Positions 1 through 64,000 of a stretch of 64,000 nt of DNA are shown one piece after another. The notes below the pieces were generated by a model. That model saw nothing but the letters and a program-made list of their open reading frames with translations, had not been told where the DNA came from and searched no databases. Made by a program: the position numbers and the translations under genes. The first letter of the stretch is position 1. Each line of letters opens with the position of its first letter. The DNA comes from an uncultured Bacteroidota bacterium (GTDB lineage Bacteria; Bacteroidota; Bacteroidia; AKYH767-A; 2013-40CM-41-45): the NCBI GenBank assembly GCA_963775555.1, contig CAVZJJ010000003.1, positions 116,813 through 180,812 of the forward strand, given 5' to 3'.

Positions 1-29
1 AGAAGGATTTAATTTTAGATGGTAATGAT

Positions 30-1091
30 ATGGTTCCTAGTTTTAATTATGATCCATTTTACATAATCGTTGAGACTTGTAAAAAGTACGATGAATTATT
101 AAGTAATAGACCCGAATTCCGCTTAGAAAGCTCAATATCTCCGGTAACAAACAAGGATAGTGAAAAAACGCAGTTTGTTAACTTTTCAGATGATCGGATC
201 TTTATTAAATTTATTAAGGAAGCAGTTACGAGTTCTAACGATAGTCTTTTAAAAAAGCAAATATTTATTTTGCAGCAGCAACATACTCTGGATTCAATTG
301 AAATGGCGAAGAAAGTTGCTGCATCAGGTTCGAATCAATTTTTAAATGTTAATTACCTCTTTCCCATATTATTTTCATTAAATGGATTTGATGAATCTAA
401 TAGTAAATATAATCTTGAGAGTAGTATCTCCTTTTCATTAGACTTCAACTATTTCCAAGCCAAACATAAAACTGGTGCAGGAATTGAAATCAATGTTTGT
501 CAAACAAACTTTAATTTATTATCAAAGAACGGACTCGCCGATACAATACCTTGGGCGCTGACAGATTCTGCCGGTGATCCGTTCAAAGGATTTATTTACA
601 CAGGTAATATTGAAGAAAGTGTGTCGTTAACAACATTTAGTGTCATACCTCATGTTTCAATTAACATTCAACCGTTTAGTCCTAAATGGTTTATACTTTT
701 CAGTCCCGGTATAAAGTTTTCGACCGTCCTGTCAGCCAGTTATCATGTAACAAATGGTAATTTGTTGCATGGGGGTTTATATACTCAAAGTGGTACGGAT
801 ACTGTCTTCAATGACATACAGAGTTTCAATACAGATAAAAAACAGTTGAATATAAAAAGTGAATTGATGTCCTTATCTCTCCCGATTACCTTATATTATA
901 AGTATAGAGAAAAATGGCATTTTAATTTGGGAGTTAATTATGAGCTTGGACTTTCAAATATCCTGAATGATGAATTAAAAAATAATGTGGTTTCTTTCAG
1001 TCAAAATGATTACAAGAGTTTATTATATAGTCAAGATAAAATTATAATCAATTCATTGAGCCTTAGAATCGGCATCGCTTATTTATTTTAG
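30..1091 (+). CDS. Putative outer-membrane beta-barrel protein; 5' end may lie outside the window
   Basis: 353-aa ORF. There is no in-frame stop between nt 3 and the first ATG, so the gene may start upstream of the window. It has alternating beta-strand-like segments and a C-terminus ...LRIGIAYLF ending in Phe, as in OM barrels. No specific family recognised. Confidence 0.35.
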   Translation: MVPSFNYDPFYIIVETCKKYDELLSNRPEFRLESSISPVTNKDSEKTQFVNFSDDRIFIKFIKEAVTSSNDSLLKKQIFILQQQHTLDSIEMAKKVAASGSNQFLNVNYLFPILFSLNGFDESNSKYNLESSISFSLDFNYFQAKHKTGAGIEINVCQTNFNLLSKNGLADTIPWALTDSAGDPFKGFIYTGNIEESVSLTTFSVIPHVSINIQPFSPKWFILFSPGIKFSTVLSASYHVTNGNLLHGGLYTQSGTDTVFNDIQSFNTDKKQLNIKSELMSLSLPITLYYKYREKWHFNLGVNYELGLSNILNDELKNNVVSFSQNDYKSLLYSQDKIIINSLSLRIGIAYLF

Positions 1092-1402
1092 ATGTTTGGA
1101 TCAACAACATATTCTTTTAGATGATTTAAACAGGGTGTCTCACAGCCATTGATAATTAAAAAAATATTCCAATGACAGATTGGGATAACATTTAAATTAT
1201 ATTTTAAAAAGTATTTGCTTATAAAATATAAGGCCATGAATTCTCAAGATGTTAACTACTCGGTGTTTAAAATTTGCAACCAATTTGTGCTTCCAATTAA
1301 AATCATCCTTACAGTTTCTCTTTTGTTTATGAGGTTCCATTCTACTGTCTGTCTAAACACTTTTGTTAGCAAACTATCCGAATAATAAATCAATCACACA
1401 CC

Positions 1403-3040
1403 ATGAAAAAAATTACAACCTTTTGCATCTTCCTATTGTTTGTTCAATTGACATCTGCGCAACTTGCTACTTGGGCCCGAACCGGAGGTGGAAGCGGAAA
1501 TGATGAAGTCCATTCCATTTCGGCTCATCCTTCCGGTACTTCATTTGTATGCGGCAATTTTTATAGTCCCTGTGCTTTTGATTCATTGCAACTTGCACTG
1601 CCGGATACCGCGAATGCTTTTATTGCGAAAATTTCCGACACTGGATCTACACTCTGGCTGAAATATTTTCCGACACCAGGTAATAGTTATGGTTCGGTAG
1701 GTAGTGTTGCTGCTGCATGGGATGGAGGATGTTTTATTACAGGTATATGGACAGACACAATCTTGCTGGATTCAACTTTATTTGTTGCAAGCGGAGCAGC
1801 TAATCGTTTCTTTGCAAGGTTGTCCCAAAATGGATCGGTACTATGGGCCAAACGTGCAATTGGAGTAGCTAATAGTCTTGTCTCTGCAGTGGCTACTAAT
1901 CAGCAGGGAGACGTTTATTTCACGGGTCATTACTCCGATAGTATATCAATTGATACAACAACAATTACTAACCCATTTGTAGGAGGCTACGGGGGTTCAT
2001 TCATAGCCAAGTTTGATTCAACGGGCATGCTTATCTGGCTGAATAATCTGCAAGGAAGTTTTAACCTAATTAATGACATCGCCCTTGATCCGAAAGAAAA
2101 TGTAGTTGTTATAGGTTACTTTGGCTCTCTAGCAGTATTTGACACTGTTCAATTGACAAACCTAGGAAATAATCAAATGTTTATTGCCAAATATGACAGT
2201 GCAGGTCGATTCTTATGGGTTAGACAGGATGGTGGGGTATCCGAGGTAAAGGGTGCGGGTATTGCAATTTGTCCAAATAATGATATCGTGGTAACCGGAA
2301 GCTATACTGCTCCTTTTGCAACTTTTGATACGATCACCATTCCGTATTTAAGCGGGGATGATTTTAGCGGTTTTGTTGCACGGTATGACCAGGACGGGAA
2401 CATCAAATGGGTGAATTACCAATCCAGTATACATGGCGATGTCTGGAATTATGTAGTAAGCACAGGAACCGGAAATGCAATTTACTTTAGCGGATTTTAT
2501 TATGATACACTTTACTTTTCGAATGGCGGTTTTATGGAAACGGGACCGGCAAGTTATATAGCTTCTTGTGATGTTGATGGGAATATGTTATGGGTCAGGA
2601 AATTTGTGGGTGGCGATTTTAACTTTGATTTTTCAATTGACACAAGTCAACGCATTTACATAAGTGGAATTTTTCGTGACAGCATTATTATCACCCCTTA
2701 TCAATTTACTTCGCAGGGTAATTCAGACTTTTTCTTTGCCCAAATCGGGGCGTCAACGGTTAGCATTCAGGAAAATGATGGAGGTTACGAGATGGTCGTT
2801 AGTCCAAATCCTTCGAATGGGAATTTCATACTCACCCTTGCTGATGATAAATTTGAAAGTGGTGTCATGCAGATTTACAATGAACTTGGTGCCCTTATTT
2901 TTCAACGCAAGCTTAATTACAGCGAACAAACAAGAAGAATTGAATTCAATTTGGATCAGGGAATTAAATCCGGTCTCTATATGATCGTTTTGATTAATAA
3001 AGATAAACGATATACAAAAAGAATTGTACTGGGTAGGTAA
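1403..3040 (+). CDS. Secreted beta-propeller (SBBP-like) repeat protein with T9SS C-terminal sorting domain
   Basis: Signal peptide MKKITTFCIFLLFVQLTSAQ. Repeated G-x-F/Y...D..G motifs typical of SBBP propeller repeats. C-terminal ~80 aa (VVSPNPSNGNFILTL...GLYMIVLINKDKRYTKRIVL) matches the T9SS CTD pattern. Confidence 0.6.
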   Translation: MKKITTFCIFLLFVQLTSAQLATWARTGGGSGNDEVHSISAHPSGTSFVCGNFYSPCAFDSLQLALPDTANAFIAKISDTGSTLWLKYFPTPGNSYGSVGSVAAAWDGGCFITGIWTDTILLDSTLFVASGAANRFFARLSQNGSVLWAKRAIGVANSLVSAVATNQQGDVYFTGHYSDSISIDTTTITNPFVGGYGGSFIAKFDSTGMLIWLNNLQGSFNLINDIALDPKENVVVIGYFGSLAVFDTVQLTNLGNNQMFIAKYDSAGRFLWVRQDGGVSEVKGAGIAICPNNDIVVTGSYTAPFATFDTITIPYLSGDDFSGFVARYDQDGNIKWVNYQSSIHGDVWNYVVSTGTGNAIYFSGFYYDTLYFSNGGFMETGPASYIASCDVDGNMLWVRKFVGGDFNFDFSIDTSQRIYISGIFRDSIIITPYQFTSQGNSDFFFAQIGASTVSIQENDGGYEMVVSPNPSNGNFILTLADDKFESGVMQIYNELGALIFQRKLNYSEQTRRIEFNLDQGIKSGLYMIVLINKDKRYTKRIVLGR

Positions 3041-3185
3041 ATAAATTTAAAGGTTTTTAATAGCCCTATAAAAGCAATCTAATAAATCACATCAGACAGT
3101 TAGAACAAAACAATTTTGAATCTAACCTACACAAATAAAGTTCAAATTAAATCATGAGAAACATAAAACAATTAAAAAGTTAAAG

Positions 3186-3971
3186 ATGAAAAAAACTATA
3201 ATTCTTGCCTTGGGCATTTTCTGGTTTTCCCTCACTTTTGCTTCTGCTCAGTGCAATGTAAGTGTTGTTCAAATTGTACAACCAAGCATCCAGAGCGGAT
3301 TTTTAATCAACTATATAGTAGGAGTAAATACCGGAGCAGATGCACAAATTTGGGTTCAACACAGATCGATATTTAGTGATTACAGGGAGCTTTGGTATGT
3401 GGAACCACCAGCTACCTTACCCGACACGTGTACCGGATTTATTTATGCTCATCAAAAAGACACTGCACTAATGTTAGCAGGAGAAATTTTCCAATTTCAG
3501 GGTTTTCTGTTAGAAGGCGACACTTTATTATACCAAACAGCAATAAAAAGCTATATGAAACCACCTGGAAAACGATACATTCCAAGATCGCCATTTCACA
3601 CGCTAAAAGAAATGGGCATTAATCCAACAGTCATCATTAATGCTGATGCATTAAAGAACGCACAGGGTGTTGTAGATTTTAGCAATTTAAGGTTTGGAAC
3701 CGGCGATGATGAAATTGAAACAGATGAAAATTCCGTGCTAGATGAAATTTTATTTGGAAAACTTGGCAATGGTTTTTCCATTAAAAACCCATTACAGTTG
3801 CCTCTCAAAGTTTCTGTTTTTGATACGAGTGGTAAAATGCTAAACATACCTGAAACCATCGAATCGACCGAATATCGGTTTTCATCACCAGGAATACTCA
3901 AAGCCGGCCTGTATCTTATAAAAATTGATTATAAAAATTCTTCAAGGACAGAAAAATTGTTTATTCTGTAG
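3186..3971 (+). CDS. Secreted protein of unknown function with T9SS-type C-terminal domain
   Basis: Signal peptide MKKTIILALGIFWFSLTFASAQ. C-terminus (LKVSVFDTSGKML...GLYLIKIDYKNSSRTEKLFIL) resembles a T9SS CTD. Confidence 0.5.
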   Translation: MKKTIILALGIFWFSLTFASAQCNVSVVQIVQPSIQSGFLINYIVGVNTGADAQIWVQHRSIFSDYRELWYVEPPATLPDTCTGFIYAHQKDTALMLAGEIFQFQGFLLEGDTLLYQTAIKSYMKPPGKRYIPRSPFHTLKEMGINPTVIINADALKNAQGVVDFSNLRFGTGDDEIETDENSVLDEILFGKLGNGFSIKNPLQLPLKVSVFDTSGKMLNIPETIESTEYRFSSPGILKAGLYLIKIDYKNSSRTEKLFIL

Positions 3972-3978
3972 ATTAGAT

Positions 3979-4119
3979 GGATAATCCGGATAGCCTGACC
4001 ACCTTTTTCCTATTAGAATCAATAAATTCTGGGATATCAATGAGTAATTAAGGCCAAAATACATAAATTTATCTTCCTTTACGAAAGCGAATTTATTGGC
4101 CCAGATATCCGGATTATCC
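3979..4119. repeat. MITE-like repeat, copy 1 (141 bp) with 12-bp perfect terminal inverted repeats
   Basis: Starts GGATAATCCGGA and ends TCCGGATTATCC. Internal blocks (TGACCACCTTTT, GGGATAT, TGAGTAATTAA, CTTTACGAAAG, GAATTTA) are shared with the copy at 4288-4431. Confidence 0.6.
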
Positions 4120-4287
4120 CATTTGGCCATATCAGAACTGATGTCTATTTTGATGAAAAAGAGGAATACAAAACTTAAGAGTCAAAAAAAAGAATTTGTA
4201 TATTTCATTCCCATGAGACGAAAGGAGCGGACTAAAATTATTCATCGAACCACTGATCATGATGTATTATACTCGTTGTCCACTTAT

Positions 4288-4431
4288 GGATAATCCGGAT
4301 GGTTTGACCACCTTTTCTGTTTAGCACTGACCATTTAATTCCGGGATATTACTGAGTAATTAAAGCTAAATTAAGGAAATTTACCTTTCTTTACGAAAGG
4401 GAATTTACTAGTCAAGATGTCCGGATTATCC
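4288..4431. repeat. MITE-like repeat, copy 2 (144 bp), same termini as copy 1
   Basis: Same GGATAATCCGGA...TCCGGATTATCC termini and the same ordered internal blocks. Roughly 70% identical to copy 1 by eye. Ends 20 nt upstream of the helicase ATG. Confidence 0.6.
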
Positions 4432-4451
4432 AGTTTGTACCTGTTTTTGAT

Positions 4452-6705
4452 ATGAAATATACCTCAGACCAAATAGAAGCCATAAACACCCTTGATAAGA
4501 ACCTCCTTATCATCGCCTGTGCTGGTTCTGGAAAGACGCAAGTTATTTCCGAGAGGATCATTAACATATTAAGACAAGGAACACCTCCGGCTAAAATAAT
4601 AGCATTCACCTACACAGAGAAGGCCGCTGGCGAGTTACAAGCCCGCATATTAAAGCTCTGCAGGGAACAATTGCCAGACCTTAAAGGATTGGCCGAAATG
4701 TATATCGGAACCATTCATGCCTGGTGTCTGAATGTATTGCAGGATTACAATTATGACTTTCAAAAGTTCTCCGTCCTCGATGAAATAAAGCTTAAGCTTT
4801 TTGTTGAGCGAAAGTTTGGAATCATCGGAATGAAGGACCTGAATATGGAAAGGTTCAAGGACACCGGATATTTCATTCAACTAATGAGTATTCTCAGGGA
4901 AGCTGAGTTTCACAATCGCGCTGATGTACCGGGTGAGCTTTTTACTTCACTGGAAAAATATGAAAACACGCTCATGGAAAGTTGTTACCTCGACTTCACC
5001 ATGATAATGACGAAGGCTTATCAGTTCATGAAGCACGATAAAGGTTTCCGGAACAGGATTAAGAAAAACCTGGGCTATCTCATTGTAGACGAGTACCAAG
5101 ATGTGAATCCGATCCAGGAGTTGCTTGTGCGGGAATTGTATGAGCTTGGAACTAATACATGTGTTGTTGGGGACGATGACCAGACGATTTTCCAGTGGCG
5201 TGGATCAGACATAGACTACATCCAACATTTTAAAGACCGTTACAATAACGTAAAAGAAGTTATTCTGAACGATAACTTCAGAAGCTCAAAGGCAATTGTC
5301 GATGTAGCTCTGAAAGTTATTACGAATAATTCAGCCCGCCTTCCAAAGCAAATGGTTGCGAAAGGATTTCAGGCATATGAAAAAGGCGATATTTTATATA
5401 ATCAGTTTGACTCAGTTGAAGCAGAAAATCAGTTCATCGTTCAATCAATACGCAATTTACGAGGCATAGCATTTCGAGATAAACCGGATTTGTCGCCTCG
5501 TGGTCTTGATTACTCCGACTGCGTTATCTTGGTCCGGAAATGGAAAAAGGCTGATGCCATTATTGAAGCATTGCAGGCTGCACAAATACCATTCATAGTA
5601 AGTGGGGTTAATAATCTTTTCCAGAGACCGGAGGTAAATGCTGCAAGAGCAATTTTCATGTATCTGAATAATCAGCTTGATCCGGACACTCTGAAGCACC
5701 ACTGGTTATCTCTTAGTGATAAAGTAAGCGAACAAAAATTAAATGATGCTATTTCTTATCTCGATAAGAATAAACCTCATAAGGAGATGTATTATGAGCG
5801 ATTTAATATTCAGGCGATCTATCAGAACTTTCTCGATAAAGCAGGTATCCGTGAAGACATATTTCAGAGTGATGAAAGTGAGGTTACAGGATTTAACAAT
5901 GAGGAAATTATTTTCTATAACCTAGGTATGTTTAGCCAGATTATACATGATTTCGAAAGCATTTATTTCACGTATCCTCCTGACAGAAAGATTTCAACGT
6001 TCCTAAATTTTCTGATCTACTCCGCGTCTGAATATTATCCGGAAGGTTGGCAAAATAATACTTACAAGACTCCAAATGCAGTTCAGATCATGACGGTTTA
6101 CCAGGCAAAGGGTTTGGAGTTTCCTGTTGTGTTTGTACCGGGATTGAATAAAAATTATTTGCCTTCCAAACAACCGTCCGGAAAACAGGTATGGCACTTT
6201 ATCGATAAACAATTAATCAAAGGTGTAGAAAGATATTTCCCAAGGCCAGAGGATGAACGGAGACTAATGTATGTTGCTATTACAAGATCGAAAAAGTTTT
6301 TACTTATTTCTGCGTGCACCAGATGGTAGACAACAGGGGCAGGAATCAATCTTCGGTGGCGAAGTTCGCAAATCAGCTTATGTTATTATATCCCCGCAAA
6401 GAGATTATTCTGACAGACCCAATACGGAACCTAAACCATTTTTAGAGCTTACAAATATATCACTGAACTTTTCCCTGCTAAAAGCATTCTTCGACTGCCC
6501 GTACAGCTTCAAGTTCAATTCATTTTATGGTTTCATTCAACCAATTAATGCCAGGCTTGGTTTCGGATCGTCAATTCATAATTCTTTAATGGAATTGCAT
6601 AAGAAATACCTGGAAGGTGATCAGGTTGCAAAGGCACAATTAGCAGAACTGTTACAAAGACATTCCAACTATCCATTCGCTACAGAAAAGATCAGAGCAG
6701 AGTAA
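4452..6705 (+). pseudogene. UvrD/Rep-family SF1 helicase with C-terminal PD-(D/E)XK (Cas4/AddB-like) nuclease domain; frameshifted and apparently 3'-truncated
   Basis: Helicase motifs: I ACAGSGKTQV, II VDEYQDVN, V VYQAKGLEFPVVFV, VI RRLMYVAITRSKKFLLIS. The 625-aa ORF stops at 6329 and the sequence continues in another frame (6271-6705) with the nuclease-entry motif FFDCPYSFKF. That ORF ends about 60 aa later, before any D/ExK core, and overlaps the convergent TPR gene. Confidence 0.7.
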
Positions 6706-7040
6706 TCTGCAATAGCTCCATGATAATCTCCTAGGTTAGATTTTGAGTATCCGCGCAACTGATAAGCCCCAGCCTCATTTGGGTCAATCATTATCCCTTT
6801 ATCATAGTCCAATATGGCACCTCTGAAGTCCCCTAGGTCAGCTTTTGCATGTCCTCTATTAAAATACGCTGTTGCAAGATTTGGATCGATTTCTATTGAT
6901 CGCGTATAATCTAAAATTGCTCCTATAAAATCCCCTTTGTCTGCCTTATCATTTCCGAATTTGAAGAAATCAGCACTTGTTTGCGAATTACAAAATGTGC
7001 ATTTAAAAAATACGAGTAACAGTAGAATTATCTTTTTCAT
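6669..7040 (-). CDS. TPR-repeat protein with signal peptide
   Basis: Start taken at M52 of the 174-aa ORF (MKKIILLLLVFFKCTFCNSQ). Three or more 34-aa TPR units (GDFxGAILDYxxxIxIDPN). The last unit breaks off as ...AIADYSALIFSVANG, suggesting C-terminal truncation. Confidence 0.6.
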   Translation of the reverse strand: MKKIILLLLVFFKCTFCNSQTSADFFKFGNDKADKGDFIGAILDYTRSIEIDPNLATAYFNRGHAKADLGDFRGAILDYDKGIMIDPNEAGAYQLRGYSKSNLGDYHGAIADYSALIFSVANG

Positions 7041-7290
7041 GATATCCCTGTTTACTCCATCGCATCCTGACCCCTCATTCCAGCGATCCTGACCCCCTGT
7101 TCCGGGCATGCTGACCCCTGCGGAGAATTCTATTCCGGCATCCTGACCCCCCGAAATTTCATCATTCCGGCATACTGACCCCGGCATTAACATTTGATTC
7201 CGGCATACTGACCCCCGCCTTTTAATTCCATTTGGATGATGGTTTTTTCTCTAAGTGATTTGATGTACGAACCATCAAATCACGCGAACT

Positions 7291-8829
7291 ATGTCCGGAA
7301 CAACCATTCTTATGAGTCAGTTAAAACAGATCTTACGCTTAATCAGTCAATCATATAAACTGAAAGCAATCTCACGCCAGATGGGTGTGGCACGCAACAC
7401 GATAAAGGGGTATTTGCGTAATCTTGAAAGCAAAGGAATAAGTCTCGAAGAGGCTCTGAGCCTTGAAGATCCTCAGCTGGAACATCTCTTGCGAACTCCA
7501 GTAAAGTACGAACAGGAACGACATTGTGATTTATTATCACGCCTGGAATATTTTCACCAAGAAGAGAAAAAGCGACATGTTACCCGTCAACTGCTTTGGG
7601 AAGAATACAAAAGGGAATATCCTCAAGGATATCAATACTCCCGATTTTGTTATTACCTGCAATTGTATGATCGCAGTCAAAACGCGGTACTGATAAAAGA
7701 GCACTTGCCCGGAGATAAACTGTTCCTGGATTTTACAGGGGATAAAATGTATTACATCGATGATACGGGGTTAAAGATCGAATGCGAAATATTTGTTGGC
7801 ACACTGGGCTACAGTAATTACATCGCTGTACAGGCCGTACACTCACAAAAACTCCACGATGTCTTACATGCAACTGTATCGGTGATTGAACAAATCGGTG
7901 GCTGCACACAGGCTGTGGTTCCTGATAATTTAAAATCAGCAGTTACTCTTGCCGATCGATATGAACCGGTCATTAACTCTCTGTTCCTGGATCTGGCTAA
8001 TCACTACGGTATGACCGTTTTTCCGGCCAGACCACGAAAGCCAAGGGATAAAGCCAAAGTTGAGGTATCGGTTCGAATCACGTATCAGCGTTTGTTTGCT
8101 CCTTTACGAAAAATCACATTCCGCAGCTTGCAGGAGTTAAATCAGGCGCTCTTGGAGGCAGTAAAGCAATTGAATAACCGGGTGATGAAACAATACGGAT
8201 GTTCTCGCAGTGTAATGCTGGAGAGGGATGAGCGATCATTGTTAAAACCGTTGCCTTCCAATCCATATGAGCTTAAAAAGCACCTTCTATTAACCGTTCA
8301 GCAAAACTGCCATGTTTATGTAAGCAGTCAGAAAAAATACTACAGTGTCCCTTACCGGTTGATTGGTCAAAAGGTACAGGTTGTAATTACAGCGACAGTA
8401 GTCAATATTTATTATCGCGGGCAATGTGTTGCTACGCATGTCTCCAACTCCACAAGGAAATATATTACCGAGGAACAACACCTTCCCTCGCATCATCAGA
8501 TTGTACTGAAAGGCATGAATGCCGATCTGCTCCGACAACGTGCAGCGACCTATGGTGAGCCGGTTTTACAGGTAATCGAAACGGTACTAAAGAAAAGTAA
8601 GTACGCAGAGCAGGCCTATAAAACCTGTCAGGGCATTTTATCTCTTGCCTCAAAGACATCAGTTCAAACATTGATCGATGCCTGCCAGATCGCTTTGGAG
8701 TTCAACGTCTGCACGTACTCACAAATTGTCCGCATCGCAACGGGTAAATATGCAAACAGAACATTTTTCCCTGAAGAAAAACCATTGCCAAAGCATGAAA
8801 ACATACGTGGCTCATCCACTTATCAATAA
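7291..8829 (+). CDS. istA: IS21-family transposase IstA
   Basis: 512 aa with an N-terminal HTH and a DDE integrase-core-like middle region. Followed 26 nt later by istB, and lies inside the IS21 termini. Confidence 0.9.
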   Translation: MSGTTILMSQLKQILRLISQSYKLKAISRQMGVARNTIKGYLRNLESKGISLEEALSLEDPQLEHLLRTPVKYEQERHCDLLSRLEYFHQEEKKRHVTRQLLWEEYKREYPQGYQYSRFCYYLQLYDRSQNAVLIKEHLPGDKLFLDFTGDKMYYIDDTGLKIECEIFVGTLGYSNYIAVQAVHSQKLHDVLHATVSVIEQIGGCTQAVVPDNLKSAVTLADRYEPVINSLFLDLANHYGMTVFPARPRKPRDKAKVEVSVRITYQRLFAPLRKITFRSLQELNQALLEAVKQLNNRVMKQYGCSRSVMLERDERSLLKPLPSNPYELKKHLLLTVQQNCHVYVSSQKKYYSVPYRLIGQKVQVVITATVVNIYYRGQCVATHVSNSTRKYITEEQHLPSHHQIVLKGMNADLLRQRAATYGEPVLQVIETVLKKSKYAEQAYKTCQGILSLASKTSVQTLIDACQIALEFNVCTYSQIVRIATGKYANRTFFPEEKPLPKHENIRGSSTYQ

Positions 8830-8855
8830 TTGTTTAACCCTTAAAAACTGAACTC

Positions 8856-9581
8856 ATGAGTTATCAAAAATCCATTGAATTAATGCAAAACCTCAGGTTG
8901 TATGGCATGCAGGCTGCGCTGGAAGGAATCGTGCAAGGAAAGAAAACCGATGCCCTTGCAAACGATCAATTATTATCGCTACTACTTCAACAGGAATGGG
9001 ATGATAGGAATAACAGAAAAATAGAGCGGTTGACAAGGAGCGCACGCTTCCGTTACACATCGTCTCTGGCAGAGATCTCACCCGATCCCAAAAGAAATCT
9101 GACGGCTGACTTCCTGGCAAAAATCAGTACGTGTGCCTGGATAGAAAAATCCGAAAATCTGATCATCACAGGCCCTACCGGAGTGGGCAAAAGTCATATA
9201 GCATCAGCCATTGGTCATCAGTGCTGTCAGTTGGGCTTCAAGGTCACTTATCATAACACACAGAAATTATATCAATCGCTTCGTTTAGGCAGACTGGATG
9301 GAACCCACCGAAGGCAGATGCAGCACATCGCAAAGCACGATCTGTTGATTTTGGATGATTTTGGCCTGCAAAAACCCGATGAAATGGCACGGTTGGATTT
9401 ATTGGAAATCGTCGAAGATCGTCATGGCAGAAAATCTATTATTATTGCATCACAAATACCATCATCGATCTGGTATGAAATAATCGGTGAACCGACATTA
9501 GCCGATGCAATATTGGATCGGATCGTTTCCAATGCGCACCGCGTCGAACTAAACGGCGAATCACTTAGAAAAAAGAAATAA
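8856..9581 (+). CDS. istB: IS21-family helper ATPase IstB
   Basis: 241 aa. Walker A GPTGVGKSHIA, Walker B LLILDDFG. Size and position are typical of IstB. Confidence 0.9.
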   Translation: MSYQKSIELMQNLRLYGMQAALEGIVQGKKTDALANDQLLSLLLQQEWDDRNNRKIERLTRSARFRYTSSLAEISPDPKRNLTADFLAKISTCAWIEKSENLIITGPTGVGKSHIASAIGHQCCQLGFKVTYHNTQKLYQSLRLGRLDGTHRRQMQHIAKHDLLILDDFGLQKPDEMARLDLLEIVEDRHGRKSIIIASQIPSSIWYEIIGEPTLADAILDRIVSNAHRVELNGESLRKKK

Positions 9582-9762
9582 AAACAGTGCATCGTTCATT
9601 GAAATAACCTCATCCTATCAGAACAAAAAGGTGGGGTCAATATGCCGGAATTAACTTTTACAGAGGGGTCAGGATGCCCGGAATGGGGGTCAGCTTCGCT
9701 GGAATAAACATATCCCTTTCAGAATTTGGAAACTAAGTTAAGAATCATTTCCTCACACCGAT

Positions 9763-10431
9763 TTAAATATTGAGACTATATTCAGGCAAGTACACATTCT
9801 GCAACAACGAATACGAAGCCGCCGGTACATTCCTTGCTGATGGATGGTAAAAATTAATTACCCTTGCTTTCCTAAATGTTCCGGTTTGAATATGGTAAGA
9901 GTTGCTATCACTCCAAACAATTTCCGGAAAACTCTTCTTTACTAGATGATGCCAAGTTGCCAAGCCAAAAATAATAATTTCAGGATCAATAATTTCAATT
10001 TGTTTGTGAATGTACTCAATATGTTTTTGATCCTTTATTAAGTCAGTAAAATCTTGTTCGGCAGAGGTTCCTGTCCCACCACTTTTCTTTAGGTTCATTA
10101 ACGCTATTTTTTTCAGCACATCATTCTTCATTGCATTCTTTGCGGCATCAGAATAAATTGGAAATTCATTAAGGATACCATATGACCATTCAGCAATTCT
10201 ATGAGAAAATGGATATGTTGGCATAGTAGTATTCCATTCGGTCACGAAACTTCGATCCTCGTTTTTCTCGTGGTTGATAGCATTGGGTTCCTTTGTTATG
10301 AATAGAATCTTCTTATTTGCTTTGTCAAAATATTCTTCATTTGTGATTCCATCCTTGTAGAAAACCTCATTGGGATAAAATTCGCTTTTCCATCTATCAA
10401 AAAGGTCTGTGAGTTTTTCAGACTTGGTCAT
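9763..10431 (-). CDS. Hypothetical protein, possibly uracil-DNA-glycosylase-superfamily fold
   Basis: 222-aa ORF. KILFITKEPN lies at the position of UDG motif A, IALMNLKKSGG is in the middle, and INFYHPSARN resembles the HPS motif B. The call rests on this weak motif resemblance only. Confidence 0.35.
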   Translation of the reverse strand: MTKSEKLTDLFDRWKSEFYPNEVFYKDGITNEEYFDKANKKILFITKEPNAINHEKNEDRSFVTEWNTTMPTYPFSHRIAEWSYGILNEFPIYSDAAKNAMKNDVLKKIALMNLKKSGGTGTSAEQDFTDLIKDQKHIEYIHKQIEIIDPEIIIFGLATWHHLVKKSFPEIVWSDSNSYHIQTGTFRKARVINFYHPSARNVPAASYSLLQNVYLPEYSLNI

Positions 10432-10489
10432 ACTTATGTGCCTTTGGTTACTAATCTAGTTAGTTTATATTTATGGATGCAAACTTCCG

Positions 10490-11062
10490 TTAATTTTCTA
10501 AAAATCTTTTCTTTGTTCTTTTGAAAGCTGTTAAATCCCACTCAGAGTCAAAATCATTCCACATTACTCTGATTCTAATTGAACCTGAAGTGCTTTTGTA
10601 AATAAGAAATATCATATCATCGTATTGAAAATATAAATTGTTATAATCAATACTGGCCTCCAAGTAATCCTTGTTTTCTTCGACTAGAGAGTCAATTCTA
10701 TCAAGAAGAATAGTTGCAGACTCTTTCGAAAGATTCTTAAAAGCGTATGCACTGTAAACAACTCCGGCATTATTCCAATTGTCATTATAAAATCCTAAAA
10801 TGAGCCCTTCCTTCTTTTTCTTTTTACAAGTATAAGACAGGCTCGTTAATTCCCCTGAATATGCCGCAGCTAAAGGATCTATCTGAAATTTAACTGCATC
10901 AATCGACTCTCCCAAAACATTATTAATAACAAACTCTTTTGCGTTAAAAAGCGCAATTTCCTTGCTATATTCTTTCGCAAAAAAAACATTCGAATTTGAG
11001 GGTGCTTGTCCAGGAGCAACTTGACCAATCAAAACAAAGAAAAGGATCAACTTACAATGCAT
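10490..11062 (-). CDS. Secreted hypothetical protein
   Basis: 190-aa ORF with N-terminal signal-like MHCKLILFFVLIGQVAPGQA. No family recognised. Confidence 0.45.
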   Translation of the reverse strand: MHCKLILFFVLIGQVAPGQAPSNSNVFFAKEYSKEIALFNAKEFVINNVLGESIDAVKFQIDPLAAAYSGELTSLSYTCKKKKKEGLILGFYNDNWNNAGVVYSAYAFKNLSKESATILLDRIDSLVEENKDYLEASIDYNNLYFQYDDMIFLIYKSTSGSIRIRVMWNDFDSEWDLTAFKRTKKRFLEN

Positions 11063-11115
11063 AGTGAAATCATTTAATATTCGTAAGATTCAGCTTTAAT
11101 ACAAAGTTCAATCCT

Positions 11116-11829
11116 TCAATAATCCCACCCCACATGCCCCACTGGCATACTGTTCAATTCTTCCCGGTAGTGTTTCCACTGTGGCATGAAGTGATCCATG
11201 TGAGCAATGAAGCGGTCGTTGTGATTGCGTTCCAATAAATGTACTAGTTCGTGTGCGATAATATATTCAAGGCATTTAACCGGCTTCTTTGCCAGTTCCA
11301 GGTTTAGCAATATCTTTTTGCTTCCGGGATTGCAAGTGCCCCATTTTGTTTTCATGGAACGGACGTTCCAGTCTTCGGCCTGAACGCCTATTTTCTTTTC
11401 CCATTTTGAAAAAAGCGGTGCAGCGATTGCTTTCAACTGAGAGCGGTACCATTCATTCATGATTTTCTCCCTTTGTGTTCTATTGCTTCCTTCCCGGACC
11501 GATAAGTACATGCTCTTTTTGCCTTTCTCAACCCTTACCGGCAAATCGCCTTCCTGAACTTTGAGCAGATACTGCCGACCCATGAAATAATGCGTCTCCC
11601 TGTCAACATACCTGCGTTCGCTTTGCCGGTCTTTTTTCTGCAACATGCGTTGCTGCCTTCTGATCCATCCTAATTTTGAAATGACGAACAGTCTAAGCGT
11701 TTCGTTATTCACATTTTCAGGACAAGCAAGCGTAACTCTTCCATTGGGAGGATACACTGCCAAGTGAATATTCTTGATATTCTTCTTGTCAACGTCGATG
11801 CTTATATCTGCAATTTCCATCTTTCTCAT
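11116..11829 (-). CDS. YgjP/DUF45-type HExxH metal-dependent hydrolase associated with type I R-M
   Basis: HELVHLLERNHNDRF zinc-binding motif near the C-terminus. The start codon overlaps the hsdR stop (ATGA at 11826-11829). Confidence 0.75.
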   Translation of the reverse strand: MRKMEIADISIDVDKKNIKNIHLAVYPPNGRVTLACPENVNNETLRLFVISKLGWIRRQQRMLQKKDRQSERRYVDRETHYFMGRQYLLKVQEGDLPVRVEKGKKSMYLSVREGSNRTQREKIMNEWYRSQLKAIAAPLFSKWEKKIGVQAEDWNVRSMKTKWGTCNPGSKKILLNLELAKKPVKCLEYIIAHELVHLLERNHNDRFIAHMDHFMPQWKHYREELNSMPVGHVGWDY

Positions 11830-14800
11830 TGAAATTCCTGTTGATTGGCAATCAGGTCAAATATCCTTTGGATTTCTTTCTCTTCAGTGATTCCGTATTT
11901 AGCCAGCGGATCAAGCAGAAAATTCCTCACGACTCTTTCTTTAACTGTTGAACCCACCCAGTTGTCCGGTCGTTCATTGTTAATTCGCTCGTATAATAAT
12001 TCTACAAGCTCTTCATTCTTGTTCAGGTTATCAAACAGAGCCCGCTTTGCAGGTGTGCTGATGCTCTTAGGATACTGGTTGTTGGTCTTCGCATAAAGTT
12101 GTTTTGCCAACTCTTCATATTTCTTTAATAGCTTTTCATATTCCAAAGCACCTTCCTTTCGTTGACGCACAAGATCCGTCAAGAGCACACTCATCCTTTC
12201 GTAGAAGATTGGATTGATAGGCATTTCTTGAATAATCACTTTGCGCATGTTTGCTTCAAGGGTTTCAGAAACTGCTGTTTTGCTCTTCTTAATTTTATCC
12301 GGCAATTTATCAACGCTTGCTTGTATTCCTACATCCACGATGAGGTTCAACAGAGTTGTGTCTCCAAAGTTTGAAATCACCCTACTCGGGTCAGCACTCA
12401 AATACATGTCGAGTAGTTGGCGCATATCGGGCTCGTAACGCTTGAGGTCAATGTAATCAAAGCTGGCTTGCTTTATTGCATTCCGCAACTCTGTGTAATC
12501 TAATACAGACTTCTTTATCCGTTCTGCTTCTTTAGCTGAATAGCAATCACCCAAATCCGGAGCGATATTATTGAAGGCCCGGATTAAGGAGACCACTGCC
12601 TTGTAAAATGACAGTCGCTTTTCTTCGTTCTGTTTGAGTGCATCTTTGTCCTCTGTATTTCCACAAAAATATTTAATGTATTGCTCGATTTCTTTCGGTG
12701 ACTCCACCGGAGCACACATCTGATGCAGGACTTCCATCGCTTCAGACATTTGTTCCTTCGCTTTTTCAACTCGGTCGGTAAGCAAGCCTTTGATTTCTTC
12801 ATTGTCAAAATTGTCGAAAGCACCACTTGTATAATCACGCATTGCTCCTTCCAGTTTTCCGCTGGCAAACAAATTTTTGTAATCTACGATGTAACCAAAA
12901 TCCTTATCATCTTCTTCTGTTCTGTTGACACGACAGATCGCCTGAAATAATCCCTGATCTTGCATCTCCTTGTCTATGTACAAGTAAGTACATGGTGGAG
13001 CATCAAATCCTGTGAGCAGCTTATCTACGACAATTAATAACTGCATGTTTGCCGGCTCTTCGACGAACTGCTTCTTTACTTCCTTTTCAAATGTCTCTTG
13101 ATCTTTACCATTGAGCATCTTCACATAGGTATGAAACTGCTCAATTTTTTCCGTTTCTCCTTGCCCGGTTTCTTCTCCTTTCGTTGAATAGGCATTGGGT
13201 GCGAAAGAGGTGATGATTGCACACTTTTTAAATCCGGAAGCTTGAAGGATTTCAAAATAACGACAGGCTTCATAAATGGAACGACTGATCAAAATTGCAT
13301 TTCCTCTTCCGTCCTTTAGCCTCGGTTTTATCTTGAAGTCTTTGATGATATCGAAAACAATTTTCTCAAGACGACTCTTGGTGCTTAAAACCTTTTGCAT
13401 ATTACCCCACTGCTTTTTCAATTCAGCTTTTGGCAGGTCATTCATTCCTTTGGTAACTTCTTCAAACCAAACATCTATACCCTTCTGATCCAAGACATGT
13501 TGGTCAACGTCTCTGGCTTCATATAATAAATCAAGGACTACACCATCCTTCACAGCTTCATCGAATTTGTAGGTGTGGATATAAGGACCGAAAACTTCAA
13601 TGCTCCGTTTCTTATCTGATTTTAAGAGTGGTGTTCCCGTGAAACCGATGAATGTTGCATCAGGTAGTATTGCTTTCATGGCCTTATGCAAGTCGCCACT
13701 TTGGGTGCGGTGACATTCGTCTATAAAGACATATAAATTTCCTTTGGGTTGGAAGTTTTTAGGAATTTTACTTTTAAGTTCATTGATGTAATCTCCGTAG
13801 TCGTTTTCATCTTCCCTATTACCGAACTTATGAATAAGACTGCACATCAACCAAGGGTTGTTAGCATTCAGTGCATTGAATAGTACCTCGCTGCCACTCA
13901 GAGCTCCTGATTTCTTGCAATGGAATATCTTCTCTTCCACTCCAAGAAATACTTTCTCTATTTGTTCGTCCAATTCCTTACGATCAGTGACAATAAGAAG
14001 TCTTGGATCTTCGACATGCTCTCGAATCCATTTGGCGAGCCACACCATCGTCAGGCTTTTTCCTGATCCCTGGGTATGCCAGATAACACCACCCTTTTTC
14101 TGAAGTACATTTTTCTGCGCTGCTTTTACACCAAAATACTGATTGGGTCTGCAAAGTTTTTTTATCCCCGCATCAAATACAACATAATCGTGAATAATAC
14201 TTAGTACGCGTTCCGGAGCACAAAACTGAAGAACTTGATGATCAAGCAAGTTGGTATCGGGATTGTATTCAAAATTTTCTTCCTTCCATTTTAGGAAAAA
14301 CTTTTCCGATGTTTTGGTAGTCCCATACCAAAGACCTTGAGTATCATTGGCTGCAATTACCAATTGTACCGTAGAGAAAAAAGGCTTTATGAACCTGTCT
14401 TGCTGATTATCTAAATTCTGCCGGATACCTTCGGTTACGGAGACACTTGCTCGCTTCAATTCAAAAACAACGAGTGCGATCCCATTCACATAAAGTACAA
14501 TATCCGGTCGCTTGTTCTTTTCACCCTTTACGGTGACTTCCTCGCCATAATAAAATTCATTCTTCTCAATATTCTTCCAGTCTACAAGATGAACAGTTTT
14601 GTAATTTTCACCTATATCCTCCCTGACCTTTACTCCATATCGCAACAAGCTGTAAACTGCTTTGTTGATCGGATATAACTCATCAGCACTGTTTACAGCA
14701 GCACATTTCTTAAACTCAGCAATCGCTTTGTTGATGATGGAATCTGAATATCCTTTACTCTGGAGAAAAGTTTCGAGTACAGGTGCTTCAATGTTGCTGT

Positions 14801-14903
14801 TACCTGGACGATCCTGGAGATTGCCTCCGTAAAGTGGTTTATAGCCAAGATTTTCGGATAAAAGTTTTACTATTCGGTTTTGGGTTTCTCGTTCGGGGCG
14901 CAT
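11826..14903 (-). CDS. hsdR: Type I restriction enzyme, R (restriction/translocase) subunit
   Basis: 1025 aa. SF2 motif I TQGSGKSLTMV, motif II FIDECHRTQ. An N-terminal nuclease region lies upstream of the helicase core. Sits in an operon with hsdS/hsdM. Confidence 0.9.
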   Translation of the reverse strand: MRPERETQNRIVKLLSENLGYKPLYGGNLQDRPGNSNIEAPVLETFLQSKGYSDSIINKAIAEFKKCAAVNSADELYPINKAVYSLLRYGVKVREDIGENYKTVHLVDWKNIEKNEFYYGEEVTVKGEKNKRPDIVLYVNGIALVVFELKRASVSVTEGIRQNLDNQQDRFIKPFFSTVQLVIAANDTQGLWYGTTKTSEKFFLKWKEENFEYNPDTNLLDHQVLQFCAPERVLSIIHDYVVFDAGIKKLCRPNQYFGVKAAQKNVLQKKGGVIWHTQGSGKSLTMVWLAKWIREHVEDPRLLIVTDRKELDEQIEKVFLGVEEKIFHCKKSGALSGSEVLFNALNANNPWLMCSLIHKFGNREDENDYGDYINELKSKIPKNFQPKGNLYVFIDECHRTQSGDLHKAMKAILPDATFIGFTGTPLLKSDKKRSIEVFGPYIHTYKFDEAVKDGVVLDLLYEARDVDQHVLDQKGIDVWFEEVTKGMNDLPKAELKKQWGNMQKVLSTKSRLEKIVFDIIKDFKIKPRLKDGRGNAILISRSIYEACRYFEILQASGFKKCAIITSFAPNAYSTKGEETGQGETEKIEQFHTYVKMLNGKDQETFEKEVKKQFVEEPANMQLLIVVDKLLTGFDAPPCTYLYIDKEMQDQGLFQAICRVNRTEEDDKDFGYIVDYKNLFASGKLEGAMRDYTSGAFDNFDNEEIKGLLTDRVEKAKEQMSEAMEVLHQMCAPVESPKEIEQYIKYFCGNTEDKDALKQNEEKRLSFYKAVVSLIRAFNNIAPDLGDCYSAKEAERIKKSVLDYTELRNAIKQASFDYIDLKRYEPDMRQLLDMYLSADPSRVISNFGDTTLLNLIVDVGIQASVDKLPDKIKKSKTAVSETLEANMRKVIIQEMPINPIFYERMSVLLTDLVRQRKEGALEYEKLLKKYEELAKQLYAKTNNQYPKSISTPAKRALFDNLNKNEELVELLYERINNERPDNWVGSTVKERVVRNFLLDPLAKYGITEEKEIQRIFDLIANQQEFQ

Positions 14904-14952
14904 TTCAGTAGCCTTACTTTCTCAACTAATAAATGGGAATACAATTATGAAT

Positions 14953-15321
14953 CTATCTTATAGAAATCCTATACCTGCTTTTAATATTTTCATTGTAGAA
15001 ACTTCCAAATGATTCTGAAACTTTAAGTTCATTCCAAATATTTATGGGCACATTCTGATGAATATACGATTTTCCATCTGCTTTCATTATCAGAAACCCA
15101 AATTGACTATCACAACTCAAAAAGGACAAACCTTGAATCCATGAACTCTTTCTTGTATCAACAGATTCGCTAAGCTCAAATTCGGCATTATGAATTTGTA
15201 TGGAAGCTTGCTCATAGGACTGAAAACTTCCAGGTAAAGATTCACAGGGGATACGTGTTTGTGCACATGCCCCCATTGAATTTATCAGCAAAACATAAAA
15301 AACCAGCTTGAGTTTTTTCAT
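14953..15321 (-). CDS. Small secreted KTSC-domain protein
   Basis: Signal peptide MKKLKLVFYVLLINSMGACAQ. The C-terminal ~60 aa (SWIQGLSF...GKSYIHQNVPINIWNELKVSESFGSFYNENIKSRY) fits the KTSC pattern (G.xY.Y..VP...w..l..a.S.G.yfn..Ik). Confidence 0.5.
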   Translation of the reverse strand: MKKLKLVFYVLLINSMGACAQTRIPCESLPGSFQSYEQASIQIHNAEFELSESVDTRKSSWIQGLSFLSCDSQFGFLIMKADGKSYIHQNVPINIWNELKVSESFGSFYNENIKSRYRISIR

Positions 15322-15360
15322 AATAAAGAGAATTAATACATCTGTATTTTACATTTGAAA

Positions 15361-16590
15361 CTAAACTGCCTTTAACTCCTCTTTTTTCACCAACCTTATC
15401 TTCCCGGTTAAGAGATTTTGCATCATGCCTTGCTTTATTGATTTAGTTTTAGAAAGTCTATGTTCAATCAACAATATTTCTTCATTTAAATCTTGTATAA
15501 TTCTCGCAATTCTACTTTGCTCATCTATTTCAGGAAAAGAAATCACAAATTTTGAAAGTGCTTCTTTTGTAATAGTTTTTATAATTCCACCAGGGGCCTT
15601 TTGCTTTTCTATATCGAATAAATTGTAAATTGTTAATACGAAAAAATATTTATCGAAAGGTTCCAAGAATGATTCGAAAATTAATAATGTTCTATCTACA
15701 TAAGCATCATACTGAGTAATTGCAATCCTTCCAATAGAACCTTGAAGTGTAATAATTACTGATCCATTGGGAATAAAAACACTCATAGGTTGAGCCTCTT
15801 TGCTAATTTTTGATTTTGTATCTGCCTTCAATTTAAAATTGTCATCAACATCAAAGACTTGTACAAAAGGATAACCAGAAATATTATCATACCATTTATC
15901 CAAACCATATGGTTGCGGAAAACTTCCCCTTCTATATTTCGCTACCTCTTTCAGAGTTTTTCTTTTCCACCCCTCTCCCGGCTTCAACAACCTCTGCATC
16001 ACCCCCTGTTTAATCTTTCTTTTTTTGTCAATGAGTTTTTCAAGACTGCTGATGAAGGCATCGGCATCGGAGAGGGCGGTGGCAATGGCGGTTTGTTCGG
16101 ATTTAGATTTAGGTATTGAGACTTGAATTGACTTAACAATACTTCCGCTTAAATTAGGTTGGCCTCCTTGAGTATAAGTGTTAATTATTTTATCCTTATT
16201 AAGTTTAAAAAACTGGTATAAATATTCAGCACTTAATGTTGAAGGAATTATTGCTAAAACAGCTTGATTAATTGCTCCAGAAATATTAGTAATTGCTGCT
16301 ACACCAGCTGTAGCACCATACATTGCTAATAGCAACGTTCCCGAAGCAACCATTTTAGCGGATGAATTATCTACGCCCTTTTGAGAAATATACTCGTCTG
16401 TTTGATTTATTCTTCTTTTATTCAGTTCACTTGAACTTATCCAGGATATATTCCCATTATAATATTCGCGTATTGAAGTATTTGGGGTTCCTCCAGAATA
16501 ACAATTTGAAAGCTCACCAATACATTTAAATTCCCAATCTTCTGGAATAACTCCAAACTCTGTTTTCTTATAGCCTGCTTTCAATTCCAT
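15361..16590 (-). CDS. hsdS: Type I R-M specificity subunit
   Basis: 409 aa with two target-recognition halves. Each half is followed by a conserved helical spacer (KKRKIKQGVMQRLL and KTKSIKQGMMQNLLTGKIRL). Overlaps the hsdM 3' end by 10 nt. Confidence 0.85.
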   Translation of the reverse strand: MELKAGYKKTEFGVIPEDWEFKCIGELSNCYSGGTPNTSIREYYNGNISWISSSELNKRRINQTDEYISQKGVDNSSAKMVASGTLLLAMYGATAGVAAITNISGAINQAVLAIIPSTLSAEYLYQFFKLNKDKIINTYTQGGQPNLSGSIVKSIQVSIPKSKSEQTAIATALSDADAFISSLEKLIDKKRKIKQGVMQRLLKPGEGWKRKTLKEVAKYRRGSFPQPYGLDKWYDNISGYPFVQVFDVDDNFKLKADTKSKISKEAQPMSVFIPNGSVIITLQGSIGRIAITQYDAYVDRTLLIFESFLEPFDKYFFVLTIYNLFDIEKQKAPGGIIKTITKEALSKFVISFPEIDEQSRIARIIQDLNEEILLIEHRLSKTKSIKQGMMQNLLTGKIRLVKKEELKAV

Positions 16591-19017
16591 ACAAACCCCA
16601 TTTTTTCAAGATGTTCATTCACCTTCTTTTCTAAAGTTTCTACTTCCCTATTTAATAAAGGCAAAGGAGATTCATAACGCTCCACCAAGTCTTTAAGACG
16701 TTGTGTCAATCGCTGGCTGATGCTGTCCATTTCTGTTTTGAGGGATTGTTCGATGGCCGTCATCCATTTATTGTCTACTACTAAGTCTCTGATTTCGTTT
16801 TCTGTCAGGGTCTTATAGCGGAGAAATGTTTTTTTATCCAATTCTTCGGAAGCGGTTTTTAATTTATTGCCTAGCACGCTCTGCTCTTCGCTAAGGGTCA
16901 AATACTGTTGAAGTACCTTTATTTCTTCTCTGAAAGATTTATCGTTTTGAATTTCCTTCAATCTTTTCTGAACAGTTACTTTGTTTACCTTATCGTAGTC
17001 CGCAAAGAAACCTTCTTCTCCACTGTGTTCTTCTTCCAGTTCCGTAATTTGTCCGGAAAGCATTTCTTTATCAGCTTCCATCTTCTCAATTGCTTTTTTC
17101 TCCGTGTAAAAATACCGGTCAATAATGAGTGAAGGTGGAACGAGATCACATGTCCAACCCTTATCTACTTTTTTTCCCTGTTTGTTTTCAATGAGGATAC
17201 GATAGGGTTCGGCCTTCCAGCCATCAACTGTGATCAGATAAGAATCATCCTGCATCACATCATGCCAGTAATTCATGAGGTGCTGGTAAACATCGTATTT
17301 ATCAATGAGTGCCTTTCCCGAATAAGTTTTTAGAATATCTTCCGCAATAACATGAATGGTTTGCTTCGGTTTAAATCCTTTCTTCAGTCCTTTCAGAGAT
17401 TCAGTATTCCGCTTTTTCCAGTTGTTGAACAGCTTATCCATTTCCTTGATAAAACCGGTAAATTCAGGATGATTGAAGATGGCCTGTTTCACATGTTCCT
17501 TATCCACTTTTGGCTGAGAGTAATTCTTCCGCTTACTTTTTCCGAATAAATCATTTTTCAAAGAAGGGTAAACATCCCAATACTCTTGCAAAGCATCAAT
17601 GTCGGCATTAGGAATGTCACCCACTAGATGCGCTTCTACGTCTTGTATGTCTTCTTCTTCCTGGCTGTCGATGTAGCGTGGAATGTTCAGGTTGAAATCA
17701 TTTTTCGGGTCGGAAATTTCTTTGAGCGAAATAAATCGGCTGAACTTAGGAACTTCCTTTTGATTGTTAAAGACATCAACAATCTTATGGATGTCCTGCT
17801 CACGAAGACGGTTCTTATTTCCGTCTTTCATGAATCCCTTTCCGGCATCAATGATAAAAATTCCTCTCTTACTTAACGGAAGCGACAATTGCTGTGAAGC
17901 ATTTTCCTTATCAATCACAATGATGCATGCAGGAATGCCTGTACCATAAAATAAGTTAGGTGGCAAACCAATGATTCCTTTGATCAGGCATTTCTCCAAA
18001 ATGTTTTTTCGAATCTCTGCTTCCGCTCCACCCCGGAAAAGAACACCATGAGGAAGAATAATAGCGCCCTTACCGGTACTCTTCAATGATTTAATAATAT
18101 GAAGCAGGAAAGCATAATCGCCGTTCTTGTCAGGAGGAATTCCATAACCAAGAAAACGTCCGTAATGATCATCCCCGGGGTTGAATCCGGTGCTCCAGTT
18201 CGATAGAGAGAATGGAGGATTGGATGTTACGTAATCAAAAGTCTCGAAGTTCGCCTTTTTTATTTTCAAAGAGAGGATTGGATAAGGTACTCTGACCTTT
18301 ACGGATTTCGGCAGTTGGACAATTGTGCAGAATCATATTCATTCGTGCAAGCGCCGCTGTAGAAACGTCTTTCTCTTGTCCGTATAATGTTCCTTTGCCA
18401 TTTGCCTCATCCACAACTTTCAACAGCAGAGATCCCGAGCCGCAAGTGGGATCATAAAAAGAAGTCTTATTGCTACCTGCAGTAACCCTTAACACTTTCG
18501 CCATCACACGGCTCACTTCAGAAGGAGTATAAAACTGACCCTTACTCTTGCCGCTCTCAGTTGCGAAGTGACGCATCAAATACTCGTAGGCATCCCCCAA
18601 AATATCATCCCCTTCCGCACGGTTCTTAGAAAAATCAAGCGCAGGGTTTTCGAAAATACTCACCAGATCACTGAGACGATCAATCATCTCCTTGCCCTTG
18701 CCGATCTTTTCCTCATCATTGAAACTTACTACATCAATGACATTTTCCAGATCGTTTGCTTTTGCAAGAGCCCCGATGGCAGTATCAATTTTTTCACCGA
18801 TATCTTTATTACCCTTCAACTTCGCAATATCACGAAAGCCCCCGCCTTTGGGAATAACGATCACCGCATTTGGATCATCTGCATACTTATCGGAAACATA
18901 TTTAACGAACAACAGGACAAGAACATAATCCTTGTACATGCTGGCATCCATGCCACCACGTAATGCATCGCAGGATGCCCATAGGGAACTGTATAATTCG
19001 GATTTTTTGATGGCCAT
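16581..19017 (-). pseudogene. hsdM: Type I R-M N6-adenine DNA methyltransferase subunit, split into 260-aa and 562-aa ORFs by a frameshift in an A6 run
   Basis: The N-terminal ORF has the HsdM_N region and motif I FYDPTCGSGSLL. The second ORF begins just before motif IV (NPPF). Removing one base from the T6/A6 run at 18256-18261 gives continuous ...NPLFENKKANFETFDYVTSNPPF. Confidence 0.85.
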
Positions 19018-19146
19018 TTCTAGGGAAGCGGGTTAAATGATGTATGACAAATCTATGAAAATAAAGAGAGCAAAGGAATATTTAAAGCCTGAAAATAATC
19101 TAATTTAATTTAAAATTTCACGGATGAAATTTTTAACTAAATAAAT

Positions 19147-19947
19147 CTAAAAATTGTCCGGATTTACTCCATTACGCCTGAGCCAATCATGATCCAAGTG
19201 GCCGTAAGCAGGATGATTAACCGGCACATTGGGGTGGTTCATATTATTCCATACCCAATGGTGTGCAATTGACCACGCACGATTCTCATATGGTGCAGGA
19301 TAATTTTGTCCAAAACCGTTGCCTGATGGGGTAAATATAGAACAACTCGAAACGTCGGGTAGTGCAGCCTGCACTTCATTCTTTTTTTCGACTAGCCACT
19401 CACCTGACTTAAATGTGAAATAGATCTGCTTGATTGAAGGTTTGTTCCGAATGAACTTAACAATGTTTTCGACATTATCGTCCAACCAATATTGATCACC
19501 CATTTGATCAAGGCGACCATCCTTGTAATCAGACCATGTATAATTCCCATTAACCAATACCGATTCTTGTCCATCACTAATTACTGTTGGGATATCACCA
19601 TTTGTGCCCAATACCAAATCGGCGAAAACCATTTTTCCTCTTCGGCAAATCTCGAATATCTCTGCAAGGGAAGGTGAATTATCAGGTGGTATGGGATTAC
19701 GCCTATCTACTAGTTGATTTGCATTATGCAAGAATAAATTTGCCATAATAGTCCACATATACATTCCTCGGCCATAAAAAAAATCAGCATCGTTCCACGG
19801 CCATCCAGGATTGAAAGTGCCGATAAAAATTACTTCCGGATCATATGGAACGATATCCAGAATACCATTATGCGTCTGAAATTGTGGATCCCAGTTGAAC
19901 CCTGGTGGATTTGGCGGTATGTTTTCAAATTTATGGCGAATGGGCAT
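19147..19947 (-). CDS. Hypothetical protein with MUG/UDG-superfamily-like motifs
   Basis: Start placed at M21 (MPIRHKF...) because upstream codons run into the IS30 end. VIFIGTFNPGWPWN...FFYGRGMYMW resembles the MUG GINPG...N.FW motif, and SIFTPSGNG resembles the MUG PSTSG motif. Motif-level evidence only. Confidence 0.4.
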   Translation of the reverse strand: MPIRHKFENIPPNPPGFNWDPQFQTHNGILDIVPYDPEVIFIGTFNPGWPWNDADFFYGRGMYMWTIMANLFLHNANQLVDRRNPIPPDNSPSLAEIFEICRRGKMVFADLVLGTNGDIPTVISDGQESVLVNGNYTWSDYKDGRLDQMGDQYWLDDNVENIVKFIRNKPSIKQIYFTFKSGEWLVEKKNEVQAALPDVSSCSIFTPSGNGFGQNYPAPYENRAWSIAHHWVWNNMNHPNVPVNHPAYGHLDHDWLRRNGVNPDNF

Positions 19948-19980
19948 AGCTTTAGAATTTGATGTTAAAGTAATATAATA

Positions 19981-21105
19981 TTTTGTAAGTTCAAGTAATA
20001 AGTGCAATTTTTTGTGAGAAGACTTGGTTAGGTGTTTGATAATTAAATTTTCTTACTGGTCTGTTATTAATTATTGATTCTACTATTTGAACATCTATGT
20101 CAGGTACTTTCAATAGGTCTGTTTTCTTTGGGAAGAATCTGCGGATTAATCCTATTCTGTTTTCTACAGTTCCTTTATCTTGTGAGGTATAAGGCCGGGT
20201 AAAATAGGTAGTAGCATTCAGCGATTTTCCTATCGATTCATGTTTACTAAATGCCTTATCGTTGTCAAATGTAAGTGTTTTAACAATTCCCTTTAATGAG
20301 ATTAATCTACGTTTAATTTCGCGCTTTATTATGATGCTGTCTTTCCCGGCTAACCTTGTGAGTTTGGTTTTCAGAGATGCCCGATCCGTCATTACAAGCA
20401 AAGCTCCCTGATGATTTTTTCCCATCATCAGATCTACTTCAAAATCTCCCAAGCGCTTTCTTTTATCTACGATTTTCGGACGATTTTCAATAGACACTCG
20501 GTTTGGAATAATACCCCGGCTATCTCTTCTTAATCCGCGCTTTCTTCTTCTACGTCCATGTGCTAAGTGCATATACAGTTTCTTGTCTTGTCTATCTTCC
20601 TTACAATTACTTTGCTTACAACGCCAAATCCACTTGTAAATGGTCTCGTGGCTGACAAAATCCCCTAACTCATTTTTGCCAACGACATGAATTAATTCCG
20701 GACTGAATTTTATACTCTTCATCCAGAGACGCGTCCACACTTTCATTTCATCGGTAAATCTTTCTTTTTTCATTTTGATTTGATGCCGATGATCCGTTTT
20801 CCGTTGTGCATTTTCAGCTGTGTAAACCAAAGCTCCTCTTCCACGTTTTGGTATATTCCGTTTAAGTTCTCGACTTATCGTGGATGGCGATTTATTTACA
20901 ATTTTCGCAATATCCTTTTGAGCGATTCCGCTTTTTAATAAGGCTTCAATCTGATATCTTTGTTCAGAGTTGAGATGGGTGTAGTTTTTTGACATAAGCA
21001 ATCCAAAGATGAAGCTTCTCAGCTTAACTTTCACCTGGGACAATTAAAAGTCCCAAGGTGAAAGTTTAAATCTTTAAATTGCACTTATTGGTTGAACACG
21101 GCTTT
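19981..21105 (-). mobile_element. IS30-family insertion sequence, copy 1 (1125-bp block shared with copy 2)
   Basis: This block equals 25623-26747 at a constant offset of 5642 nt in every stretch compared. Imperfect terminal inverted repeats are GTTCAAGTAATAAGTGCAATTT and GTTCAACCAATAAGTGCAATTT. Confidence 0.85.
19991..21043 (-). CDS. IS30-family transposase
   Basis: 350 aa with an N-terminal HTH (SEQRYQIEALLKSGIAQKDIAKIV) and a DDE core (FEVDLM..., TFDNDKAF..., ENRIGLIRRF). The translation is identical to the copy at 25633-26685. Confidence 0.9.
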   Translation of the reverse strand: MSQVKVKLRSFIFGLLMSKNYTHLNSEQRYQIEALLKSGIAQKDIAKIVNKSPSTISRELKRNIPKRGRGALVYTAENAQRKTDHRHQIKMKKERFTDEMKVWTRLWMKSIKFSPELIHVVGKNELGDFVSHETIYKWIWRCKQSNCKEDRQDKKLYMHLAHGRRRRKRGLRRDSRGIIPNRVSIENRPKIVDKRKRLGDFEVDLMMGKNHQGALLVMTDRASLKTKLTRLAGKDSIIIKREIKRRLISLKGIVKTLTFDNDKAFSKHESIGKSLNATTYFTRPYTSQDKGTVENRIGLIRRFFPKKTDLLKVPDIDVQIVESIINNRPVRKFNYQTPNQVFSQKIALIT

Positions 21106-21138
21106 AGTATTAGTCCTACAACTAAAATGTTAATTCTA

Positions 21139-21990
21139 TCACTCGTTCTTTGTCCTTTCCATAATTGTCCAACTAATACAATTCAATACTCCGCCTCTAT
21201 CGGCAATTTCGTTGCTATCAATCGTTTCAATAGTCGATCCACTAAAAATGTCCCGGAACTGACGCAAAACTTTTTCATCCTCATTTCTACCATAAACCGG
21301 AAGAATAAATACATTTTCCATTTGGAGATAATTGATATAAATTCCATTTGCCTGCTCCAATAATTTATTGTCATAAGGATTATATGGAATTTCTATGCAA
21401 TCGAGACCTGTACTAGCTATAGCTGTGCGGAATTCATTTTGAAACTTTTTATTCTCTCTTGAATAATCGTTCACGATCAAAGTCTTGTAATCAAGGAAAC
21501 GAATCATTCCATCAGCATGTCCGGTAAAATCCCCGGGTTGTTTGGGTACAAACCACAGGTTATCTACTTCAAATAAATCCCGAAGCATGTTTGTTAATTT
21601 CTGCTCCGGTATTCCGGGGTTTTCTGAAAATACTTTATCACACATAATGACAGAATCGGAAGATCTTACAACATTTCCTCCATCGAGTACAATTTCAGAT
21701 TGATTACGTGTCAAATTTATTGCATCACAAATCAAGTCAACATCTGGTATTGTTTTAATCCATATTTTGTCTTGCAAATAATCAGGATTGTATTTGAACT
21801 GAATAAATTTATCCGCAGACACCTGAACAGGCATATAATCAATTGCCCATATATCTTTTGTATTTGGGAGCAGATCAAAAGGGATATTACATCTGTTAAA
21901 AATTACTTCAAATTCTCTAAAGAATTTCGGATTCATTACAGGCAGGCATCCGGCAAGAAAAAGTTTGTTTTTCAGATTGTCAGGAACCAT
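21139..21990 (-). CDS. Agmatine deiminase / PAD-type guanidino-group-modifying enzyme family protein (short, 283 aa)
   Basis: Family motifs in order: DIWAIDYMP, VLDGGNVV, FTGHADGMIRF, and C-terminal GGVLNCISW carrying the putative catalytic Cys. Confidence 0.65.
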   Translation of the reverse strand: MVPDNLKNKLFLAGCLPVMNPKFFREFEVIFNRCNIPFDLLPNTKDIWAIDYMPVQVSADKFIQFKYNPDYLQDKIWIKTIPDVDLICDAINLTRNQSEIVLDGGNVVRSSDSVIMCDKVFSENPGIPEQKLTNMLRDLFEVDNLWFVPKQPGDFTGHADGMIRFLDYKTLIVNDYSRENKKFQNEFRTAIASTGLDCIEIPYNPYDNKLLEQANGIYINYLQMENVFILPVYGRNEDEKVLRQFRDIFSGSTIETIDSNEIADRGGVLNCISWTIMERTKNE

Positions 21991-22055
21991 ACAAATAAAT
22001 TATTTGAACTATATTTTAAATTCTCACTTGAACGAAAGTGCATTTACCCTTAAAA

Positions 22056-22343
22056 TCATTCGCCTACAACCTCAATCACTACCCCACCAAATCTCGCTTC
22101 ATTTGCAATGCATTTTCTCCCATCAATAAAACAGACATTAGATTCGTAAGGTTGTTGATTACCTCTGTAATGTCCGATTAAACCCCCTCCACTATCAAAA
22201 TTCGAGAAGACGACACTTCTGCCATCAATGTCAGTAATTTTGCCTGCACAAGAGCTACAGACGTAAGCAGGATATCGACTCTGGTAAACAACTTCGACAT
22301 TACAAATCTTACAGAATTGTGTAGGTTCAGTAGTTTTTGGCAT
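22056..22343 (-). CDS. Small zinc-ribbon protein, function unknown
   Basis: 95-aa ORF with CKIC...x17...CSSC. No family recognised. Confidence 0.4.
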   Translation of the reverse strand: MPKTTEPTQFCKICNVEVVYQSRYPAYVCSSCAGKITDIDGRSVVFSNFDSGGGLIGHYRGNQQPYESNVCFIDGRKCIANEARFGGVVIEVVGE

Positions 22344-22496
22344 TTTACTATGTATTTTAAGTTATCGTACTTAATAAAATTAAAGGTAGTGGCCTAAGAT
22401 TTTGAATGCATATTCCTGCCAGACATTGGCTTGTTCTCATTACGTCACAAATGTAGTATGATTGCTACGCAACCTATCTGCGTTGTGAATTATGCT

Positions 22497-22757
22497 TTAA
22501 AGTTTAAGGTAATACCCAAGCAAAAGGGGATAAATCTGAACGGCAATAACAATGAAAGGGAATAAAAAATCTTTCGCATCATACGCAGGAAGGACTTCAA
22601 CAGCAGATCCCAAGTCAATGAACCCAAGTTTTCTAAGTTCAAGATTCCCAAACAACAAATTAACGATACGTATCGGATGTTCTTTAGGAATCATTTCATC
22701 CAAACATACCGGAAAAAGTAATGCTTGCTTACGGTTAATACCTATCTGAAAAGTCAT
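22497..22757 (-). pseudogene. Relic of an IS5/IS1182-family transposase N-terminal (InsH_N/DUF772-like) region
   Basis: The 86-aa ORF (...LFPVCLDEMIPKEHPIRIVN...LELRKLGFIDLGSAVEVLPAYDAKDFL) matches the conserved N-terminal transposase segment (P.DHP.R.i...l.l..lg....GrpaYdP). No DDE domain follows it. Confidence 0.5.
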
Positions 22758-22977
22758 GTGAATTCTTTACTTAATGCTGCTTCAACCAGAAATAAATTCA
22801 AAACACAGAACTTAAGATTTATAAATAGTTTTTGAACAGTCTGCCGATTTGCAGCTACCCGAATGTGGCGATTTCGAAGCACAAAACTATCAACCAAGCA
22901 GAAACTTTGATAGGAGCACAAAGCTCGATTTACCCACTGAACCGCCACTTTTGGGTAGGTGCTGTTAGGCACAGTAT

Positions 22978-23532
22978 TTATCTTAATTGTTGTTCGATGT
23001 TGTCTAAGTCTGAAATTATTTGTTGTCGTTGTGTGTTGTTAAACCTATCGTAAAACGAATGTCCGCCATTTCGTAGAATATATATAACTCTTAAAATTAT
23101 TTCTCTCCAATAATGTTTGTAAGAGTCTTGGCATTCTTGGTTGTTTATAGATGTTTGAGTGCTAAGTAGAAATTCATATTCCTCCAAATATTTTCTGGCT
23201 GTTTCCGTTGATAAATTATTGGTTATAATTTCAAAGTAAGTGCAAAAAAGATTGAAGCAGTAGTTGTGAAGGAAGCCATATTTAACAACATATTCTCGTC
23301 TTGCATTTCTCGCTGTTAAGTCAAAGAACTCATCAGAATATGGGCTATAAAAAATATTATTTACTCTGACCTGAAAATTAAATGTTCCTGCAAGGAGTAA
23401 ACTCTCGTTTGGTTGTGGATAATTGCCGTCAAACGAAATATCAAGATTTGTATCTAAAAAACGAACGAAACGGTTATCCAAATTTCTAATAACATCGTTT
23501 TGCACTAATAAAAATTGTTCTTTAATTGTCAT
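22978..23532 (-). CDS. Hypothetical protein (184 aa)
   Basis: Clean ORF lying 8 nt downstream of the 249-aa ORF on the same strand. No motif recognised. Confidence 0.45.
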   Translation of the reverse strand: MTIKEQFLLVQNDVIRNLDNRFVRFLDTNLDISFDGNYPQPNESLLLAGTFNFQVRVNNIFYSPYSDEFFDLTARNARREYVVKYGFLHNYCFNLFCTYFEIITNNLSTETARKYLEEYEFLLSTQTSINNQECQDSYKHYWREIILRVIYILRNGGHSFYDRFNNTQRQQIISDLDNIEQQLR

Positions 23533-23540
23533 ATGTTGTT

Positions 23541-24290
23541 TTATTTTGAAATTGTTTCAAATTTTGTTTCTCTTTCTTTTTTAATTGCGTCACGTTGCTC
23601 TTTTGTAAACTCAAAATTTTCAATTGTTTGGTCAGAATGTAATTTGTCAATAATCCATTTTTCAACTTCATACATTAACTCTGAAATTTTCTGTTCATTT
23701 TCCTGTTGACGATTTAATGTGTTTTGAAGTTTAGTTTCATTATATGGTTGGTAATTATTTCCACTATATGCTAATTCTGTTCTTCGCAATCTTAAATTTT
23801 CTCGCATAAGTGAATTTAATCGTATCATTTTTTGAGATAAGAAATAGCCGATGTGAATAGTTTCGGTAAATATTTGTGTTCTTATCTCGTTTAGTTCATT
23901 ATCTATGTCAACAAACTCTTTTACGTCTGTTGTTTCTGAGAATGACCAAGATTTTTGATACTTGAAATACATTTTTTGACCTATCTGCCAACATTCAATT
24001 TTTTTGTCAATTGATTTCGTTCCGATATGAGTAAGCAAGTTGTTTCTTACATTTTCGTCACGAAAAAACAGTCCGATTTGAGTTTGAAGTTTTTCAGATA
24101 GATTACTTTCGTATAGAGCAATTGATTTATTTGAAGCTTCTTCTGCGATTGATTTGGTTGCGTATTTTAGATATGTTATTAAAACTCCAATAGCAATAGT
24201 AAGTCCTATTACGATTAGTAAAGATAACTTGCCTTGTGTGTTCTGAACCTTTTCTAATAGTTCAAATATGTCCTTTGCTTCTACGTTCAT
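23541..24290 (-). CDS. Hypothetical N-terminally membrane-anchored, helix-rich protein (249 aa)
   Basis: One predicted TM helix (LSLLIVIGLTIAIGVLITYL) followed by charged helical sequence. No family recognised. Confidence 0.45.
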   Translation of the reverse strand: MNVEAKDIFELLEKVQNTQGKLSLLIVIGLTIAIGVLITYLKYATKSIAEEASNKSIALYESNLSEKLQTQIGLFFRDENVRNNLLTHIGTKSIDKKIECWQIGQKMYFKYQKSWSFSETTDVKEFVDIDNELNEIRTQIFTETIHIGYFLSQKMIRLNSLMRENLRLRRTELAYSGNNYQPYNETKLQNTLNRQQENEQKISELMYEVEKWIIDKLHSDQTIENFEFTKEQRDAIKKERETKFETISK

Positions 24291-24439
24291 TGTTCTGTTT
24301 TTTGGTCGTCTGTAATATTGTGCCTAACGTCAGTTCGTGCAAAAACTAAATGTAAAATAAAAATTTGATTCTATATCCATCAGGAATTCTAATAGGTTCA
24401 AAATTGAAATTGGGCTCTATTAACAATGGTGAAGCGCCA

Positions 24440-24660
24440 CTGTGAATAAACGAAATAAAAACAGCTTGAGTAGCTGTTTTTTGAACTCTAAGATACTCCT
24501 GATGTCAGCTGTTGTACCAAAAAACTTTAGTACATCTCTCGGATCATACGCAAGACGGCCTTCAACAGCAGATCCTGACTCAATGCATCCTAGTTTTTTG
24601 AGATCAAGATTCCTTTATAAACTAATCAATGATGCCTTCTGGATGCTTTCACCGGTGGCT
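24440..24660 (-). pseudogene. Second, more degenerate relic of the same IS5/IS1182-type transposase N-terminal region
   Basis: The minus-strand translation reads ...NLDLKKLGCIESGSAVEGRLAYDPRDVLKFF, with stops and frame changes just upstream (HPEGIID-stop). The nucleotide core CATACGCA.GA.GG.CTTCAACAGCAGATCC is shared with 22570-22610. Confidence 0.4.
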
Positions 24661-24698
24661 TGTGCTTTTTTAAGAGTATATTTTTTTGTGGGTGGCTT

Positions 24699-25523
24699 TT
24701 AGAATCCTGCATCTGTTAGAAATCTATTTGAGTTTGATAATGCTATTCGTAGAACTGCTCTCCAATAGTTGTCTCCCTTACAGCCTTTCATACCAGCAGC
24801 TTCATTGGTCAATTGATTTTGTATCTGTGCTCTTGTAAGCAAACCAACTGATTGCAAAATTGCAATCCGCACATCAGAAATTTCGCTATTACTTCTGTCT
24901 TTGTATCTTTCGGCTAATTTTAGTTTGGTAAAATGTTCTATTATGATAGTTCTCATTCCTACTGGAATTACCGCAGCATTAAGAGTGAAGCTTGCTTGAG
25001 GAATATTATTTCGGAAAATAATTGAACAGTTTAAATATTGAACATTTGGTAAAGTGTCGTAATAGAAATTAATTATTCTACGATTACCTGTTAACAACCA
25101 TTCTTCACCTTTTTCCGTATTGCATGTTGCACAACATGGAATCAAGTTAATTGATAAAGCTGAAAATTCAGGAAAATCGTCTTGAGGTAGATAATGGTCA
25201 AATGTCTTAGGTTCTCCAATGTTGCAGTATTGACATTCTCCCTTCAGCAAATCGCTTTGTCTATTTTTTATTTTTGCTTTTAAGTTTGAAAGTGCAATTG
25301 ACTTTGAATAGCACCCTTTTAATAAATCAATATTCGGTGCTACAAAAGTGGAAGCAGGAATCGTTTCAAGAGAGTTTGGAACTGTCCGATTTATGTATTC
25401 TGTAACACGATTTGAAACAGCTTGACGAATCGCTTGCAAAGATGCTCGTGATGCAATGTTTTTATTATTTACAATGTCATCCCAGTAACTCATTTTTCGT
25501 GTAAGCGGAATTAGATTCTTCAT
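24699..25523 (-). CDS. HNH endonuclease of the kind paired with ABC ATPases (Septu PtuB-like)
   Basis: 274 aa. HNH core GECQYCNIGEPKTFDHYLPQDDFPEFSALSINLIPCCATCNTEKGEEW (CxxC...DH...NL.P.C..CN). Same strand as the ATPase and separated from it only by the IS30 copy. Confidence 0.6.
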   Translation of the reverse strand: MKNLIPLTRKMSYWDDIVNNKNIASRASLQAIRQAVSNRVTEYINRTVPNSLETIPASTFVAPNIDLLKGCYSKSIALSNLKAKIKNRQSDLLKGECQYCNIGEPKTFDHYLPQDDFPEFSALSINLIPCCATCNTEKGEEWLLTGNRRIINFYYDTLPNVQYLNCSIIFRNNIPQASFTLNAAVIPVGMRTIIIEHFTKLKLAERYKDRSNSEISDVRIAILQSVGLLTRAQIQNQLTNEAAGMKGCKGDNYWRAVLRIALSNSNRFLTDAGF

Positions 25524-25622
25524 TGACTGTTGTAAAGAGTTTGTAAATATATTTTCGCATTCAAACTTAGAGGCAAACTATTTTGTTCAAAAATGATAAT
25601 TAACTCCTTATAACTTTTTTTC

Positions 25623-26747
25623 TTTTGTAAGTTCAAGTAATAAGTGCAATTTTTTGTGAGAAGACTTGGTTAGGTGTTTGATAATTAAATTTTCTTACTG
25701 GTCTGTTATTAATTATTGATTCTACTATTTGAACATCTATGTCAGGTACTTTCAATAGGTCTGTTTTCTTTGGGAAGAATCTGCGGATTAATCCTATTCT
25801 GTTTTCTACAGTTCCTTTATCTTGTGAGGTATAAGGCCGGGTAAAATAGGTAGTAGCATTCAGCGATTTTCCTATCGATTCATGTTTACTAAATGCCTTA
25901 TCGTTGTCAAATGTAAGTGTTTTAACAATTCCCTTTAATGAGATTAATCTACGTTTAATTTCGCGCTTTATTATGATGCTGTCTTTCCCGGCTAACCTTG
26001 TGAGTTTGGTTTTCAGAGATGCCCGATCCGTCATTACAAGCAAAGCTCCCTGATGATTTTTTCCCATCATCAGATCTACTTCAAAATCTCCCAAGCGCTT
26101 TCTTTTATCTACGATTTTCGGACGATTTTCAATAGACACTCGGTTTGGAATAATACCCCGGCTATCTCTTCTTAATCCGCGCTTTCTTCTTCTACGTCCA
26201 TGTGCTAAGTGCATATACAGTTTCTTGTCTTGTCTATCTTCCTTACAATTACTTTGCTTACAACGCCAAATCCACTTGTAAATGGTCTCGTGGCTGACAA
26301 AATCCCCTAACTCATTTTTGCCAACGACATGAATTAATTCCGGACTGAATTTTATACTCTTCATCCAGAGACGCGTCCACACTTTCATTTCATCGGTAAA
26401 TCTTTCTTTTTTCATTTTGATTTGATGCCGATGATCCGTTTTCCGTTGTGCATTTTCAGCTGTGTAAACCAAAGCTCCTCTTCCACGTTTTGGTATATTC
26501 CGTTTAAGTTCTCGACTTATCGTGGATGGCGATTTATTTACAATTTTCGCAATATCCTTTTGAGCGATTCCGCTTTTTAATAAGGCTTCAATCTGATATC
26601 TTTGTTCAGAGTTGAGATGGGTGTAGTTTTTTGACATAAGCAATCCAAAGATGAAGCTTCTCAGCTTAACTTTCACCTGGGACAATTAAAAGTCCCAAGG
26701 TGAAAGTTTAAATCTTTAAATTGCACTTATTGGTTGAACACGGCTTT
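25623..26747 (-). mobile_element. IS30-family insertion sequence, copy 2, inserted in the last codons of the ATPase gene
   Basis: Same 1125-bp block as 19981-21105. The final ~12 codons and the stop of the ATPase ORF (26708-26747) lie inside this block. Confidence 0.85.
25633..26685 (-). CDS. IS30-family transposase
   Basis: 350-aa translation identical to the product of 19991-21043. Confidence 0.9.
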   Translation of the reverse strand: MSQVKVKLRSFIFGLLMSKNYTHLNSEQRYQIEALLKSGIAQKDIAKIVNKSPSTISRELKRNIPKRGRGALVYTAENAQRKTDHRHQIKMKKERFTDEMKVWTRLWMKSIKFSPELIHVVGKNELGDFVSHETIYKWIWRCKQSNCKEDRQDKKLYMHLAHGRRRRKRGLRRDSRGIIPNRVSIENRPKIVDKRKRLGDFEVDLMMGKNHQGALLVMTDRASLKTKLTRLAGKDSIIIKREIKRRLISLKGIVKTLTFDNDKAFSKHESIGKSLNATTYFTRPYTSQDKGTVENRIGLIRRFFPKKTDLLKVPDIDVQIVESIINNRPVRKFNYQTPNQVFSQKIALIT

Positions 26748-28498
26748 GATAAGGTTTTCAGAAATTCTCTGTAATACTCATCATGATTTATTGTATGAAA
26801 TATTTGTTCAGTAATTGTATTTAGATTTTCTCCAAATGTTTCTATGCCAAGCCCTCGGACACTTGGACTATTTTCCATTCTCTCAATAACAATAATATCT
26901 TTTGATGGAACTTCTTGAATTATCTGCGGTGAGTGAGTTGAAATTATTGCATAGGAGTCAAACTTCTTTAAAATTCTGTTTACAACATTGATAAAAAGAG
27001 AAATGCTGTTGGGATGTAAATGAGTTTCGGGTTCGTCAAAGAGGAGTAAAGATTCATTTGTAATGAATGCCAGCACCTCCGCCAAAATGAGAATCATAAT
27101 TATTTGCCCTGAACTGTATTTTGAAAAACCATCTTCGTCATAAAGTGAAAACTCTTTTGTGCTAAACTCAATGAAATCTTCGTCCAATATTTCTGAAGCT
27201 ATTTCATCTGAAAGAACTAACGATAGATACTTCCCGAAAAGTTGAACTCTGTCCGACTTCTTTAAAGCAGCAAACGCTTTAGTAACTCTTGTTTGGATTT
27301 GATGCTCGGTTAAAAATCCTTTCTCACTTTGAAAACCGCAATAGTAATAGCTGTAAGTTTTGGTTTGATTCGGTTTTGGAAACCTGTCAAACAAACTGTA
27401 TGAAATTGCCATTACTCGGCTAAATGGGGGAACATACTTGGTGGAAAACTCTCCTTGTTGTTCGTGTCCACTAAGTGTTGAAGCTAACTTTCCGATATAT
27501 TGCGTTTTACCTGTTCCATTTTTTCCAATGATAACTTTTATTCTGAATGGTAAACTTTCCTTTTCAGTAAAATCAAATTTTATTTTGTGTTTATCAGTTG
27601 CATTTCCAATCAATGTTGAAAATGTAAACTGAAAAGTATTTTCAACTTTTATGTTATTGTAGATTCGTTTCCCTTCTCGTAATGCCTTCTGTGCTTCGCT
27701 ACTTCTTAGCAATGAGGTTTGAAAACCACTCTCATGTTCAAATGATTCAAGTATGCCTCTGTTTGTTGCCAAGTCATTTACCACATCAAGATAATGGTCA
27801 GCAGTTTCTTTCGCAATATCCTTTCTGAGATTTACATAGTAGCTATTTGATTGACCTAATGAACAAAAATTATTATCCAACGATGTAAATGTTCCAGGAA
27901 GTTCACCATTACTTTCTGCTTTGTTATAAAACTTTGCAGTTCCAATGCTTGTAAACTTTTTTCCTGACAAATAGTAAACAATCTCATATTGCGTTTTGAA
28001 TCCGTAATCATCCCAATTATCTTTTTTAAAAACAAAACATGGAAATAGATGATAACCCATTTTAAACTCCTCTGCTGAATAAAAGGGAATCTCTTTTCCA
28101 GTGAAAAGGAGCTTATCGTTCTTGAAAATTTCCTTTAAAGAATCAAGGTTATTTATTCTTGAAATTATTGAACGATAAGCACCTTTATTTTTTATTTCAA
28201 ACGGTTCAAATATTTTATCCCACTTTATTTTTAAGGTCTTGCCGTCTTGCTTATTTTCAGTAACTGTTCCTGTGGCATGAATTAAAAGAATAGAGATTGT
28301 TTTATCATTTTCTTTTCTTGTGTAAGTTGTCTTAGCTGCAATTCTTGAACCTACAGGAACTGAATTTACTCTATCTAAATATTTATCATCAAAACCATTT
28401 TCCCAAATGCCTCTTTGAAGGAATCGCACTAATTGATTCTCTGGTACGCTGTCCTTCCAAGTGAAACCTACACAGTAGTATTGAATATTGTCTGCCAT
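26708..28498 (-). CDS. ABC/SMC-like (AAA_15/AAA_21-type, PtuA-like) ATPase with ~315-aa uncharacterised N-terminal region; C-terminal tail replaced by IS30 sequence
   Basis: Walker A IIGKNGTGKT (res 323-332), signature-like SSGQ, Walker B LLLFDEPETHLHP, H-loop ISTHSP. The start lies 6 nt after the pAgo stop. Confidence 0.7.
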   Translation of the reverse strand: MADNIQYYCVGFTWKDSVPENQLVRFLQRGIWENGFDDKYLDRVNSVPVGSRIAAKTTYTRKENDKTISILLIHATGTVTENKQDGKTLKIKWDKIFEPFEIKNKGAYRSIISRINNLDSLKEIFKNDKLLFTGKEIPFYSAEEFKMGYHLFPCFVFKKDNWDDYGFKTQYEIVYYLSGKKFTSIGTAKFYNKAESNGELPGTFTSLDNNFCSLGQSNSYYVNLRKDIAKETADHYLDVVNDLATNRGILESFEHESGFQTSLLRSSEAQKALREGKRIYNNIKVENTFQFTFSTLIGNATDKHKIKFDFTEKESLPFRIKVIIGKNGTGKTQYIGKLASTLSGHEQQGEFSTKYVPPFSRVMAISYSLFDRFPKPNQTKTYSYYYCGFQSEKGFLTEHQIQTRVTKAFAALKKSDRVQLFGKYLSLVLSDEIASEILDEDFIEFSTKEFSLYDEDGFSKYSSGQIIMILILAEVLAFITNESLLLFDEPETHLHPNSISLFINVVNRILKKFDSYAIISTHSPQIIQEVPSKDIIVIERMENSPSVRGLGIETFGENLNTITEQIFHTINHDEYYREFLKTLSKPCSTNKCNLKI

Positions 28499-28504
28499 AA
28501 TATT

Positions 28505-29956
28505 TTACATGTAAAAACTATATTTCAATTGCATCTCATCATCGGGGTCAAGATATTTTAAAATCTCTCCCACATTTCTTGCACACTCAATTGTTATTGG
28601 AAATTTTCGGTCAAACTGTGTATTATTCCAATTCATTTTAGTCAATGCTAAAATTTCATCACAAATCAAATTGGGTGATTCATCATACTTAGCTAACTTA
28701 ATTTCAAGTGGACTTGGAATGTATTTCCCCGGGTAAGTTTCGTAGTATGGAACAGAACCTCTTGAATACAAAACATGATGATTGTCTGCTAATGTCAATT
28801 GTGTTCCTCTCATTGGCGGATAAATGCCGCTACGATAAAGCCGAACATCTGATTGCTGAATTGAAACCAAATCAATTTGGTTAATGTGTAATTCTTTTGC
28901 TGCCTGACTAAAACCAAAAATTTCATCTCCACTAAAGTTTGATGTCTTGTGCATCACCAATCGTTTAGGAAATATTTTTACTGCATCATAATATTCTTTG
29001 AGTGAAAACGAAAGTAAATTGAACGCTTGCTCTTGCGATAGGTGAGGCGTTCTATCATTTTTCTTTAGTAGAATTTCTTCGCCACGAAGAATAACGCCTT
29101 TTCCAAGTTCATTAAATATTTGTGCAATGCTTGTTTGAGTTGTGCTTCTATCTCTGCTTTTGAAAAAACTAATTCCTGCATAGCAAGTTGTTTCTGCAAT
29201 GTCTTTTCTAATCATTGCCCAAGGTGTTCCCGATGCTTTGTAATACAATGCTGTGAAAAAATTCCAAGCTATTGTTGCAGCATCTTGCATTTCTGCCGTT
29301 GGCTTTACAATTCTATCTCTTACAATTTGAATTGGAACATTGTATTGCATGGCCTTTGCCTTCAGATAGCGTCTGAAATTTTGCTCCTTTTTTGAAACTT
29401 CTTCTTCATCAAAATCCTTTTCGGGAATTTCCTTTTCACCTTCTTCCTCATCTTCGTCTGTTGGTTTTACTTCCTCTTGAATGTAGGTAATGAAGTTTTC
29501 ACTTAACACACATAAAATAATGTCGGGCTTTTTATTTTTTGAAAGAAATTTTATTTCACCAAGAATAAGTTCAGCAATCTCTTTTATTCGGTCCTCCAAA
29601 TTATCTGTGTTGCGAATTATGTCGTCAAACTCTGAATTATTTAATCTTCTCAAATAAGTTTCATCATAAACGATTTCACTTTTGAAACCAACTTCTTTAT
29701 TAAAACCACAAAAGTTTAAATGCAAGTTTGGATGAGGGTTTCTGCTTTCCTTTCCCCCAATATGTTTTTTACATGATTCAATCCATTCAAGAACTTTGTC
29801 AATGCTTTCTCCTTTGCCAATTATTCCAACGGTAATTTTTTCAGGTCTTACTTGGTTTATGTCAAATGGATTAAAATTGAAAATACCTGCCTTCGGACAA
29901 ATGTGTTGGTCTTGTCCGAATTGTAAGGAAGGTTCTTCTATGTATCTTAGTTTCAT
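28505..29956 (-). CDS. Short prokaryotic Argonaute (MID-PIWI only), catalytically inactive
   Basis: 483 aa. MID pocket-like Y197-LKA-K201...PIQ210. PIWI signature QDAATIAWNFFTALYYKASGTPW. C-terminal FPITIECARNVGEILKY. The catalytic Asp positions read GIS and HKTS. The start overlaps the upstream stop (TAATG). Confidence 0.85.
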   Translation of the reverse strand: MKLRYIEEPSLQFGQDQHICPKAGIFNFNPFDINQVRPEKITVGIIGKGESIDKVLEWIESCKKHIGGKESRNPHPNLHLNFCGFNKEVGFKSEIVYDETYLRRLNNSEFDDIIRNTDNLEDRIKEIAELILGEIKFLSKNKKPDIILCVLSENFITYIQEEVKPTDEDEEEGEKEIPEKDFDEEEVSKKEQNFRRYLKAKAMQYNVPIQIVRDRIVKPTAEMQDAATIAWNFFTALYYKASGTPWAMIRKDIAETTCYAGISFFKSRDRSTTQTSIAQIFNELGKGVILRGEEILLKKNDRTPHLSQEQAFNLLSFSLKEYYDAVKIFPKRLVMHKTSNFSGDEIFGFSQAAKELHINQIDLVSIQQSDVRLYRSGIYPPMRGTQLTLADNHHVLYSRGSVPYYETYPGKYIPSPLEIKLAKYDESPNLICDEILALTKMNWNNTQFDRKFPITIECARNVGEILKYLDPDDEMQLKYSFYM

Positions 29957-31458
29957 TATTCAAAAAATGAGTTGTCAAAAAGTTCGTTGTCTTCTTTTAA
30001 ATCTGTCGGTGGTGCGTCAATTTTTTCAGGCAATACTTTTACTGGCTTCCAAGTTTTTTCTTCAAGTTTTGGAGAAAGCGTTAATGATGTGTGTGGACTT
30101 ATTTTCAAATAAGGATATTCAACAGTAAATAAATTCACATGAGAAAAGTAATAACCAAAGAATCTGAAATAATTGAAAACAGCATTGTTGTTTTCTAATC
30201 TCTTCAGTCCTGACAAGTAAGCAGATTCAAATCTGCTTGTGTGATAACCTCCAGGATTTGTAAAACTCCAAGTTGGATTCAAAACCAAAAACCATTCATC
30301 AGAAATATTTAAGAAAGAACTCTTGAACGCAAGATGTCGGAAGCAAATAATGTGTCCTTCTTTTTTATTGTGCATTTCAAAAATCACGGACTTTGTTGAT
30401 TCATTTTTGCCTTTCCATCTTACTTGTTTCTGGTTAGGTACTTTTCGATTGGCGGCAAAACGGAAAATTTTACTCTTACCATACCATTCAATTTCTTTTA
30501 TTATACAAAACTCTGTAAGTGTGTTACGAAGCAAATGTTTGAAAACAATTTTGCTGGCTTCGCTTCCTTCGTAAAACTCTTTGCAATCAATAGGCGTGAT
30601 TGTTCCCTTATCTACAATTTTTCTGAACGGTTCTTTTTCGTCATACAGGTTTTTGAAAGTGTAAAGACAATTTTCATGTAGCAGCCAATCAAATGCTTTA
30701 CTCTCATGCTTTCTTAACGCTCTCTTTACATACTTTGCCTCTCTCATTGTCTTTATTGGCTTCTTGTTGATTGTAAATAAGTAGTCATTCAATTCAGCCA
30801 ATATTTTTTCTCTATCAATATCCAATTCTGCTTTGTAGAATTTTTCAGGGAAACTAATCGGTAAAAGGTTGGGAGAAATGTCTTCGGGTTTGTTATCCAA
30901 ATAACCGCCAACATATTCCTTTTTCCGCAATTCAATTTGAACATCAGAAAATTCTTGCTGATATATTTTTGCAAGTGTTTGAAGTTTAGGTGTTGAACTT
31001 ATGTCTTGGATCTTTTGAAGCAGAATCTCTCTATCAATTACATGGTCTTTGGTGTTGAAAGTAAAACCATCAGGAATAAGTTTTGCCAATTTACTGTCTT
31101 TGTATTTTTCTTTCTTTTCCGTTAGGATGTAGAAATAAATAACATCAAAATACTTATGTAGTTCGTGGCCGAAAAACTTCCCAAGCGTAGTTTCAATTTT
31201 AGAATAGTCGCTTGTTGCTGTGATTTGAAAAGCAACTCTGCTTTTAAAGTCAGCTAAGTCAATTGCAGGAAAATTTTTCTTCTGTGTTGAATTTAAGTTT
31301 TCAAGATTCAAGCCGAAGGTTTCATTCAAAACAGGAATGAGAAAACTTTCAGCATGTATGTTGATGTCGTATTTGTTTGCTGCATTAAAGCCCTCCACTT
31401 CCAAGACAAACCTTGCAGCATAAGTGTTGATTTTATTTATAAACTCTATCCGATTCAT
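29956..31458 (-). CDS. pAgo partner protein: N-terminal SMEK/PD-(D/E)XK-like domain fused to a presumed APAZ region
   Basis: 500 aa, immediately upstream of and translationally coupled to the short pAgo. Res 30-90 (DINIHAESFL...FPAIDLAD...RVAFQITATSD..KIETTL) match my recollection of the SMEK-domain pattern and resemble a restriction-endonuclease-like core. No TIR (DVFISH-type) or SIR2 (GAG.S..GIP) motif is present. The APAZ assignment rests on size and context, not on a recognised motif. Confidence 0.55.
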   Translation of the reverse strand: MNRIEFINKINTYAARFVLEVEGFNAANKYDINIHAESFLIPVLNETFGLNLENLNSTQKKNFPAIDLADFKSRVAFQITATSDYSKIETTLGKFFGHELHKYFDVIYFYILTEKKEKYKDSKLAKLIPDGFTFNTKDHVIDREILLQKIQDISSTPKLQTLAKIYQQEFSDVQIELRKKEYVGGYLDNKPEDISPNLLPISFPEKFYKAELDIDREKILAELNDYLFTINKKPIKTMREAKYVKRALRKHESKAFDWLLHENCLYTFKNLYDEKEPFRKIVDKGTITPIDCKEFYEGSEASKIVFKHLLRNTLTEFCIIKEIEWYGKSKIFRFAANRKVPNQKQVRWKGKNESTKSVIFEMHNKKEGHIICFRHLAFKSSFLNISDEWFLVLNPTWSFTNPGGYHTSRFESAYLSGLKRLENNNAVFNYFRFFGYYFSHVNLFTVEYPYLKISPHTSLTLSPKLEEKTWKPVKVLPEKIDAPPTDLKEDNELFDNSFFE

Positions 31459-31707
31459 TTAGCTTCAAAAATAGATTACCAATGTAGGAATTTTAATAAA
31501 GTGGTGAAGAAAAAACTCTTTCATTTTTTTTCGTGTTGGGTTGTGCGGTTGCAAAATAAATAACTTATTCACCGTATCACTTGTCAATTTGAATTTCAGG
31601 TTGCCTGGCTGTTGGGGTAAATGTCGGTTAGTTGAATCCTGCTATTCATTTCTTCTTCGTTTGTCATCCGACCTTTCAGCTACTGAAACACCACCTTTAG
31701 CAGGGCA

Positions 31708-31738
31708 CAAAAAAATAAAGCCGTCTAAAAGACGGCTT
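31708..31738 (-). terminator. Rho-independent-type terminator between the small peptide ORF and the pAgo operon
   Basis: 8-bp stem AAGCCGTC/GACGGCTT (31718-31725 / 31731-31738) with a 5-nt loop. On the minus strand it is followed by TTATTTTTTTGT. Confidence 0.6.
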
Positions 31739-31770
31739 CGTTGTTCTTTTCGCTGAATTTCACCAGATCA

Positions 31771-31857
31771 TCAGTAGCTAATGCTAGAAGGTGTACAGCC
31801 TCCAACCTTATCAACGACAGGAGTAGAATCAATATGAATCAAATTTGTTGTTTTCAT
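31771..31857 (-). CDS. 28-aa peptide ORF (MKTTNLIHIDSTPVVDKVGGCTPSSISY) with strong Shine-Dalgarno and downstream terminator
   Basis: ATG at 31857-31855 is preceded by AAGGAGGTG (31861-31869). The stop is TGA at 31773-31771, and the terminator hairpin lies ~30 nt downstream. There is a Gly-Gly motif before an 8-residue Cys-containing tail. Coding status is unproven. Confidence 0.35.
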   Translation of the reverse strand: MKTTNLIHIDSTPVVDKVGGCTPSSISY

Positions 31858-32144
31858 AAGCACCTCCTTTTTTAATTTAGTAAATAAGCATCTCAAACTT
31901 TCCAGTACAATAACATGTAAAATAAATCCAGGTAATAAATGATTAATTAGGATTATTAAGCCTGTCATCGTCAGCGCTGCAAAGCTATACACAACGGACG
32001 CATTAAATCGCGTTTCGACATAGCAAAAGTAAGAATTTTTTTTAACAAAAGATAATTAATAAGCCTAAATTTGTCAACCTTTTCAATTTGATTTGCTTTA
32101 ATTAAGTTTTGAATGATTTAGTTTACAAAAAGTAAAAGTTAGTT

Positions 32145-33083
32145 ATGAATATTAAAACAATAAGTGATTCTACTCGACTTTCCATATATGACAATCTTCA
32201 GTTGATTATCGAAAATAGATTTGAAAGAAGAGATATTAAGGAATTGATATTCTCGTTTAGATCACTGTTGACGGATGAATTAAATCTTCGCGAAGTCGCA
32301 GATATAATTGCTCACCCTGACGAAAAAAGTAAAGGACCTACTCATATTCATGTAAATTATGTATATGCTGTACATGAACAAATAACACAAAGCGCATTAC
32401 AAAAAACACCTATCGATTTTAAAGTATTTCAACAAGAATCATTTCAAGCGATTCTTCATGGGATAAAACTATACGCCGATACAGAAATTTTGTCTAAGAC
32501 TGATTTTACTGTGAACTCAGCTACCGAGTTTCTTAAAAGGGAATACAGAAAAAACACAGACGAAAACTCATATAGACTAAAGGACCTCACAAAATTTGGA
32601 AAAGCCGCTAAACTTCTCAAATTTTTATTGAACACAGAATTCCCTTATCGGTTACCAATAACTGATCAAATTATATTTGATGATTTAATAATGTGTATAC
32701 GTCAATTTATCCTGCATTTCGATTTAGGAAATAAATTTAGAATCTCAGATATAATCGACAAAAAAGAAGATATACTACTTTGCATTTTAACAATGTTTCA
32801 TGACATAAAGTATAAATTATATGACAATAAAATTGGGTCAACATTTATTTCTTCAAACGATTTTCAGAGGTTTAAAGAAGGACTACCAGGCAGTATGTAT
32901 CGATTAAGTATTTATGCTTGCATCCCAAATGATTCATTTGAAAAAGGGATAATCTTTCCACTTTTTCGAACTAATTTAATCGCCTCCAAATATATTTGCG
33001 TCCCTAATTTAATAGGGGCACACTTAAATTTTATTCCCTTTGATGCAAGACGAAATTCCTCCGGGAATCTTATGTTGGAATAA
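32145..33083 (+). CDS. Hypothetical protein (312 aa)
   Basis: Clean ATG-initiated ORF, divergent from the pAgo cluster. No motif recognised. Confidence 0.45.
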   Translation: MNIKTISDSTRLSIYDNLQLIIENRFERRDIKELIFSFRSLLTDELNLREVADIIAHPDEKSKGPTHIHVNYVYAVHEQITQSALQKTPIDFKVFQQESFQAILHGIKLYADTEILSKTDFTVNSATEFLKREYRKNTDENSYRLKDLTKFGKAAKLLKFLLNTEFPYRLPITDQIIFDDLIMCIRQFILHFDLGNKFRISDIIDKKEDILLCILTMFHDIKYKLYDNKIGSTFISSNDFQRFKEGLPGSMYRLSIYACIPNDSFEKGIIFPLFRTNLIASKYICVPNLIGAHLNFIPFDARRNSSGNLMLE

Positions 33084-33373
33084 ATCAAAGTGTGAAATTG
33101 CAATTAATTCCTCTCGTTTTTTAACTCTTTATAAACCTTAATTTCTAAATCTAATATGTAATTTATCAAGATAATCACAAAACCTATAACCGTTTAAAAA
33201 AGTCAACTTTCACAAAAATGTGCACGTGGAGGTTTCCATCGAATTTGTATTTTCGTTTATCTCTTCCACAATTTGTTTTCCACATTTGAAAAAATTCATG
33301 GGATTTAATTCTGTCTTGACCTGAAATAGCCTTACAAAAAAGTTTTTTCAGGAAAAGGCACAGTTTAGTGGCA

Positions 33374-33625
33374 TTATCCACCTGATCTATTGTACTTATC
33401 CAAATACTCCTTAACAGAAATACCTTTCTGTTTCGGCCGCACTTCTTCAGTTCTCACCTCTCTCCTCCTATTTACTTGCCATATCACTATTGTCACAATC
33501 ACAAGAGCTCCTACTAGATACAATGATTTCTTCGACATAAATGCAGAAGAAGATGTGATCTCAATTGGCTTCATAAGAGGGGAATCCATTTTCATCAATT
33601 CCGGAATTTCTATTATCCTAACCAT
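33374..33625 (-). CDS. Small single-pass membrane protein
   Basis: 83-aa ORF with one hydrophobic helix (LYLVGALVIVTIVIWQV). Overlaps the upstream ORF end by 8 nt, consistent with an operon. Confidence 0.4.
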   Translation of the reverse strand: MVRIIEIPELMKMDSPLMKPIEITSSSAFMSKKSLYLVGALVIVTIVIWQVNRRREVRTEEVRPKQKGISVKEYLDKYNRSGG

Positions 33626-33980
33626 TCTGAGTAATTTTAAAACTATTGTTTTCTAATGGTATGAGATAGTAATTGAAAATTTTAAATGCTGGAGTCGTCT
33701 TATCTATCAAAACATAATTAGAATAACATCCAAAATCAAAATCCGCTCCTCTTAAAAATTCCTCCGTTACAATAACATCTTTCTTATCACCCAATTTCTG
33801 ACTCAGCACCTTGCGGTTTTTATTTAGAATGCGTTGTGTTGGCTCATTGGCCATTCTGATCGAATAGGCCTTCTCATTATTGTAAGCAATCTGATTCTTG
33901 CGGCTGGCGAATTTCTGATTGCGCCGCTTGGGAATAAATTCTTCCCCGGTAAGAGGATCCTTTCTTATTGGTAATGTCAT
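33618..33980 (-). CDS. Hypothetical protein (120 aa from internal Met)
   Basis: Start moved to M42 (MTLPIRKDPLTGEEFIPKRRNQKFASRKNQ...) so the CDS no longer overlaps the upstream HTH gene. Basic N-terminal region. No family recognised. Confidence 0.4.
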   Translation of the reverse strand: MTLPIRKDPLTGEEFIPKRRNQKFASRKNQIAYNNEKAYSIRMANEPTQRILNKNRKVLSQKLGDKKDVIVTEEFLRGADFDFGCYSNYVLIDKTTPAFKIFNYYLIPLENNSFKITQNG

Positions 33981-34053
33981 GGTGTTATATTTATTATATG
34001 CTTCTTCACAAAACGGACGCAATGATAAACGGAGCGCTATTGAGATCTGGTTA

Positions 34054-34350
34054 TTACCAAACCTTATTTTTAATCTTGAGAGTTTTGGATTTGAACAAGG
34101 CATCTAACTCACTCCTCAAATAAAATACACGGGAAGCGATGTAGTGTCTTTTTAATTTTCCTGATCTGGACCATTCGTTCACGGTAGTCAATGTGACTTG
34201 AAACATGGCTGCCACGTCTGACCGGGTGAGGTATTCCTCCTTTGGCACACTCACTTCATTTTTCAACTCTTTCAATGCAATAGATACGGCCGCTTGTATA
34301 AGTGCCTGTAAATCCTCCCTCGAAAGTTGTAAAATCAAAATTTGCGACAC
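34054..34350 (-). CDS. HTH_17 / MerR-excisionase-type DNA-binding protein
   Basis: 98 aa. LTRSDVAAMFQVTLTTVNEWSRSGKLKRHYIASRVFYLRSEL fits the helix-turn-helix pattern of excisionase-family proteins seen on integrative elements. Confidence 0.6.
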   Translation of the reverse strand: MSQILILQLSREDLQALIQAAVSIALKELKNEVSVPKEEYLTRSDVAAMFQVTLTTVNEWSRSGKLKRHYIASRVFYLRSELDALFKSKTLKIKNKVW

Positions 34351-34412
34351 CGTTGTTTAATTCAAGTTACGATGTCCAATTTCCACAAAAGCACCAAAGC
34401 ATTTACCAACGA

Positions 34413-35342
34413 CTATAGAATAGTCGTTGGCGAATGCTTTATACGTTTTACAATAGCTTGTGCTTCATCAAATTTTAAAAGCTCATTCACTATTTTTCGT
34501 GTTATTTCGTACTTTTCACGATATCTCGTCTGTACATCATAATGCAGGTGTTTGAATGAGATTTTTTTTGTCTGCTTGTTGGAATAGTCGTTGAACTGTA
34601 CAGTGGCAATTTTTAAATAAGCTTTAGAACCGAGTACCTTCAATTTCTTCTGGGTGTACAATACATGCAATAAATAAGCTAAAAAGGCCGGATCTCTCAT
34701 CCAATGACAAGTTTCACCTGAAAAGACCTTCGTAAAACTCGTTCGTTCCGGTGTGTAGCCACCATCATAACAAAATTCAGAAATCTTATTTAGCTCAAAA
34801 GGTTTTCCCGTCCAACTCAACTTTTTATTAAGAAGGTCTTCTTCTTTTTCCTCCTTCTTCTCTCTTTCATGATTTACCCACTTCATTATTTTTTCTAAGC
34901 GTCTTGTTGTTTCGACTTTTGATAAACCTTCAACCTGTTGGTAAACTCTGTACTCTACCAATCCGACAAAATTTGATTTAACGGCGTAAAGGTTCCCCTT
35001 GAATTTCTTTTTTTGGTGACGAAGCAATGCAGGAATTTTATTCACGTCTATTAGTGATAATGCGAAAGCAAGGAAGGGCCCAAACGATGGGTGCGAAGAG
35101 TCTACAATGATTTGCGGTGAATATACGTCCTCCTCTTTGTCTAGGGAATATTCACTTGCCAGAAGTTGAAAAACTGCTCGATATTGTTCCGGGTTGACTT
35201 TCAAACCCTCGAACAATTCTATCTTCTTACAAACCTCTTCTACTTGCGCACTAAGGGTATAGATAGTAATGTCATTAACGTCGATGATAATAGCTCCCTC
35301 TTTCTCAATCTGAATAGGAGTTTCACGGATATCTGAAGTCAT
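34413..35342 (-). CDS. Hypothetical protein (309 aa), last gene before tRNA-Gln
   Basis: Clean ORF with no recombinase motifs (no R...HxxR...Y pattern). Function unknown. Confidence 0.45.
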   Translation of the reverse strand: MTSDIRETPIQIEKEGAIIIDVNDITIYTLSAQVEEVCKKIELFEGLKVNPEQYRAVFQLLASEYSLDKEEDVYSPQIIVDSSHPSFGPFLAFALSLIDVNKIPALLRHQKKKFKGNLYAVKSNFVGLVEYRVYQQVEGLSKVETTRRLEKIMKWVNHEREKKEEKEEDLLNKKLSWTGKPFELNKISEFCYDGGYTPERTSFTKVFSGETCHWMRDPAFLAYLLHVLYTQKKLKVLGSKAYLKIATVQFNDYSNKQTKKISFKHLHYDVQTRYREKYEITRKIVNELLKFDEAQAIVKRIKHSPTTIL

Positions 35343-35489
35343 AATCGTAGTTTAAGTGAATGGAAATTAAAGATACTCTTGACTGAGAAAACAAGTGTAT
35401 ATTGTTGATTAATAAAGCAGGAAATAGAAATTAAGGAAAGTCAGTATAAAATCAGAAAAATGGCATCTACCTTCCCCTATACCTTCCCC

Positions 35490-35529
35490 TAAAAAAAAAT
35501 CTCCCTGTAAGTGCTTGATCTACAGGGAG
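35490..35529 (-). terminator. Rho-independent-type terminator downstream of tRNA-Gln
   Basis: 9-bp stem CTCCCTGTA/TACAGGGAG (35501-35509 / 35521-35529) with an 11-nt loop, followed on the minus strand by a T9 run (35491-35499). Confidence 0.6.
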
Positions 35530-35545
35530 ATAAATGTTAAAAAAG

Positions 35546-35618
35546 TTGACCTACTAGGGCTCGAACCTAGACTCTTCTGAACCAAAATCAGACGTGTTGC
35601 CAGTTACACCATAGGTCA
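35546..35618 (-). tRNA. tRNA-Gln (anticodon UUG)
   Basis: Hand-folded 73-nt cloverleaf. Acceptor TGACCTA/TAGGTCA, D arm GTGT-AACTGGCA-ACAC, anticodon arm TCTGA-TTTTGGT-TCAGA (anticodon TTG), variable AGAGT, T arm CTAGG-TTCGAGC-CCTAG, discriminator A. CCA is not encoded. Confidence 0.9.
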
Positions 35619-35769
35619 ATTTTGGGACGGCAAAGGTAAATAAATGAATCTGGTTTACAATAGTAAGACCCTATATTCTAACAGAAATTGCGTTTTTATT
35701 GAAACGGAACTTCTGAAGTATCAGGAGGATTCTTCGCCTTCTATGATAAATATCTCATTTTAAGCTCCT

Positions 35770-36543
35770 TCACTTCCTGGCAATGAGATAGATATCCCAG
35801 CAGGAATCCAGTGCATTGGTTTGAAGAAAAAAGTCCTTAGTAGTAATGCCTGATGTCTGACTTACATTCTCCTTCAACTGCCTGCGCATTAGATTGGTGA
35901 TCCAATTGTAGGGCTTGGTCAGCAAACCTGCAGGCAAACGTTGGTGCAGTTTTAAAACGTCCCATTTCAGAATCATTCGTACAAACTTTCCATTCTCCGC
36001 ATAATACTGGTTGACTGAAGCATTGCCGTTGAGCCCCTGCAATTCAAAGGAAGCGCCTAGTGATTTCAACTCCTGCTCCATCTCTGCAAAAGTGTATTCA
36101 TGTACGTGAAAAGGATTACGCGCCAGTGATTTTTTAACATTAGGAGTAGTAACCAACAATGTTCCACCGGGAATCAAAACACGTAAACATTCCTTTATAA
36201 ACTCTCTCCTCTCTGCAATGTGTTCTATGAATTGGAACGCGGTGATCACCTCAAAGGCCCCGGCATCAAAAGGAATGGGAGGTATTGTAGCGCGTTTGAA
36301 AGATATATTGGAGATGGAATTATAGACCTTGTTGTTGTTTGCCACTGTTTGCTCATCATAATCCAGACCCACAATTTCTTTGGCAGATTCAGCCATTAAA
36401 GCGGTACCATAACCATTGCCGCAACCAATGTCAAGAACCTTCTTTCCCTGAATATAGGTTCTGGCAAATTCGTAAGCATATTGGCAGCGTTGGTATGTTA
36501 CATTGTTGGCATCATCGTGCTGAGCACGTTCGTGAGAACTCAT
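35770..36543 (-). CDS. Class I SAM-dependent methyltransferase
   Basis: 257 aa. Motif I VLDIGCGNGYG and post-I LDYD. Methyltransf_11/25-like spacing. Confidence 0.75.
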   Translation of the reverse strand: MSSHERAQHDDANNVTYQRCQYAYEFARTYIQGKKVLDIGCGNGYGTALMAESAKEIVGLDYDEQTVANNNKVYNSISNISFKRATIPPIPFDAGAFEVITAFQFIEHIAERREFIKECLRVLIPGGTLLVTTPNVKKSLARNPFHVHEYTFAEMEQELKSLGASFELQGLNGNASVNQYYAENGKFVRMILKWDVLKLHQRLPAGLLTKPYNWITNLMRRQLKENVSQTSGITTKDFFLQTNALDSCWDIYLIARK

Positions 36544-36687
36544 AAATTATTTGTTGCAGGTTATATAGAGGCCCAAAGGTACAGGAAAATGATTAATCGC
36601 TTGGGAATGGAACGGCTATAAATGAAAATTTCGCTGCCCCTGCATGAGAGGAACAGCGAAATTCAATAATCTTCATTACTGATTCTT

Positions 36688-37839
36688 TCAGTGAGAAATT
36701 ACAAGCCGGGCAGTCTTTATTTCACGATTATCAGTAAATAATTTATAGAAATAAACTCCGGAAGGTAAAGTGGCAGTCTCCATACGTAGCATTGATATTC
36801 CTGCATTTCCTGACACCTGACGAACAACTTGTCCTGTCATATCGAACAATTGCAATTCGCTATGTGAAATTCCGCTGCTTGTAATCTGTGCTGCGAAAAA
36901 TGAGTTGGCAGGATTCGGAAAGACTTTGTAATCCTCCGAAGCAATGTCCCCTGAAATACCTGTTGTAGTATTCGGAATCCAGGGACTTAAATCGATATAA
37001 TATAGTTTTGCCCCAACGCCATTATCTTCATCACTCATATAAATTTCGTTGTTGCTTGAAAATGACACTGCCTCTTTCTGTGTCCAGGCCCCACTGATGC
37101 TGATTAAGGTAGATTGACCACCGAAAAAATTATCCCCGGTGAAATTTCTGAAGAGATGAATGCGGGAATTGGCAATGAGAATCATGCTTTTCCCATCAGG
37201 ACTAATATCAGCAGATGTAGTTCGGTCATTGGTATAAAAACTGTCCACCAGAGTAGCAACGTAAGTTCCGGGCTGGTCAGGCAGAGTGTACATTTTGGTA
37301 TAACCGACAGCAGAACCGACTGATTTACTGAATAAATACAGCTTGCCCTGGAAATGAAAGAAGGCCTCCATATCGAAATTCATCCAGGAGGCCGGAAAGG
37401 CATGCTGATCGGGATAAGTGAAATTGATGACACTTGCTGTGACAGTAGTGCCGGAAACGCTTGAAGGATGCTGAATCTTAAATATTTTGAGGTCTGTACG
37501 GTCATTCAGGTTATTTCCAAAATCCCCTATGAACATATAATTGCGGTTTCGATCCTGCGTAATATCTTCCCAATCATGATTAATGACCCCTTGGACTTCA
37601 ACTGTCCGTAATAGTCCTCCGTTATTCCCAATCAGGTAAAGATTTTCATCTCCATAACCATCGTTGTGAGTCCAAAAATCAGAACTGCCTGTATAAGCTA
37701 GGCCAGAACTTTCAATTAGTTGAGCAGGCAAGGTTCCTTTTACAGATGGCGTAACCGCTAAAGAATTGATTGCCACTACGCTGAAAATAAAAAGAATCGA
37801 AACGGCTTTAGGGAAGCCGATGCGTAAAGTGTTTCCCAT
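36688..37839 (-). CDS. Secreted beta-propeller-like protein with T9SS C-terminal sorting domain
   Basis: N-terminal signal or anchor segment. C-terminal ~80 aa (YKVFPNPANSFFAAQI...GVYFYKLFTDNREIKTARLVISH) matches the T9SS CTD pattern. Confidence 0.55.
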   Translation of the reverse strand: MGNTLRIGFPKAVSILFIFSVVAINSLAVTPSVKGTLPAQLIESSGLAYTGSSDFWTHNDGYGDENLYLIGNNGGLLRTVEVQGVINHDWEDITQDRNRNYMFIGDFGNNLNDRTDLKIFKIQHPSSVSGTTVTASVINFTYPDQHAFPASWMNFDMEAFFHFQGKLYLFSKSVGSAVGYTKMYTLPDQPGTYVATLVDSFYTNDRTTSADISPDGKSMILIANSRIHLFRNFTGDNFFGGQSTLISISGAWTQKEAVSFSSNNEIYMSDEDNGVGAKLYYIDLSPWIPNTTTGISGDIASEDYKVFPNPANSFFAAQITSSGISHSELQLFDMTGQVVRQVSGNAGISMLRMETATLPSGVYFYKLFTDNREIKTARLVISH

Positions 37840-38476
37840 GGTGTTAAATATTGTATAAGAATATTCCTCCCCTCGAAGGATTGTTTCCCTGCAAATTAAT
37901 GCCTGGCAAATATATATTTTTCCTAAATCCGTGATACTCTTACACTTGTCATGTTCACATTAACTTCAGATTCCAAATAATTGGTCATTTTTAAAAAATA
38001 AACAAACTTTTTTTGATAATTCATTAAAAACAGCTCCTGATTATAGCCATTATTCCAAATTTATTTATCAACAGGCACAAATAGAAATAAGCTTAAAAAC
38101 AGCCTTTTTGATCAAAATTGAAAAAAAGACCTAAAATGGGAGTATCAAACTAGTTGACAAAATCATTTACAACTCAACAAAACGATGGGTTCCCAGACTC
38201 AATCCACAGAGATATCCTTGTCTACTTGTCCCCTCGATGAAAGTCCTGAGTAATTCAGATATAATATTCTCGTTTTTAACAGATCATTCCGTGAGTTTTA
38301 TTCATAAGGGAGCCGCACCTTGCAAAAGAAACACTGTCTCCTTTCGTTATCAGAAAAATTCAGGTATAAATCTTCTTGCCTCGCTTGCTCTTTTTTACGA
38401 AAGGAAAAAACGTGTTTAGGGCGTCAATTTCAATTATTTTATACCTTCGCAGGCATTCAATTTTTTAGCACCCACT

Positions 38477-41400
38477 ATGAATTATCAACGTATTAACAAT
38501 CTGATTGGTTGGTTAACATTTCTCATCGCATCTTATGTATTCATAAGCACGATAGAACCGACCGGAAGTTTTTGGGACTGTGGTGAATTTATCGCAACCG
38601 CACATAAACTGGAAGTTGGACACCCGCCGGGAGCCCCCTTATTCCTGATGCTTGCCCGTATATTTATCCTCTTTGGAGGAGATAATGTGGCTATGTATCC
38701 AATACTGGTGAACACGCTTTCCGCATTGATGAGTGCTTTCACTGTGTTGTTTCTATTTTGGACAATCACAGCACTTGCAAGGAAAATAGTCATAGGAAAA
38801 GGAGAAGCAAGCATGGATAAAATCCTTGCTGTTATGGGTGCCGGATTTGTAGGTGCTCTTGCCTATACCTTTACTGATTCATTTTGGTTTTCAGCTGCAG
38901 AAGGCGAGGTATATGCAAGTTCCTCTTTCTTCACCGCGATTGTATTCTGGGCCATCTTCAAGTGGGAGAATGTAGCCGATGAACCTCATAATTTACGATG
39001 GCTCATTCTCATCGCCTACCTCATGGGTCTTAGTATCGGTGTTCACTTGTTGAACCTGCTTACAATTCCTGCATTGGCCTTTGTTTATTATTTCAGAAAA
39101 TATCCGATCACAAAAAGCGGACTCTTTTATACAGCTGCAATCAGTATTGCCATACTTGGTTTTATCCAGTACGGCATCATCGTAGGTGCAATTTCTCTGG
39201 CAGGTTCTTTTGACTTGTTATTTGTAAACACCCTGGGCCTTCCATTTGGTTCCGGAATTCTCTTCTACGGACTTCTGGTCGTTGGTGCAATCATCTGGGG
39301 ATTGCGTTATACTAAAAAACACAACCATCCTATTTGGAACACTGCAATCCTCTGTTGCACTTTTATCCTGATCGGTTATAGTTCATTTGCGCAAATCGTT
39401 ATTCGATCCGCAGCCAACCCTCCACTGGATGAAAATGATCCTGAAAATGTATTCAGCTTTATCTCTTATCTGAAGCGTGAACAATATGGGGAACGTCCTC
39501 TGTTTTTTGGACAATACTATAACGCAAGAGTAGTTGCCCAGAACGAAGGTTCAATGAATTATGCAAAGGTGGATGGAGTCAATAAATATGTTGAGGCAGG
39601 AAAGAAAGTGACTGCGGAATATGAGCCTAACAAGACCACCATTTTTCCAAGGATGTGGAGCAGTCAGCAAAATCACATCAACGAGTACAAGAAATGGGCT
39701 AATATCAAAGGTGATAAAACGCCCAGCTTCGGAGATAATGTAGGATTCTTTATCCAATATCAGGTAATTGAAATGTACTGGCGTTACTTCATGTGGAATT
39801 TTGGAGGCAGACAAAATGATCTGCAGGGGCCAGGAGGGGTTACGAAAGGAAATTGGTTAAGCGGAATCAAATTCATCGATGAAATGAGGCTCGGACCTCA
39901 GGATCATCTTCCACAAAGTCTATTGCAAAACAAAGCCCGCAATTTATTTTATCTTCTCCCCTTCCTGCTCGGTTTAATCGGCATGGTGTTTCATTATTCA
40001 CGAGATAAAAAAGATGCCTGGGTAGTGATGCTGCTCTTCTTCTTTACCGGTATTGCCATCGTCATTTACCTGAATGGAACTCCACTGCAACCGCGTGAAC
40101 GGGATTATGCCTATGCAGGATCCTATTATGCTTTTGCCATCTGGATTGGGATTGGAGTACTTTCCCTCTTTGAATTTCTTCGTAAAAAATTACCGGGGAC
40201 TGTTTCTGCCGTGATAGCCATAGTTCTATGCACGGCTGCTGTTCCCGCTGTAATGGCAAAAGAAGGATGGGATGATCATGACCGTTCGGACCGTTACACT
40301 TCCCGTGATTTTGCAACTGACTATTTAAATTCATGTCAGCCCAACGCGATATTATTCACAAACGGTGACAATGACACCTTCCCGCTTTGGTATGCCCAAG
40401 AAGTTGAAAATGTCCGGACGGATGTCCGGGTCGTAAACTTGAGTCTTCTCAATACCGATTGGTACATTAACCAATTGAACCGAAAATACTATGATTCTGA
40501 TCCTATCACCATTTCATGGACACCGGATAAGTATCAACTCGGAAGACGTGATTATATCCCATTTTACGATCGTGGACTGAAAGAACCAGTTGAATTGAAA
40601 GAGCTCGTTGATTTTATGGGTAGTGATGAACCTCAATCCAAGGCTAGAACCAACTCCGGTGAAGAAATCAACTATTTCCCAACCCGGAATATCCGCCTGA
40701 CAGTGGATCCTGCAGAAGCCCTGGCTACCGGTACTGTCAAGCCGGAAAATGCAGACAAAATCGTTCCATACATGGAATGGACCATTGACGGAAGTTACCT
40801 CATGAAAAATGACCTGATGATTCTCAATATACTGGCAAATAACCACTGGAAGCGTCCAATCTACTTCGCCACTACCGTGGGATCAGATAATTACCTGAAC
40901 CTGGAACCTTATTTTCAACTGGAAGGACTGACTTACCGTATTGTGCCTATCCGAAGTGTCGCTTCAAATGAAATTGTACCGGGACGTGTCGAGACAGATG
41001 TCATGTATGACAATGTAATGAACAAGTTTCTTTGGGGTAACATGAACAAGGAGTCCGTCTATCTTGATGAGAACAACTTGCGAATGACTACGAATTTCAG
41101 GATTAACTTTTCACGCCTGGCGCAAGAGCTTTTACGTGAAGGCCGGAAAGATTCAGCGGTAAAGGTTCTGGATAAATGTGTCGACGTAATGCCGGACAAG
41201 ACCGTTCCTTATAATTACTTCATGACAAAAATCGCTGAATTATACTACAGGGCTGCCGGCGATTTTAACCAGCAAGACTCATTAACATTCTCTGATATTG
41301 AAAAATCAAACAATGCTGAGCTTATCGCCAAGGCAAATGCTATTTCAGAACGCATTGCAGAAATTTACAGCGACAACTTACAGTATTATATTTCTCTTAA

Positions 41401-41557
41401 GGGAACCAAGTACTTTAAGTTTGTGGAACAAGACATGAGTCAGGCACTTTATATCTTACAGGCCATGTCAAGTACACTAAAACAAACACGTCAGAAAGAT
41501 CTGTCAGATAAGATAGAAAAGGAATTCATGGATTTGGCACAGAAATCAGGTATCTAA
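38477..41557 (+). CDS. DUF2723-family polytopic membrane protein (glycosyl/mannosyltransferase-like)
   Basis: 1026 aa. N-terminal GSFWDCGEFIATAHKLEVGHPPGAPLFLM is the characteristic DUF2723 motif. Many TM helices are followed by a large soluble C-terminal region. Confidence 0.7.
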   Translation: MNYQRINNLIGWLTFLIASYVFISTIEPTGSFWDCGEFIATAHKLEVGHPPGAPLFLMLARIFILFGGDNVAMYPILVNTLSALMSAFTVLFLFWTITALARKIVIGKGEASMDKILAVMGAGFVGALAYTFTDSFWFSAAEGEVYASSSFFTAIVFWAIFKWENVADEPHNLRWLILIAYLMGLSIGVHLLNLLTIPALAFVYYFRKYPITKSGLFYTAAISIAILGFIQYGIIVGAISLAGSFDLLFVNTLGLPFGSGILFYGLLVVGAIIWGLRYTKKHNHPIWNTAILCCTFILIGYSSFAQIVIRSAANPPLDENDPENVFSFISYLKREQYGERPLFFGQYYNARVVAQNEGSMNYAKVDGVNKYVEAGKKVTAEYEPNKTTIFPRMWSSQQNHINEYKKWANIKGDKTPSFGDNVGFFIQYQVIEMYWRYFMWNFGGRQNDLQGPGGVTKGNWLSGIKFIDEMRLGPQDHLPQSLLQNKARNLFYLLPFLLGLIGMVFHYSRDKKDAWVVMLLFFFTGIAIVIYLNGTPLQPRERDYAYAGSYYAFAIWIGIGVLSLFEFLRKKLPGTVSAVIAIVLCTAAVPAVMAKEGWDDHDRSDRYTSRDFATDYLNSCQPNAILFTNGDNDTFPLWYAQEVENVRTDVRVVNLSLLNTDWYINQLNRKYYDSDPITISWTPDKYQLGRRDYIPFYDRGLKEPVELKELVDFMGSDEPQSKARTNSGEEINYFPTRNIRLTVDPAEALATGTVKPENADKIVPYMEWTIDGSYLMKNDLMILNILANNHWKRPIYFATTVGSDNYLNLEPYFQLEGLTYRIVPIRSVASNEIVPGRVETDVMYDNVMNKFLWGNMNKESVYLDENNLRMTTNFRINFSRLAQELLREGRKDSAVKVLDKCVDVMPDKTVPYNYFMTKIAELYYRAAGDFNQQDSLTFSDIEKSNNAELIAKANAISERIAEIYSDNLQYYISLKGTKYFKFVEQDMSQALYILQAMSSTLKQTRQKDLSDKIEKEFMDLAQKSGI

Positions 41558-41580
41558 TTCTTAATACCTTATTGCTTCTT

Positions 41581-41614
41581 AAAAAATCATGCGCCGCAAC
41601 GCATGATTTTTTTT
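41581..41614 (+). terminator. Rho-independent-type (bidirectional-looking) terminator after the DUF2723 gene
   Basis: Stem ATCATGCG/CGCATGAT (41586-41593 / 41600-41607) with a 6-nt loop. Flanked by A6 upstream and T8 downstream. Confidence 0.6.
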
Positions 41615-41739
41615 GGTAAAAACTAATATGCTTCAAATTAAAGATTGCTCTTAATGTCGTCAAAGAATTGGACTCAATTGAGCATCCCTTCGTATCTTGC
41701 ATCCGGCAAAAGAAATATATCTGCTAATTATACTACAAG

Positions 41740-42348
41740 GTGAAAGCACCCACACTCCTTCAAAAACTTTTTCCATCCATGACGTGGCGTATGCGTGGAG
41801 TAGGGAAAAAAATTTATCTAACCTTCGATGATGGGCCCAACCCTGAGGTAACGCCCTGGGTGCTGGATACCTTGTCAGCTTATAATGCAAAAGCTACTTT
41901 TTTTTGCATCGGTACCAATGTGATGAAACATCCTCAACTTTATCAGGAAATAATCAAACAAGGTCATCAAACAGGAAATCATACACAGCATCACCTCAAC
42001 GGATGGAAAGTAAAGAATAAGGAGTACTTTGAAGATATCGAAGAATGTCGCAAACTTGTCAATTCTTGCCTCTACCGTCCACCTTATGGAAAAATAAGGC
42101 CATCGCAAATCAGGTATTTAAAAAATAATTATAAATTGGTGATGTGGGATGTAATCAGTCAGGATTATGATGCAGCGCAAACCGCGGATCAATGCTACCA
42201 AAGGGTCATCAGGGAATACCGCGAAGGCTCCATAATTGTTTTTCACGACAGTTTGAAAGCGGAGAAGAGATTGCGTGGTTCACTTCCGTTAATTATGGAT
42301 CATCTAAGGGAGAGAGAATTTGAATTTCTCCGCATTGAAGAACAATAA
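41740..42348 (+). CDS. Polysaccharide deacetylase (NodB homology domain, CE4)
   Basis: YLTFDDGPNPEVTPWVLDTLSAYNAKATFFCIG and GNHTQHH motifs. 202 aa. Confidence 0.8.
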   Translation: MKAPTLLQKLFPSMTWRMRGVGKKIYLTFDDGPNPEVTPWVLDTLSAYNAKATFFCIGTNVMKHPQLYQEIIKQGHQTGNHTQHHLNGWKVKNKEYFEDIEECRKLVNSCLYRPPYGKIRPSQIRYLKNNYKLVMWDVISQDYDAAQTADQCYQRVIREYREGSIIVFHDSLKAEKRLRGSLPLIMDHLREREFEFLRIEEQ

Positions 42349-42430
42349 TTTTCTTCTGAAAAAAAATGAAAAAGGTACCCAAAAAAGAAAGTCTAATGCC
42401 ATCCTTTCCAGATTCAATTTGACCTCTCAA

Positions 42431-43309
42431 ATGAATACTAAACTTCTGTTCCTGCTTATTTTGTTGCTCTTTCAACTTCCTGTTGACGCGCAACAACAAC
42501 GGGGAACAATTGGACTTGGAGTATCAGCGGGAGCTTCAAATTATGCAGGAGATCTTGATGATAACTTCACACTTCCTTTTACCCGGCCCGGCTTTGGTGC
42601 TCATGCGATTTTTTTATTCCGACCACGTATATTTTTACGGCTTGCTGTTTTTCATGGAAGAATCACAGCGAGTGATGCAACCAGTGTAAATTTAACAGGA
42701 AACCAATACCGGAATTTAGGATTCTATTCAGACATCAATGAGGCTGGTTTGCACATCATTTATTCCCTTCAGAGCAGGAAACGCGGCTTCTCCCGCAGGA
42801 ACTTTGCAACACCTTACATCTTCGCCGGAATTGCGTATTTCCAATTTAATCCAAAGTGGAATGTAAACGATGAAGTGTATGAACTACAAAAGATAGGGAC
42901 AGAAGGACAGTACCTCGTAGGAGATTATCCGGCACCATATTCTTTACAGCAATTTTCTATTCCTTTTGGAATAGGCTTTACATTAAAAATCAGCGCAAAT
43001 TTTGACCTTGGTGCAGAGATTGGACTTCGTAAAACCTTTACGGATTACCTCGATGATGTGAGTGGCATTTATCCTGACAAGCAACTTCTAACTCAGGAAC
43101 AAGGTCCGGTTGCGGCCTATCTTTCAGACCCTTCAAACGATCCCGCTCATCCTGAAGGAAAGCCCAACTTCAGCCAACGGGGTGCTCCAAAAAATAAAGA
43201 TTGGTATGTATATACGAATGTGCACCTTACTTATTATTTCACCACCAATCTTTTCAAGCCATACAAACCCAAAAGCAAATTTAAAGAGAATAGCTGTAAA
43301 GGTTTATAA
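42431..43309 (+). CDS. Outer-membrane beta-barrel protein (DUF6089-like)
   Basis: Start moved to M38 (MNTKLLFLLILLLFQLPVDAQQ signal peptide). Gly/aromatic-rich beta-strand pattern (GLGVSAGASNYAGDL...). Confidence 0.5.
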   Translation: MNTKLLFLLILLLFQLPVDAQQQRGTIGLGVSAGASNYAGDLDDNFTLPFTRPGFGAHAIFLFRPRIFLRLAVFHGRITASDATSVNLTGNQYRNLGFYSDINEAGLHIIYSLQSRKRGFSRRNFATPYIFAGIAYFQFNPKWNVNDEVYELQKIGTEGQYLVGDYPAPYSLQQFSIPFGIGFTLKISANFDLGAEIGLRKTFTDYLDDVSGIYPDKQLLTQEQGPVAAYLSDPSNDPAHPEGKPNFSQRGAPKNKDWYVYTNVHLTYYFTTNLFKPYKPKSKFKENSCKGL

Positions 43310-43570
43310 GCAATAGCTTATTACCATTTATTTTCTCCAAGAAGTGTTCTATTATTTGAAAGGATATTTCCTTTCCAATACCAATATCAAGACTGGTCCT
43401 GCCAAAGCTTTATTATTGTAAAAAAAAAATACAATTCCAATGCACGACCGGAAGCTACTGATAAGACCAGCTCGTATATTTAACTCTACACTTTCTACTA
43501 GTCTGTAGCAAAAGAGTTCAGTCCATGGTATTGAGTTCCGATTTCTGAAGCCAGCACAGTTATCAATCCC

Positions 43571-43617
43571 ATAAAAATATTCTGCATGATATCCGTAAAT
43601 CAGATATCATGCAGAAT
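43571..43617 (-). terminator. Long hairpin terminator 6 nt downstream of the giant gene
   Basis: Perfect 15-bp stem ATTCTGCATGATATC/GATATCATGCAGAAT (43579-43593 / 43603-43617) with a 9-nt loop, followed on the minus strand by ATTTTTAT. Confidence 0.55.
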
Positions 43618-43623
43618 CATGCT

Positions 43624-44529
43624 TTAATATGGACGGGCATAGTACAAGGACAGGTTATTGTTATTATAAACATAGTTCATGTCCGTTGCATCAGCCGTAC
43701 CATCGCCTGTACAATCCGTTAGAAGGTAATCGTAGAGGGAAAGGTTGTTGTCATTATAAACATAATTCATATCCACAGCATCCACTGTACCATCCTGGTT
43801 CACATCTCCACTGTAGAAGGCAAATACTCCGCCAACATTCTGCATTGGAGGCTTCGTACCATCATCATAAGCACGTGTGATCAGGTCGCTAAAATCATAC
43901 AGAACAGCCGTAGATGACAAGGCCACTTCAATACTGCTCCATGTCTCGATGCTGCTCTTGTGTTTCACGGCAATGTAATAGTTACCCGCAGGAGCAGTAG
44001 CGAAGTTCACTGATGCCGAACCATTGTTGTGAAGGATGACCTGCTCTGAATAGTCAGGATCAAGATTTCCAAGACTTATGCTGGCAGCGGTCCAAAGATT
44101 AACCTGTATAGTATCAGTTGCATCTGGGCTGTACGGTCCAGTCAGTATTCCACCCTGTTCAAGATCATACAATGTACTAAACATCATGGTCGGACCAGAA
44201 CTGATAATGTACCCTTCAAGGAATAACTTCAGATCAAGATTTACCCCACTTATATCGATGGTCAGGATCAAGGTGCTTACGTGAGCACAACCGGCAAGAT
44301 TTACACCTGTGTGTGTATAGGTGCCGCTTGTTGTGTAAGTAATTCCATTCACCGCCCATGTATAGGAGTTGGTAGCTGTGATAGTCTCTGTGGAAGACGT
44401 GCTGTTACGAATCGTCAGGTTCAATGTAGCCGTTGAATCACAACCCGCTGCATTTGTTGAGCTATAGGTATAGACTCCCGATGCAGTGTAAGTCGTGCCG
44501 TTCCATGTATAGCTGTCACAGACATCCAC
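43624..44529 (-). CDS. C-terminal 301-aa segment of the giant protein with dockerin-like Ca-binding repeats
   Basis: Last Cys repeats, then a beta-rich region, then GDVNQDGTVDAVDMNYVYN and DCTGDGTADATDMNYVYN (DxNxDGxxDxxD pairs). No T9SS CTD-like tail. Confidence 0.6.
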   Translation of the reverse strand: MDVCDSYTWNGTTYTASGVYTYSSTNAAGCDSTATLNLTIRNSTSSTETITATNSYTWAVNGITYTTSGTYTHTGVNLAGCAHVSTLILTIDISGVNLDLKLFLEGYIISSGPTMMFSTLYDLEQGGILTGPYSPDATDTIQVNLWTAASISLGNLDPDYSEQVILHNNGSASVNFATAPAGNYYIAVKHKSSIETWSSIEVALSSTAVLYDFSDLITRAYDDGTKPPMQNVGGVFAFYSGDVNQDGTVDAVDMNYVYNDNNLSLYDYLLTDCTGDGTADATDMNYVYNNNNLSLYYARPY

Positions 44530-47500
44530 GGTTGAACTTGAAGTGTAGCGTAACGAATCGTCAGGTTCAATGTAGCCGTTGAATCACAACCCGCTGCATT
44601 GGTTGAACTATAGGTATAAACTCCCGATGAAGTATAAGTCGTACCATTCCATGTATAGCTGTCACAGACATCCACGGTTGAACTGGAAGTTGTAGCAGAA
44701 CGAATCGTCAGGTTCAATGTAGCCGTTGAATCACAACCCGCTGCATTGGTCGAGCTATAGGTATAAACTCCCGATGCAGTGTAAGTCGTGCCGTTCCAGG
44801 TATAACTGTCACAAACATCCTCGGTCGCACTGGACGTTGAACTGTTTCTGATCGTTAGGTTCAATGTAGCTGTAGAATCACAGCCTGCTTCATTAAGCGT
44901 GCTATAGGTATAAACTCCGGATGCCGAGTAGGTATTTCCGTTCCAGGTATAGCTGTCACAGACATCCACGGTTGAACTGGAAGTTGTGGCATAACGAATC
45001 GTCAGGTTCAATGTCGCTGTTGAATCACAACCTGCTGCATTTGTTGTGCTGTATGTATAAACTCCGGATGCATTGTAGGTCGTTCCGTTCCAGCTGTAGC
45101 TGTCACAAACATCCATGGTTGAACTTGAAGTTGAACTGTTTCTGATCGTCAGGTTCAAAGTAGCTGTTGAATCACAACCTGCTGCATTCAATGTAGAATA
45201 AGTATAGGTTCCACTTGAAATGTAGGTCGTGCCGTTCCATGTATAGCTGTCACAGACGTCCACCGTGCTGCTTGATGCAGTGCATAACGGATCGTTAAGT
45301 TCAAGGTAGCCGTAGAATCACATCCCGCCGCATTCAATGTGGAATATGTATAAGTTCCCTGAAGTGTAGGTTGTTCCGTTCCAGGTATAGCTGTCACATA
45401 CATCTTCGGTAGTACTTGATGTTGCTGCATAACGGATAGTCAGGTTCAACGTTGCTGTAGAATCACAACCTGCTGCATTCAATGTGGAATAAGTATAGGT
45501 TCCACTTGAAGTGTAGGTAGTACCGTTCCATGTATAGCTATCACAGACATCTCACGTGCTGCTTGATGATGTAGCATAACGGATCGTTAAGTTCAAGGTA
45601 GCCGTAGAATCACATCCGCTGCATTGCAGATGTGAATAATGTATAGGTTCCACTTGAAGTGTAGGTGTTCCGTTCCAGGTATAGCTATCACATACATCCA
45701 TCAGTGCGTACTGGACGTTGTCGCTATACGAATCGTCAGGTTCAATGTAGCTGTTGAATCACAACCTGCTGCATTGAGCGTGCTATAGGTATAAATTCCC
45801 GATGCAGTATAGGTTGTTCCGTTCCATGTATAGCTGTCACATACATCCACTGTACTGGACTTGAGTTGTCTCGTGACGAATTGTCAGGTTCAATGTCGCC
45901 GTTGAATCACATCCTGCTGCATTTGTAGTTGAATAGGTATAGATTCCGGATGCAGTATATGGTCGTTCCGTTCCAGGTGTAGGTGTCACACACATCTACT
46001 GTTGAGCTTGATGTGGTGGCATAACGAATCGTTAAAGTTCAGATGTAGCAGTAGAATCACAACCTGCTGCATTTGTTGTGGAATAGGTATAAGTTCCGGA
46101 TGCGGTATAAGGTAGTTCCGTTCCAGGTGTAGCTGATCACAAACATCTACGGTGGAACTGGAAGTTGTAGCATAACGAATCGTCAGGTTCAGTGTAGCCG
46201 TTGAATCACATCCTGCTTCATTTAAGCTGTGGAATAGGTATAAGTTCCGGATGCTGTATAGGTCGTTCCGTTCCAGCGTGTAGCTGTCACACACATCTAC
46301 GGTTGAACTGGATGTTGTGCTATAACGAATCGTCAAGGTTCAATGTAGCCGTTGAATCACAACCTGCTTCATTGAGCGTGGAATAAGTATAGGTTCCGGA
46401 TGCTGTATAGGTGTTCCGTTCCACGTATAGGTATCACATACATCTACTGTTGAGCTTGATGTGCTGAGCTATAGCGAACCGTTAAGTTCAGGGTGGCTGT
46501 AGAATCACAACCTGCTGCATTTGGTTGTGGAATAGGTATAGGTTCCTGATGCCGTATAGGTTGTTCCGTTCCATGTATAGGTATCACACACATCCTGGTC
46601 GTACTGTGACGTTGAGCTATTGCGGATCGTCAGGTTCAAGGTCGCTGTTGAATCACAACCTGCTGCATTGCGTTGAACTATAGGTATAGACTCCGGATGC
46701 TGTATAGGTCGTTCCGTTCCACGTATAGGTATCACATACATCTACGGTTGAACTTGATGTGCTGAGCTATAGCGGACCGTTAAGTTCAGGGTGGCTGTAG
46801 AATCACAACCTGCTGCGTTTAGCGTGTGAATAAGTATAGACTCCGGATGCGGTATAGGTCGTTCCGTTCCACGTATAGCTATCACACACATCTTCGGTGG
46901 TACTGTGACGTTGAACTGTTTCTGATCGTCAGGTTCAATGTAGCTGTTGAATCACAACCTGCTGCATTTGTTGTTGAATAAGTATAAGCTCCGGATGCCG
47001 TATAGGTCGTTCCGTTCCAGGTATAGCTATCACACACATCTTCGGTTGTACTGCGATGTTGAGCTATTACGAATCGTCAGATTCAATGTCGCTGTTGAAT
47101 CACAACCTGCTGCATTGAGCGTTGAATAGGTATAGATTCCGGATGCTGTATAAGTTGTTCCGTTCCATGTATAGCTATCACACACATCCCGGCAGTACTT
47201 TTGATGTTGAACTGTTTCGGATCGTCAGGTTCAAGGTAGCTGTTGAATCACAACCTGCTGCATTCGGTGTGCTATAAGTATAAACTCCGGATGCGGTATA
47301 AGTTGTTCCGTTCCAGGTATAGCTATCACACACATCTACGGTGGAGCTTGTTGATGTTGAGCTATAACGGATCGTTAAATTCAAGGTCGCTGTTGAATCA
47401 CATCCTGCTGCATTTGGTTGACTAAGTATAAGCTCCGATGCAGTGTAGGTCGTTCCGTTCCATGTATAGCTGTCGCAAACATCCTCGGTTGTACTGGAAG

Positions 47501-50500
47501 TTGTACTATAACGAATCGTCAGGTTCAATGTCGCTGTTGAATCACAACCTGCTGCATTTGTTGATGCTATAAGGTATATACTCCGGATGCTGTATAAGTC
47601 GTTCCGTTCCATGTATAGGTGTCACATACATCTACGGTTGAGCTGGACGTTGTGAGCATAACGAATCGTCAGGTTCAAAGTCGCTGTAGAATCACAACCT
47701 ACTGCATTTAGCGTGGAATAGGTATAGACTCCGGATGCTGTGTAGGTAGTTCCGTTCCAGGTATAGCTGTCACAAACATCCACGGTGGAACTTGAAGTTG
47801 TAGCTATTTCGAATCGTCAGGTTCAATGTAGCCGTTGAATCACAACCTGCTGCATTAAGCGTGCTATAAGTATATACTCCGGATGCAGTATAGGTCGTTC
47901 CGTTCCAGGTATAGCTGTCACAAACATCTACGGTTGAACTTGAAGTTGTCCTGTAACGAATCGTCAGATTCAATGTCGCTGTTGAATCACAACCTGCAGC
48001 ATTGCGTGGCTATAGGTATAAACTCCGGATGCAGTATAAGTCGTTCCGTTCCAGGTATAACTGTCACACACATCTACGGTTGAACTGGAAGATGTTGACT
48101 ATAACGAATCGTCAGATTCAGTGTAGCTGTTGAATCACAACCTGCTGCATTGATGGTGCTATAGGTATAAACTCCCGATGCGGTATAAGTCGTTCCGTTC
48201 CAGGTATAACTGTCACAAACATCCTCGGTCGCACTGGACGTTGAACTGTTTCTGATCGTTAGGTTCAATGTAGCTGTAGAATCACAGCCTGCTTCATTAA
48301 GCGTGCTATAGGTATATACTCCGGATGCCGTGTAGGTATTTCCGTTCCAGGTATAGCTGTCACACACATCCACGGTTGAACTGGAAGTTGTGGCATAACG
48401 AATCGTCAGGTTCAATGTCGCTGTTGAATCACAACCTGCTGCATTGGTTGAGCTGAAGGTATAGGTTCCCGATGCTGTGTAGGTCGTTCCGTTCCATGTA
48501 TAGCTGTCACATACATCCACAGTACTACTTGATGTTGTCGCGTAACGAATCGTCAGGTTCAATGTAGCTGTAGAATCACAGCCTGCTTCATTAAGCGTGC
48601 TATAGGTATAAACTCCGGATGCCGAGTAGGTAGTTCCGTTCCAGGTATAGCTGTCACAGACATCTACGGTTGAGCTGGAAGTTGTGCATAACGAATCGTC
48701 AGGTTCAAGTGTCGCTGTTGAATCACAACCTTCTGCATTTTAAGTTGAATAGGTATAAACTCCCGATGCAGTGTAGGTCGTTCCGTTCCATGTATAGCTG
48801 TCACATACATCTTCAGTACTACTTGATGTTGAACTATCATCGTCAGGTTCAAGGTAGCAGTTGAATCACAACCTGCTGCATTTGTTGAATAAGTATAGAC
48901 TCCCGATGCAGTATAGGTCGTTCCGTTCCAGGTATAGTATCACATACATCTACTGTACTGCTTGATGTTGTAGCGTAACGAATCGTCAGGTTCAGTGTAG
49001 CCGTTGAATCACAACCAGCTGCATTTGTTGAGCCAAAAGCATAAACTCCGGATGCGGTATATGTTGTTCCGTTCCAGGTATACTGTCACATACATCTACG
49101 GTTGAACTGGAAGTTGTGGCGTAACGAATCGTTAAGTTCAATGTAGCCGTTGAATCACAACCTTCTGCATTGTAAAGTTGAATAGGTATAAACTCCCGAT
49201 GCAGTGTAGGTCGTTCCGTTCCAGGTATAGCTATCACATACATCCTCAGTACTACTTGATGTTGTCCTGTAACGGATCGTCAGGTTCAAAGTAGCCGTTG
49301 AATCACAACCTGCTGCGTTTAACGTGGAATAGGTATAGGTTCCCGATGCAGTGTAGGTAGTTCCGTTCCAGGTATAGCTGTCACATACATCTACAGTACT
49401 ACTTGATGTTGTAGCATAACGAATCGTCAGGTTCAGTGTAGCCGTTGAATCACAACCTGCTGCATTTGTTGTGCTGATAAGCATATACTCCGGATGCGGT
49501 ATATGTTGTTCCGTTCCAGGTATAGGTATCACACACATCTACGGTTGAGCTTGAATGTTGTGGCATAACGAATCGTTAAGTTCAAAGTAGCTGTTGAATC
49601 ACATCCCGCTGCATTTAGTGTGAGTATAGGTATAGGTTCCCGATGCAGTGTAGGTCGTACCGTTCCATGTATAGCAGTCACACACATCTTCGGTTGAACT
49701 GGAAGTTGTGCTATAACGATCGTCAGATTCAATGTCGCTGTTGAATCACAACCTGCTGCATTGGTGGAATAGGTATAAACTCCCGATGCAGTGTAGGTCG
49801 TGCCGTTCCAGGTATAGCTGTCGCAAACATCCACGGTTGAACTGGAAGTTGACGCGTAACGAATCGTCAGGTTCAGTGTAGCTGTTGAATCACAACCAGC
49901 TGCATTTGATGAGGAAGGCATAAACTCCCGATGCAGTATAAGTCGTGCCGTTCCAGGTATACGAATCACAAACATCTACGGTTGAACTGGAAGTTGTGCA
50001 TAACGAATCGTCAGGTTCAATGTAGCTATTGAATCACAACCCGCTGCATTTGTTGAGCTATAGGTATAGACTCCCGATGCAGTGTAGGTCGTACCATTCC
50101 ATGTATAGCTGTCACAAACATCTACGGTTGAACTGGAAGTTGTGCCATAACGAATCGTCAGATTCAATGTAGCTGTTGAATCACAACCCCTGCATTTGTT
50201 GAGCTGAAGGTATAGGTTCCTGATGCGGTATAGGTAGTTCCGTTCCAGGTATAGCTGTCACAAACATCCTCGGTCGCACTGGACGTTGAACTGTTTCGAA
50301 TCGTCAGGTTCAAAGTAGCCGTTGAATCACAACCTGCTGCATTTGTTGTGCTATTGGTATAAACTCCCGATGCAGTATAAGTCGTGCCGTTCCATGTATA
50401 ACTGTCACAAACATCCTCGGTCGCACTGGACGTTGAACTGTTTCTGATCGTTAGGTTCAATGTAGCTGTAGAATCACAGCCTGCTTCATTAAGCGTGCTA

Positions 50501-50575
50501 TAGGTATAAACTCCCGATGCAGTGTAGGTCGTACCATTCCATGTATAGCTGTCACAAACATCCACGATTGAACTG
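44400..50575 (-). repeat. Tandem array of about 42 coding repeats of 147 bp (49 aa: DVCDSYTWNGTTYTASGVYTYS.xNAAGCDSTATLNLTIR.S.TSSST.)
   Basis: Marker ATCGTCAGGT recurs at 44411, 44557 and 44704 (spacings of 146 and 147 nt). Units diverge mostly at synonymous or linker positions. More divergent copies flank the array (44260-44400, 50575-50700, 52500-54100). Confidence 0.85.
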
Positions 50576-52482
50576 GAAGTTGAACTGTTTCTGATCGTCA
50601 GTACCAGCTCCTCGGTATGACATCCCACTAAATCAGTAAAGGTTCCACTTGCGTTATAGGTCTGTCCGTTTACACCCCACATGTATGAATCACATGCAGA
50701 AGTTGTCGTAGAGTTAAAAGTGCTTGGATTTACTTCAAGATCTACAACAACACTAGTATCAGAGCCTACAGTATTGCTCCAGATTGCACGATATTTTTTA
50801 CCGTTATCTGAAGCACTCGTAGTGAAAATGAGATCTGGATTGTTAGCGTTTAAAATATCACTCCAGTTCAATCCTCCATTTGTACTAACTTGCCATTGTA
50901 CTGTCGGAGCAGGGTCACCACTGGCATCGGAGAAGAAGTAAACATCCTCTCCTTCACATACACTTTGAGAAAGCGGATCTGTAACCACAATTGGCGGACT
51001 GATGAAATTACCACTAACCCAAATCGGGCCGGTGATACTGCTTAGTGTACCATTCACTCCTCCATTTACAGTATTACCTGCGGTGAGTCCACAACCTTCA
51101 TTGAAGCTCCAGCGTCCGAGTAAACCTGTTCCACCGGTAAGTTCTATACCGTAATTTGTAAGGATTTCAGCAGGGGTTCTTTCCACGTTCCATATTCTTA
51201 CCTCATCAATTTTACCATTGAAGAAACCTGCGGCTGCTCCTGCAGATGTAAGGGCGCTTCCTATAGCAGCATGTTGTATGCTGGTGTTGGCGGGAACAAT
51301 GTTTGAGCCAATATCCAGTGTTTTATCCAATACTCCGTTAATGTAAAGATTCCACACAGCATTAACAGGTTCATAAGTGGCTGCCACATGCGTCCATGTA
51401 TTGGATGGGATGGTGGCATTGCCTATGACAGAATGATTAGGCCCTGTACCTTCTTCAAAGTCTGCCGCAAGCTTGTTGCCAACCAGACCCATAAAATAAT
51501 TCATATTGACATTGGCAGGACTTTCTGCTTCTCCTCTTCCTTTCGTAACAATAGGAACTGCAGCTGTAGTACCTTCAAAGCCACCACCACCTGCACCACT
51601 GGTAGTTGTGGTAACTCCAGTTCCTTCAATTTTAATCCATGCCTCCAAAGTAAAAGTAGAAGCATTCAAAGCAGGGGATGCTGCACCAAAAGAAACGTAA
51701 TCACTTGTGCCATTAAAATCCAGATTGGAAGCTCCGGAAAGAGCTTCATCAAATCCTGCGGCCCATGAAGGTGTATTCACCAGGTTAGCGACAGGCGCGG
51801 CTCCCACAGAGTTTGAAGCAACAATTCCGGTTCCTTCATTGAATCCCCAACGGGAAGCGAGTCCGGTACCACTGCTAAGTTCCAAATTGTAATTCGCGAG
51901 AATCTCTGCATCGCTCCTGACTACATTCCAAATCCTGACTTCATCAATCCGGCCGGCAAAATATCCTGTCGCGGCACCTGTTGAAATGAAAGAAGAGCCG
52001 ATACAAGCTTTAACATTGCTTAAAGATTGCGGAGTGTAACTTGCTCCTAAAATAAGAGTCTGATCGAGTACTCCATTTACATACAATTTCCAGGTATGTA
52101 ATGCAACATCATAGCTTGCCGCAACGTGCGTCCAGCAATTGCCCAATACAGCATTTCCTGTAACCGGATGGTTTCCGGATGCAGCATTGTCCTCAAAATC
52201 GGCATTTAGTTTCTTTGTCGTAAGATCATATCCAAAAATATAATTCACATCTTGAGCTGCAGTTTCTGCTTCCGCCTTCCCTTTTGAAATGATGGGAACT
52301 ATATTTGCAAGGCCCCCATTACCAGAACTTGTAACAACTCCGGTTCCTTCAATTTTTATCCAGGCCTCCAGGGTGAAGTTTGTGAGATGCAAAGAAGCAT
52401 CATTTCCTAAATCCACAAGTTGTGAGTTCGCAGGCAAGAGGGCTACTGAAAAAGATGTTGGACATGTATTAATAGTCAACAC
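50164..52482 (-). CDS. 772-aa middle segment of the giant protein (2 LamG, Ig-like, first Cys repeats)
   Basis: Begins ...LTINTCPTSFSVALLPANSQLVDLGNDASLHLTNFTLEAWIKIEG, parallel to an internal segment of the 2945-aa ORF. Joined to that ORF by repairing one base near 52528-52533. Confidence 0.7.
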   Translation of the reverse strand: MLTINTCPTSFSVALLPANSQLVDLGNDASLHLTNFTLEAWIKIEGTGVVTSSGNGGLANIVPIISKGKAEAETAAQDVNYIFGYDLTTKKLNADFEDNAASGNHPVTGNAVLGNCWTHVAASYDVALHTWKLYVNGVLDQTLILGASYTPQSLSNVKACIGSSFISTGAATGYFAGRIDEVRIWNVVRSDAEILANYNLELSSGTGLASRWGFNEGTGIVASNSVGAAPVANLVNTPSWAAGFDEALSGASNLDFNGTSDYVSFGAASPALNASTFTLEAWIKIEGTGVTTTTSGAGGGGFEGTTAAVPIVTKGRGEAESPANVNMNYFMGLVGNKLAADFEEGTGPNHSVIGNATIPSNTWTHVAATYEPVNAVWNLYINGVLDKTLDIGSNIVPANTSIQHAAIGSALTSAGAAAGFFNGKIDEVRIWNVERTPAEILTNYGIELTGGTGLLGRWSFNEGCGLTAGNTVNGGVNGTLSSITGPIWVSGNFISPPIVVTDPLSQSVCEGEDVYFFSDASGDPAPTVQWQVSTNGGLNWSDILNANNPDLIFTTSASDNGKKYRAIWSNTVGSDTSVVVDLEVNPSTFNSTTTSACDSYMWGVNGQTYNASGTFTDLVGCHTEELVLTIRNSSTSSSIVDVCDSYTWNGTTYTASGVYTYSTLNEAGCDSTATLNLTIRNSSTSSATEDVCDSYTWNGTTYTASGVYTNSTTNAAGCDSTATLNLTIRNSSTSSATEDVCDSYTWNGTTYTASGTYTFSSTNAGVVIQQLH

Positions 52483-52498
52483 AACAGTAGCCGATGAG

Positions 52499-55400
52499 TC
52501 ACATCCACCAGTTCCTGTAAGTCCGGTTGGTAGTGTATGTACCTGAAGTGGTATAAGTAACGCCGTTCCATGTATAGCTGTCGCAAGCAGTCACCGTTGT
52601 ACTGGATGTGGGATTTCCATCAATGATCAAATGCAATGTATCTGTGGATGCACATCCTGCATTGGTATAGTTGTAGAGATAAGTACCGCTGGAAGTGTAG
52701 GTCGTACCGGTTCCGGCAGCCCATGTATAACTCGTACATTCAGTTATGCTACTTGAATTATGCAGTGAGTTAAGCGTGAGTACTACCGTAGCTGACGAAT
52801 CGCATCCGCCTGCATTCGTAAATCCGGTCGTGGTGTAGGTACCTGAAGAAGTATGGGTAATACCATTCCATGTATAACTATCACAGGCCGTTATTGGTGT
52901 GCTTGAACTGGTATTAGCACCCGCGTCAAATCCAAGTGTCCACGCAGGACTGCTAACCAGGATTGCGCTTGGTCCACCTGCAACTGAATTGGCAGCAACG
53001 GATCCACTGCCTTCGTTTAATCCCCAACGAGCCGCTAGTCCTGTACCGGTTAATAATTCTGCATTGTAGTTGGCAAAAATTTCGGCATCAGTTCTCACTA
53101 CATTCCATATTCTTACTTCATCAATTTTACCTGCAAAGAATCCTTCCAATGTTCCGGTTGAACTGAGGGTGGATCCAATGCATCCATTCACATTACTTAA
53201 GGATTGAGGTACATAAATCGAATCTAAGACTAAAGTTGTATCCAAAATTCCGTTGATATAAAGTTTCCAGGTATGAAGCGGAACATTATAGCTGGCAGCT
53301 ACATGTGTCCAGCAGGTGCCTAAAGTGGAACGAGAGATCACCGGATGATTATTTGAGTTGGTATTGTCCTCGAAATCGGCGGCCAGTTTATTGGCTGCGG
53401 CGTTGTAACCAAAAATATAATTTTCGTCTTTAACAGGATCTTCAACTTCACCTTTTCCTTTTGCAAGGATTGGAGCAATGTCAACTCCTCCTGAACCTGA
53501 AGTGACTGAAACACCGGGTCCTTCTATTTTGATCCATGCCTCGAGAGTAAAATTGGTGAGATGCAAGGATGGATCATTGCCCAAGTTTAAATATTGCTGG
53601 CTGGCAGGAACAAATGTTAAGGCGGAAGAAGAACAGGAATTAATTGTGAGTACCACGGTCGCTGATGAATCACAACCTGATAGAGTTAACAAACCGGTGG
53701 TTGTGTAAGTTCCCGAAGTGGTATGAGCGACTCCATTCCATGTGTAAGTATTACATGCAGTAACAGAAGTGCTTGAAGTTGAATTCGCGCTGATCGTAAG
53801 ATGCAGAGTATCCATAGATGCACATCCGGCTCCATTTGTGTAGCTGTATAAATACGTACCACTTGAAGTGTAAGTAATTCCATTACCTGATGCCCATGTA
53901 TAACTTACACAGTCGTAAACAGTGTTTGAGTTATGTGTACTGTTGTTAATCGTCAGGACCACAGTAGCGGAAGAATCACATCCGGCAGCATTATTGAGTC
54001 CGGTTGTAGTATAAACTCCAGAGCTGGTATAAGTAACACCGTTCCATGTATAGCTATCACAATCAGTTATCGAAGTGCTCGATGTGGAAGCAAGTCCGCT
54101 TATTGTCAGGGTGGCGGCATTCGATGTATCAGCACCATAAGCATTGGTGAAGATAGCCCTGTATTGATTTCCATGATCAGAAGCACTGGTTGTAAAAGAT
54201 AAGGTGGCATTCACCGCAGCTAAAATATTATTCCAGTTTACCCCGCCATTTGTGCTAAGCTGCCATTGTACTGTCGGTGTTGGATCACCACTTGCGGCAG
54301 AAGTGAAGGAAACCAGGTCACCTTCACATTTCGCTTGAGAGACCGGATGAGTTGTCACCTGCGGTGGTGTTGAACCGGTTGCAGTAAAGGACCATACCGG
54401 TCCTGTTGTGCTGCTGTCTCCATCAGACACTACCATATACCATTCGTATTCTACTCCCTCAGTCAAAGAGGGCCACTGAATGCAGCTCACTGAACCGGAA
54501 GGCACGTTGGTATTGGTACCCAGCAATACAAATTCCGAAGTCAGGTTTACAGGTAAGGTAAATTGACTGCTGGCTCCTGTGAAAGAAGTGTTACTGTAAG
54601 GTGAATAGGTCTTTACACTTAAAAGATTTTGATCAGGCAGGAACTGCATGAAGCGCAAATATCCGTTTCCTCCATTGGTATAACCACTTTGGTAATCGGA
54701 CATCAATGTATGAACCGTATTGCCGAGGTAGGTATCTGAACGACGGCCTTCGCCGGGTACGTGACCTGCCAGCATGAGGATAAGGTTGGGGTTGTCTTTC
54801 AGGTCATCGTAAATCTTCTGACCCGGTCCCTGGAAAGCTCCCGGATTTCCAGTTCCTAAAATATTGTGACTTGATATAATTCCTTTACGGTTACTGTATT
54901 TTTTTAATAAAGAATCTGCCCAATTCAACACCGGTTGCATCGAGGCGGTTGTTCCGTTCGCATAATATTCAATGCTGATGTTTATAAAGTCTATTCCACC
55001 ACCGCTGAACAATTGGAAGTGGTTATCATTATTGGAACCATAATGGCCACCATAGTAAGCTCGGCCATTAAATCTTGATCCGAAAAACTGTGTATAGTAT
55101 GTAGTCGTTCCATCCGGATTTCCGATAGGTCCCTGATCATGATTACCTACACAAATACCATAAGGAACTCCGTCTGCAATCGGAACATTGGGATACTCAA
55201 GATTTTTCATTGAAGTATCGGCCCTTTGCCATTCGATAAGGTTCGCGTCCCCGTTTTGTGCACAGTCACCTAAATGCGATACAAAAACAATATTACTGTC
55301 AATCCTGTGATCAGCGACCCATTGAGTTTGTGATCTGAAGATTCCATTTTTCCCTCCGCCACCACTGTTTTGACCTTGTGGTTCTTCGGTATAGAATTGT

Positions 55401-58400
55401 GTATCCGGTAATCCGACAATTGCGAATTTCGCACCTGTGCCATTTTTCGGCCTGCCATAAAATTGTACCAGGAGAGCGTCTCCATTTGGATCGCTCACGG
55501 TAGCACAAATATTCGGGCTGGTTGAACCTGAATTGGCAAGATCAGCCGGTGAAGGATTCGTTGGCTGATTGGGTGCCTGACTTGGAACAAGTGAATAATT
55601 GATTGTCAACTTAGGCCGGTCAGCTTGCACGGGATGTTCCCTTGATCGTAATTGCTGTCCATCATCAGCGTGGGTGGCAATCATCAACCAACCATTATTC
55701 GTCAGGTTGCCATCGATCCAATCCTGAATGGTGGATGCTGGAACAGGCACTGTAATGGATCCTACATAGGTATCCACTCCGGGCCAGTTGGCATTTATTG
55801 CGGTCTCCGCATCGACGTTGTCAGCTGCAAAGTGTCTGTTACCAATGGAGGCAAAGCTTGCTGTCGCCTCGTTCCACGGAACCAACATACGGTACATATT
55901 AAATCCCTGCCCTTCAACACCAACATAAAATTGCAACTCGGCAGATGTGATAATAGCTCCGGAAGGAATAGAAGAAAGATCAAAAAGTAAGAGGGAAGTT
56001 CGGTCATCCGGTGGTGTGTTACCAGGGTTTTTATCCTGAATAAAACTGGTATCTGCCCCATGCGTAATGGTTGGATCGACATCATAAATATAAGTGTCCC
56101 TTGTTCCGCTGTAAGCATTGAGTCCGTCCTGAAGTACGATGGATGAAGCTGGAGTCGAAGCAGTGCCGGTTACGGCTACATTTTGGGTAACGGCACCGAT
56201 ACTTGTATGTTGAATATTACCACTGGACGAACCAGCTGAAGCCCGGTTGAAGCGCACATAAATTGTTGTGGATGCTACGGAACCACCGGAGGGATGTAAA
56301 GTGATTGAGGAACTAAAATTGCTGGCCGGAAGTGTAGATATCTCAAAATTAAGCGGAGCCGTAATTAAAATACTATCGGTCAGATTGCTTCCAGATACTG
56401 TGTAACTCTGACTAGCTGATGGTGTTCCAGTCTGACTATTGAATGCACTAAGTGGTGTGCCTGAAATATTAATGGAAGGACCACTGGAAGTAGAATAGGT
56501 TACCGTCAATTTAGGCCGGTCCGCCTGTGATGCATGCTCCCTTGATCGTAATTGCTGGCCATCATCCGCATGAATGGCAATCATCAACCAACCATTATTG
56601 GTCAGGTTGCCATCGATCCAATCCTGAATAGTAGATGCGGGTACAGATACTGTTATATATCCTGTATAAGTATCCACACCAGGCCAAATCGAATTTACTG
56701 AAGATTCAGCATCGATATTATCAGGCAGAAAATGCCTGCCGCCAAGTGAAGTATAGCTGACAGTTGCCTCATCCCAGGAAGTCAGCATACGGTGCATGTT
56801 AAATCCCTGACCTTCCGCATCAACGTAAAATTGTAATTCAGCTGATTGGATGGTAGCTCCGGGAGGAATAGAAGAAAGGTCGAAAAGCAATAGTGCTTTA
56901 CGCTCATTTGGAGGAACATCTGCAGGATTTTTATCCTGTATAAATGTAGTTTCAGCACCACGTACGGTACCAGGTGAAGTTTCCCATATATAGGTATCCC
57001 TTGTACCGCTGTATCCATTCAGTCCATCCTGTAAGACCAGGGTTACAGGTCCTGTTCCGATCGTGGTAAAACTCCAAACCGGAGACCAGCTACTTGTACC
57101 ATCTGTATTTGTGGCATTTACTCTCCAGTAATAGACTGTACTATTTGCTAAAGCAGGACTCACAGCAACTGAAGTGCCGGCAATGGCACTTTGGTTAAAT
57201 ACAGTTGTACCAAAACCGGAACTGGTCGATACCTGCACCTGATATGTGTTTGCTCCGGCTGAAGCGTTCCAGCTCAAAGTTGGCGAAAGGGCGATTCCTG
57301 TTGAAGCATCTGCGGGTGAAATTAATGTTGGTGCGGCAGGTGGAGTAGCGGCTGGAATTGCCAAGGCATATTCTGTGCCTGTGGCCCCCGTTACTGTTAG
57401 TGTGTTCGCACCCATATCAAGAGTAGCTGATGCATCAGTCCATGCTCCCACTGAAATATTATCTCTCTTCACCAGCTTAAGACCGCTTTCGCTTATCACA
57501 GCGGGGTTACCGGTATAATTATAAACCAAGGTATAAGTAGGTGTCGCAGTTCCAATTGCTCTTACTCCCCAGAACCTGGATGCGTCCAGAGAATATCCAA
57601 CAAGTCCTGTGGAACCGCTTCTTATTGCATTATCATCCGCACGGTAAACTTGTATTCCAGAAATGGTTCCCGAGGTTGTAGTTGCAGTAAGAGCATCTCC
57701 ATTCGCATGATTTAATGTAGCTGTATATCCGCCGGCAGCCACATAGTCGTATGCCGAAGCATCGCCTAAGGCAGCACCGCTCCATAGATGATCAGTACCT
57801 GCATCCATGTTGATCATGGTACCATCATTGTTGTTTGATGTCTCATCATTCATGCTAGTTCCTGATGTTTCATCAAACCTCCAATAACCAACTAAGCCGG
57901 ATTCATTGCCGATTAATTTCTTAGTCATGTTTGACTTGATGTCGGCATCTGTCCGGGCGACATTCCATAATCTCACCTCATCGATGGAGCCCTGAAAAAA
58001 TCTTGCAGCAGTAGAGGGATCATTGGCAATTTCCAGGATGTTTGTGCTATTAACAATAGCCGCTGTAAACGCAGTTGTACCTTCCAGTACTCCATTGATA
58101 TACATCTTGGTGTTTACACCATCATATGTCGCGGCAACATGAATCCATGCCCCGGTTGAAGGATAAGAGGTAGTCGACAATGCTCGTGAAGCGTCATTAC
58201 CATTAAATCTACAGTATACAAACCCGGCACTTCCACAATACAACTCATATCCGGTTCCGCCACCTATAATGCCACATTTTTTTAATATGGACATTGTACC
58301 CACCTTGGTGGGTTTGATCCAGGCTTCCATAGTGATGGCCGTTCCTGATATTTGAATTGATGGATTATTTCCACAGTCTATATAATCATTAGTACCATCA

Positions 58401-61336
58401 AAATCCAAAGCATAGCCTGCCCCGTTGTCTTCAATGCCAGAACTCAGAGAGATGGTGGTAAAACTCCAAACCGGAGACCAGCCACTTGTACCATCTATAT
58501 TTGTAGCATTTACTCTCCAGTAATAGACTGTACTATTTGCCAAAGCCGGACTCACTGCAACTGAAGTGCCGGCAATGGCACTTTGGTTGAATACAGTTGT
58601 ACCAAAACCGGAACTGGTTGATACCTGCACCTGATATGTGTTTGCTCCTGCTGAAGAGTTCCAGCTCAAAGTCGGAGAAAGGGCGATTCCTGTTGAAGCA
58701 TCTGCGGGTGAAATTAATGTCGGTGCGGCAGGAGGAGTAGCGGCTGGAATTGCCAAAGCATATTCTGTGCCTGTCGCCCCTGTTACTGTTAGTGTGTTCG
58801 CAGCCATATCAAGAGTAGCTGATGCATCAGTCCATGCTCCTACTGAAATATTATCTCTCTTCACCAGCTTAAGACCGCTTTCGCTTATCACAGCGGGGTT
58901 ACCGGTATAATTATAAACCAAGGTATAAGTAGGTGTCGCAGTTCCAATTGCTCTTACTCCCCAGAACCTGGATGCGTCCAGAGAGTATCCAACAAGTCCT
59001 GTGGAACCACTTCTTATTGCATTATCATCCGCACGGTACACCTGAATTCCAGTAATGGTTCCTGCGGTTGTAGTTGCAGTAAGAGCATCTCCATTCGCAT
59101 GATTTAATGTAACTGTATATCCGCCGGTAGCCAAATAGTCATATGCCGAAGCATCGCCTAGAGCAGCTCCGCTCCATATATGATCAGTACCGGCATCCAT
59201 GTTGACCATGGTACCGTCATTGTTGTTTGATGTCTCATCATTCATGCTAGTTCCGGAAGTTTCATCAAACCTCCAATAACCAACTAATCCGGATTCATTG
59301 CCAATTAATTTCTTGGTCATGTTTGACTTGATGTCTGCATCGGATCTAACAATATTCCATACCCTTACTTCATCGATACTTCCTTGGAATGCCTTAGAAA
59401 AATCAGACAATTCGGATCCAATGGTCAGCGGGTTGGTTGTTGAAGCAATGGAGGCAGGTCCGGCCAATGTTCCGCCTTCCTGTATTCCATTCACATAAAG
59501 TTTTATTTCCTTAGTTGAATAATCATAGGTAGCAGCTACATGCATCCATGATCCATCGATTGGATAAGGTGTTGTGGAATTTACCCGGTATGAAGCTGAA
59601 TTGTTTAATCTAACAGAAACTTGTCGTTGAGCATTATTGGCAAGAAACAACTCATATCCAACAATCCCACCGGTAAGAAATTTTTTCACTATTGAATGTG
59701 TTCTTTGTGCGGTAGGTTTAATCCATGCTTCCATGGTGAGCGACTGGGTTATATTCAGAGAAGAGCCATTTCCACAATTTACATAATCAGTGGTTGAAGC
59801 CCCATTCACTCCATCAAAATCCAGAGCATAACCTGCCCCGTTGTCTTCAATGCCGGGAGTTGAGGATATAGTGGTAAAACTCCATGTCGTAGAAAAGCTA
59901 CTTGTGCCATTTGCGTTTGTGGCATTTACTCTCCAGTAATAAAGGTTGTTATTTAATAATGCAGGATTCACATTGGTCGAAGTTGTTGCAATTCCACTTT
60001 GGTTGTATACAGTTGTTGCAAAATTTGATACTGTCGATACCTGCACCTGGTATGATGTGGCTGTTGCAGATGCATTCCAGCTTAATGTTGGCGAAAGTGT
60101 AATGCCGGTTGAAACGTCACCGGGTGAAATCAAGTTTGGTGCCGATGGCGCAGCTCCTGCAGCGTCTGAAGCTAAAACTCCCACCAGAGTGGAAGCACTT
60201 GAAGCCATGATCACAATGTCTCCCGTGTAGTTTTGCTTGGTACTGGTAGTGTTATTGTATGTACCGCTGATCAAGGTTATGACAGCACTAAATGATATGC
60301 TGGAAGTAGAGCTTTCCTTGTACAGAATATTTCCACCACTATCGGATGAAGTGTACAGCACTTTGACTTTTCCCGCAGATTCGTTTAAAATTACAATAGG
60401 TCTGGTTCCGACAGTAGCAATTTCGTAAAGATTATCCCAGGTACCGGCCGGACGACGGATCAACAGGGCAATTTGAGGAAGCCCGGATCCAAAATCATTG
60501 AAACTTGTTTTTACCGCTGCGTAGATCGTTCCATCGCTTGCAACAGCAAGATTAATATGATCATCAGCCATTCCGGATCCAATAACGGCGGATTGTGAAG
60601 CCGGAACCTCATCTGCAGACCATGTTCCAGCAGCTGCGCCGTCAGCATGGTATCTGAAACCAAATCGTTGCGTAGTTTGATTCGACCATAAGACTCCGAT
60701 CTTTCCATCAAAAGCAGTTAGTGCGCAGATATCATCATCCGTTACTCCTGTAGCAAGATTGATTGCAGCGCTCCAGGAAGAATAAGGAGAATCACTCCAC
60801 CTAACATTAATGTCATTAGTTCCTGCAGAAGCCAGCCACATCCTTCCGTTTCCATCCATGTCGATGGCGGCAGTTTCAACACCGCTATCCAGACTAATGG
60901 CAACGGTAGAAGTCCGGGTTGACCACAATTGGTAAGTGGTTGATGCGGGTACATATTCTACGGATACCAGTGAAGAAGATGTTCCCTTGTAAAGCAGGAT
61001 ATGGGTAACGTTTCCAACCGCTTTGCAATCTGCAAAGCTGGCTTGGCTGGCATCGATATCCAATACACTTGTCCAGGTGGTCCCATCCAATCGCCAGACA
61101 TGTGTGCCTGTAGAATCGGGCATGACCATCCACCATTTTCCCGCATTGGTCCAGACTTTGGATTGTGGCTTTTCCCCGGTTATGGCAGTAACCGGAAGAC
61201 TAGTCAGATTGCTGACAGAATTAAAGCCTTGTGCCGAGCTAATCTTGGTTGTGAATAATACAACAGTGGAAATAATAGAAATGAAATTCAGCACGGCAAT
61301 CGCCTTGCGAAATTTACTAAAGTAAAATGTGTTCAT
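52499..61336 (-). CDS. N-terminal 2945-aa segment of the giant protein: signal peptide, Asp-box-like propeller, FN3-like, LamG, DNRLRE-type, metallophosphoesterase, Ig-like and Cys-repeat modules
   Basis: Motifs seen: LDGTTWTS (Asp-box-like); PTLSWN...YQVQVST...YYWRVNATN (FN3-like, four copies); EAWIKPT...HVAATYD...LYVNG...IDEVRVWN (LamG); LLLFDLSSIP...QLRSRE (DNRLRE-type, two copies); FAIVGLPDTQFY...LGDC..NGD...VGNHD...LAGHVPG (calcineurin-like phosphoesterase); GDPTPTVQWQ (Ig-like). Confidence 0.8.
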   Translation of the reverse strand: MNTFYFSKFRKAIAVLNFISIISTVVLFTTKISSAQGFNSVSNLTSLPVTAITGEKPQSKVWTNAGKWWMVMPDSTGTHVWRLDGTTWTSVLDIDASQASFADCKAVGNVTHILLYKGTSSSLVSVEYVPASTTYQLWSTRTSTVAISLDSGVETAAIDMDGNGRMWLASAGTNDINVRWSDSPYSSWSAAINLATGVTDDDICALTAFDGKIGVLWSNQTTQRFGFRYHADGAAAGTWSADEVPASQSAVIGSGMADDHINLAVASDGTIYAAVKTSFNDFGSGLPQIALLIRRPAGTWDNLYEIATVGTRPIVILNESAGKVKVLYTSSDSGGNILYKESSTSSISFSAVITLISGTYNNTTSTKQNYTGDIVIMASSASTLVGVLASDAAGAAPSAPNLISPGDVSTGITLSPTLSWNASATATSYQVQVSTVSNFATTVYNQSGIATTSTNVNPALLNNNLYYWRVNATNANGTSSFSTTWSFTTISSTPGIEDNGAGYALDFDGVNGASTTDYVNCGNGSSLNITQSLTMEAWIKPTAQRTHSIVKKFLTGGIVGYELFLANNAQRQVSVRLNNSASYRVNSTTPYPIDGSWMHVAATYDYSTKEIKLYVNGIQEGGTLAGPASIASTTNPLTIGSELSDFSKAFQGSIDEVRVWNIVRSDADIKSNMTKKLIGNESGLVGYWRFDETSGTSMNDETSNNNDGTMVNMDAGTDHIWSGAALGDASAYDYLATGGYTVTLNHANGDALTATTTAGTITGIQVYRADDNAIRSGSTGLVGYSLDASRFWGVRAIGTATPTYTLVYNYTGNPAVISESGLKLVKRDNISVGAWTDASATLDMAANTLTVTGATGTEYALAIPAATPPAAPTLISPADASTGIALSPTLSWNSSAGANTYQVQVSTSSGFGTTVFNQSAIAGTSVAVSPALANSTVYYWRVNATNIDGTSGWSPVWSFTTISLSSGIEDNGAGYALDFDGTNDYIDCGNNPSIQISGTAITMEAWIKPTKVGTMSILKKCGIIGGGTGYELYCGSAGFVYCRFNGNDASRALSTTSYPSTGAWIHVAATYDGVNTKMYINGVLEGTTAFTAAIVNSTNILEIANDPSTAARFFQGSIDEVRLWNVARTDADIKSNMTKKLIGNESGLVGYWRFDETSGTSMNDETSNNNDGTMINMDAGTDHLWSGAALGDASAYDYVAAGGYTATLNHANGDALTATTTSGTISGIQVYRADDNAIRSGSTGLVGYSLDASRFWGVRAIGTATPTYTLVYNYTGNPAVISESGLKLVKRDNISVGAWTDASATLDMGANTLTVTGATGTEYALAIPAATPPAAPTLISPADASTGIALSPTLSWNASAGANTYQVQVSTSSGFGTTVFNQSAIAGTSVAVSPALANSTVYYWRVNATNTDGTSSWSPVWSFTTIGTGPVTLVLQDGLNGYSGTRDTYIWETSPGTVRGAETTFIQDKNPADVPPNERKALLLFDLSSIPPGATIQSAELQFYVDAEGQGFNMHRMLTSWDEATVSYTSLGGRHFLPDNIDAESSVNSIWPGVDTYTGYITVSVPASTIQDWIDGNLTNNGWLMIAIHADDGQQLRSREHASQADRPKLTVTYSTSSGPSINISGTPLSAFNSQTGTPSASQSYTVSGSNLTDSILITAPLNFEISTLPASNFSSSITLHPSGGSVASTTIYVRFNRASAGSSSGNIQHTSIGAVTQNVAVTGTASTPASSIVLQDGLNAYSGTRDTYIYDVDPTITHGADTSFIQDKNPGNTPPDDRTSLLLFDLSSIPSGAIITSAELQFYVGVEGQGFNMYRMLVPWNEATASFASIGNRHFAADNVDAETAINANWPGVDTYVGSITVPVPASTIQDWIDGNLTNNGWLMIATHADDGQQLRSREHPVQADRPKLTINYSLVPSQAPNQPTNPSPADLANSGSTSPNICATVSDPNGDALLVQFYGRPKNGTGAKFAIVGLPDTQFYTEEPQGQNSGGGGKNGIFRSQTQWVADHRIDSNIVFVSHLGDCAQNGDANLIEWQRADTSMKNLEYPNVPIADGVPYGICVGNHDQGPIGNPDGTTTYYTQFFGSRFNGRAYYGGHYGSNNDNHFQLFSGGGIDFINISIEYYANGTTASMQPVLNWADSLLKKYSNRKGIISSHNILGTGNPGAFQGPGQKIYDDLKDNPNLILMLAGHVPGEGRRSDTYLGNTVHTLMSDYQSGYTNGGNGYLRFMQFLPDQNLLSVKTYSPYSNTSFTGASSQFTLPVNLTSEFVLLGTNTNVPSGSVSCIQWPSLTEGVEYEWYMVVSDGDSSTTGPVWSFTATGSTPPQVTTHPVSQAKCEGDLVSFTSAASGDPTPTVQWQLSTNGGVNWNNILAAVNATLSFTTSASDHGNQYRAIFTNAYGADTSNAATLTISGLASTSSTSITDCDSYTWNGVTYTSSGVYTTTGLNNAAGCDSSATVVLTINNSTHNSNTVYDCVSYTWASGNGITYTSSGTYLYSYTNGAGCASMDTLHLTISANSTSSTSVTACNTYTWNGVAHTTSGTYTTTGLLTLSGCDSSATVVLTINSCSSSALTFVPASQQYLNLGNDPSLHLTNFTLEAWIKIEGPGVSVTSGSGGVDIAPILAKGKGEVEDPVKDENYIFGYNAAANKLAADFEDNTNSNNHPVISRSTLGTCWTHVAASYNVPLHTWKLYINGILDTTLVLDSIYVPQSLSNVNGCIGSTLSSTGTLEGFFAGKIDEVRIWNVVRTDAEIFANYNAELLTGTGLAARWGLNEGSGSVAANSVAGGPSAILVSSPAWTLGFDAGANTSSSTPITACDSYTWNGITHTSSGTYTTTGFTNAGGCDSSATVVLTLNSLHNSSSITECTSYTWAAGTGTTYTSSGTYLYNYTNAGCASTDTLHLIIDGNPTSSTTVTACDSYTWNGVTYTTSGTYTTNRTYRNWWM
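54650..55440 (-). other. Metallophosphoesterase (calcineurin-like) domain embedded in the giant protein
   Basis: Motifs in order on the minus strand: GLPDTQ, HLGDCAQNGD, CVGNHD, SHNILG, LAGHVPGEG. Confidence 0.65.
57061..57945 (-). repeat. Near-identical internal duplication, copy B (period 1392 bp) inside the giant gene
   Basis: Sequence from MTKKLIGNESGLVGYWRFDE... to ...YYWRVNATN..SPVWSFTTI recurs almost unchanged at +1392 nt. The antisense ORFs at 57246 and 58638 differ by only a few residues. Confidence 0.8.
58451..59337 (-). repeat. Near-identical internal duplication, copy A
   Basis: Partner of 57061-57945, with only scattered substitutions in the stretches compared by eye. Confidence 0.8.
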
Positions 61337-61587
61337 TGCTGAAGTTTTATTTTGAATGGAATCTTTCGGGTGTTTAAATAGTAGTTGAATTAATAAATAT
61401 TTATATGAAAATTTACAAAGCCCAAAAACCTGAAATCAGGAGGGAGCACTTATATTTAATACTGGAAATATGTCTGTTTTTTTTTGATATTCAAAATATT
61501 TCATTCAAAATCAAGTAATAAAATACTATTTAATAATTAGGAAAATATTCGCCAAGCTAATGGGTTCATTCGCCAAATTTTTTGTCC

Positions 61588-63045
61588 CTATTTAAGCTTT
61601 CCCATAAGCCAATTCCTGTAATTTAATATCTCTGCATCACCGCTTTCCTGGACAGTATCACTTAGCAAAACCTTCTTTAAGCGGTTCAGAAAAGAAAATT
61701 CTTTTTTAATCGATCCGGAAAGCATCAAACGCTGAATGGCCTGAATAACCAGGGCTTCACGGATATTTCCACTTTCATTAATGAAGGAAGAATACTCTTT
61801 TTGCACCTGACGTATTTTTGTTTCCAGCACATCGAAATCACTTAACTCATAACGGATCATTAATTCAGCAACAGATATTTTAAAACGCAGCGAAGCGTCC
61901 GCTTTCTTATACCCATCGGACAAAAAAAGACTATTAAGATTTCGAATTGAAAGATGAAATTCTTTTTTATCAAAATATGAAACAGATAAATTTAAATAAA
62001 CAAACATTTCATGAAATAAATCAGAACGAATTATTTTATTCGATCTCATCTCCAAGAGAATTTCAATCGCCCGGTTGCGGTCCAAACGGGAGTAATTAAT
62101 CACCTGGGAGTTGTAGTAGAAGAACAAATATTTATCATGAAGAATCCCCTGGTACTCGTGCATCGCCTGATTCAGTCTCTCCGCATAGGCCAGTGATTCT
62201 TCGTACTTACCGTTTTTAAATAATGAGTTAATAAGAAAAACCAGCATCTGCAATTTAGTATCATGGTTTGTTCGTGTAAAGAGCAAACCGGAAACAAAAT
62301 CCTTATAGGTCACTAAAAGATATTCTTCCAGTGCATTATAGTCCCTTTTCTGCAGAAGGATCTGTGTAACTGCATGATAAATTTGAAAGCGTAACTTGGG
62401 GCTTTTGCTCAGCTCCTTATCATGTGAATAAGAATCTACAATATCCTGTAAGAGCGGAAGGATTGGATTCTCCGTGGAAGAAAAATTCTGTGTTACCTTC
62501 ATCTTGTACGTGAGCACAGCAAGGATGTCATCGATTGCCCGGAGCTGACCGATATGCCGTTGGTTGTCTCTCCTTTTTTGGACATATCCCTCCGGATCGA
62601 TACTCAGAATTTCATGAGACAAGCGGATGAAGTCGCTGTAAATAATATCGAGCAACTCGAAATTTTCTGTCCGCATGGCCAGTGCTTCTGCTTTTCTTAA
62701 AAAGTAATGGGCGGCCTTCGGGTTTCTATTCAGGAAAAACTTAGCCAAGGCAAGTAGATGCAAGGTGTAATTGCTGTCGTCACCATCAAAATGCTGGATC
62801 ATCAAACTCTTGTTCAACTCCGTAAGTAAGCGGTTCCGTAATCGATAAAAAGAATTCCTGGACCGTGAACCGTACAACTTCAAAAAAATCTTGTCTTCAT
62901 CATAGCGCTCCCCTGACTTGCGCATATAATCAAACAAGGTTTTATCCAGACGGTCGTCGCGATCATATCCCCGCTCGAGCCATAGTTTAAAAAAACGAAC
63001 CTCCTCTTTAGTAAGGCCGTTTACAATTGAATTTAAAATATTCAT
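61588..63045 (-). CDS. Hypothetical all-alpha (TPR-like?) protein upstream of the giant gene
   Basis: 485-aa clean ORF with helical-repeat-like composition. No motif recognised. Confidence 0.45.
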   Translation of the reverse strand: MNILNSIVNGLTKEEVRFFKLWLERGYDRDDRLDKTLFDYMRKSGERYDEDKIFLKLYGSRSRNSFYRLRNRLLTELNKSLMIQHFDGDDSNYTLHLLALAKFFLNRNPKAAHYFLRKAEALAMRTENFELLDIIYSDFIRLSHEILSIDPEGYVQKRRDNQRHIGQLRAIDDILAVLTYKMKVTQNFSSTENPILPLLQDIVDSYSHDKELSKSPKLRFQIYHAVTQILLQKRDYNALEEYLLVTYKDFVSGLLFTRTNHDTKLQMLVFLINSLFKNGKYEESLAYAERLNQAMHEYQGILHDKYLFFYYNSQVINYSRLDRNRAIEILLEMRSNKIIRSDLFHEMFVYLNLSVSYFDKKEFHLSIRNLNSLFLSDGYKKADASLRFKISVAELMIRYELSDFDVLETKIRQVQKEYSSFINESGNIREALVIQAIQRLMLSGSIKKEFSFLNRLKKVLLSDTVQESGDAEILNYRNWLMGKLK

Positions 63046-63132
63046 ACCTTCTTGAATAAGTAAGAAAATTATAAAATATATTTAGAATTTACAAGCATTT
63101 ACCTACATTTGAATGGACCTATACATAAGCCC

Positions 63133-63810
63133 ATGAAAGCGATCCGTTTTTACCTAGTCCTGCTCTTCCTTCTCACCGGACCGAAGCTTTTTTCACAAGT
63201 CAGATTAAGCATTACATCCCTCGACGGATTTCCAAATGCTCTTGGAGACACTGCCTACAACAACGCCTCCTATGACAGTATTTTTATAACAATAAAAAAC
63301 ACCGGCAATATTGCTTTTCAGGGTGAGGCAGATGTTATGATCCAGGGTGGCCTAGGGCTTACTGATACCCTCTATATGGACAGCATCGGCAGCACCATCC
63401 TGGCTCCGAATGATAGCATCGTAAAACGCCCACCGCCTTATCTCTTCAATTCCGTAAACTATATAGACGGAGACAATATCGTAGTGGTTTGGCCACAGGC
63501 GAGGGTAAGTGGCATTCTTTCCGACACGATTAGTTTTATTGTTTACTATGTCTCTTTCCAATCCATTAATGGCCCTGAGAGGAAAGCGCTACAAATCAGT
63601 CCAAATCCTGGTACCGACTTTATTCGCTTGGGAATTTCAGAAATAAAGCAGCTTGAATATGTAAGAATATTCAGTTTTGAAGGGCGTTTGATTTATGAAG
63701 CGGACAAAGACATGGAAATGATACGTGTGAAGAACTGGCCTGCCGGAATCTATTTCATCGAAGTACAAGGCAAGACCGAGAAATATTCCGGGCGTGTGAT
63801 TATTCAATAA
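63133..63810 (+). CDS. Secreted protein with T9SS C-terminal sorting domain
   Basis: ATG at 63133 (MKAIRFYLVLLFLLTGPKLFSQ signal). The track start at 63109 is TTG. C-terminus LQISPNPGTDFIRLGI...GIYFIEVQGKTEKYSGRVIIQ fits the CTD pattern. Confidence 0.6.
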   Translation: MKAIRFYLVLLFLLTGPKLFSQVRLSITSLDGFPNALGDTAYNNASYDSIFITIKNTGNIAFQGEADVMIQGGLGLTDTLYMDSIGSTILAPNDSIVKRPPPYLFNSVNYIDGDNIVVVWPQARVSGILSDTISFIVYYVSFQSINGPERKALQISPNPGTDFIRLGISEIKQLEYVRIFSFEGRLIYEADKDMEMIRVKNWPAGIYFIEVQGKTEKYSGRVIIQ

Positions 63811-64000
63811 TATCCTGCCGGATTAATCATGTAGTCTGCATATTTCCAGGTTGATCCATGAGTTTTCATTCTATTCAGATTAAGTATGAAACTCTCCTTC
63901 CTATTTTAAGGAGTGATTGAATTGTGAATAATTTTTTAGAAAGCGGCTTATCTGCAAGCGTTTATAAACAACTCTCATTACCTCTCCAGTCTCAATCAGC

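What the first reader, a model, noticed from the sequence alone, without database searches (positions are those of the whole stretch)
24699..31458. Short-pAgo cluster with an unusual partner set: SMEK/nuclease-like-APAZ + inactive MID-PIWI Argonaute + ABC ATPase + HNH nuclease (pAgo joined to a Septu-like pair)
Seen in the sequence: three minus-strand genes are packed like one operon, with a stop/start overlap TAATG at 29954-29958 and a 6-nt gap at 28499-28504. The 483-aa product has MID pocket-like residues (Y197, K201, Q210) and the PIWI signature QDAATIAWNFFTALYYKASGTPW. It has Ser/Thr where the catalytic Asp residues should be (GIS, HKTS), so it is a short inactive pAgo. The upstream 500-aa protein sits where APAZ-effector partners sit. 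The downstream 596-aa protein is an ABC-type ATPase (GKNGTGKT, SSGQ, LLLFDEPETHLHP, STHSP). Once the IS30 copy is mentally removed, this ATPase is followed about 85 nt later, on the same strand, by a CxxC...DH...NL.P.C..CN HNH protein. That is the PtuA/PtuB (Septu) gene-pair logic. Established knowledge: the characterised short-pAgo systems (SPARTA TIR-APAZ, SPARSA SIR2-APAZ, SPARDA DREN-APAZ) are two-gene or fused systems. Inference: this is either a four-component system in which pAgo sensing is coupled to an ATPase/HNH module, or two defence systems stacked in one transcription unit. I do not recognise either arrangement as described.
Basis: partly seen in the sequence, partly recalled or inferred. 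Interest (0 to 1): 0.9.

Follow-up and report, generated by a model that had tools for sequence, protein, structure and literature searches.

The report
Argonaute defence stacked beside Septu-like pair
Two separate, already-catalogued bacterial anti-invader systems (a short Argonaute with its nuclease partner, and a Septu-like ATPase/HNH nuclease pair) sit back to back in a defence island, and comparison with about 90 related loci shows they are independent modules rather than one new four-part machine.

Summary
Profile, PDB and literature comparisons identify the first two as a SMEK/Mrr-APAZ protein plus an inactive short pAgo. This is the Kordia jejudonensis "SPARMA"-type system of clade S2B. 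The last two are PADLOC candidate system PDC-M01A/B, a PtuA-like ABC ATPase plus an HNH nuclease (Septu-like).

The IS30 element (25623-26747, 3-bp TSD) lies inside the ATPase gene. Removing it restores a 618-aa ATPase whose stop overlaps the HNH start (ATGA).

The "four-component system" reading is not supported:
- Of 69 informative homologous pAgo loci, only one (L093) has this ATPase/HNH pair, and one other (L053) has an unrelated canonical Septu.
- Of 7 other ATPase/HNH loci, only L093 has a pAgo.
- Homology breaks exactly at the start and stop codons that bound each module.
- The nearest pAgo relatives of both four-gene loci lack the pair.
- The pAgo-linked ATPases show no partner-specific insertions.
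- The ATPase carries its own EVE/YTH-like reader domain, shared with McrB proteins.

The best reading is two autonomous systems stacked in one probable transcription unit, with the Septu-like one recently disabled by IS30. Interest is low to moderate.

The parts
31717..31739 (-). Terminator-like hairpin (10-bp stem, then a T-run) upstream of the block. It probably ends transcription of a small upstream ORF and so marks the upstream limit of the transcription unit.
   Evidence: scan; sequence read.
29956..31458 (-). SMEK/Mrr-like nuclease-APAZ partner of the pAgo (500 aa). The nuclease domain is about aa 2-172 and the APAZ domain about aa 231-476.
   Evidence: Pfam SMEK_N 4.8e-43. PADLOC Aga_REase-PNTD1-PNTD2 6e-157. 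NCBIfam SMEK_N. PDB 26bh, 'Mrr domain from Kordia jejudonensis Mrr-APAZ pAgo', E = 9e-55 over aa 2-172, and the APAZ part matches DREN-APAZ chains at about 1e-16. Present directly upstream of the pAgo in 76 of 80 genome loci.
28505..29956 (-). Short, catalytically inactive pAgo (MID-PIWI, 483 aa). Its start overlaps the APAZ stop by 1 nt (TAATG).
   Evidence: PADLOC pAgo_I 2.2e-182, full length. End-to-end alignment to solved short pAgos 9om4, 9jsb, 9qbp and 9qbl, E = 1e-74 to 2e-63. R195, K199, Q210, K240, S263, H336, K337 and S339 invariant in 83 sequences.
26748..28498 (-). 5' part (codons 1-584) of a PtuA-like ABC ATPase (PDC-M01A). The annotated 596-aa ORF runs on to 26708 through 12 IS-encoded codons.
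   Evidence: PADLOC PDC-M01A 9.1e-137 and PtuA 4.7e-65. Pfam AAA_21/AAA_15. The model of the 85%-identical intact homologue has PtuA chains as its top ~39 PDB fold matches. IS boundary.
28079..28498 (-). N-terminal PUA-like (EVE/YTH-type) domain of the ATPase (aa 1-140), a putative modified-base reader.
   Evidence: AF2 pLDDT 81.6. Foldseek against PDB: 2p5d 1e-5, 1wmm 1.5e-4, then a YTH domain and EVE domains. The same domain, 56-61% identical, sits on McrB-like AAA_5 GTPases in L081-L090. No Pfam or NCBIfam hit.
25623..26747 (-). IS30-family insertion sequence (about 1122 bp plus one copy of a 3-bp TTT target duplication). Transposase ORF at 25633-26685; 22-bp imperfect terminal inverted repeats at 25631-25652 and 26718-26739. 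It interrupts the ATPase gene.
   Evidence: 100% identical second copy at 19981-21105. Inverted repeats. NCBIfam transpos_IS30 3e-63. TSD inferred from homologue alignment.
25520..25622 (-). Displaced 3' remnant of the ATPase gene (last 33 codons plus the stop codon). The TGA overlaps the HNH ATG (ATGA).
   Evidence: Reconstruction. The C-terminus matches L093 and five other homologues.
24699..25523 (-). HNH nuclease (PDC-M01B, PtuB-like, 274 aa).
   Evidence: PADLOC PDC-M01B 1.8e-72. Pfam HNH 1.5e-4. Always 274 aa; overlaps the ATPase stop by 4 nt in six of the seven other loci and follows it after 2 nt in L100.
24457..24481 (-). Terminator-like hairpin 218 nt downstream of the HNH stop, the probable end of the transcription unit.
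19981..21105 (-). Second, identical copy of the IS30-family element, in the same orientation.

Best explanation
The block consists of two autonomous defence modules placed head to tail inside a low-GC defence island. It is not one four-part system.

Module 1 (29956-31458 and 28505-29956) is a SPARMA/KjAgo-type short-pAgo system. By homology with KjAgo and SPARDA, the MID-PIWI protein and the APAZ domain form a heterodimer that loads a small guide RNA. When it recognises complementary invader DNA, it unleashes the SMEK/Mrr-like PD-(D/E)xK nuclease for collateral DNA degradation, giving an abortive-infection or anti-plasmid response. This mechanism is inferred from homology and was not tested here.

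Module 2 is a Septu-like PtuA/PtuB pair (PADLOC PDC-M01). It comprises an ABC ATPase carrying its own N-terminal EVE/YTH-like reader domain, translationally coupled (ATGA) to an HNH nuclease. It probably senses modified or otherwise foreign nucleic acid by itself and licenses HNH cleavage (inferred).

The two modules were joined in an ancestor shared with locus L093. They are probably co-transcribed from a promoter upstream of the APAZ gene: the gap is 6 nt, no strong internal terminator is present, and hairpin terminators flank the block.

In this genome a recent IS30 insertion cut off the last 34 residues of the ATPase, which form its two C-terminal helices, and uncoupled the HNH gene. In PtuA the C-terminal extension is the part that binds PtuB. 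Module 2 is therefore most likely inactive here, while module 1 is intact.
For: - Identity of the modules. Literature on SMEK-APAZ/KjAgo/SPARMA: PMC10810196, PMC12205087 and bioRxiv 10.1101/2025.04.08.647717.
- Independence, pAgo side: tblastn and HMM searches of 83 pAgo loci (52-95% identity) find the APAZ partner in 76 of the 80 genome-scan loci, this ATPase/HNH pair only in L093, and another Septu only in L053. 69 of the loci have at least 2.7 kb downstream.
- Independence, ATPase side: ATPase/HNH pairs at 69-81% identity sit behind type I R-M, Hachiman, an HTH gene and others with no pAgo.
- Module boundaries: blastn homology stops exactly at APAZ-ATG/pAgo-stop or at ATPase-ATG/HNH-stop. 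Only L093 spans the junction.
- Phylogeny: in the APAZ+pAgo tree, the window is sister to L056 and L093 is sister to L002. Both sisters lack the pair.
- No co-option signature: no indels and only 3 fixed differences in the pAgo-linked ATPases, and none in the HNH proteins.
- The ATPase has its own reader domain.
- The slot downstream of the pAgo is filled by many other defence genes elsewhere: dGTPase, GajA, HsdR, McrB-like, Aga_Nuclease.
- Co-inheritance with L093: third-codon-position identity is 58-66% in all four genes.
- Terminators flank the block.
- IS disruption. The role of the PtuA C-terminal extension comes from PMC12819146. The lost helices are 589-599 and 605-616 in the model.
- The adjacency is not an assembly artefact: an independent Logan contig and L093 show the same order.
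Against: - The 5-6-nt spacing has persisted through about 20% nucleotide divergence between the window and L093, so the linkage has been stable for some time.
- A second, independent pAgo-Septu adjacency exists in L053.
- Retron Ec78 shows that PtuAB pairs can be recruited by another sensor.
- No expression or interaction data exist. The promoter could not be located: the sigma-70 scan is not applicable to Bacteroidota, and the Bacteroidota motif is not enriched.
- The ATPase-side sample is small (7 loci).
Confidence: 0.85

Rival explanations
1. Integrated four-component system. The pAgo/APAZ complex senses invader DNA and recruits or activates the ATPase/HNH pair as an additional effector, in the way type I-A retrons (Ec78/Eco7) co-opted Septu PtuAB.
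For: - The gene spacing is operon-like: a 1-nt overlap, a 6-nt gap and a restored 4-nt overlap.
- The same order is present in L093 with similar divergence in all four genes.
- PtuAB co-option has a precedent.
- A second pAgo-Septu adjacency exists in L053.
Against: - Co-occurrence is 1 of 69 on the pAgo side and 1 of 7 on the ATPase side.
- The sister lineages of both four-gene loci lack the pair.
- The module boundaries are sharp.
- There are no partner-specific insertions and no exclusive clade, unlike retron-associated PtuA.
- The APAZ protein already carries its own conserved nuclease effector.
- The ATPase carries its own sensor-like domain.
- The pAgo pair stays intact here although the ATPase is IS-disrupted.
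Confidence: 0.04
2. Selected synergy without physical coupling. The two systems are independent machines, but their co-transcription is adaptive. For example, RNA-guided anti-plasmid sensing could combine with modification-dependent nuclease attack, or collateral DNA damage from one could trigger the other. The adjacency would then be maintained by selection.
For: - The junction has been retained over about 20% nucleotide divergence.
- Septu-type pairs were recruited independently next to this pAgo clade at least twice.
- Many loci have some defence gene within 4-25 nt of the pAgo stop.
Against: - The partner in that slot is highly variable, and Septu-like pairs are no more frequent there than dGTPase or other systems.
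- The pair was lost from, or never present in, the closest relatives.
- IS inactivation is tolerated here.
- No data on synergy exist.
Confidence: 0.1
3. Assembly or binning artefact: the adjacency of pAgo and ATPase is a chimeric join at a repeat.
For: The source is a metagenome-type assembly, and an IS copy, which is a repeat, lies inside the block.
Against: - The pAgo-ATPase junction is 1.75 kb away from the IS.
- An independent Logan assembly of another run has the same APAZ-pAgo-ATPase order and breaks only at the IS.
- L093 has the uninterrupted four genes.
- The ATPase reading frame continues seamlessly across the excised IS.
Confidence: 0.01

Closest known systems
SPARMA / KjAgo system of Kordia jejudonensis (short pAgo + SMEK/Mrr-APAZ, clade S2B; Kim et al. 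2020 BBRC as cited in PMC10810196 and PMC12205087; PDB 26bh)
   Same: - Same two-gene architecture with the APAZ partner upstream.
- The K. jejudonensis locus (L038) has a pAgo 71% identical and a partner 47% identical to those in the window.
- The Mrr/SMEK domain matches the solved Kj domain at 9e-55.
- Same inactive PIWI and same conserved R-K-Q-K MID pocket.
   Different: It is a different species and lineage, and nothing was tested biochemically here. In this window and in L093 the pair is followed 5-6 nt later by a second defence module, which the Kordia locus lacks.
SPARDA (short pAgo + DREN/DUF4365-APAZ; NbaSPARDA, XauSPARDA, TmuRE-Ago)
   Same: Homologous pAgo (E = 3e-69 to 2e-63 against chains from DREN/DUF4365-APAZ complexes 9jsb, 9qbp and 9qbl) and homologous APAZ (about 1e-16). 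The expected logic is RNA-guided DNA sensing that activates a collateral PD-(D/E)xK nuclease.
   Different: The effector domain is SMEK/Mrr-like, not DUF4365/DREN. The literature places the Kje-type system on a different branch.
Septu (PtuA/PtuB) and PADLOC candidate system PDC-M01
   Same: - An ABC ATPase with Walker A, signature, Walker B and H-loop motifs, plus a downstream overlapping HNH nuclease.
- Best PADLOC models are PDC-M01A (9e-137) and PDC-M01B (2e-72), with PtuA at 5e-65.
- The top fold matches are PtuA from E. coli Septu and retrons.
- The pair occurs stand-alone in other genomes.
   Different: - It fails the NCBIfam PtuA equivalog cut-off (43 bits against 500).
- It carries an extra N-terminal EVE/YTH-like domain that is absent from the ~480-aa relatives and from the best profile.
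- In this window it is truncated by IS30.
- PDC-M01 is a computational candidate, with no experimental paper found.
Type I-A retrons (Ec78/Eco7, Ec83) that co-opt PtuAB
   Same: A sensor module is encoded next to a PtuA/PtuB-like ATPase-HNH pair.
   Different: In retrons the association is clade-wide, and the co-opted PtuA has acquired partner-binding elements and clusters separately. Here the association is sporadic and the ATPase has no such features.
EVE-McrB type IV restriction GTPases
   Same: The N-terminal reader-like domain is 56-61% identical to that of the ATPase. EVE-McrB is common in Bacteroidetes (PMC7641849).
   Different: The motor is an AAA+ McrB GTPase, not an ABC ATPase. The partner nuclease is expected to be McrC, not HNH.

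Membership tests
Short pAgo, clade S2B (SPARMA/KjAgo type) | MID-PIWI-only Argonaute of about 480 aa with no N or PAZ domains | tested here: met
   483 aa. Full-length match to PADLOC pAgo_I (1-483 against 1-455 of 455), and end-to-end alignment to solved short pAgos of 471-485 aa.
Short pAgo, clade S2B (SPARMA/KjAgo type) | PIWI catalytic DEDX residues substituted (inactive slicer) | tested here: met
   S263 in G-I-S and T338 in H-K-T-S occupy the GxD and RDG motif positions. S263 is invariant (83 of 83), and position 338 is T or S in all 83. Solved short pAgos 9om4 and 9jsb have the same residues. The motif positions rest on established knowledge; no direct alignment to an active Ago was run.
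Short pAgo, clade S2B (SPARMA/KjAgo type) | Conserved MID 5'-end binding pocket | tested here: met
   R195, K199, Q210 and K240 are invariant in 83 sequences and align with NbaAgo R183/K187/K240.
Short pAgo, clade S2B (SPARMA/KjAgo type) | Co-encoded APAZ partner immediately upstream, carrying a SMEK/Mrr-like nuclease domain | tested here: met
   1-nt overlap. PADLOC Aga_REase-PNTD1-PNTD2 6e-157. Pfam and NCBIfam SMEK_N. PDB 26bh 9e-55. The partner is present in 76 of 80 related loci.
Short pAgo, clade S2B (SPARMA/KjAgo type) | Guide-RNA-dependent recognition of target DNA that activates nuclease activity | not testable with these tools
   Biochemical property, known only for KjAgo and SPARDA relatives.
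Septu-like PtuA/PtuB (PADLOC PDC-M01) | ABC/SMC-type ATPase with Walker A, signature motif, Walker B and H-loop | tested here: met
   GKNGTGKT (325-332), SSGQ (462-465), DEPETHLHP (488-496) and THSP (521-524), invariant or near-invariant in homologues. Pfam AAA_21/AAA_15.
Septu-like PtuA/PtuB (PADLOC PDC-M01) | Profile or fold membership in the PtuA family | tested here: inconclusive
   PADLOC PDC-M01A 9e-137 and PtuA 5e-65. The top ~39 Foldseek hits are PtuA chains, E down to 1e-11, but TM is only 0.3-0.47. The NCBIfam PtuA equivalog scores 43 bits against a cut-off of 500. It is best filed as PDC-M01, a PtuA-like sister group.
Septu-like PtuA/PtuB (PADLOC PDC-M01) | HNH nuclease gene immediately downstream, translationally coupled | tested here: met
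   After IS removal the TGA overlaps the ATG. A 4-nt overlap is seen in six of the seven other loci, and L100 has a 2-nt gap. PDC-M01B 2e-72. The HNH motif is conserved.
Septu-like PtuA/PtuB (PADLOC PDC-M01) | Intact ATPase C-terminal extension, which holds PtuB in solved complexes | tested here: not met
   IS30 replaces residues 585-618 (helices 589-599 and 605-616 of the model) with 12 IS-encoded residues. The role of the extension is from PMC12819146. The family assignment stands, but this copy is probably non-functional.
Septu-like PtuA/PtuB (PADLOC PDC-M01) | Occurs as a stand-alone two-gene system | tested here: met
   L094, L097, L100, L102 and L103 have no pAgo nearby. L101 has no pAgo in the 181 nt upstream that its contig covers.
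Co-opted multi-component system (retron type I-A-like logic) | Clade-wide co-occurrence of the sensor module with the ATPase/HNH pair | tested here: not met
   1 of 69 informative pAgo loci and 1 of 7 ATPase/HNH loci. The sister lineages lack the pair.
Co-opted multi-component system (retron type I-A-like logic) | The co-opted ATPase forms a distinct clade with partner-binding insertions | tested here: not met
   No unique indels, 3 fixed substitutions in 617 residues, and none in the HNH. L093's ATPase is as close to L101's (84%), which has no pAgo in the 181 nt its contig covers upstream, as to the window's (85%). The criterion is from PMC12819146.
Co-opted multi-component system (retron type I-A-like logic) | Physical complex between sensor and ATPase/HNH | not testable with these tools
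   No multimer prediction or biochemistry is available.
IS30 family insertion sequence | IS30-type DDE transposase, terminal inverted repeats and a 2-3-bp target duplication | tested here: met
   NCBIfam transpos_IS30 3e-63, above the cut-off of 80. 22-bp inverted repeats, 91% matched. TTT flanks both copies, and the 3-bp TSD restores the homologue-length frame.

The most novel reading that the evidence does not exclude
The position immediately after the stop codon of this short-pAgo clade acts as a docking slot where promoter-less defence cassettes (Septu-like pairs, dGTPase, Aga_Nuclease and others) are captured into the pAgo transcription unit. In the window/L093 lineage, the captured EVE-PtuA-like/HNH pair cooperates functionally with the SPARMA-type pAgo, through co-regulation or synergy, or even as an early stage of PtuAB co-option like that seen in type I-A retrons.
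Probability: 0.08. Interest if true: 0.65.

Novelty: new member of a known kind. Interest (0 to 1): 0.27.

Why it matters
If the four genes had formed one machine, it would have been the first Argonaute that signals to an ATPase-nuclease effector. The evidence argues against that.

What remains is still useful, though ordinary:
- A clean example of modular stacking of defence systems with codon-precise module boundaries.
- A natural IS30 knock-out of one module.
- An intact reference copy of the four-gene arrangement (L093) for anyone who wants to test additive versus synergistic protection.

The side observation that a Septu-like ATPase carries an EVE/YTH-type reader domain shared with McrB suggests a modification-sensing Septu variant. 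That may deserve its own follow-up.

Tried and rejected
1. Pfam gave no hit for the pAgo. PADLOC profiles and PDB sequence search were needed instead.
2. The metagenome scan with the ATPase returned almost only hits to its N-terminal domain on McrB-like proteins, so it gave no extra ATPase/HNH contexts. Contexts came instead from exact-protein look-ups.
3. phmmer against the PDB did not link the ATPase or HNH to PtuA/PtuB. The fold search did so for the ATPase. The HNH was not modelled.
4. The sigma-70 promoter scan was no better than shuffles (33 sites against 28 expected). The Bacteroidota -33/-7 motif was not enriched (3 matches against 4.15 expected). Promoter positions are therefore unresolved.
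5. A 2-bp target duplication was rejected because it breaks the ATPase frame. No duplication gives 617 aa with a one-residue deletion relative to all homologues. A 3-bp duplication fits.
6. An assembly artefact was considered and rejected.
7. Literature searches for 'PDC-M01', 'Mrr-APAZ' and a pAgo-Septu link found no mechanistic work.

Full report
**Observation**

The APAZ-type gene (29956-31458) and the pAgo gene (28505-29956) overlap by one base in TAATG. The pAgo stop is followed by AATATT and then the ATG of the ATPase.

One point of anatomy is wrong. The insertion sequence is 1125 bp (25623-26747), identical to a second copy at 19981-21105. It has 22-bp terminal inverted repeats at 25631-25652 and 26718-26739. 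Its end therefore lies 40 nt inside the 596-aa ORF, whose last 12 residues are IS-encoded.

Removing the IS and keeping one copy of a TTT duplication gives a 618-aa ATPase. Its TGA overlaps the HNH ATG (ATGA). Three results confirm this:
- Intact homologues are 614-622 aa and cover 100% of the restored sequence.
- All of them read LS(K/Q)EKx(Y/F) across the insertion point.
- Locus L093 has the uninterrupted gene with the same 4-nt overlap.

**What the proteins are**

- The 483-aa protein matches PADLOC pAgo_I over its full length (2e-182). It aligns end to end with solved short pAgos of SPARDA-type complexes (1e-74 to 2e-63).
- Across 83 family members, R195, K199, Q210 and K240 are invariant and align with the MID residues mutated in NbaAgo.
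- S263 (GIS) is invariant and position 338 (HKT) is always T or S, so the PIWI domain lacks the catalytic aspartates.
- The 500-aa protein is Aga_REase-PNTD1-PNTD2 (6e-157) with a SMEK_N domain. Residues 2-172 match PDB 26bh, 'the Mrr domain from Kordia jejudonensis Mrr-APAZ pAgo', at 9e-55.
- The literature already describes this class. SMEK/Mrr-like APAZ partners belong to clade S2B. The Kordia system (KjAgo) forms a heterodimer that uses guide RNA against DNA and has weak collateral nuclease activity. It has been called SPARMA. The Kordia locus itself is among the homologous loci (L038: pAgo 71%, partner 47% identity).
- The ATPase and HNH proteins are the PADLOC candidate pair PDC-M01A/B (9e-137 and 2e-72), with PtuA models next best (5e-65).
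- NCBIfam does not accept the ATPase as a PtuA equivalog (43 bits against 500). However, a good AF2 model of the 85%-identical intact homologue (pLDDT 84) has PtuA chains from E. coli Septu and from Ec78/Eco7/Ec83 retrons as its top ~39 PDB fold matches.
- The IS is IS30-family.

**Is it one system or two?**

I collected 80 genome loci with pAgo homologues (52-95% identity) and three more through protein look-ups.

On the pAgo side:
- The APAZ partner is directly upstream in 76 of 80 loci. The four exceptions are hits truncated at the 5' end of the pAgo.
- By tblastn and by HMM search of all ORFs, this ATPase/HNH pair is present only in L093. A different, canonical Septu (PtuA 7e-100 plus a 238-aa HNH) follows the pAgo in L053.
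- 69 loci have at least 2.7 kb of downstream sequence.
- What follows the pAgo elsewhere is a changing set of defence genes: dGTPase, GajA, HsdR, a McrB-like protein, a large helicase, 'Aga_Nuclease' and a PDC-M03B-like protein. They often start within 4-25 nt of the stop codon. In other loci a convergent gene or a hairpin follows.

On the ATPase side:
- The pair, always with a 274-aa HNH that overlaps the ATPase stop by 4 nt or (in L100) follows it after 2 nt, is found at 69-81% identity behind type I R-M plus DUF6932, 9-10 nt behind Hachiman HamB, behind an HTH gene, or at a contig start. None of these has a pAgo.

Boundaries and phylogeny:
- Nucleotide homology between the IS-free window and pAgo-only loci runs from the APAZ ATG to the pAgo stop and no further.
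- Homology with ATPase/HNH-only loci runs from the ATPase ATG to the HNH stop and no further.
- Only L093 is homologous across the junction.
- In a tree of APAZ+pAgo, the window is sister to L056 (92% identity) and L093 is sister to L002. Neither sister has the pair.
- Between the window and L093, third-codon-position identity is similar in all four genes (58-66%). The two modules have therefore probably been linked since those lineages split, with repeated loss or exchange elsewhere.

**Test against the one known precedent for PtuAB co-option**

Type I-A retrons recruit PtuAB. There the association is clade-wide, and the recruited PtuA clusters separately and has gained partner-binding elements (PMC12819146).

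Here the pAgo-linked ATPases have no unique indels and only three fixed substitutions. The HNH proteins have none. L093's ATPase is as close to that of L101 (84%), which has no pAgo coding sequence in the 181 nt its contig covers upstream, as to the window's (85%).

The ATPase also has its own N-terminal domain (aa 1-140). It folds as a PUA-like EVE/YTH-type module (pLDDT 82; Foldseek hits 2p5d at 1e-5 and 1wmm, then YTH and EVE domains). It is 56-61% identical to the N-termini of McrB-like GTPases. In McrB that position holds the DNA-reading domain (PMC7641849). So the pair seems to carry its own sensor.

**Transcription and state of the locus**

Strong hairpin terminators lie upstream of the APAZ gene (31739-31717) and 218 nt downstream of the HNH gene (24481-24457). 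No strong one lies inside the block. Together with the 1-nt overlap, the 6-nt gap and the restored 4-nt overlap, this fits one transcription unit. Promoters could not be located.

The block lies in a low-GC island (about 9.7-35.4 kb) that also holds a type I R-M system, IS copies and an HTH_17 gene.

The IS insertion is recent, since the two copies are identical. It removes the last 34 ATPase residues, which form the two C-terminal helices in the model. In PtuA the C-terminal extension forms the helical bundle that holds PtuB and is critical for toxicity. The Septu-like module is therefore probably inactive in this genome. That step is an inference.

**Verdict**

The gene identifications are right.

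Both modules belong to catalogued kinds, so this is a new member of known kinds. The residual novel reading is functional synergy, or incipient co-option at a pAgo-3' docking slot. I give it about 8% probability.

Noticed in passing
window 28079-28498 (-); L081-L090: The first ~140 residues of the PtuA-like ATPase fold as a PUA-like EVE/YTH-type domain. They are 56-61% identical to the N-termini of McrB-like AAA+ GTPases from metagenomes. A reader domain seems to have been shuffled between type IV restriction and a Septu-like system. An EVE-ABC-ATPase fusion is not among the common EVE architectures listed in PMC7641849.
   Followed up: partly
L053 9586-11791: A canonical Septu (PtuA 509 aa, PADLOC 7e-100, plus an overlapping 238-aa HNH protein) lies 133 nt downstream of a SMEK-APAZ/pAgo pair in a Cytophagales MAG. 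It is a second, independent pAgo-Septu adjacency with a different PtuA subfamily.
   Followed up: partly
L018, L025-L028, 5 nt after the pAgo stop: A recurring 283-aa gene matches the PADLOC model 'Aga_Nuclease' (2.4e-78). It is a recognised Argonaute-associated third gene, present in Sphingobacterium, Flavobacterium and Chryseobacterium loci and absent from the window.
   Followed up: partly
L071, L037, L063, L069, L052, L049, L007 (downstream of pAgo): Different defence genes start within about 4-215 nt of the pAgo stop on the same strand: dGTPase, GajA, HsdR, a McrB-like protein, a PDC-M03B-like protein and a 1348-aa helicase. The position right after this pAgo looks like a hotspot for capturing other defence cassettes.
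   Followed up: partly
L097 2654-8819: The same ATPase/HNH pair (78% identity) starts 9-10 nt after the Hachiman helicase gene (HamA/HamB upstream). The pair rides tightly behind other defence operons too.
   Followed up: no
window 19981-21105 and 25623-26747: Two 100% identical IS30-family copies in the same orientation, each flanked by TTT, bracket 4.5 kb. That segment includes the HNH gene, two unknown genes, a PAD_porph gene and IS remnants. It could act as a composite transposon, or as a substrate for deletion by recombination.
   Followed up: partly
window 16581-19017 (-): The type I R-M methylase HsdM is split into two overlapping ORFs: 18235-19017 carries HsdM_N and the start of N6_Mtase, and 16581-18269 carries the rest. 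This could be a frameshift, a pseudogene or a sequencing error. The longer ORF also has about 350 C-terminal residues with no Pfam match.
   Followed up: no
window 31771-31857 (-): A 28-codon ORF (MKTTNLIHIDSTPVVDKVGGCTPSSISY) is preceded by a strong AAGGAGGTG Shine-Dalgarno sequence, unusual for Bacteroidota. A 10-bp hairpin terminator follows it, just upstream of the APAZ gene.
   Followed up: no
window 25562-25591 (-): A match to the Bacteroidota promoter consensus (TTTG...TAnnTTTG) lies about 39 nt upstream of the HNH ATG, inside the displaced 3' remnant of the ATPase gene. The motif count is not above chance in the window (3 against 4.15 expected), but the site could allow HNH expression after the IS insertion.
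   Followed up: no
window 22978-24290 (-) and 32145-33083 (+): Three ORFs flanking the block (184, 249 and 312 aa) have no Pfam or PADLOC match. They sit in the defence island and could be uncharacterised defence or mobile-element genes.
   Followed up: no
window 22569-22648 and 24534-24613: An 80-nt direct repeat (83% identity) overlaps short ORFs that look like the N-terminus of a transposase. These are probably remnants of another IS.
   Followed up: no

Follow-up and report, generated by a model that had tools for sequence, protein, structure and literature searches.

A densely frameshifted 147-bp repeat array in a giant surface-protein gene of an uncultured Bacteroidota bacterium: very probable assembly errors in a most likely intact gene

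The giant gene and its surroundings

The window, a 64,000-nucleotide stretch of one contig of an uncultured Bacteroidota bacterium, carries on its minus strand a conceptual giant gene for a secreted or surface protein, which is split into many ORFs in the deposited assembly (Table 1). The minus-strand ORF map is unbroken from the ATG at 61336 to the stop at 43624, and the pieces differ by frame switches only. The N-terminus, MNTFYFSKFRKAIAVLNFISIISTVVLFTTKISSAQG, was judged by eye to be signal-peptide-like. The 2,945-aa ORF that begins there matches Pfam PF13385 (2e-71) and the NCBIfam DNRLRE model NF033679 (1.6e-36), and it is separated from the 772-aa ORF by a frameshift at ~52.53 kb, where CDSYTWNGVTYTTSGTYT resumes as GLTGTGGCDSSATVVLTIN in a different frame; the counterpart units of other genomes read SYTTTGLTNAAGCDSSATV at this motif. 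An earlier note on this DNA had described a giant adhesin-like gene, a reasonable description in view of the signal-peptide-like N-terminus, the LamG, DNRLRE and Ig-like domains and the tandem beta repeats. It had missed the extension of the gene to 61336 and the ~52.53 kb frameshift.

Table 1. Features of the giant gene and its neighbour, in window coordinates
Feature	Position	Strand	Basis
Giant gene (conceptual, ~17.7 kb, ~5,900 codons; secreted/surface protein)	43624..61336	-	ORF map
N-terminal ORF, 2,945 aa, intact; Laminin_G_3 x3, DNRLRE, Ig-like	52499..61336	-	Pfam/NCBIfam
Lone 1-nt frameshift, insertion-like, within a solitary divergent two-Cys motif copy	52500..52560	-	Sequence read directly
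772-aa ORF, intact; Laminin_G_3 x2, Ig-like; extends into array units 1-3	50164..52482	-	Pfam PF13385, 5.9e-41
Repeat array, 42 tandem 147-bp units	44380..50568	-	TRF, unit alignment, corrected translations, AF2
Error block, ~54 frameshifting indels	44546..50190	-	Frameshift-aware DP, per-unit counts
C-terminal module: one degenerate repeat, then ~200 aa with two terminal dockerin-like (EF-hand-like) DxDxDG segments	43624..44379	-	Translation
Convergent neighbour, PorG-like type IX secretion system protein	42320..43309	+	NCBIfam NF052316

Pfam and NCBIfam models revealed no type IX secretion system (T9SS) sorting domain, either of type A (PF18962/TIGR04183) or of type B (PF13585/TIGR04131), in the C-terminal 208-301 aa. 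Dockerin_1 (PF00404) scores 20.5 bits on the C-terminal module, below its cut-off of 22.9; the sequence shows two DxNxDGxxD-like segments. Many metagenome proteins share the module, with 35-50% identity. The neighbouring protein matches NF052316 with an E-value of 1e-35 and 123 bits, slightly below the cut-off of 130. This PorG-like gene adjoins the giant gene.

The two-Cys repeat and its relatives

TRF reported a single array at 44407-50582 with a period of 147, 42.0 copies and 80% matches, and anchoring on GAYGTNTGYGA in the coding (minus) strand likewise gave 42 units. Each unit encodes a 49-aa two-Cys beta repeat with a Ser/Thr linker, and the frame-corrected consensus DVCDxYTWNGTTYTASGxYTYSxxNAAGCDSTATLNLTIR is present in every one, so that the corrected translations also confirm the ~42 two-Cys units of the earlier description. 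The variation of units mainly at third positions and in the linker, claimed in the same place, is borne out by a core-codon diversity of 0.089, 0.079 and 0.317 at codon positions 1, 2 and 3, respectively, among the 12 indel-free units, the linker being more variable. The structural modelling suggested there was carried out with AF2 on two units and gave an all-beta model with a pLDDT of 93.8. The unit has no match in Pfam or NCBIfam other than spurious sub-threshold ones (DUF2695, NF038215), and a PDB sequence search with it returned no significant match, only compositional ones to antibody light chains. Each unit is predicted to form a small beta module stabilised by a disulfide, with Ser/Thr linkers between the units; a protein built in this way would therefore probably project from the cell as a long beta-rich stalk.

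Copies of the repeat ('CDSYTWNG...GCDS..TL.LTI') that are 45-81% identical occur in 183 stretches of GTDB species genomes, the hosts being Ferruginibacter, Chitinophagaceae, Saprospiraceae, Flavobacteriales, Bacteroidales, Niastella and Lishizhenia, and homologous arrays run to at least 32 units in one frame. At 78 related loci of other genomes, the units are in a single frame almost everywhere; a few loci show two frames or a broken frame, and two of these have contig names that suggest long-read assemblies. None of the arrays examined elsewhere is frameshift-riddled to the degree of the window array. Most of the homologous Bacteroidota proteins carry the annotation 'hypothetical' or 'T9SS type A sorting domain-containing protein', and many of them end in a PF18962 or PF13585 sorting domain, whereas the giant protein of the window does not. 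The array is most likely a selectively maintained, normal part of a gene for a giant (~5,900-aa) secreted surface protein in a Chitinophagaceae-like Bacteroidota genome.

A second copy of the locus was sought in several collections. A search of 20 relatives yielded no orthologue of the giant gene, the same-genus matches being only ~35% identical, and the exact sequence of the neighbouring 1,026-aa protein had no match in an independent assembly. A scan of metagenome contigs with the C-terminal 301 aa gave best identities of 44-59% and no second copy of the organism. In a search of 5.8 billion proteins, the only 100% match was the window's own 266-aa gene call, followed by a match of 69% over 26% of the query.

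Frameshifting indels in the array and in the assembly

The lengths of 27 of the 41 measured units are not divisible by 3, and tracking of five conserved peptide anchors in three frames recorded ~42 net frame changes within the array. Frameshift-aware alignment to a PSSM built on 131 intact paralogous units resolved 54 frameshifting indels (35 of +1, 18 of -1 and 1 of -2), the first at ~50190 and the last at ~44546, with up to 4 in a unit. The fragmentation of the array had thus been noticed correctly, while the earlier figure of at least 12 pieces was too low. Two finer details of that description agree with the present counts: the 146-bp unit seen near 44530 corresponds to unit 41, which has lost 1 nt at ~44546, and the zone given as densest, 45.3-47.2 kb, is close to units 26-34 (~46.9-45.6 kb), in which the indels are densest.

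Neither homopolymers nor short SSRs occur at the shift sites, the longest run in the unit consensus being 3 or less, and no slippery motif shared among the sites was found, their contexts being non-repetitive. Regulated expression, in the form of phase variation via slippage or repeat recombination or of programmed ribosomal frameshifting, is extremely unlikely in view of these sites and of the number of shifts, since translation could not pass through all of ~54 independent shifts. Tandem repeats of surface proteins can indeed alter their copy number by recombination, but as 147 is 3 x 49, changes in the number of units remain in frame and cannot produce 1-nt shifts. An alternative genetic code and programmed frameshifting were also considered and dismissed, the breaks being frame changes at unrelated, non-slippery sites.

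A genuine pseudogene is a further explanation, according to which one member of a set of five paralogous giant surface-protein genes has lost its function and real single-base indels are building up in its array. Four intact paralogues could render the array-bearing copy dispensable, the gene has the additional upstream frameshift at ~52.5 kb, and a purely technical cause driven by repeats would not readily leave the other arrays of the same assembly clean. The pattern of substitutions, however, is against decay. The 131 intact paralogous units define 23 columns with an invariance of at least 97%, and at these only 9 of 872 residues (1.0%) depart in the window array, as compared to 19 of 3013 (0.6%) in the intact arrays and to ~52-174 departures expected under neutral decay with 54 real indels and an indel:substitution ratio of 1:3 to 1:10. 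Only 3 in-frame stops are left after frame correction. Nor are the lesions gene-wide, as 54 of them lie in 5.65 kb of the array and 1 in the remaining ~12 kb of the gene. Units further from the array ends carry more indels (rho 0.42, p 0.006), a gradient without a mutational rationale. Bacterial mutation is usually deletion-biased, whereas insertions exceed deletions both in the array (35:19) and genome-wide (66:19). A pseudogene is thus distinctly unlikely, the more so as lesions of the same type are present in the sole copy of dnaA and in fusA. The earlier suggestion of a decaying gene, perhaps with slippage-variable expression, is not supported in view of the lack of substitutional decay, the insertion bias, the lack of slippery tracts and the indels in essential genes.

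The state of the rest of the assembly is informative in this respect. It consists of 4 contigs, and its CheckM completeness is only 81.6%. When it was compared with the ORFs of a 400-kb portion of a relative in the same family, the 200 orthologs sampled displayed 85 frame-split HSP junctions, of which 66 were insertion-like and 19 deletion-like. The splits are clustered in tracts, with 46 in 67 kb aligned at 420-520 kb of contig C4 and 0 at 1120-1200 kb of the same contig. Essential genes are broken, namely fusA (EF-G; contig C4, 448-451 kb) by 5 indels, dnaA by 3 and guaB (IMP dehydrogenase) by 5, mainly through insertions at non-repetitive sites, while their proteins are 82-89% identical to those of a relative of another genus. 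A fourth conserved gene (322 aa) has 6 insertions in 972 nt, which at 1 per ~160 nt is the highest density measured in unique sequence. A screen for error blocks by ORF-poor windows was insensitive, and the array itself was not flagged by it.

The ~54 indels of the array are very probably consensus errors of an error-prone assembly rather than mutations, and the gene would be intact. This explanation is favoured by the occurrence of indels without substitutions at conserved sites, and by the same type of lesion, with a matching spectrum, in essential single-copy genes of the same assembly. If the indels are sequencing or assembly errors, the gene is most likely intact and ordinary. Against the explanation by consensus errors stands the density of indels in the array, which at 1 per ~113 nt exceeds the maximum for unique sequence. 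The insertion excess is also weaker in the array (65%) than genome-wide (78-90%).

The earlier note had offered errors in a repeat that is hard to polish as one of two alternatives, without choosing between them. While consensus errors are strongly supported by the internal and genome-wide evidence, the repeat-specific cause stands only in part. In the same assembly, four paralogous arrays built of this repeat are frame-intact, and one of them, at 48.5-75 kb of contig C4, comprises 92 units in an open frame of 8,851 codons; its units are as similar to one another (78% identity) as those of the affected array, and some of them are identical. Difficulty in polishing repeats cannot therefore explain why a single array is affected. 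As unique-sequence blocks are also riddled with indels, a failure of polishing specific to repeats is an incomplete explanation. Multi-mapping of polishing reads would predict a correlation between the indel density of a unit and its similarity to other units, and none was found (rho -0.10 and 0.00).

Long-read genome and metagenome assemblies typically retain residual indels and frameshifts, and short-read polishing fails in repeats (PMC8812927; bioRxiv 10.1101/2021.08.23.457338). The source assembly resembles them in the splitting of conserved genes, including essential ones, by 1-nt indels, in its low marker completeness despite few contigs, in the lack of evolutionary decay and in the persistence of errors where unique read placement fails. 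Its errors are, however, not homopolymer-centred, unlike those of a typical nanopore consensus, and they are insertion-biased and lie in discrete blocks, with equally difficult paralogous arrays remaining clean. The assembly is probably derived from long reads and incompletely polished. Correction or polishing may have relied on reads with an anchor in the unique flanking sequence, and so have failed in the interior of the array; alternatively, the array stretch may be one of the unpolished blocks of the assembly, and strain-level heterogeneity of the array in the metagenome may have aggravated the errors. Candidate technical causes are a low depth at this locus, gaps filled with poorly corrected reads, and strain heterogeneity.

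Two further readings include real lesions. A mixture of one or a few real lesions, such as that at ~52.5 kb or a few in the array, with many technical indels is distinctly unlikely. Lone shifts in otherwise clean tracts of the window, at ~18.25 kb in hsdM and at 52.5 kb in the giant gene, are indistinguishable from mutations without reads, and true phase variation or inactivation is frequent in restriction-modification and surface-protein genes; these shifts are, however, of the same 1-nt type as the errors in essential genes, and nothing in the sequence sets any of them apart. It is very unlikely that the array indels are real and reflect a localised, insertion-biased indel hypermutation of one array in a recently silenced paralogue, for example through error-prone repair or replication of the array tract. 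Such hypermutation, if true, would amount to a mutational process that has not been described for protein-coding repeats of 147 bp.

Relation to giant surface filaments and significance

GhpA of Aureispira is a protein of 5,898 aa with 52 Ig-like repeats, intramolecular disulfides and Ser/Thr O-glycosylation (bioRxiv 10.1101/2024.01.29.577165). The filaments of GhpA and of SprB of Flavobacterium johnsoniae come from the same phylum, Bacteroidota, and are similar in size (~5,900 aa) to the giant protein, which also resembles them in its signal-peptide-like N-terminus, its long runs of small Cys-containing beta repeats, its Ser/Thr-rich linkers and its binding-type domains at one end. Foldseek analysis of the two-unit model revealed the GhpA neck (9flp_A) as the best PDB match (probability 0.97, E 0.012), although the fold match is weak, with a TM of 0.39 on the query and 18% identity. 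Furthermore, the 49-aa unit of the window is about half an Ig domain, as compared to the Ig-like repeats of GhpA, and the C-terminal module of the giant protein is dockerin-like, with no recognised T9SS sorting domain. The stalk of the giant protein would probably bear its LamG and Ig-like domains as binding domains.

The source genome represents its species in the reference set searched, and dense blocks of 1-nt indels fragment its genes, depress its completeness estimate and inflate its pseudogene counts. The main value of the analysis is hence one of caution, as accounts of a 'decaying giant adhesin' or of a 'phase-variable array' based on this genome would be spurious. A minor positive by-product is the characterisation of the 49-aa two-Cys unit, which is without a Pfam or NCBIfam model, widespread in Bacteroidota and confidently predicted to be all-beta. 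In the giant protein, the repeats are paired with the dockerin-like module and not with a recognised T9SS sorting domain, and the unit builds the stalks of very large surface proteins, of up to ~9,800 codons in the source genome.

Layout of the giant gene and its repeat array

The source assembly (4.2 Mb, 41% GC) consists of four contigs, among them C2, C3 and C4, and the window corresponds to C3:116813-180812. Tandem Repeats Finder revealed a single array in the window (period 147, 42.0 copies, 80% matches), which is encoded on the minus strand, and the ORF map of that strand displays one long reading unit from the ATG at 61336 to the stop at 43624. The N-terminal ORFs of this giant gene start with a signal-peptide-like segment and carry Laminin_G_3, DNRLRE and Ig-like domains. 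At the ~52.53 kb junction the frame changes once, within a solitary divergent copy of the two-Cys motif, and a PorG-like gene converges on the 3' end. Array and giant gene alike are real features, ordinary representatives of the already known giant, repeat-rich surface proteins of Bacteroidota.

Coordinates of features in the window and on contigs C2 and C4 of the source genome (identities are protein identities to an other-genus relative)
Feature	Position	Strand	Remark
2,945-aa ORF, intact	52499-61336	-	ORF map
772-aa ORF, intact	50164-52482	-	ORF map
Repeat array	44407-50582	-
~30 short ORF pieces	across array	-	ORF map
301-aa terminal ORF	43624-44529	-	ORF map
C-terminal module	43624-44250	-
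UvrD-like helicase region	4452-6702	+	helicase ORF stops at 6329
PD-(D/E)XK nuclease fragment	6268-6702		weak match, E 2e-4
hsdM	16581-19017	-	two ORFs, break ~18,250
IS30-like element, copies	19981-21105; 25623-26747
Giant gene with two-Cys repeat	C4:48524-75076		92 motif copies; 8,851 codons
Giant gene with two-Cys repeat	C4:2010124-2018958		24 motif copies; 2,945 codons
Giant gene with two-Cys repeat	C4:2429444-2437879		28 motif copies; 2,812 codons
Giant gene with two-Cys repeat	C4:838627-857430		11 motif copies; 6,268 codons
EF-G (fusA)	C4:448845-450972		5 indels; 88% identity
DnaA (dnaA)	C4:1057978-1059414		3 indels; 89% identity
IMP dehydrogenase (guaB)	C4:1001453-1002925		5 indels; 82% identity
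EF-G2-like paralogue	C2:559089-561166		frameshifted, split in two frames

Frameshifts in the array and across the assembly

Anchoring on the DVCD-encoding motif yielded 42 units; 41 unit lengths were measured, and 27 of these are not divisible by three. Five peptide anchors traced through the three frames indicated ~42 net frame changes. When each window unit was aligned in a frameshift-aware manner to a position-specific matrix of 131 intact paralogous units, 54 frameshifting events were recorded (35 insertions and 18 deletions of one base, plus one deletion of two bases), extending from ~50190 (unit 3) to ~44546 (unit 41); a unit has at most four, and density peaks in units 26-34. The earlier note's description of a frameshift-riddled array is thus correct, and conservative; its observation that units vary mostly at third positions is likewise borne out by core diversities of 0.09, 0.08 and 0.32 at codon positions 1, 2 and 3.

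The same note had proposed either a decaying adhesin-like gene or long-read or consensus errors. After frame correction, all 42 units read DVCDxYTWNGTTYTASGxYTYSxxNAAGCDSTATLNLTIR followed by a Ser/Thr linker. Substitutional decay was looked for at the 23 columns whose invariance in the intact arrays reaches 97% or more and was not found, as evident from departures at 9 of 872 residues (1.0%) in window units against a background of 19 of 3013 (0.6%), where roughly 52-174 would be expected if the 54 indels were real, at indel:substitution ratios of 1:3 to 1:10. The indels are insertion-biased and occur in non-repetitive contexts, the unit consensus having no homopolymer longer than three; units farther from the array ends hold more of them (Spearman 0.42, p 0.006), and the number per unit shows no relation to a unit's similarity to other units. 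Within the giant gene, 54 indels fall in 5.65 kb of array and one in the remaining ~12 kb. Neutral decay of a dead gene would not look like this: the kept consensus, the indel spectrum, the position gradient and the distribution within the gene all fit a consensus corrected from the flanks inwards, or left uncorrected.

To survey the assembly beyond the array, 301 ORFs (200 aa or longer) were taken from 400 kb of a closed same-family relative (G012) and searched by tblastn against the whole source genome. The 200 orthologue-like matches (91,406 aligned residues) include 85 adjacent HSP pairs split between frames (66 insertion-like, 19 deletion-like), clustered in tracts; C4 420-520 kb, for instance, has 46 in its 67 kb of aligned sequence, against none at C4 1120-1200 kb or 1900-1920 kb. 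Essential genes were checked by frameshift-aware protein-to-DNA alignment to the other-genus relative (see table). Another conserved gene has up to six insertions in 972 nt; these and the indels of fusA, dnaA and guaB all lie at non-homopolymer sites; no second copy of dnaA was found in the source genome. A cell with broken fusA, dnaA and guaB is not viable, and the assembly therefore has many technical indels, with which a CheckM completeness of 81.6% at only four contigs is in line. Error-rich tracts, including C4 420-520 kb and 960-1120 kb, adjoin clean ones and make the assembly a mosaic; the window array falls on one of the error blocks.

Four other loci of the source genome carry the two-Cys repeat, and in each the array keeps an intact frame. 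Inter-unit identity in the 92-unit array is 78%, as in the window array, and identical unit pairs occur there; since this array is equally repetitive yet intact, repeat structure alone does not explain the hot spot. Low local depth, or filling of the stretch with poorly corrected long reads, is a plausible cause, as is heterogeneity of array length or sequence among co-assembled strains. No independent assembly of the source organism was found in the collections searched. The dense frameshifts of the array are best explained, with high probability, as an assembly artefact.

Elsewhere in the window, the two hsdM ORFs (type I restriction-modification methylase) match positions 3-123 and 123-310 of the N6_Mtase profile; the tract around this isolated 1-nt-type frameshift is clean, and the shift reflects either an error or a true inactivation. 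The nuclease fragment lies in another frame than the UvrD-like helicase, suggesting a frameshift at ~6,300 in an AddA-like helicase-nuclease. The two IS30-like copies (1,125 bp, 100% identical, direct), each with a 350-aa ORF bearing an HTH_38 domain, are separated by ~4.5 kb holding a Porphyromonas-type peptidyl-arginine deiminase-like ORF, and may form a composite transposon with it.

The repeat family and a possible role of the giant protein

The two-Cys repeat family is widespread in Bacteroidota, with relatives in 183 stretches of GTDB species genomes; the closest (75-81% identity) belong to Ferruginibacter/Chitinophagaceae MAGs, and other carriers are Saprospiraceae, Flavobacteriales, Bacteroidales, Niastella, Longitalea and Lishizhenia. 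In nearly all related loci the units share one frame, and a stretch examined holds up to 32 of them. In a few loci the frame is broken or the units are spread over two frames; two of these, L081 (JADJJH010000002.1) and L059 (JBAOIC010000040.1), are from MAGs whose contigs have names ('tig...', 'np2-np3') that point to long-read assembly. Other public long-read MAGs probably carry the same artefact in this repeat family.

In many homologous repeat proteins the C-terminus is a T9SS sorting domain (type A or type B), whereas the window gene product and its paralogues end in a ~200-aa module with two dockerin-like segments, which matches Dockerin_1 below the Pfam threshold and otherwise no family model. 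That of the 8,851-codon paralogue is ~90% identical to the window module. This module (LFLEGY...YYIAVKH...DVNQDGTVDAVDMNYVYN...; loci L027-L056) is conserved, with 35-50% identity, among many metagenome proteins from freshwater and activated sludge, and may serve as an alternative means of anchoring or sorting.

No Pfam or NCBIfam model matched the two-Cys repeat, and no sequence relative was found in the PDB. AlphaFold2, supplied with a 60-sequence alignment of two-unit segments, gave a confident all-beta model (pLDDT 93.8) with four strands per unit, whose top structural match, a weak one, is the neck of GhpA (Foldseek E 0.012, TM 0.39). GhpA, a heptameric grappling-hook T9SS substrate of Aureispira, is 5,898 aa long and has 52 Ig-like repeats; it contains intramolecular disulfides and is glycosylated at Ser/Thr (bioRxiv 10.1101/2024.01.29.577165). 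It offers an attractive analogy for a possible mode of action of the giant protein. By this analogy, the giant protein may form a rigid, disulfide-stabilised stalk presenting LamG and Ig domains, and the stalk would probably be glycosylated. The practical value of the array frameshifts is a warning on this assembly, and the two-Cys repeat draws attention to a common repeat domain without Pfam or NCBIfam coverage.
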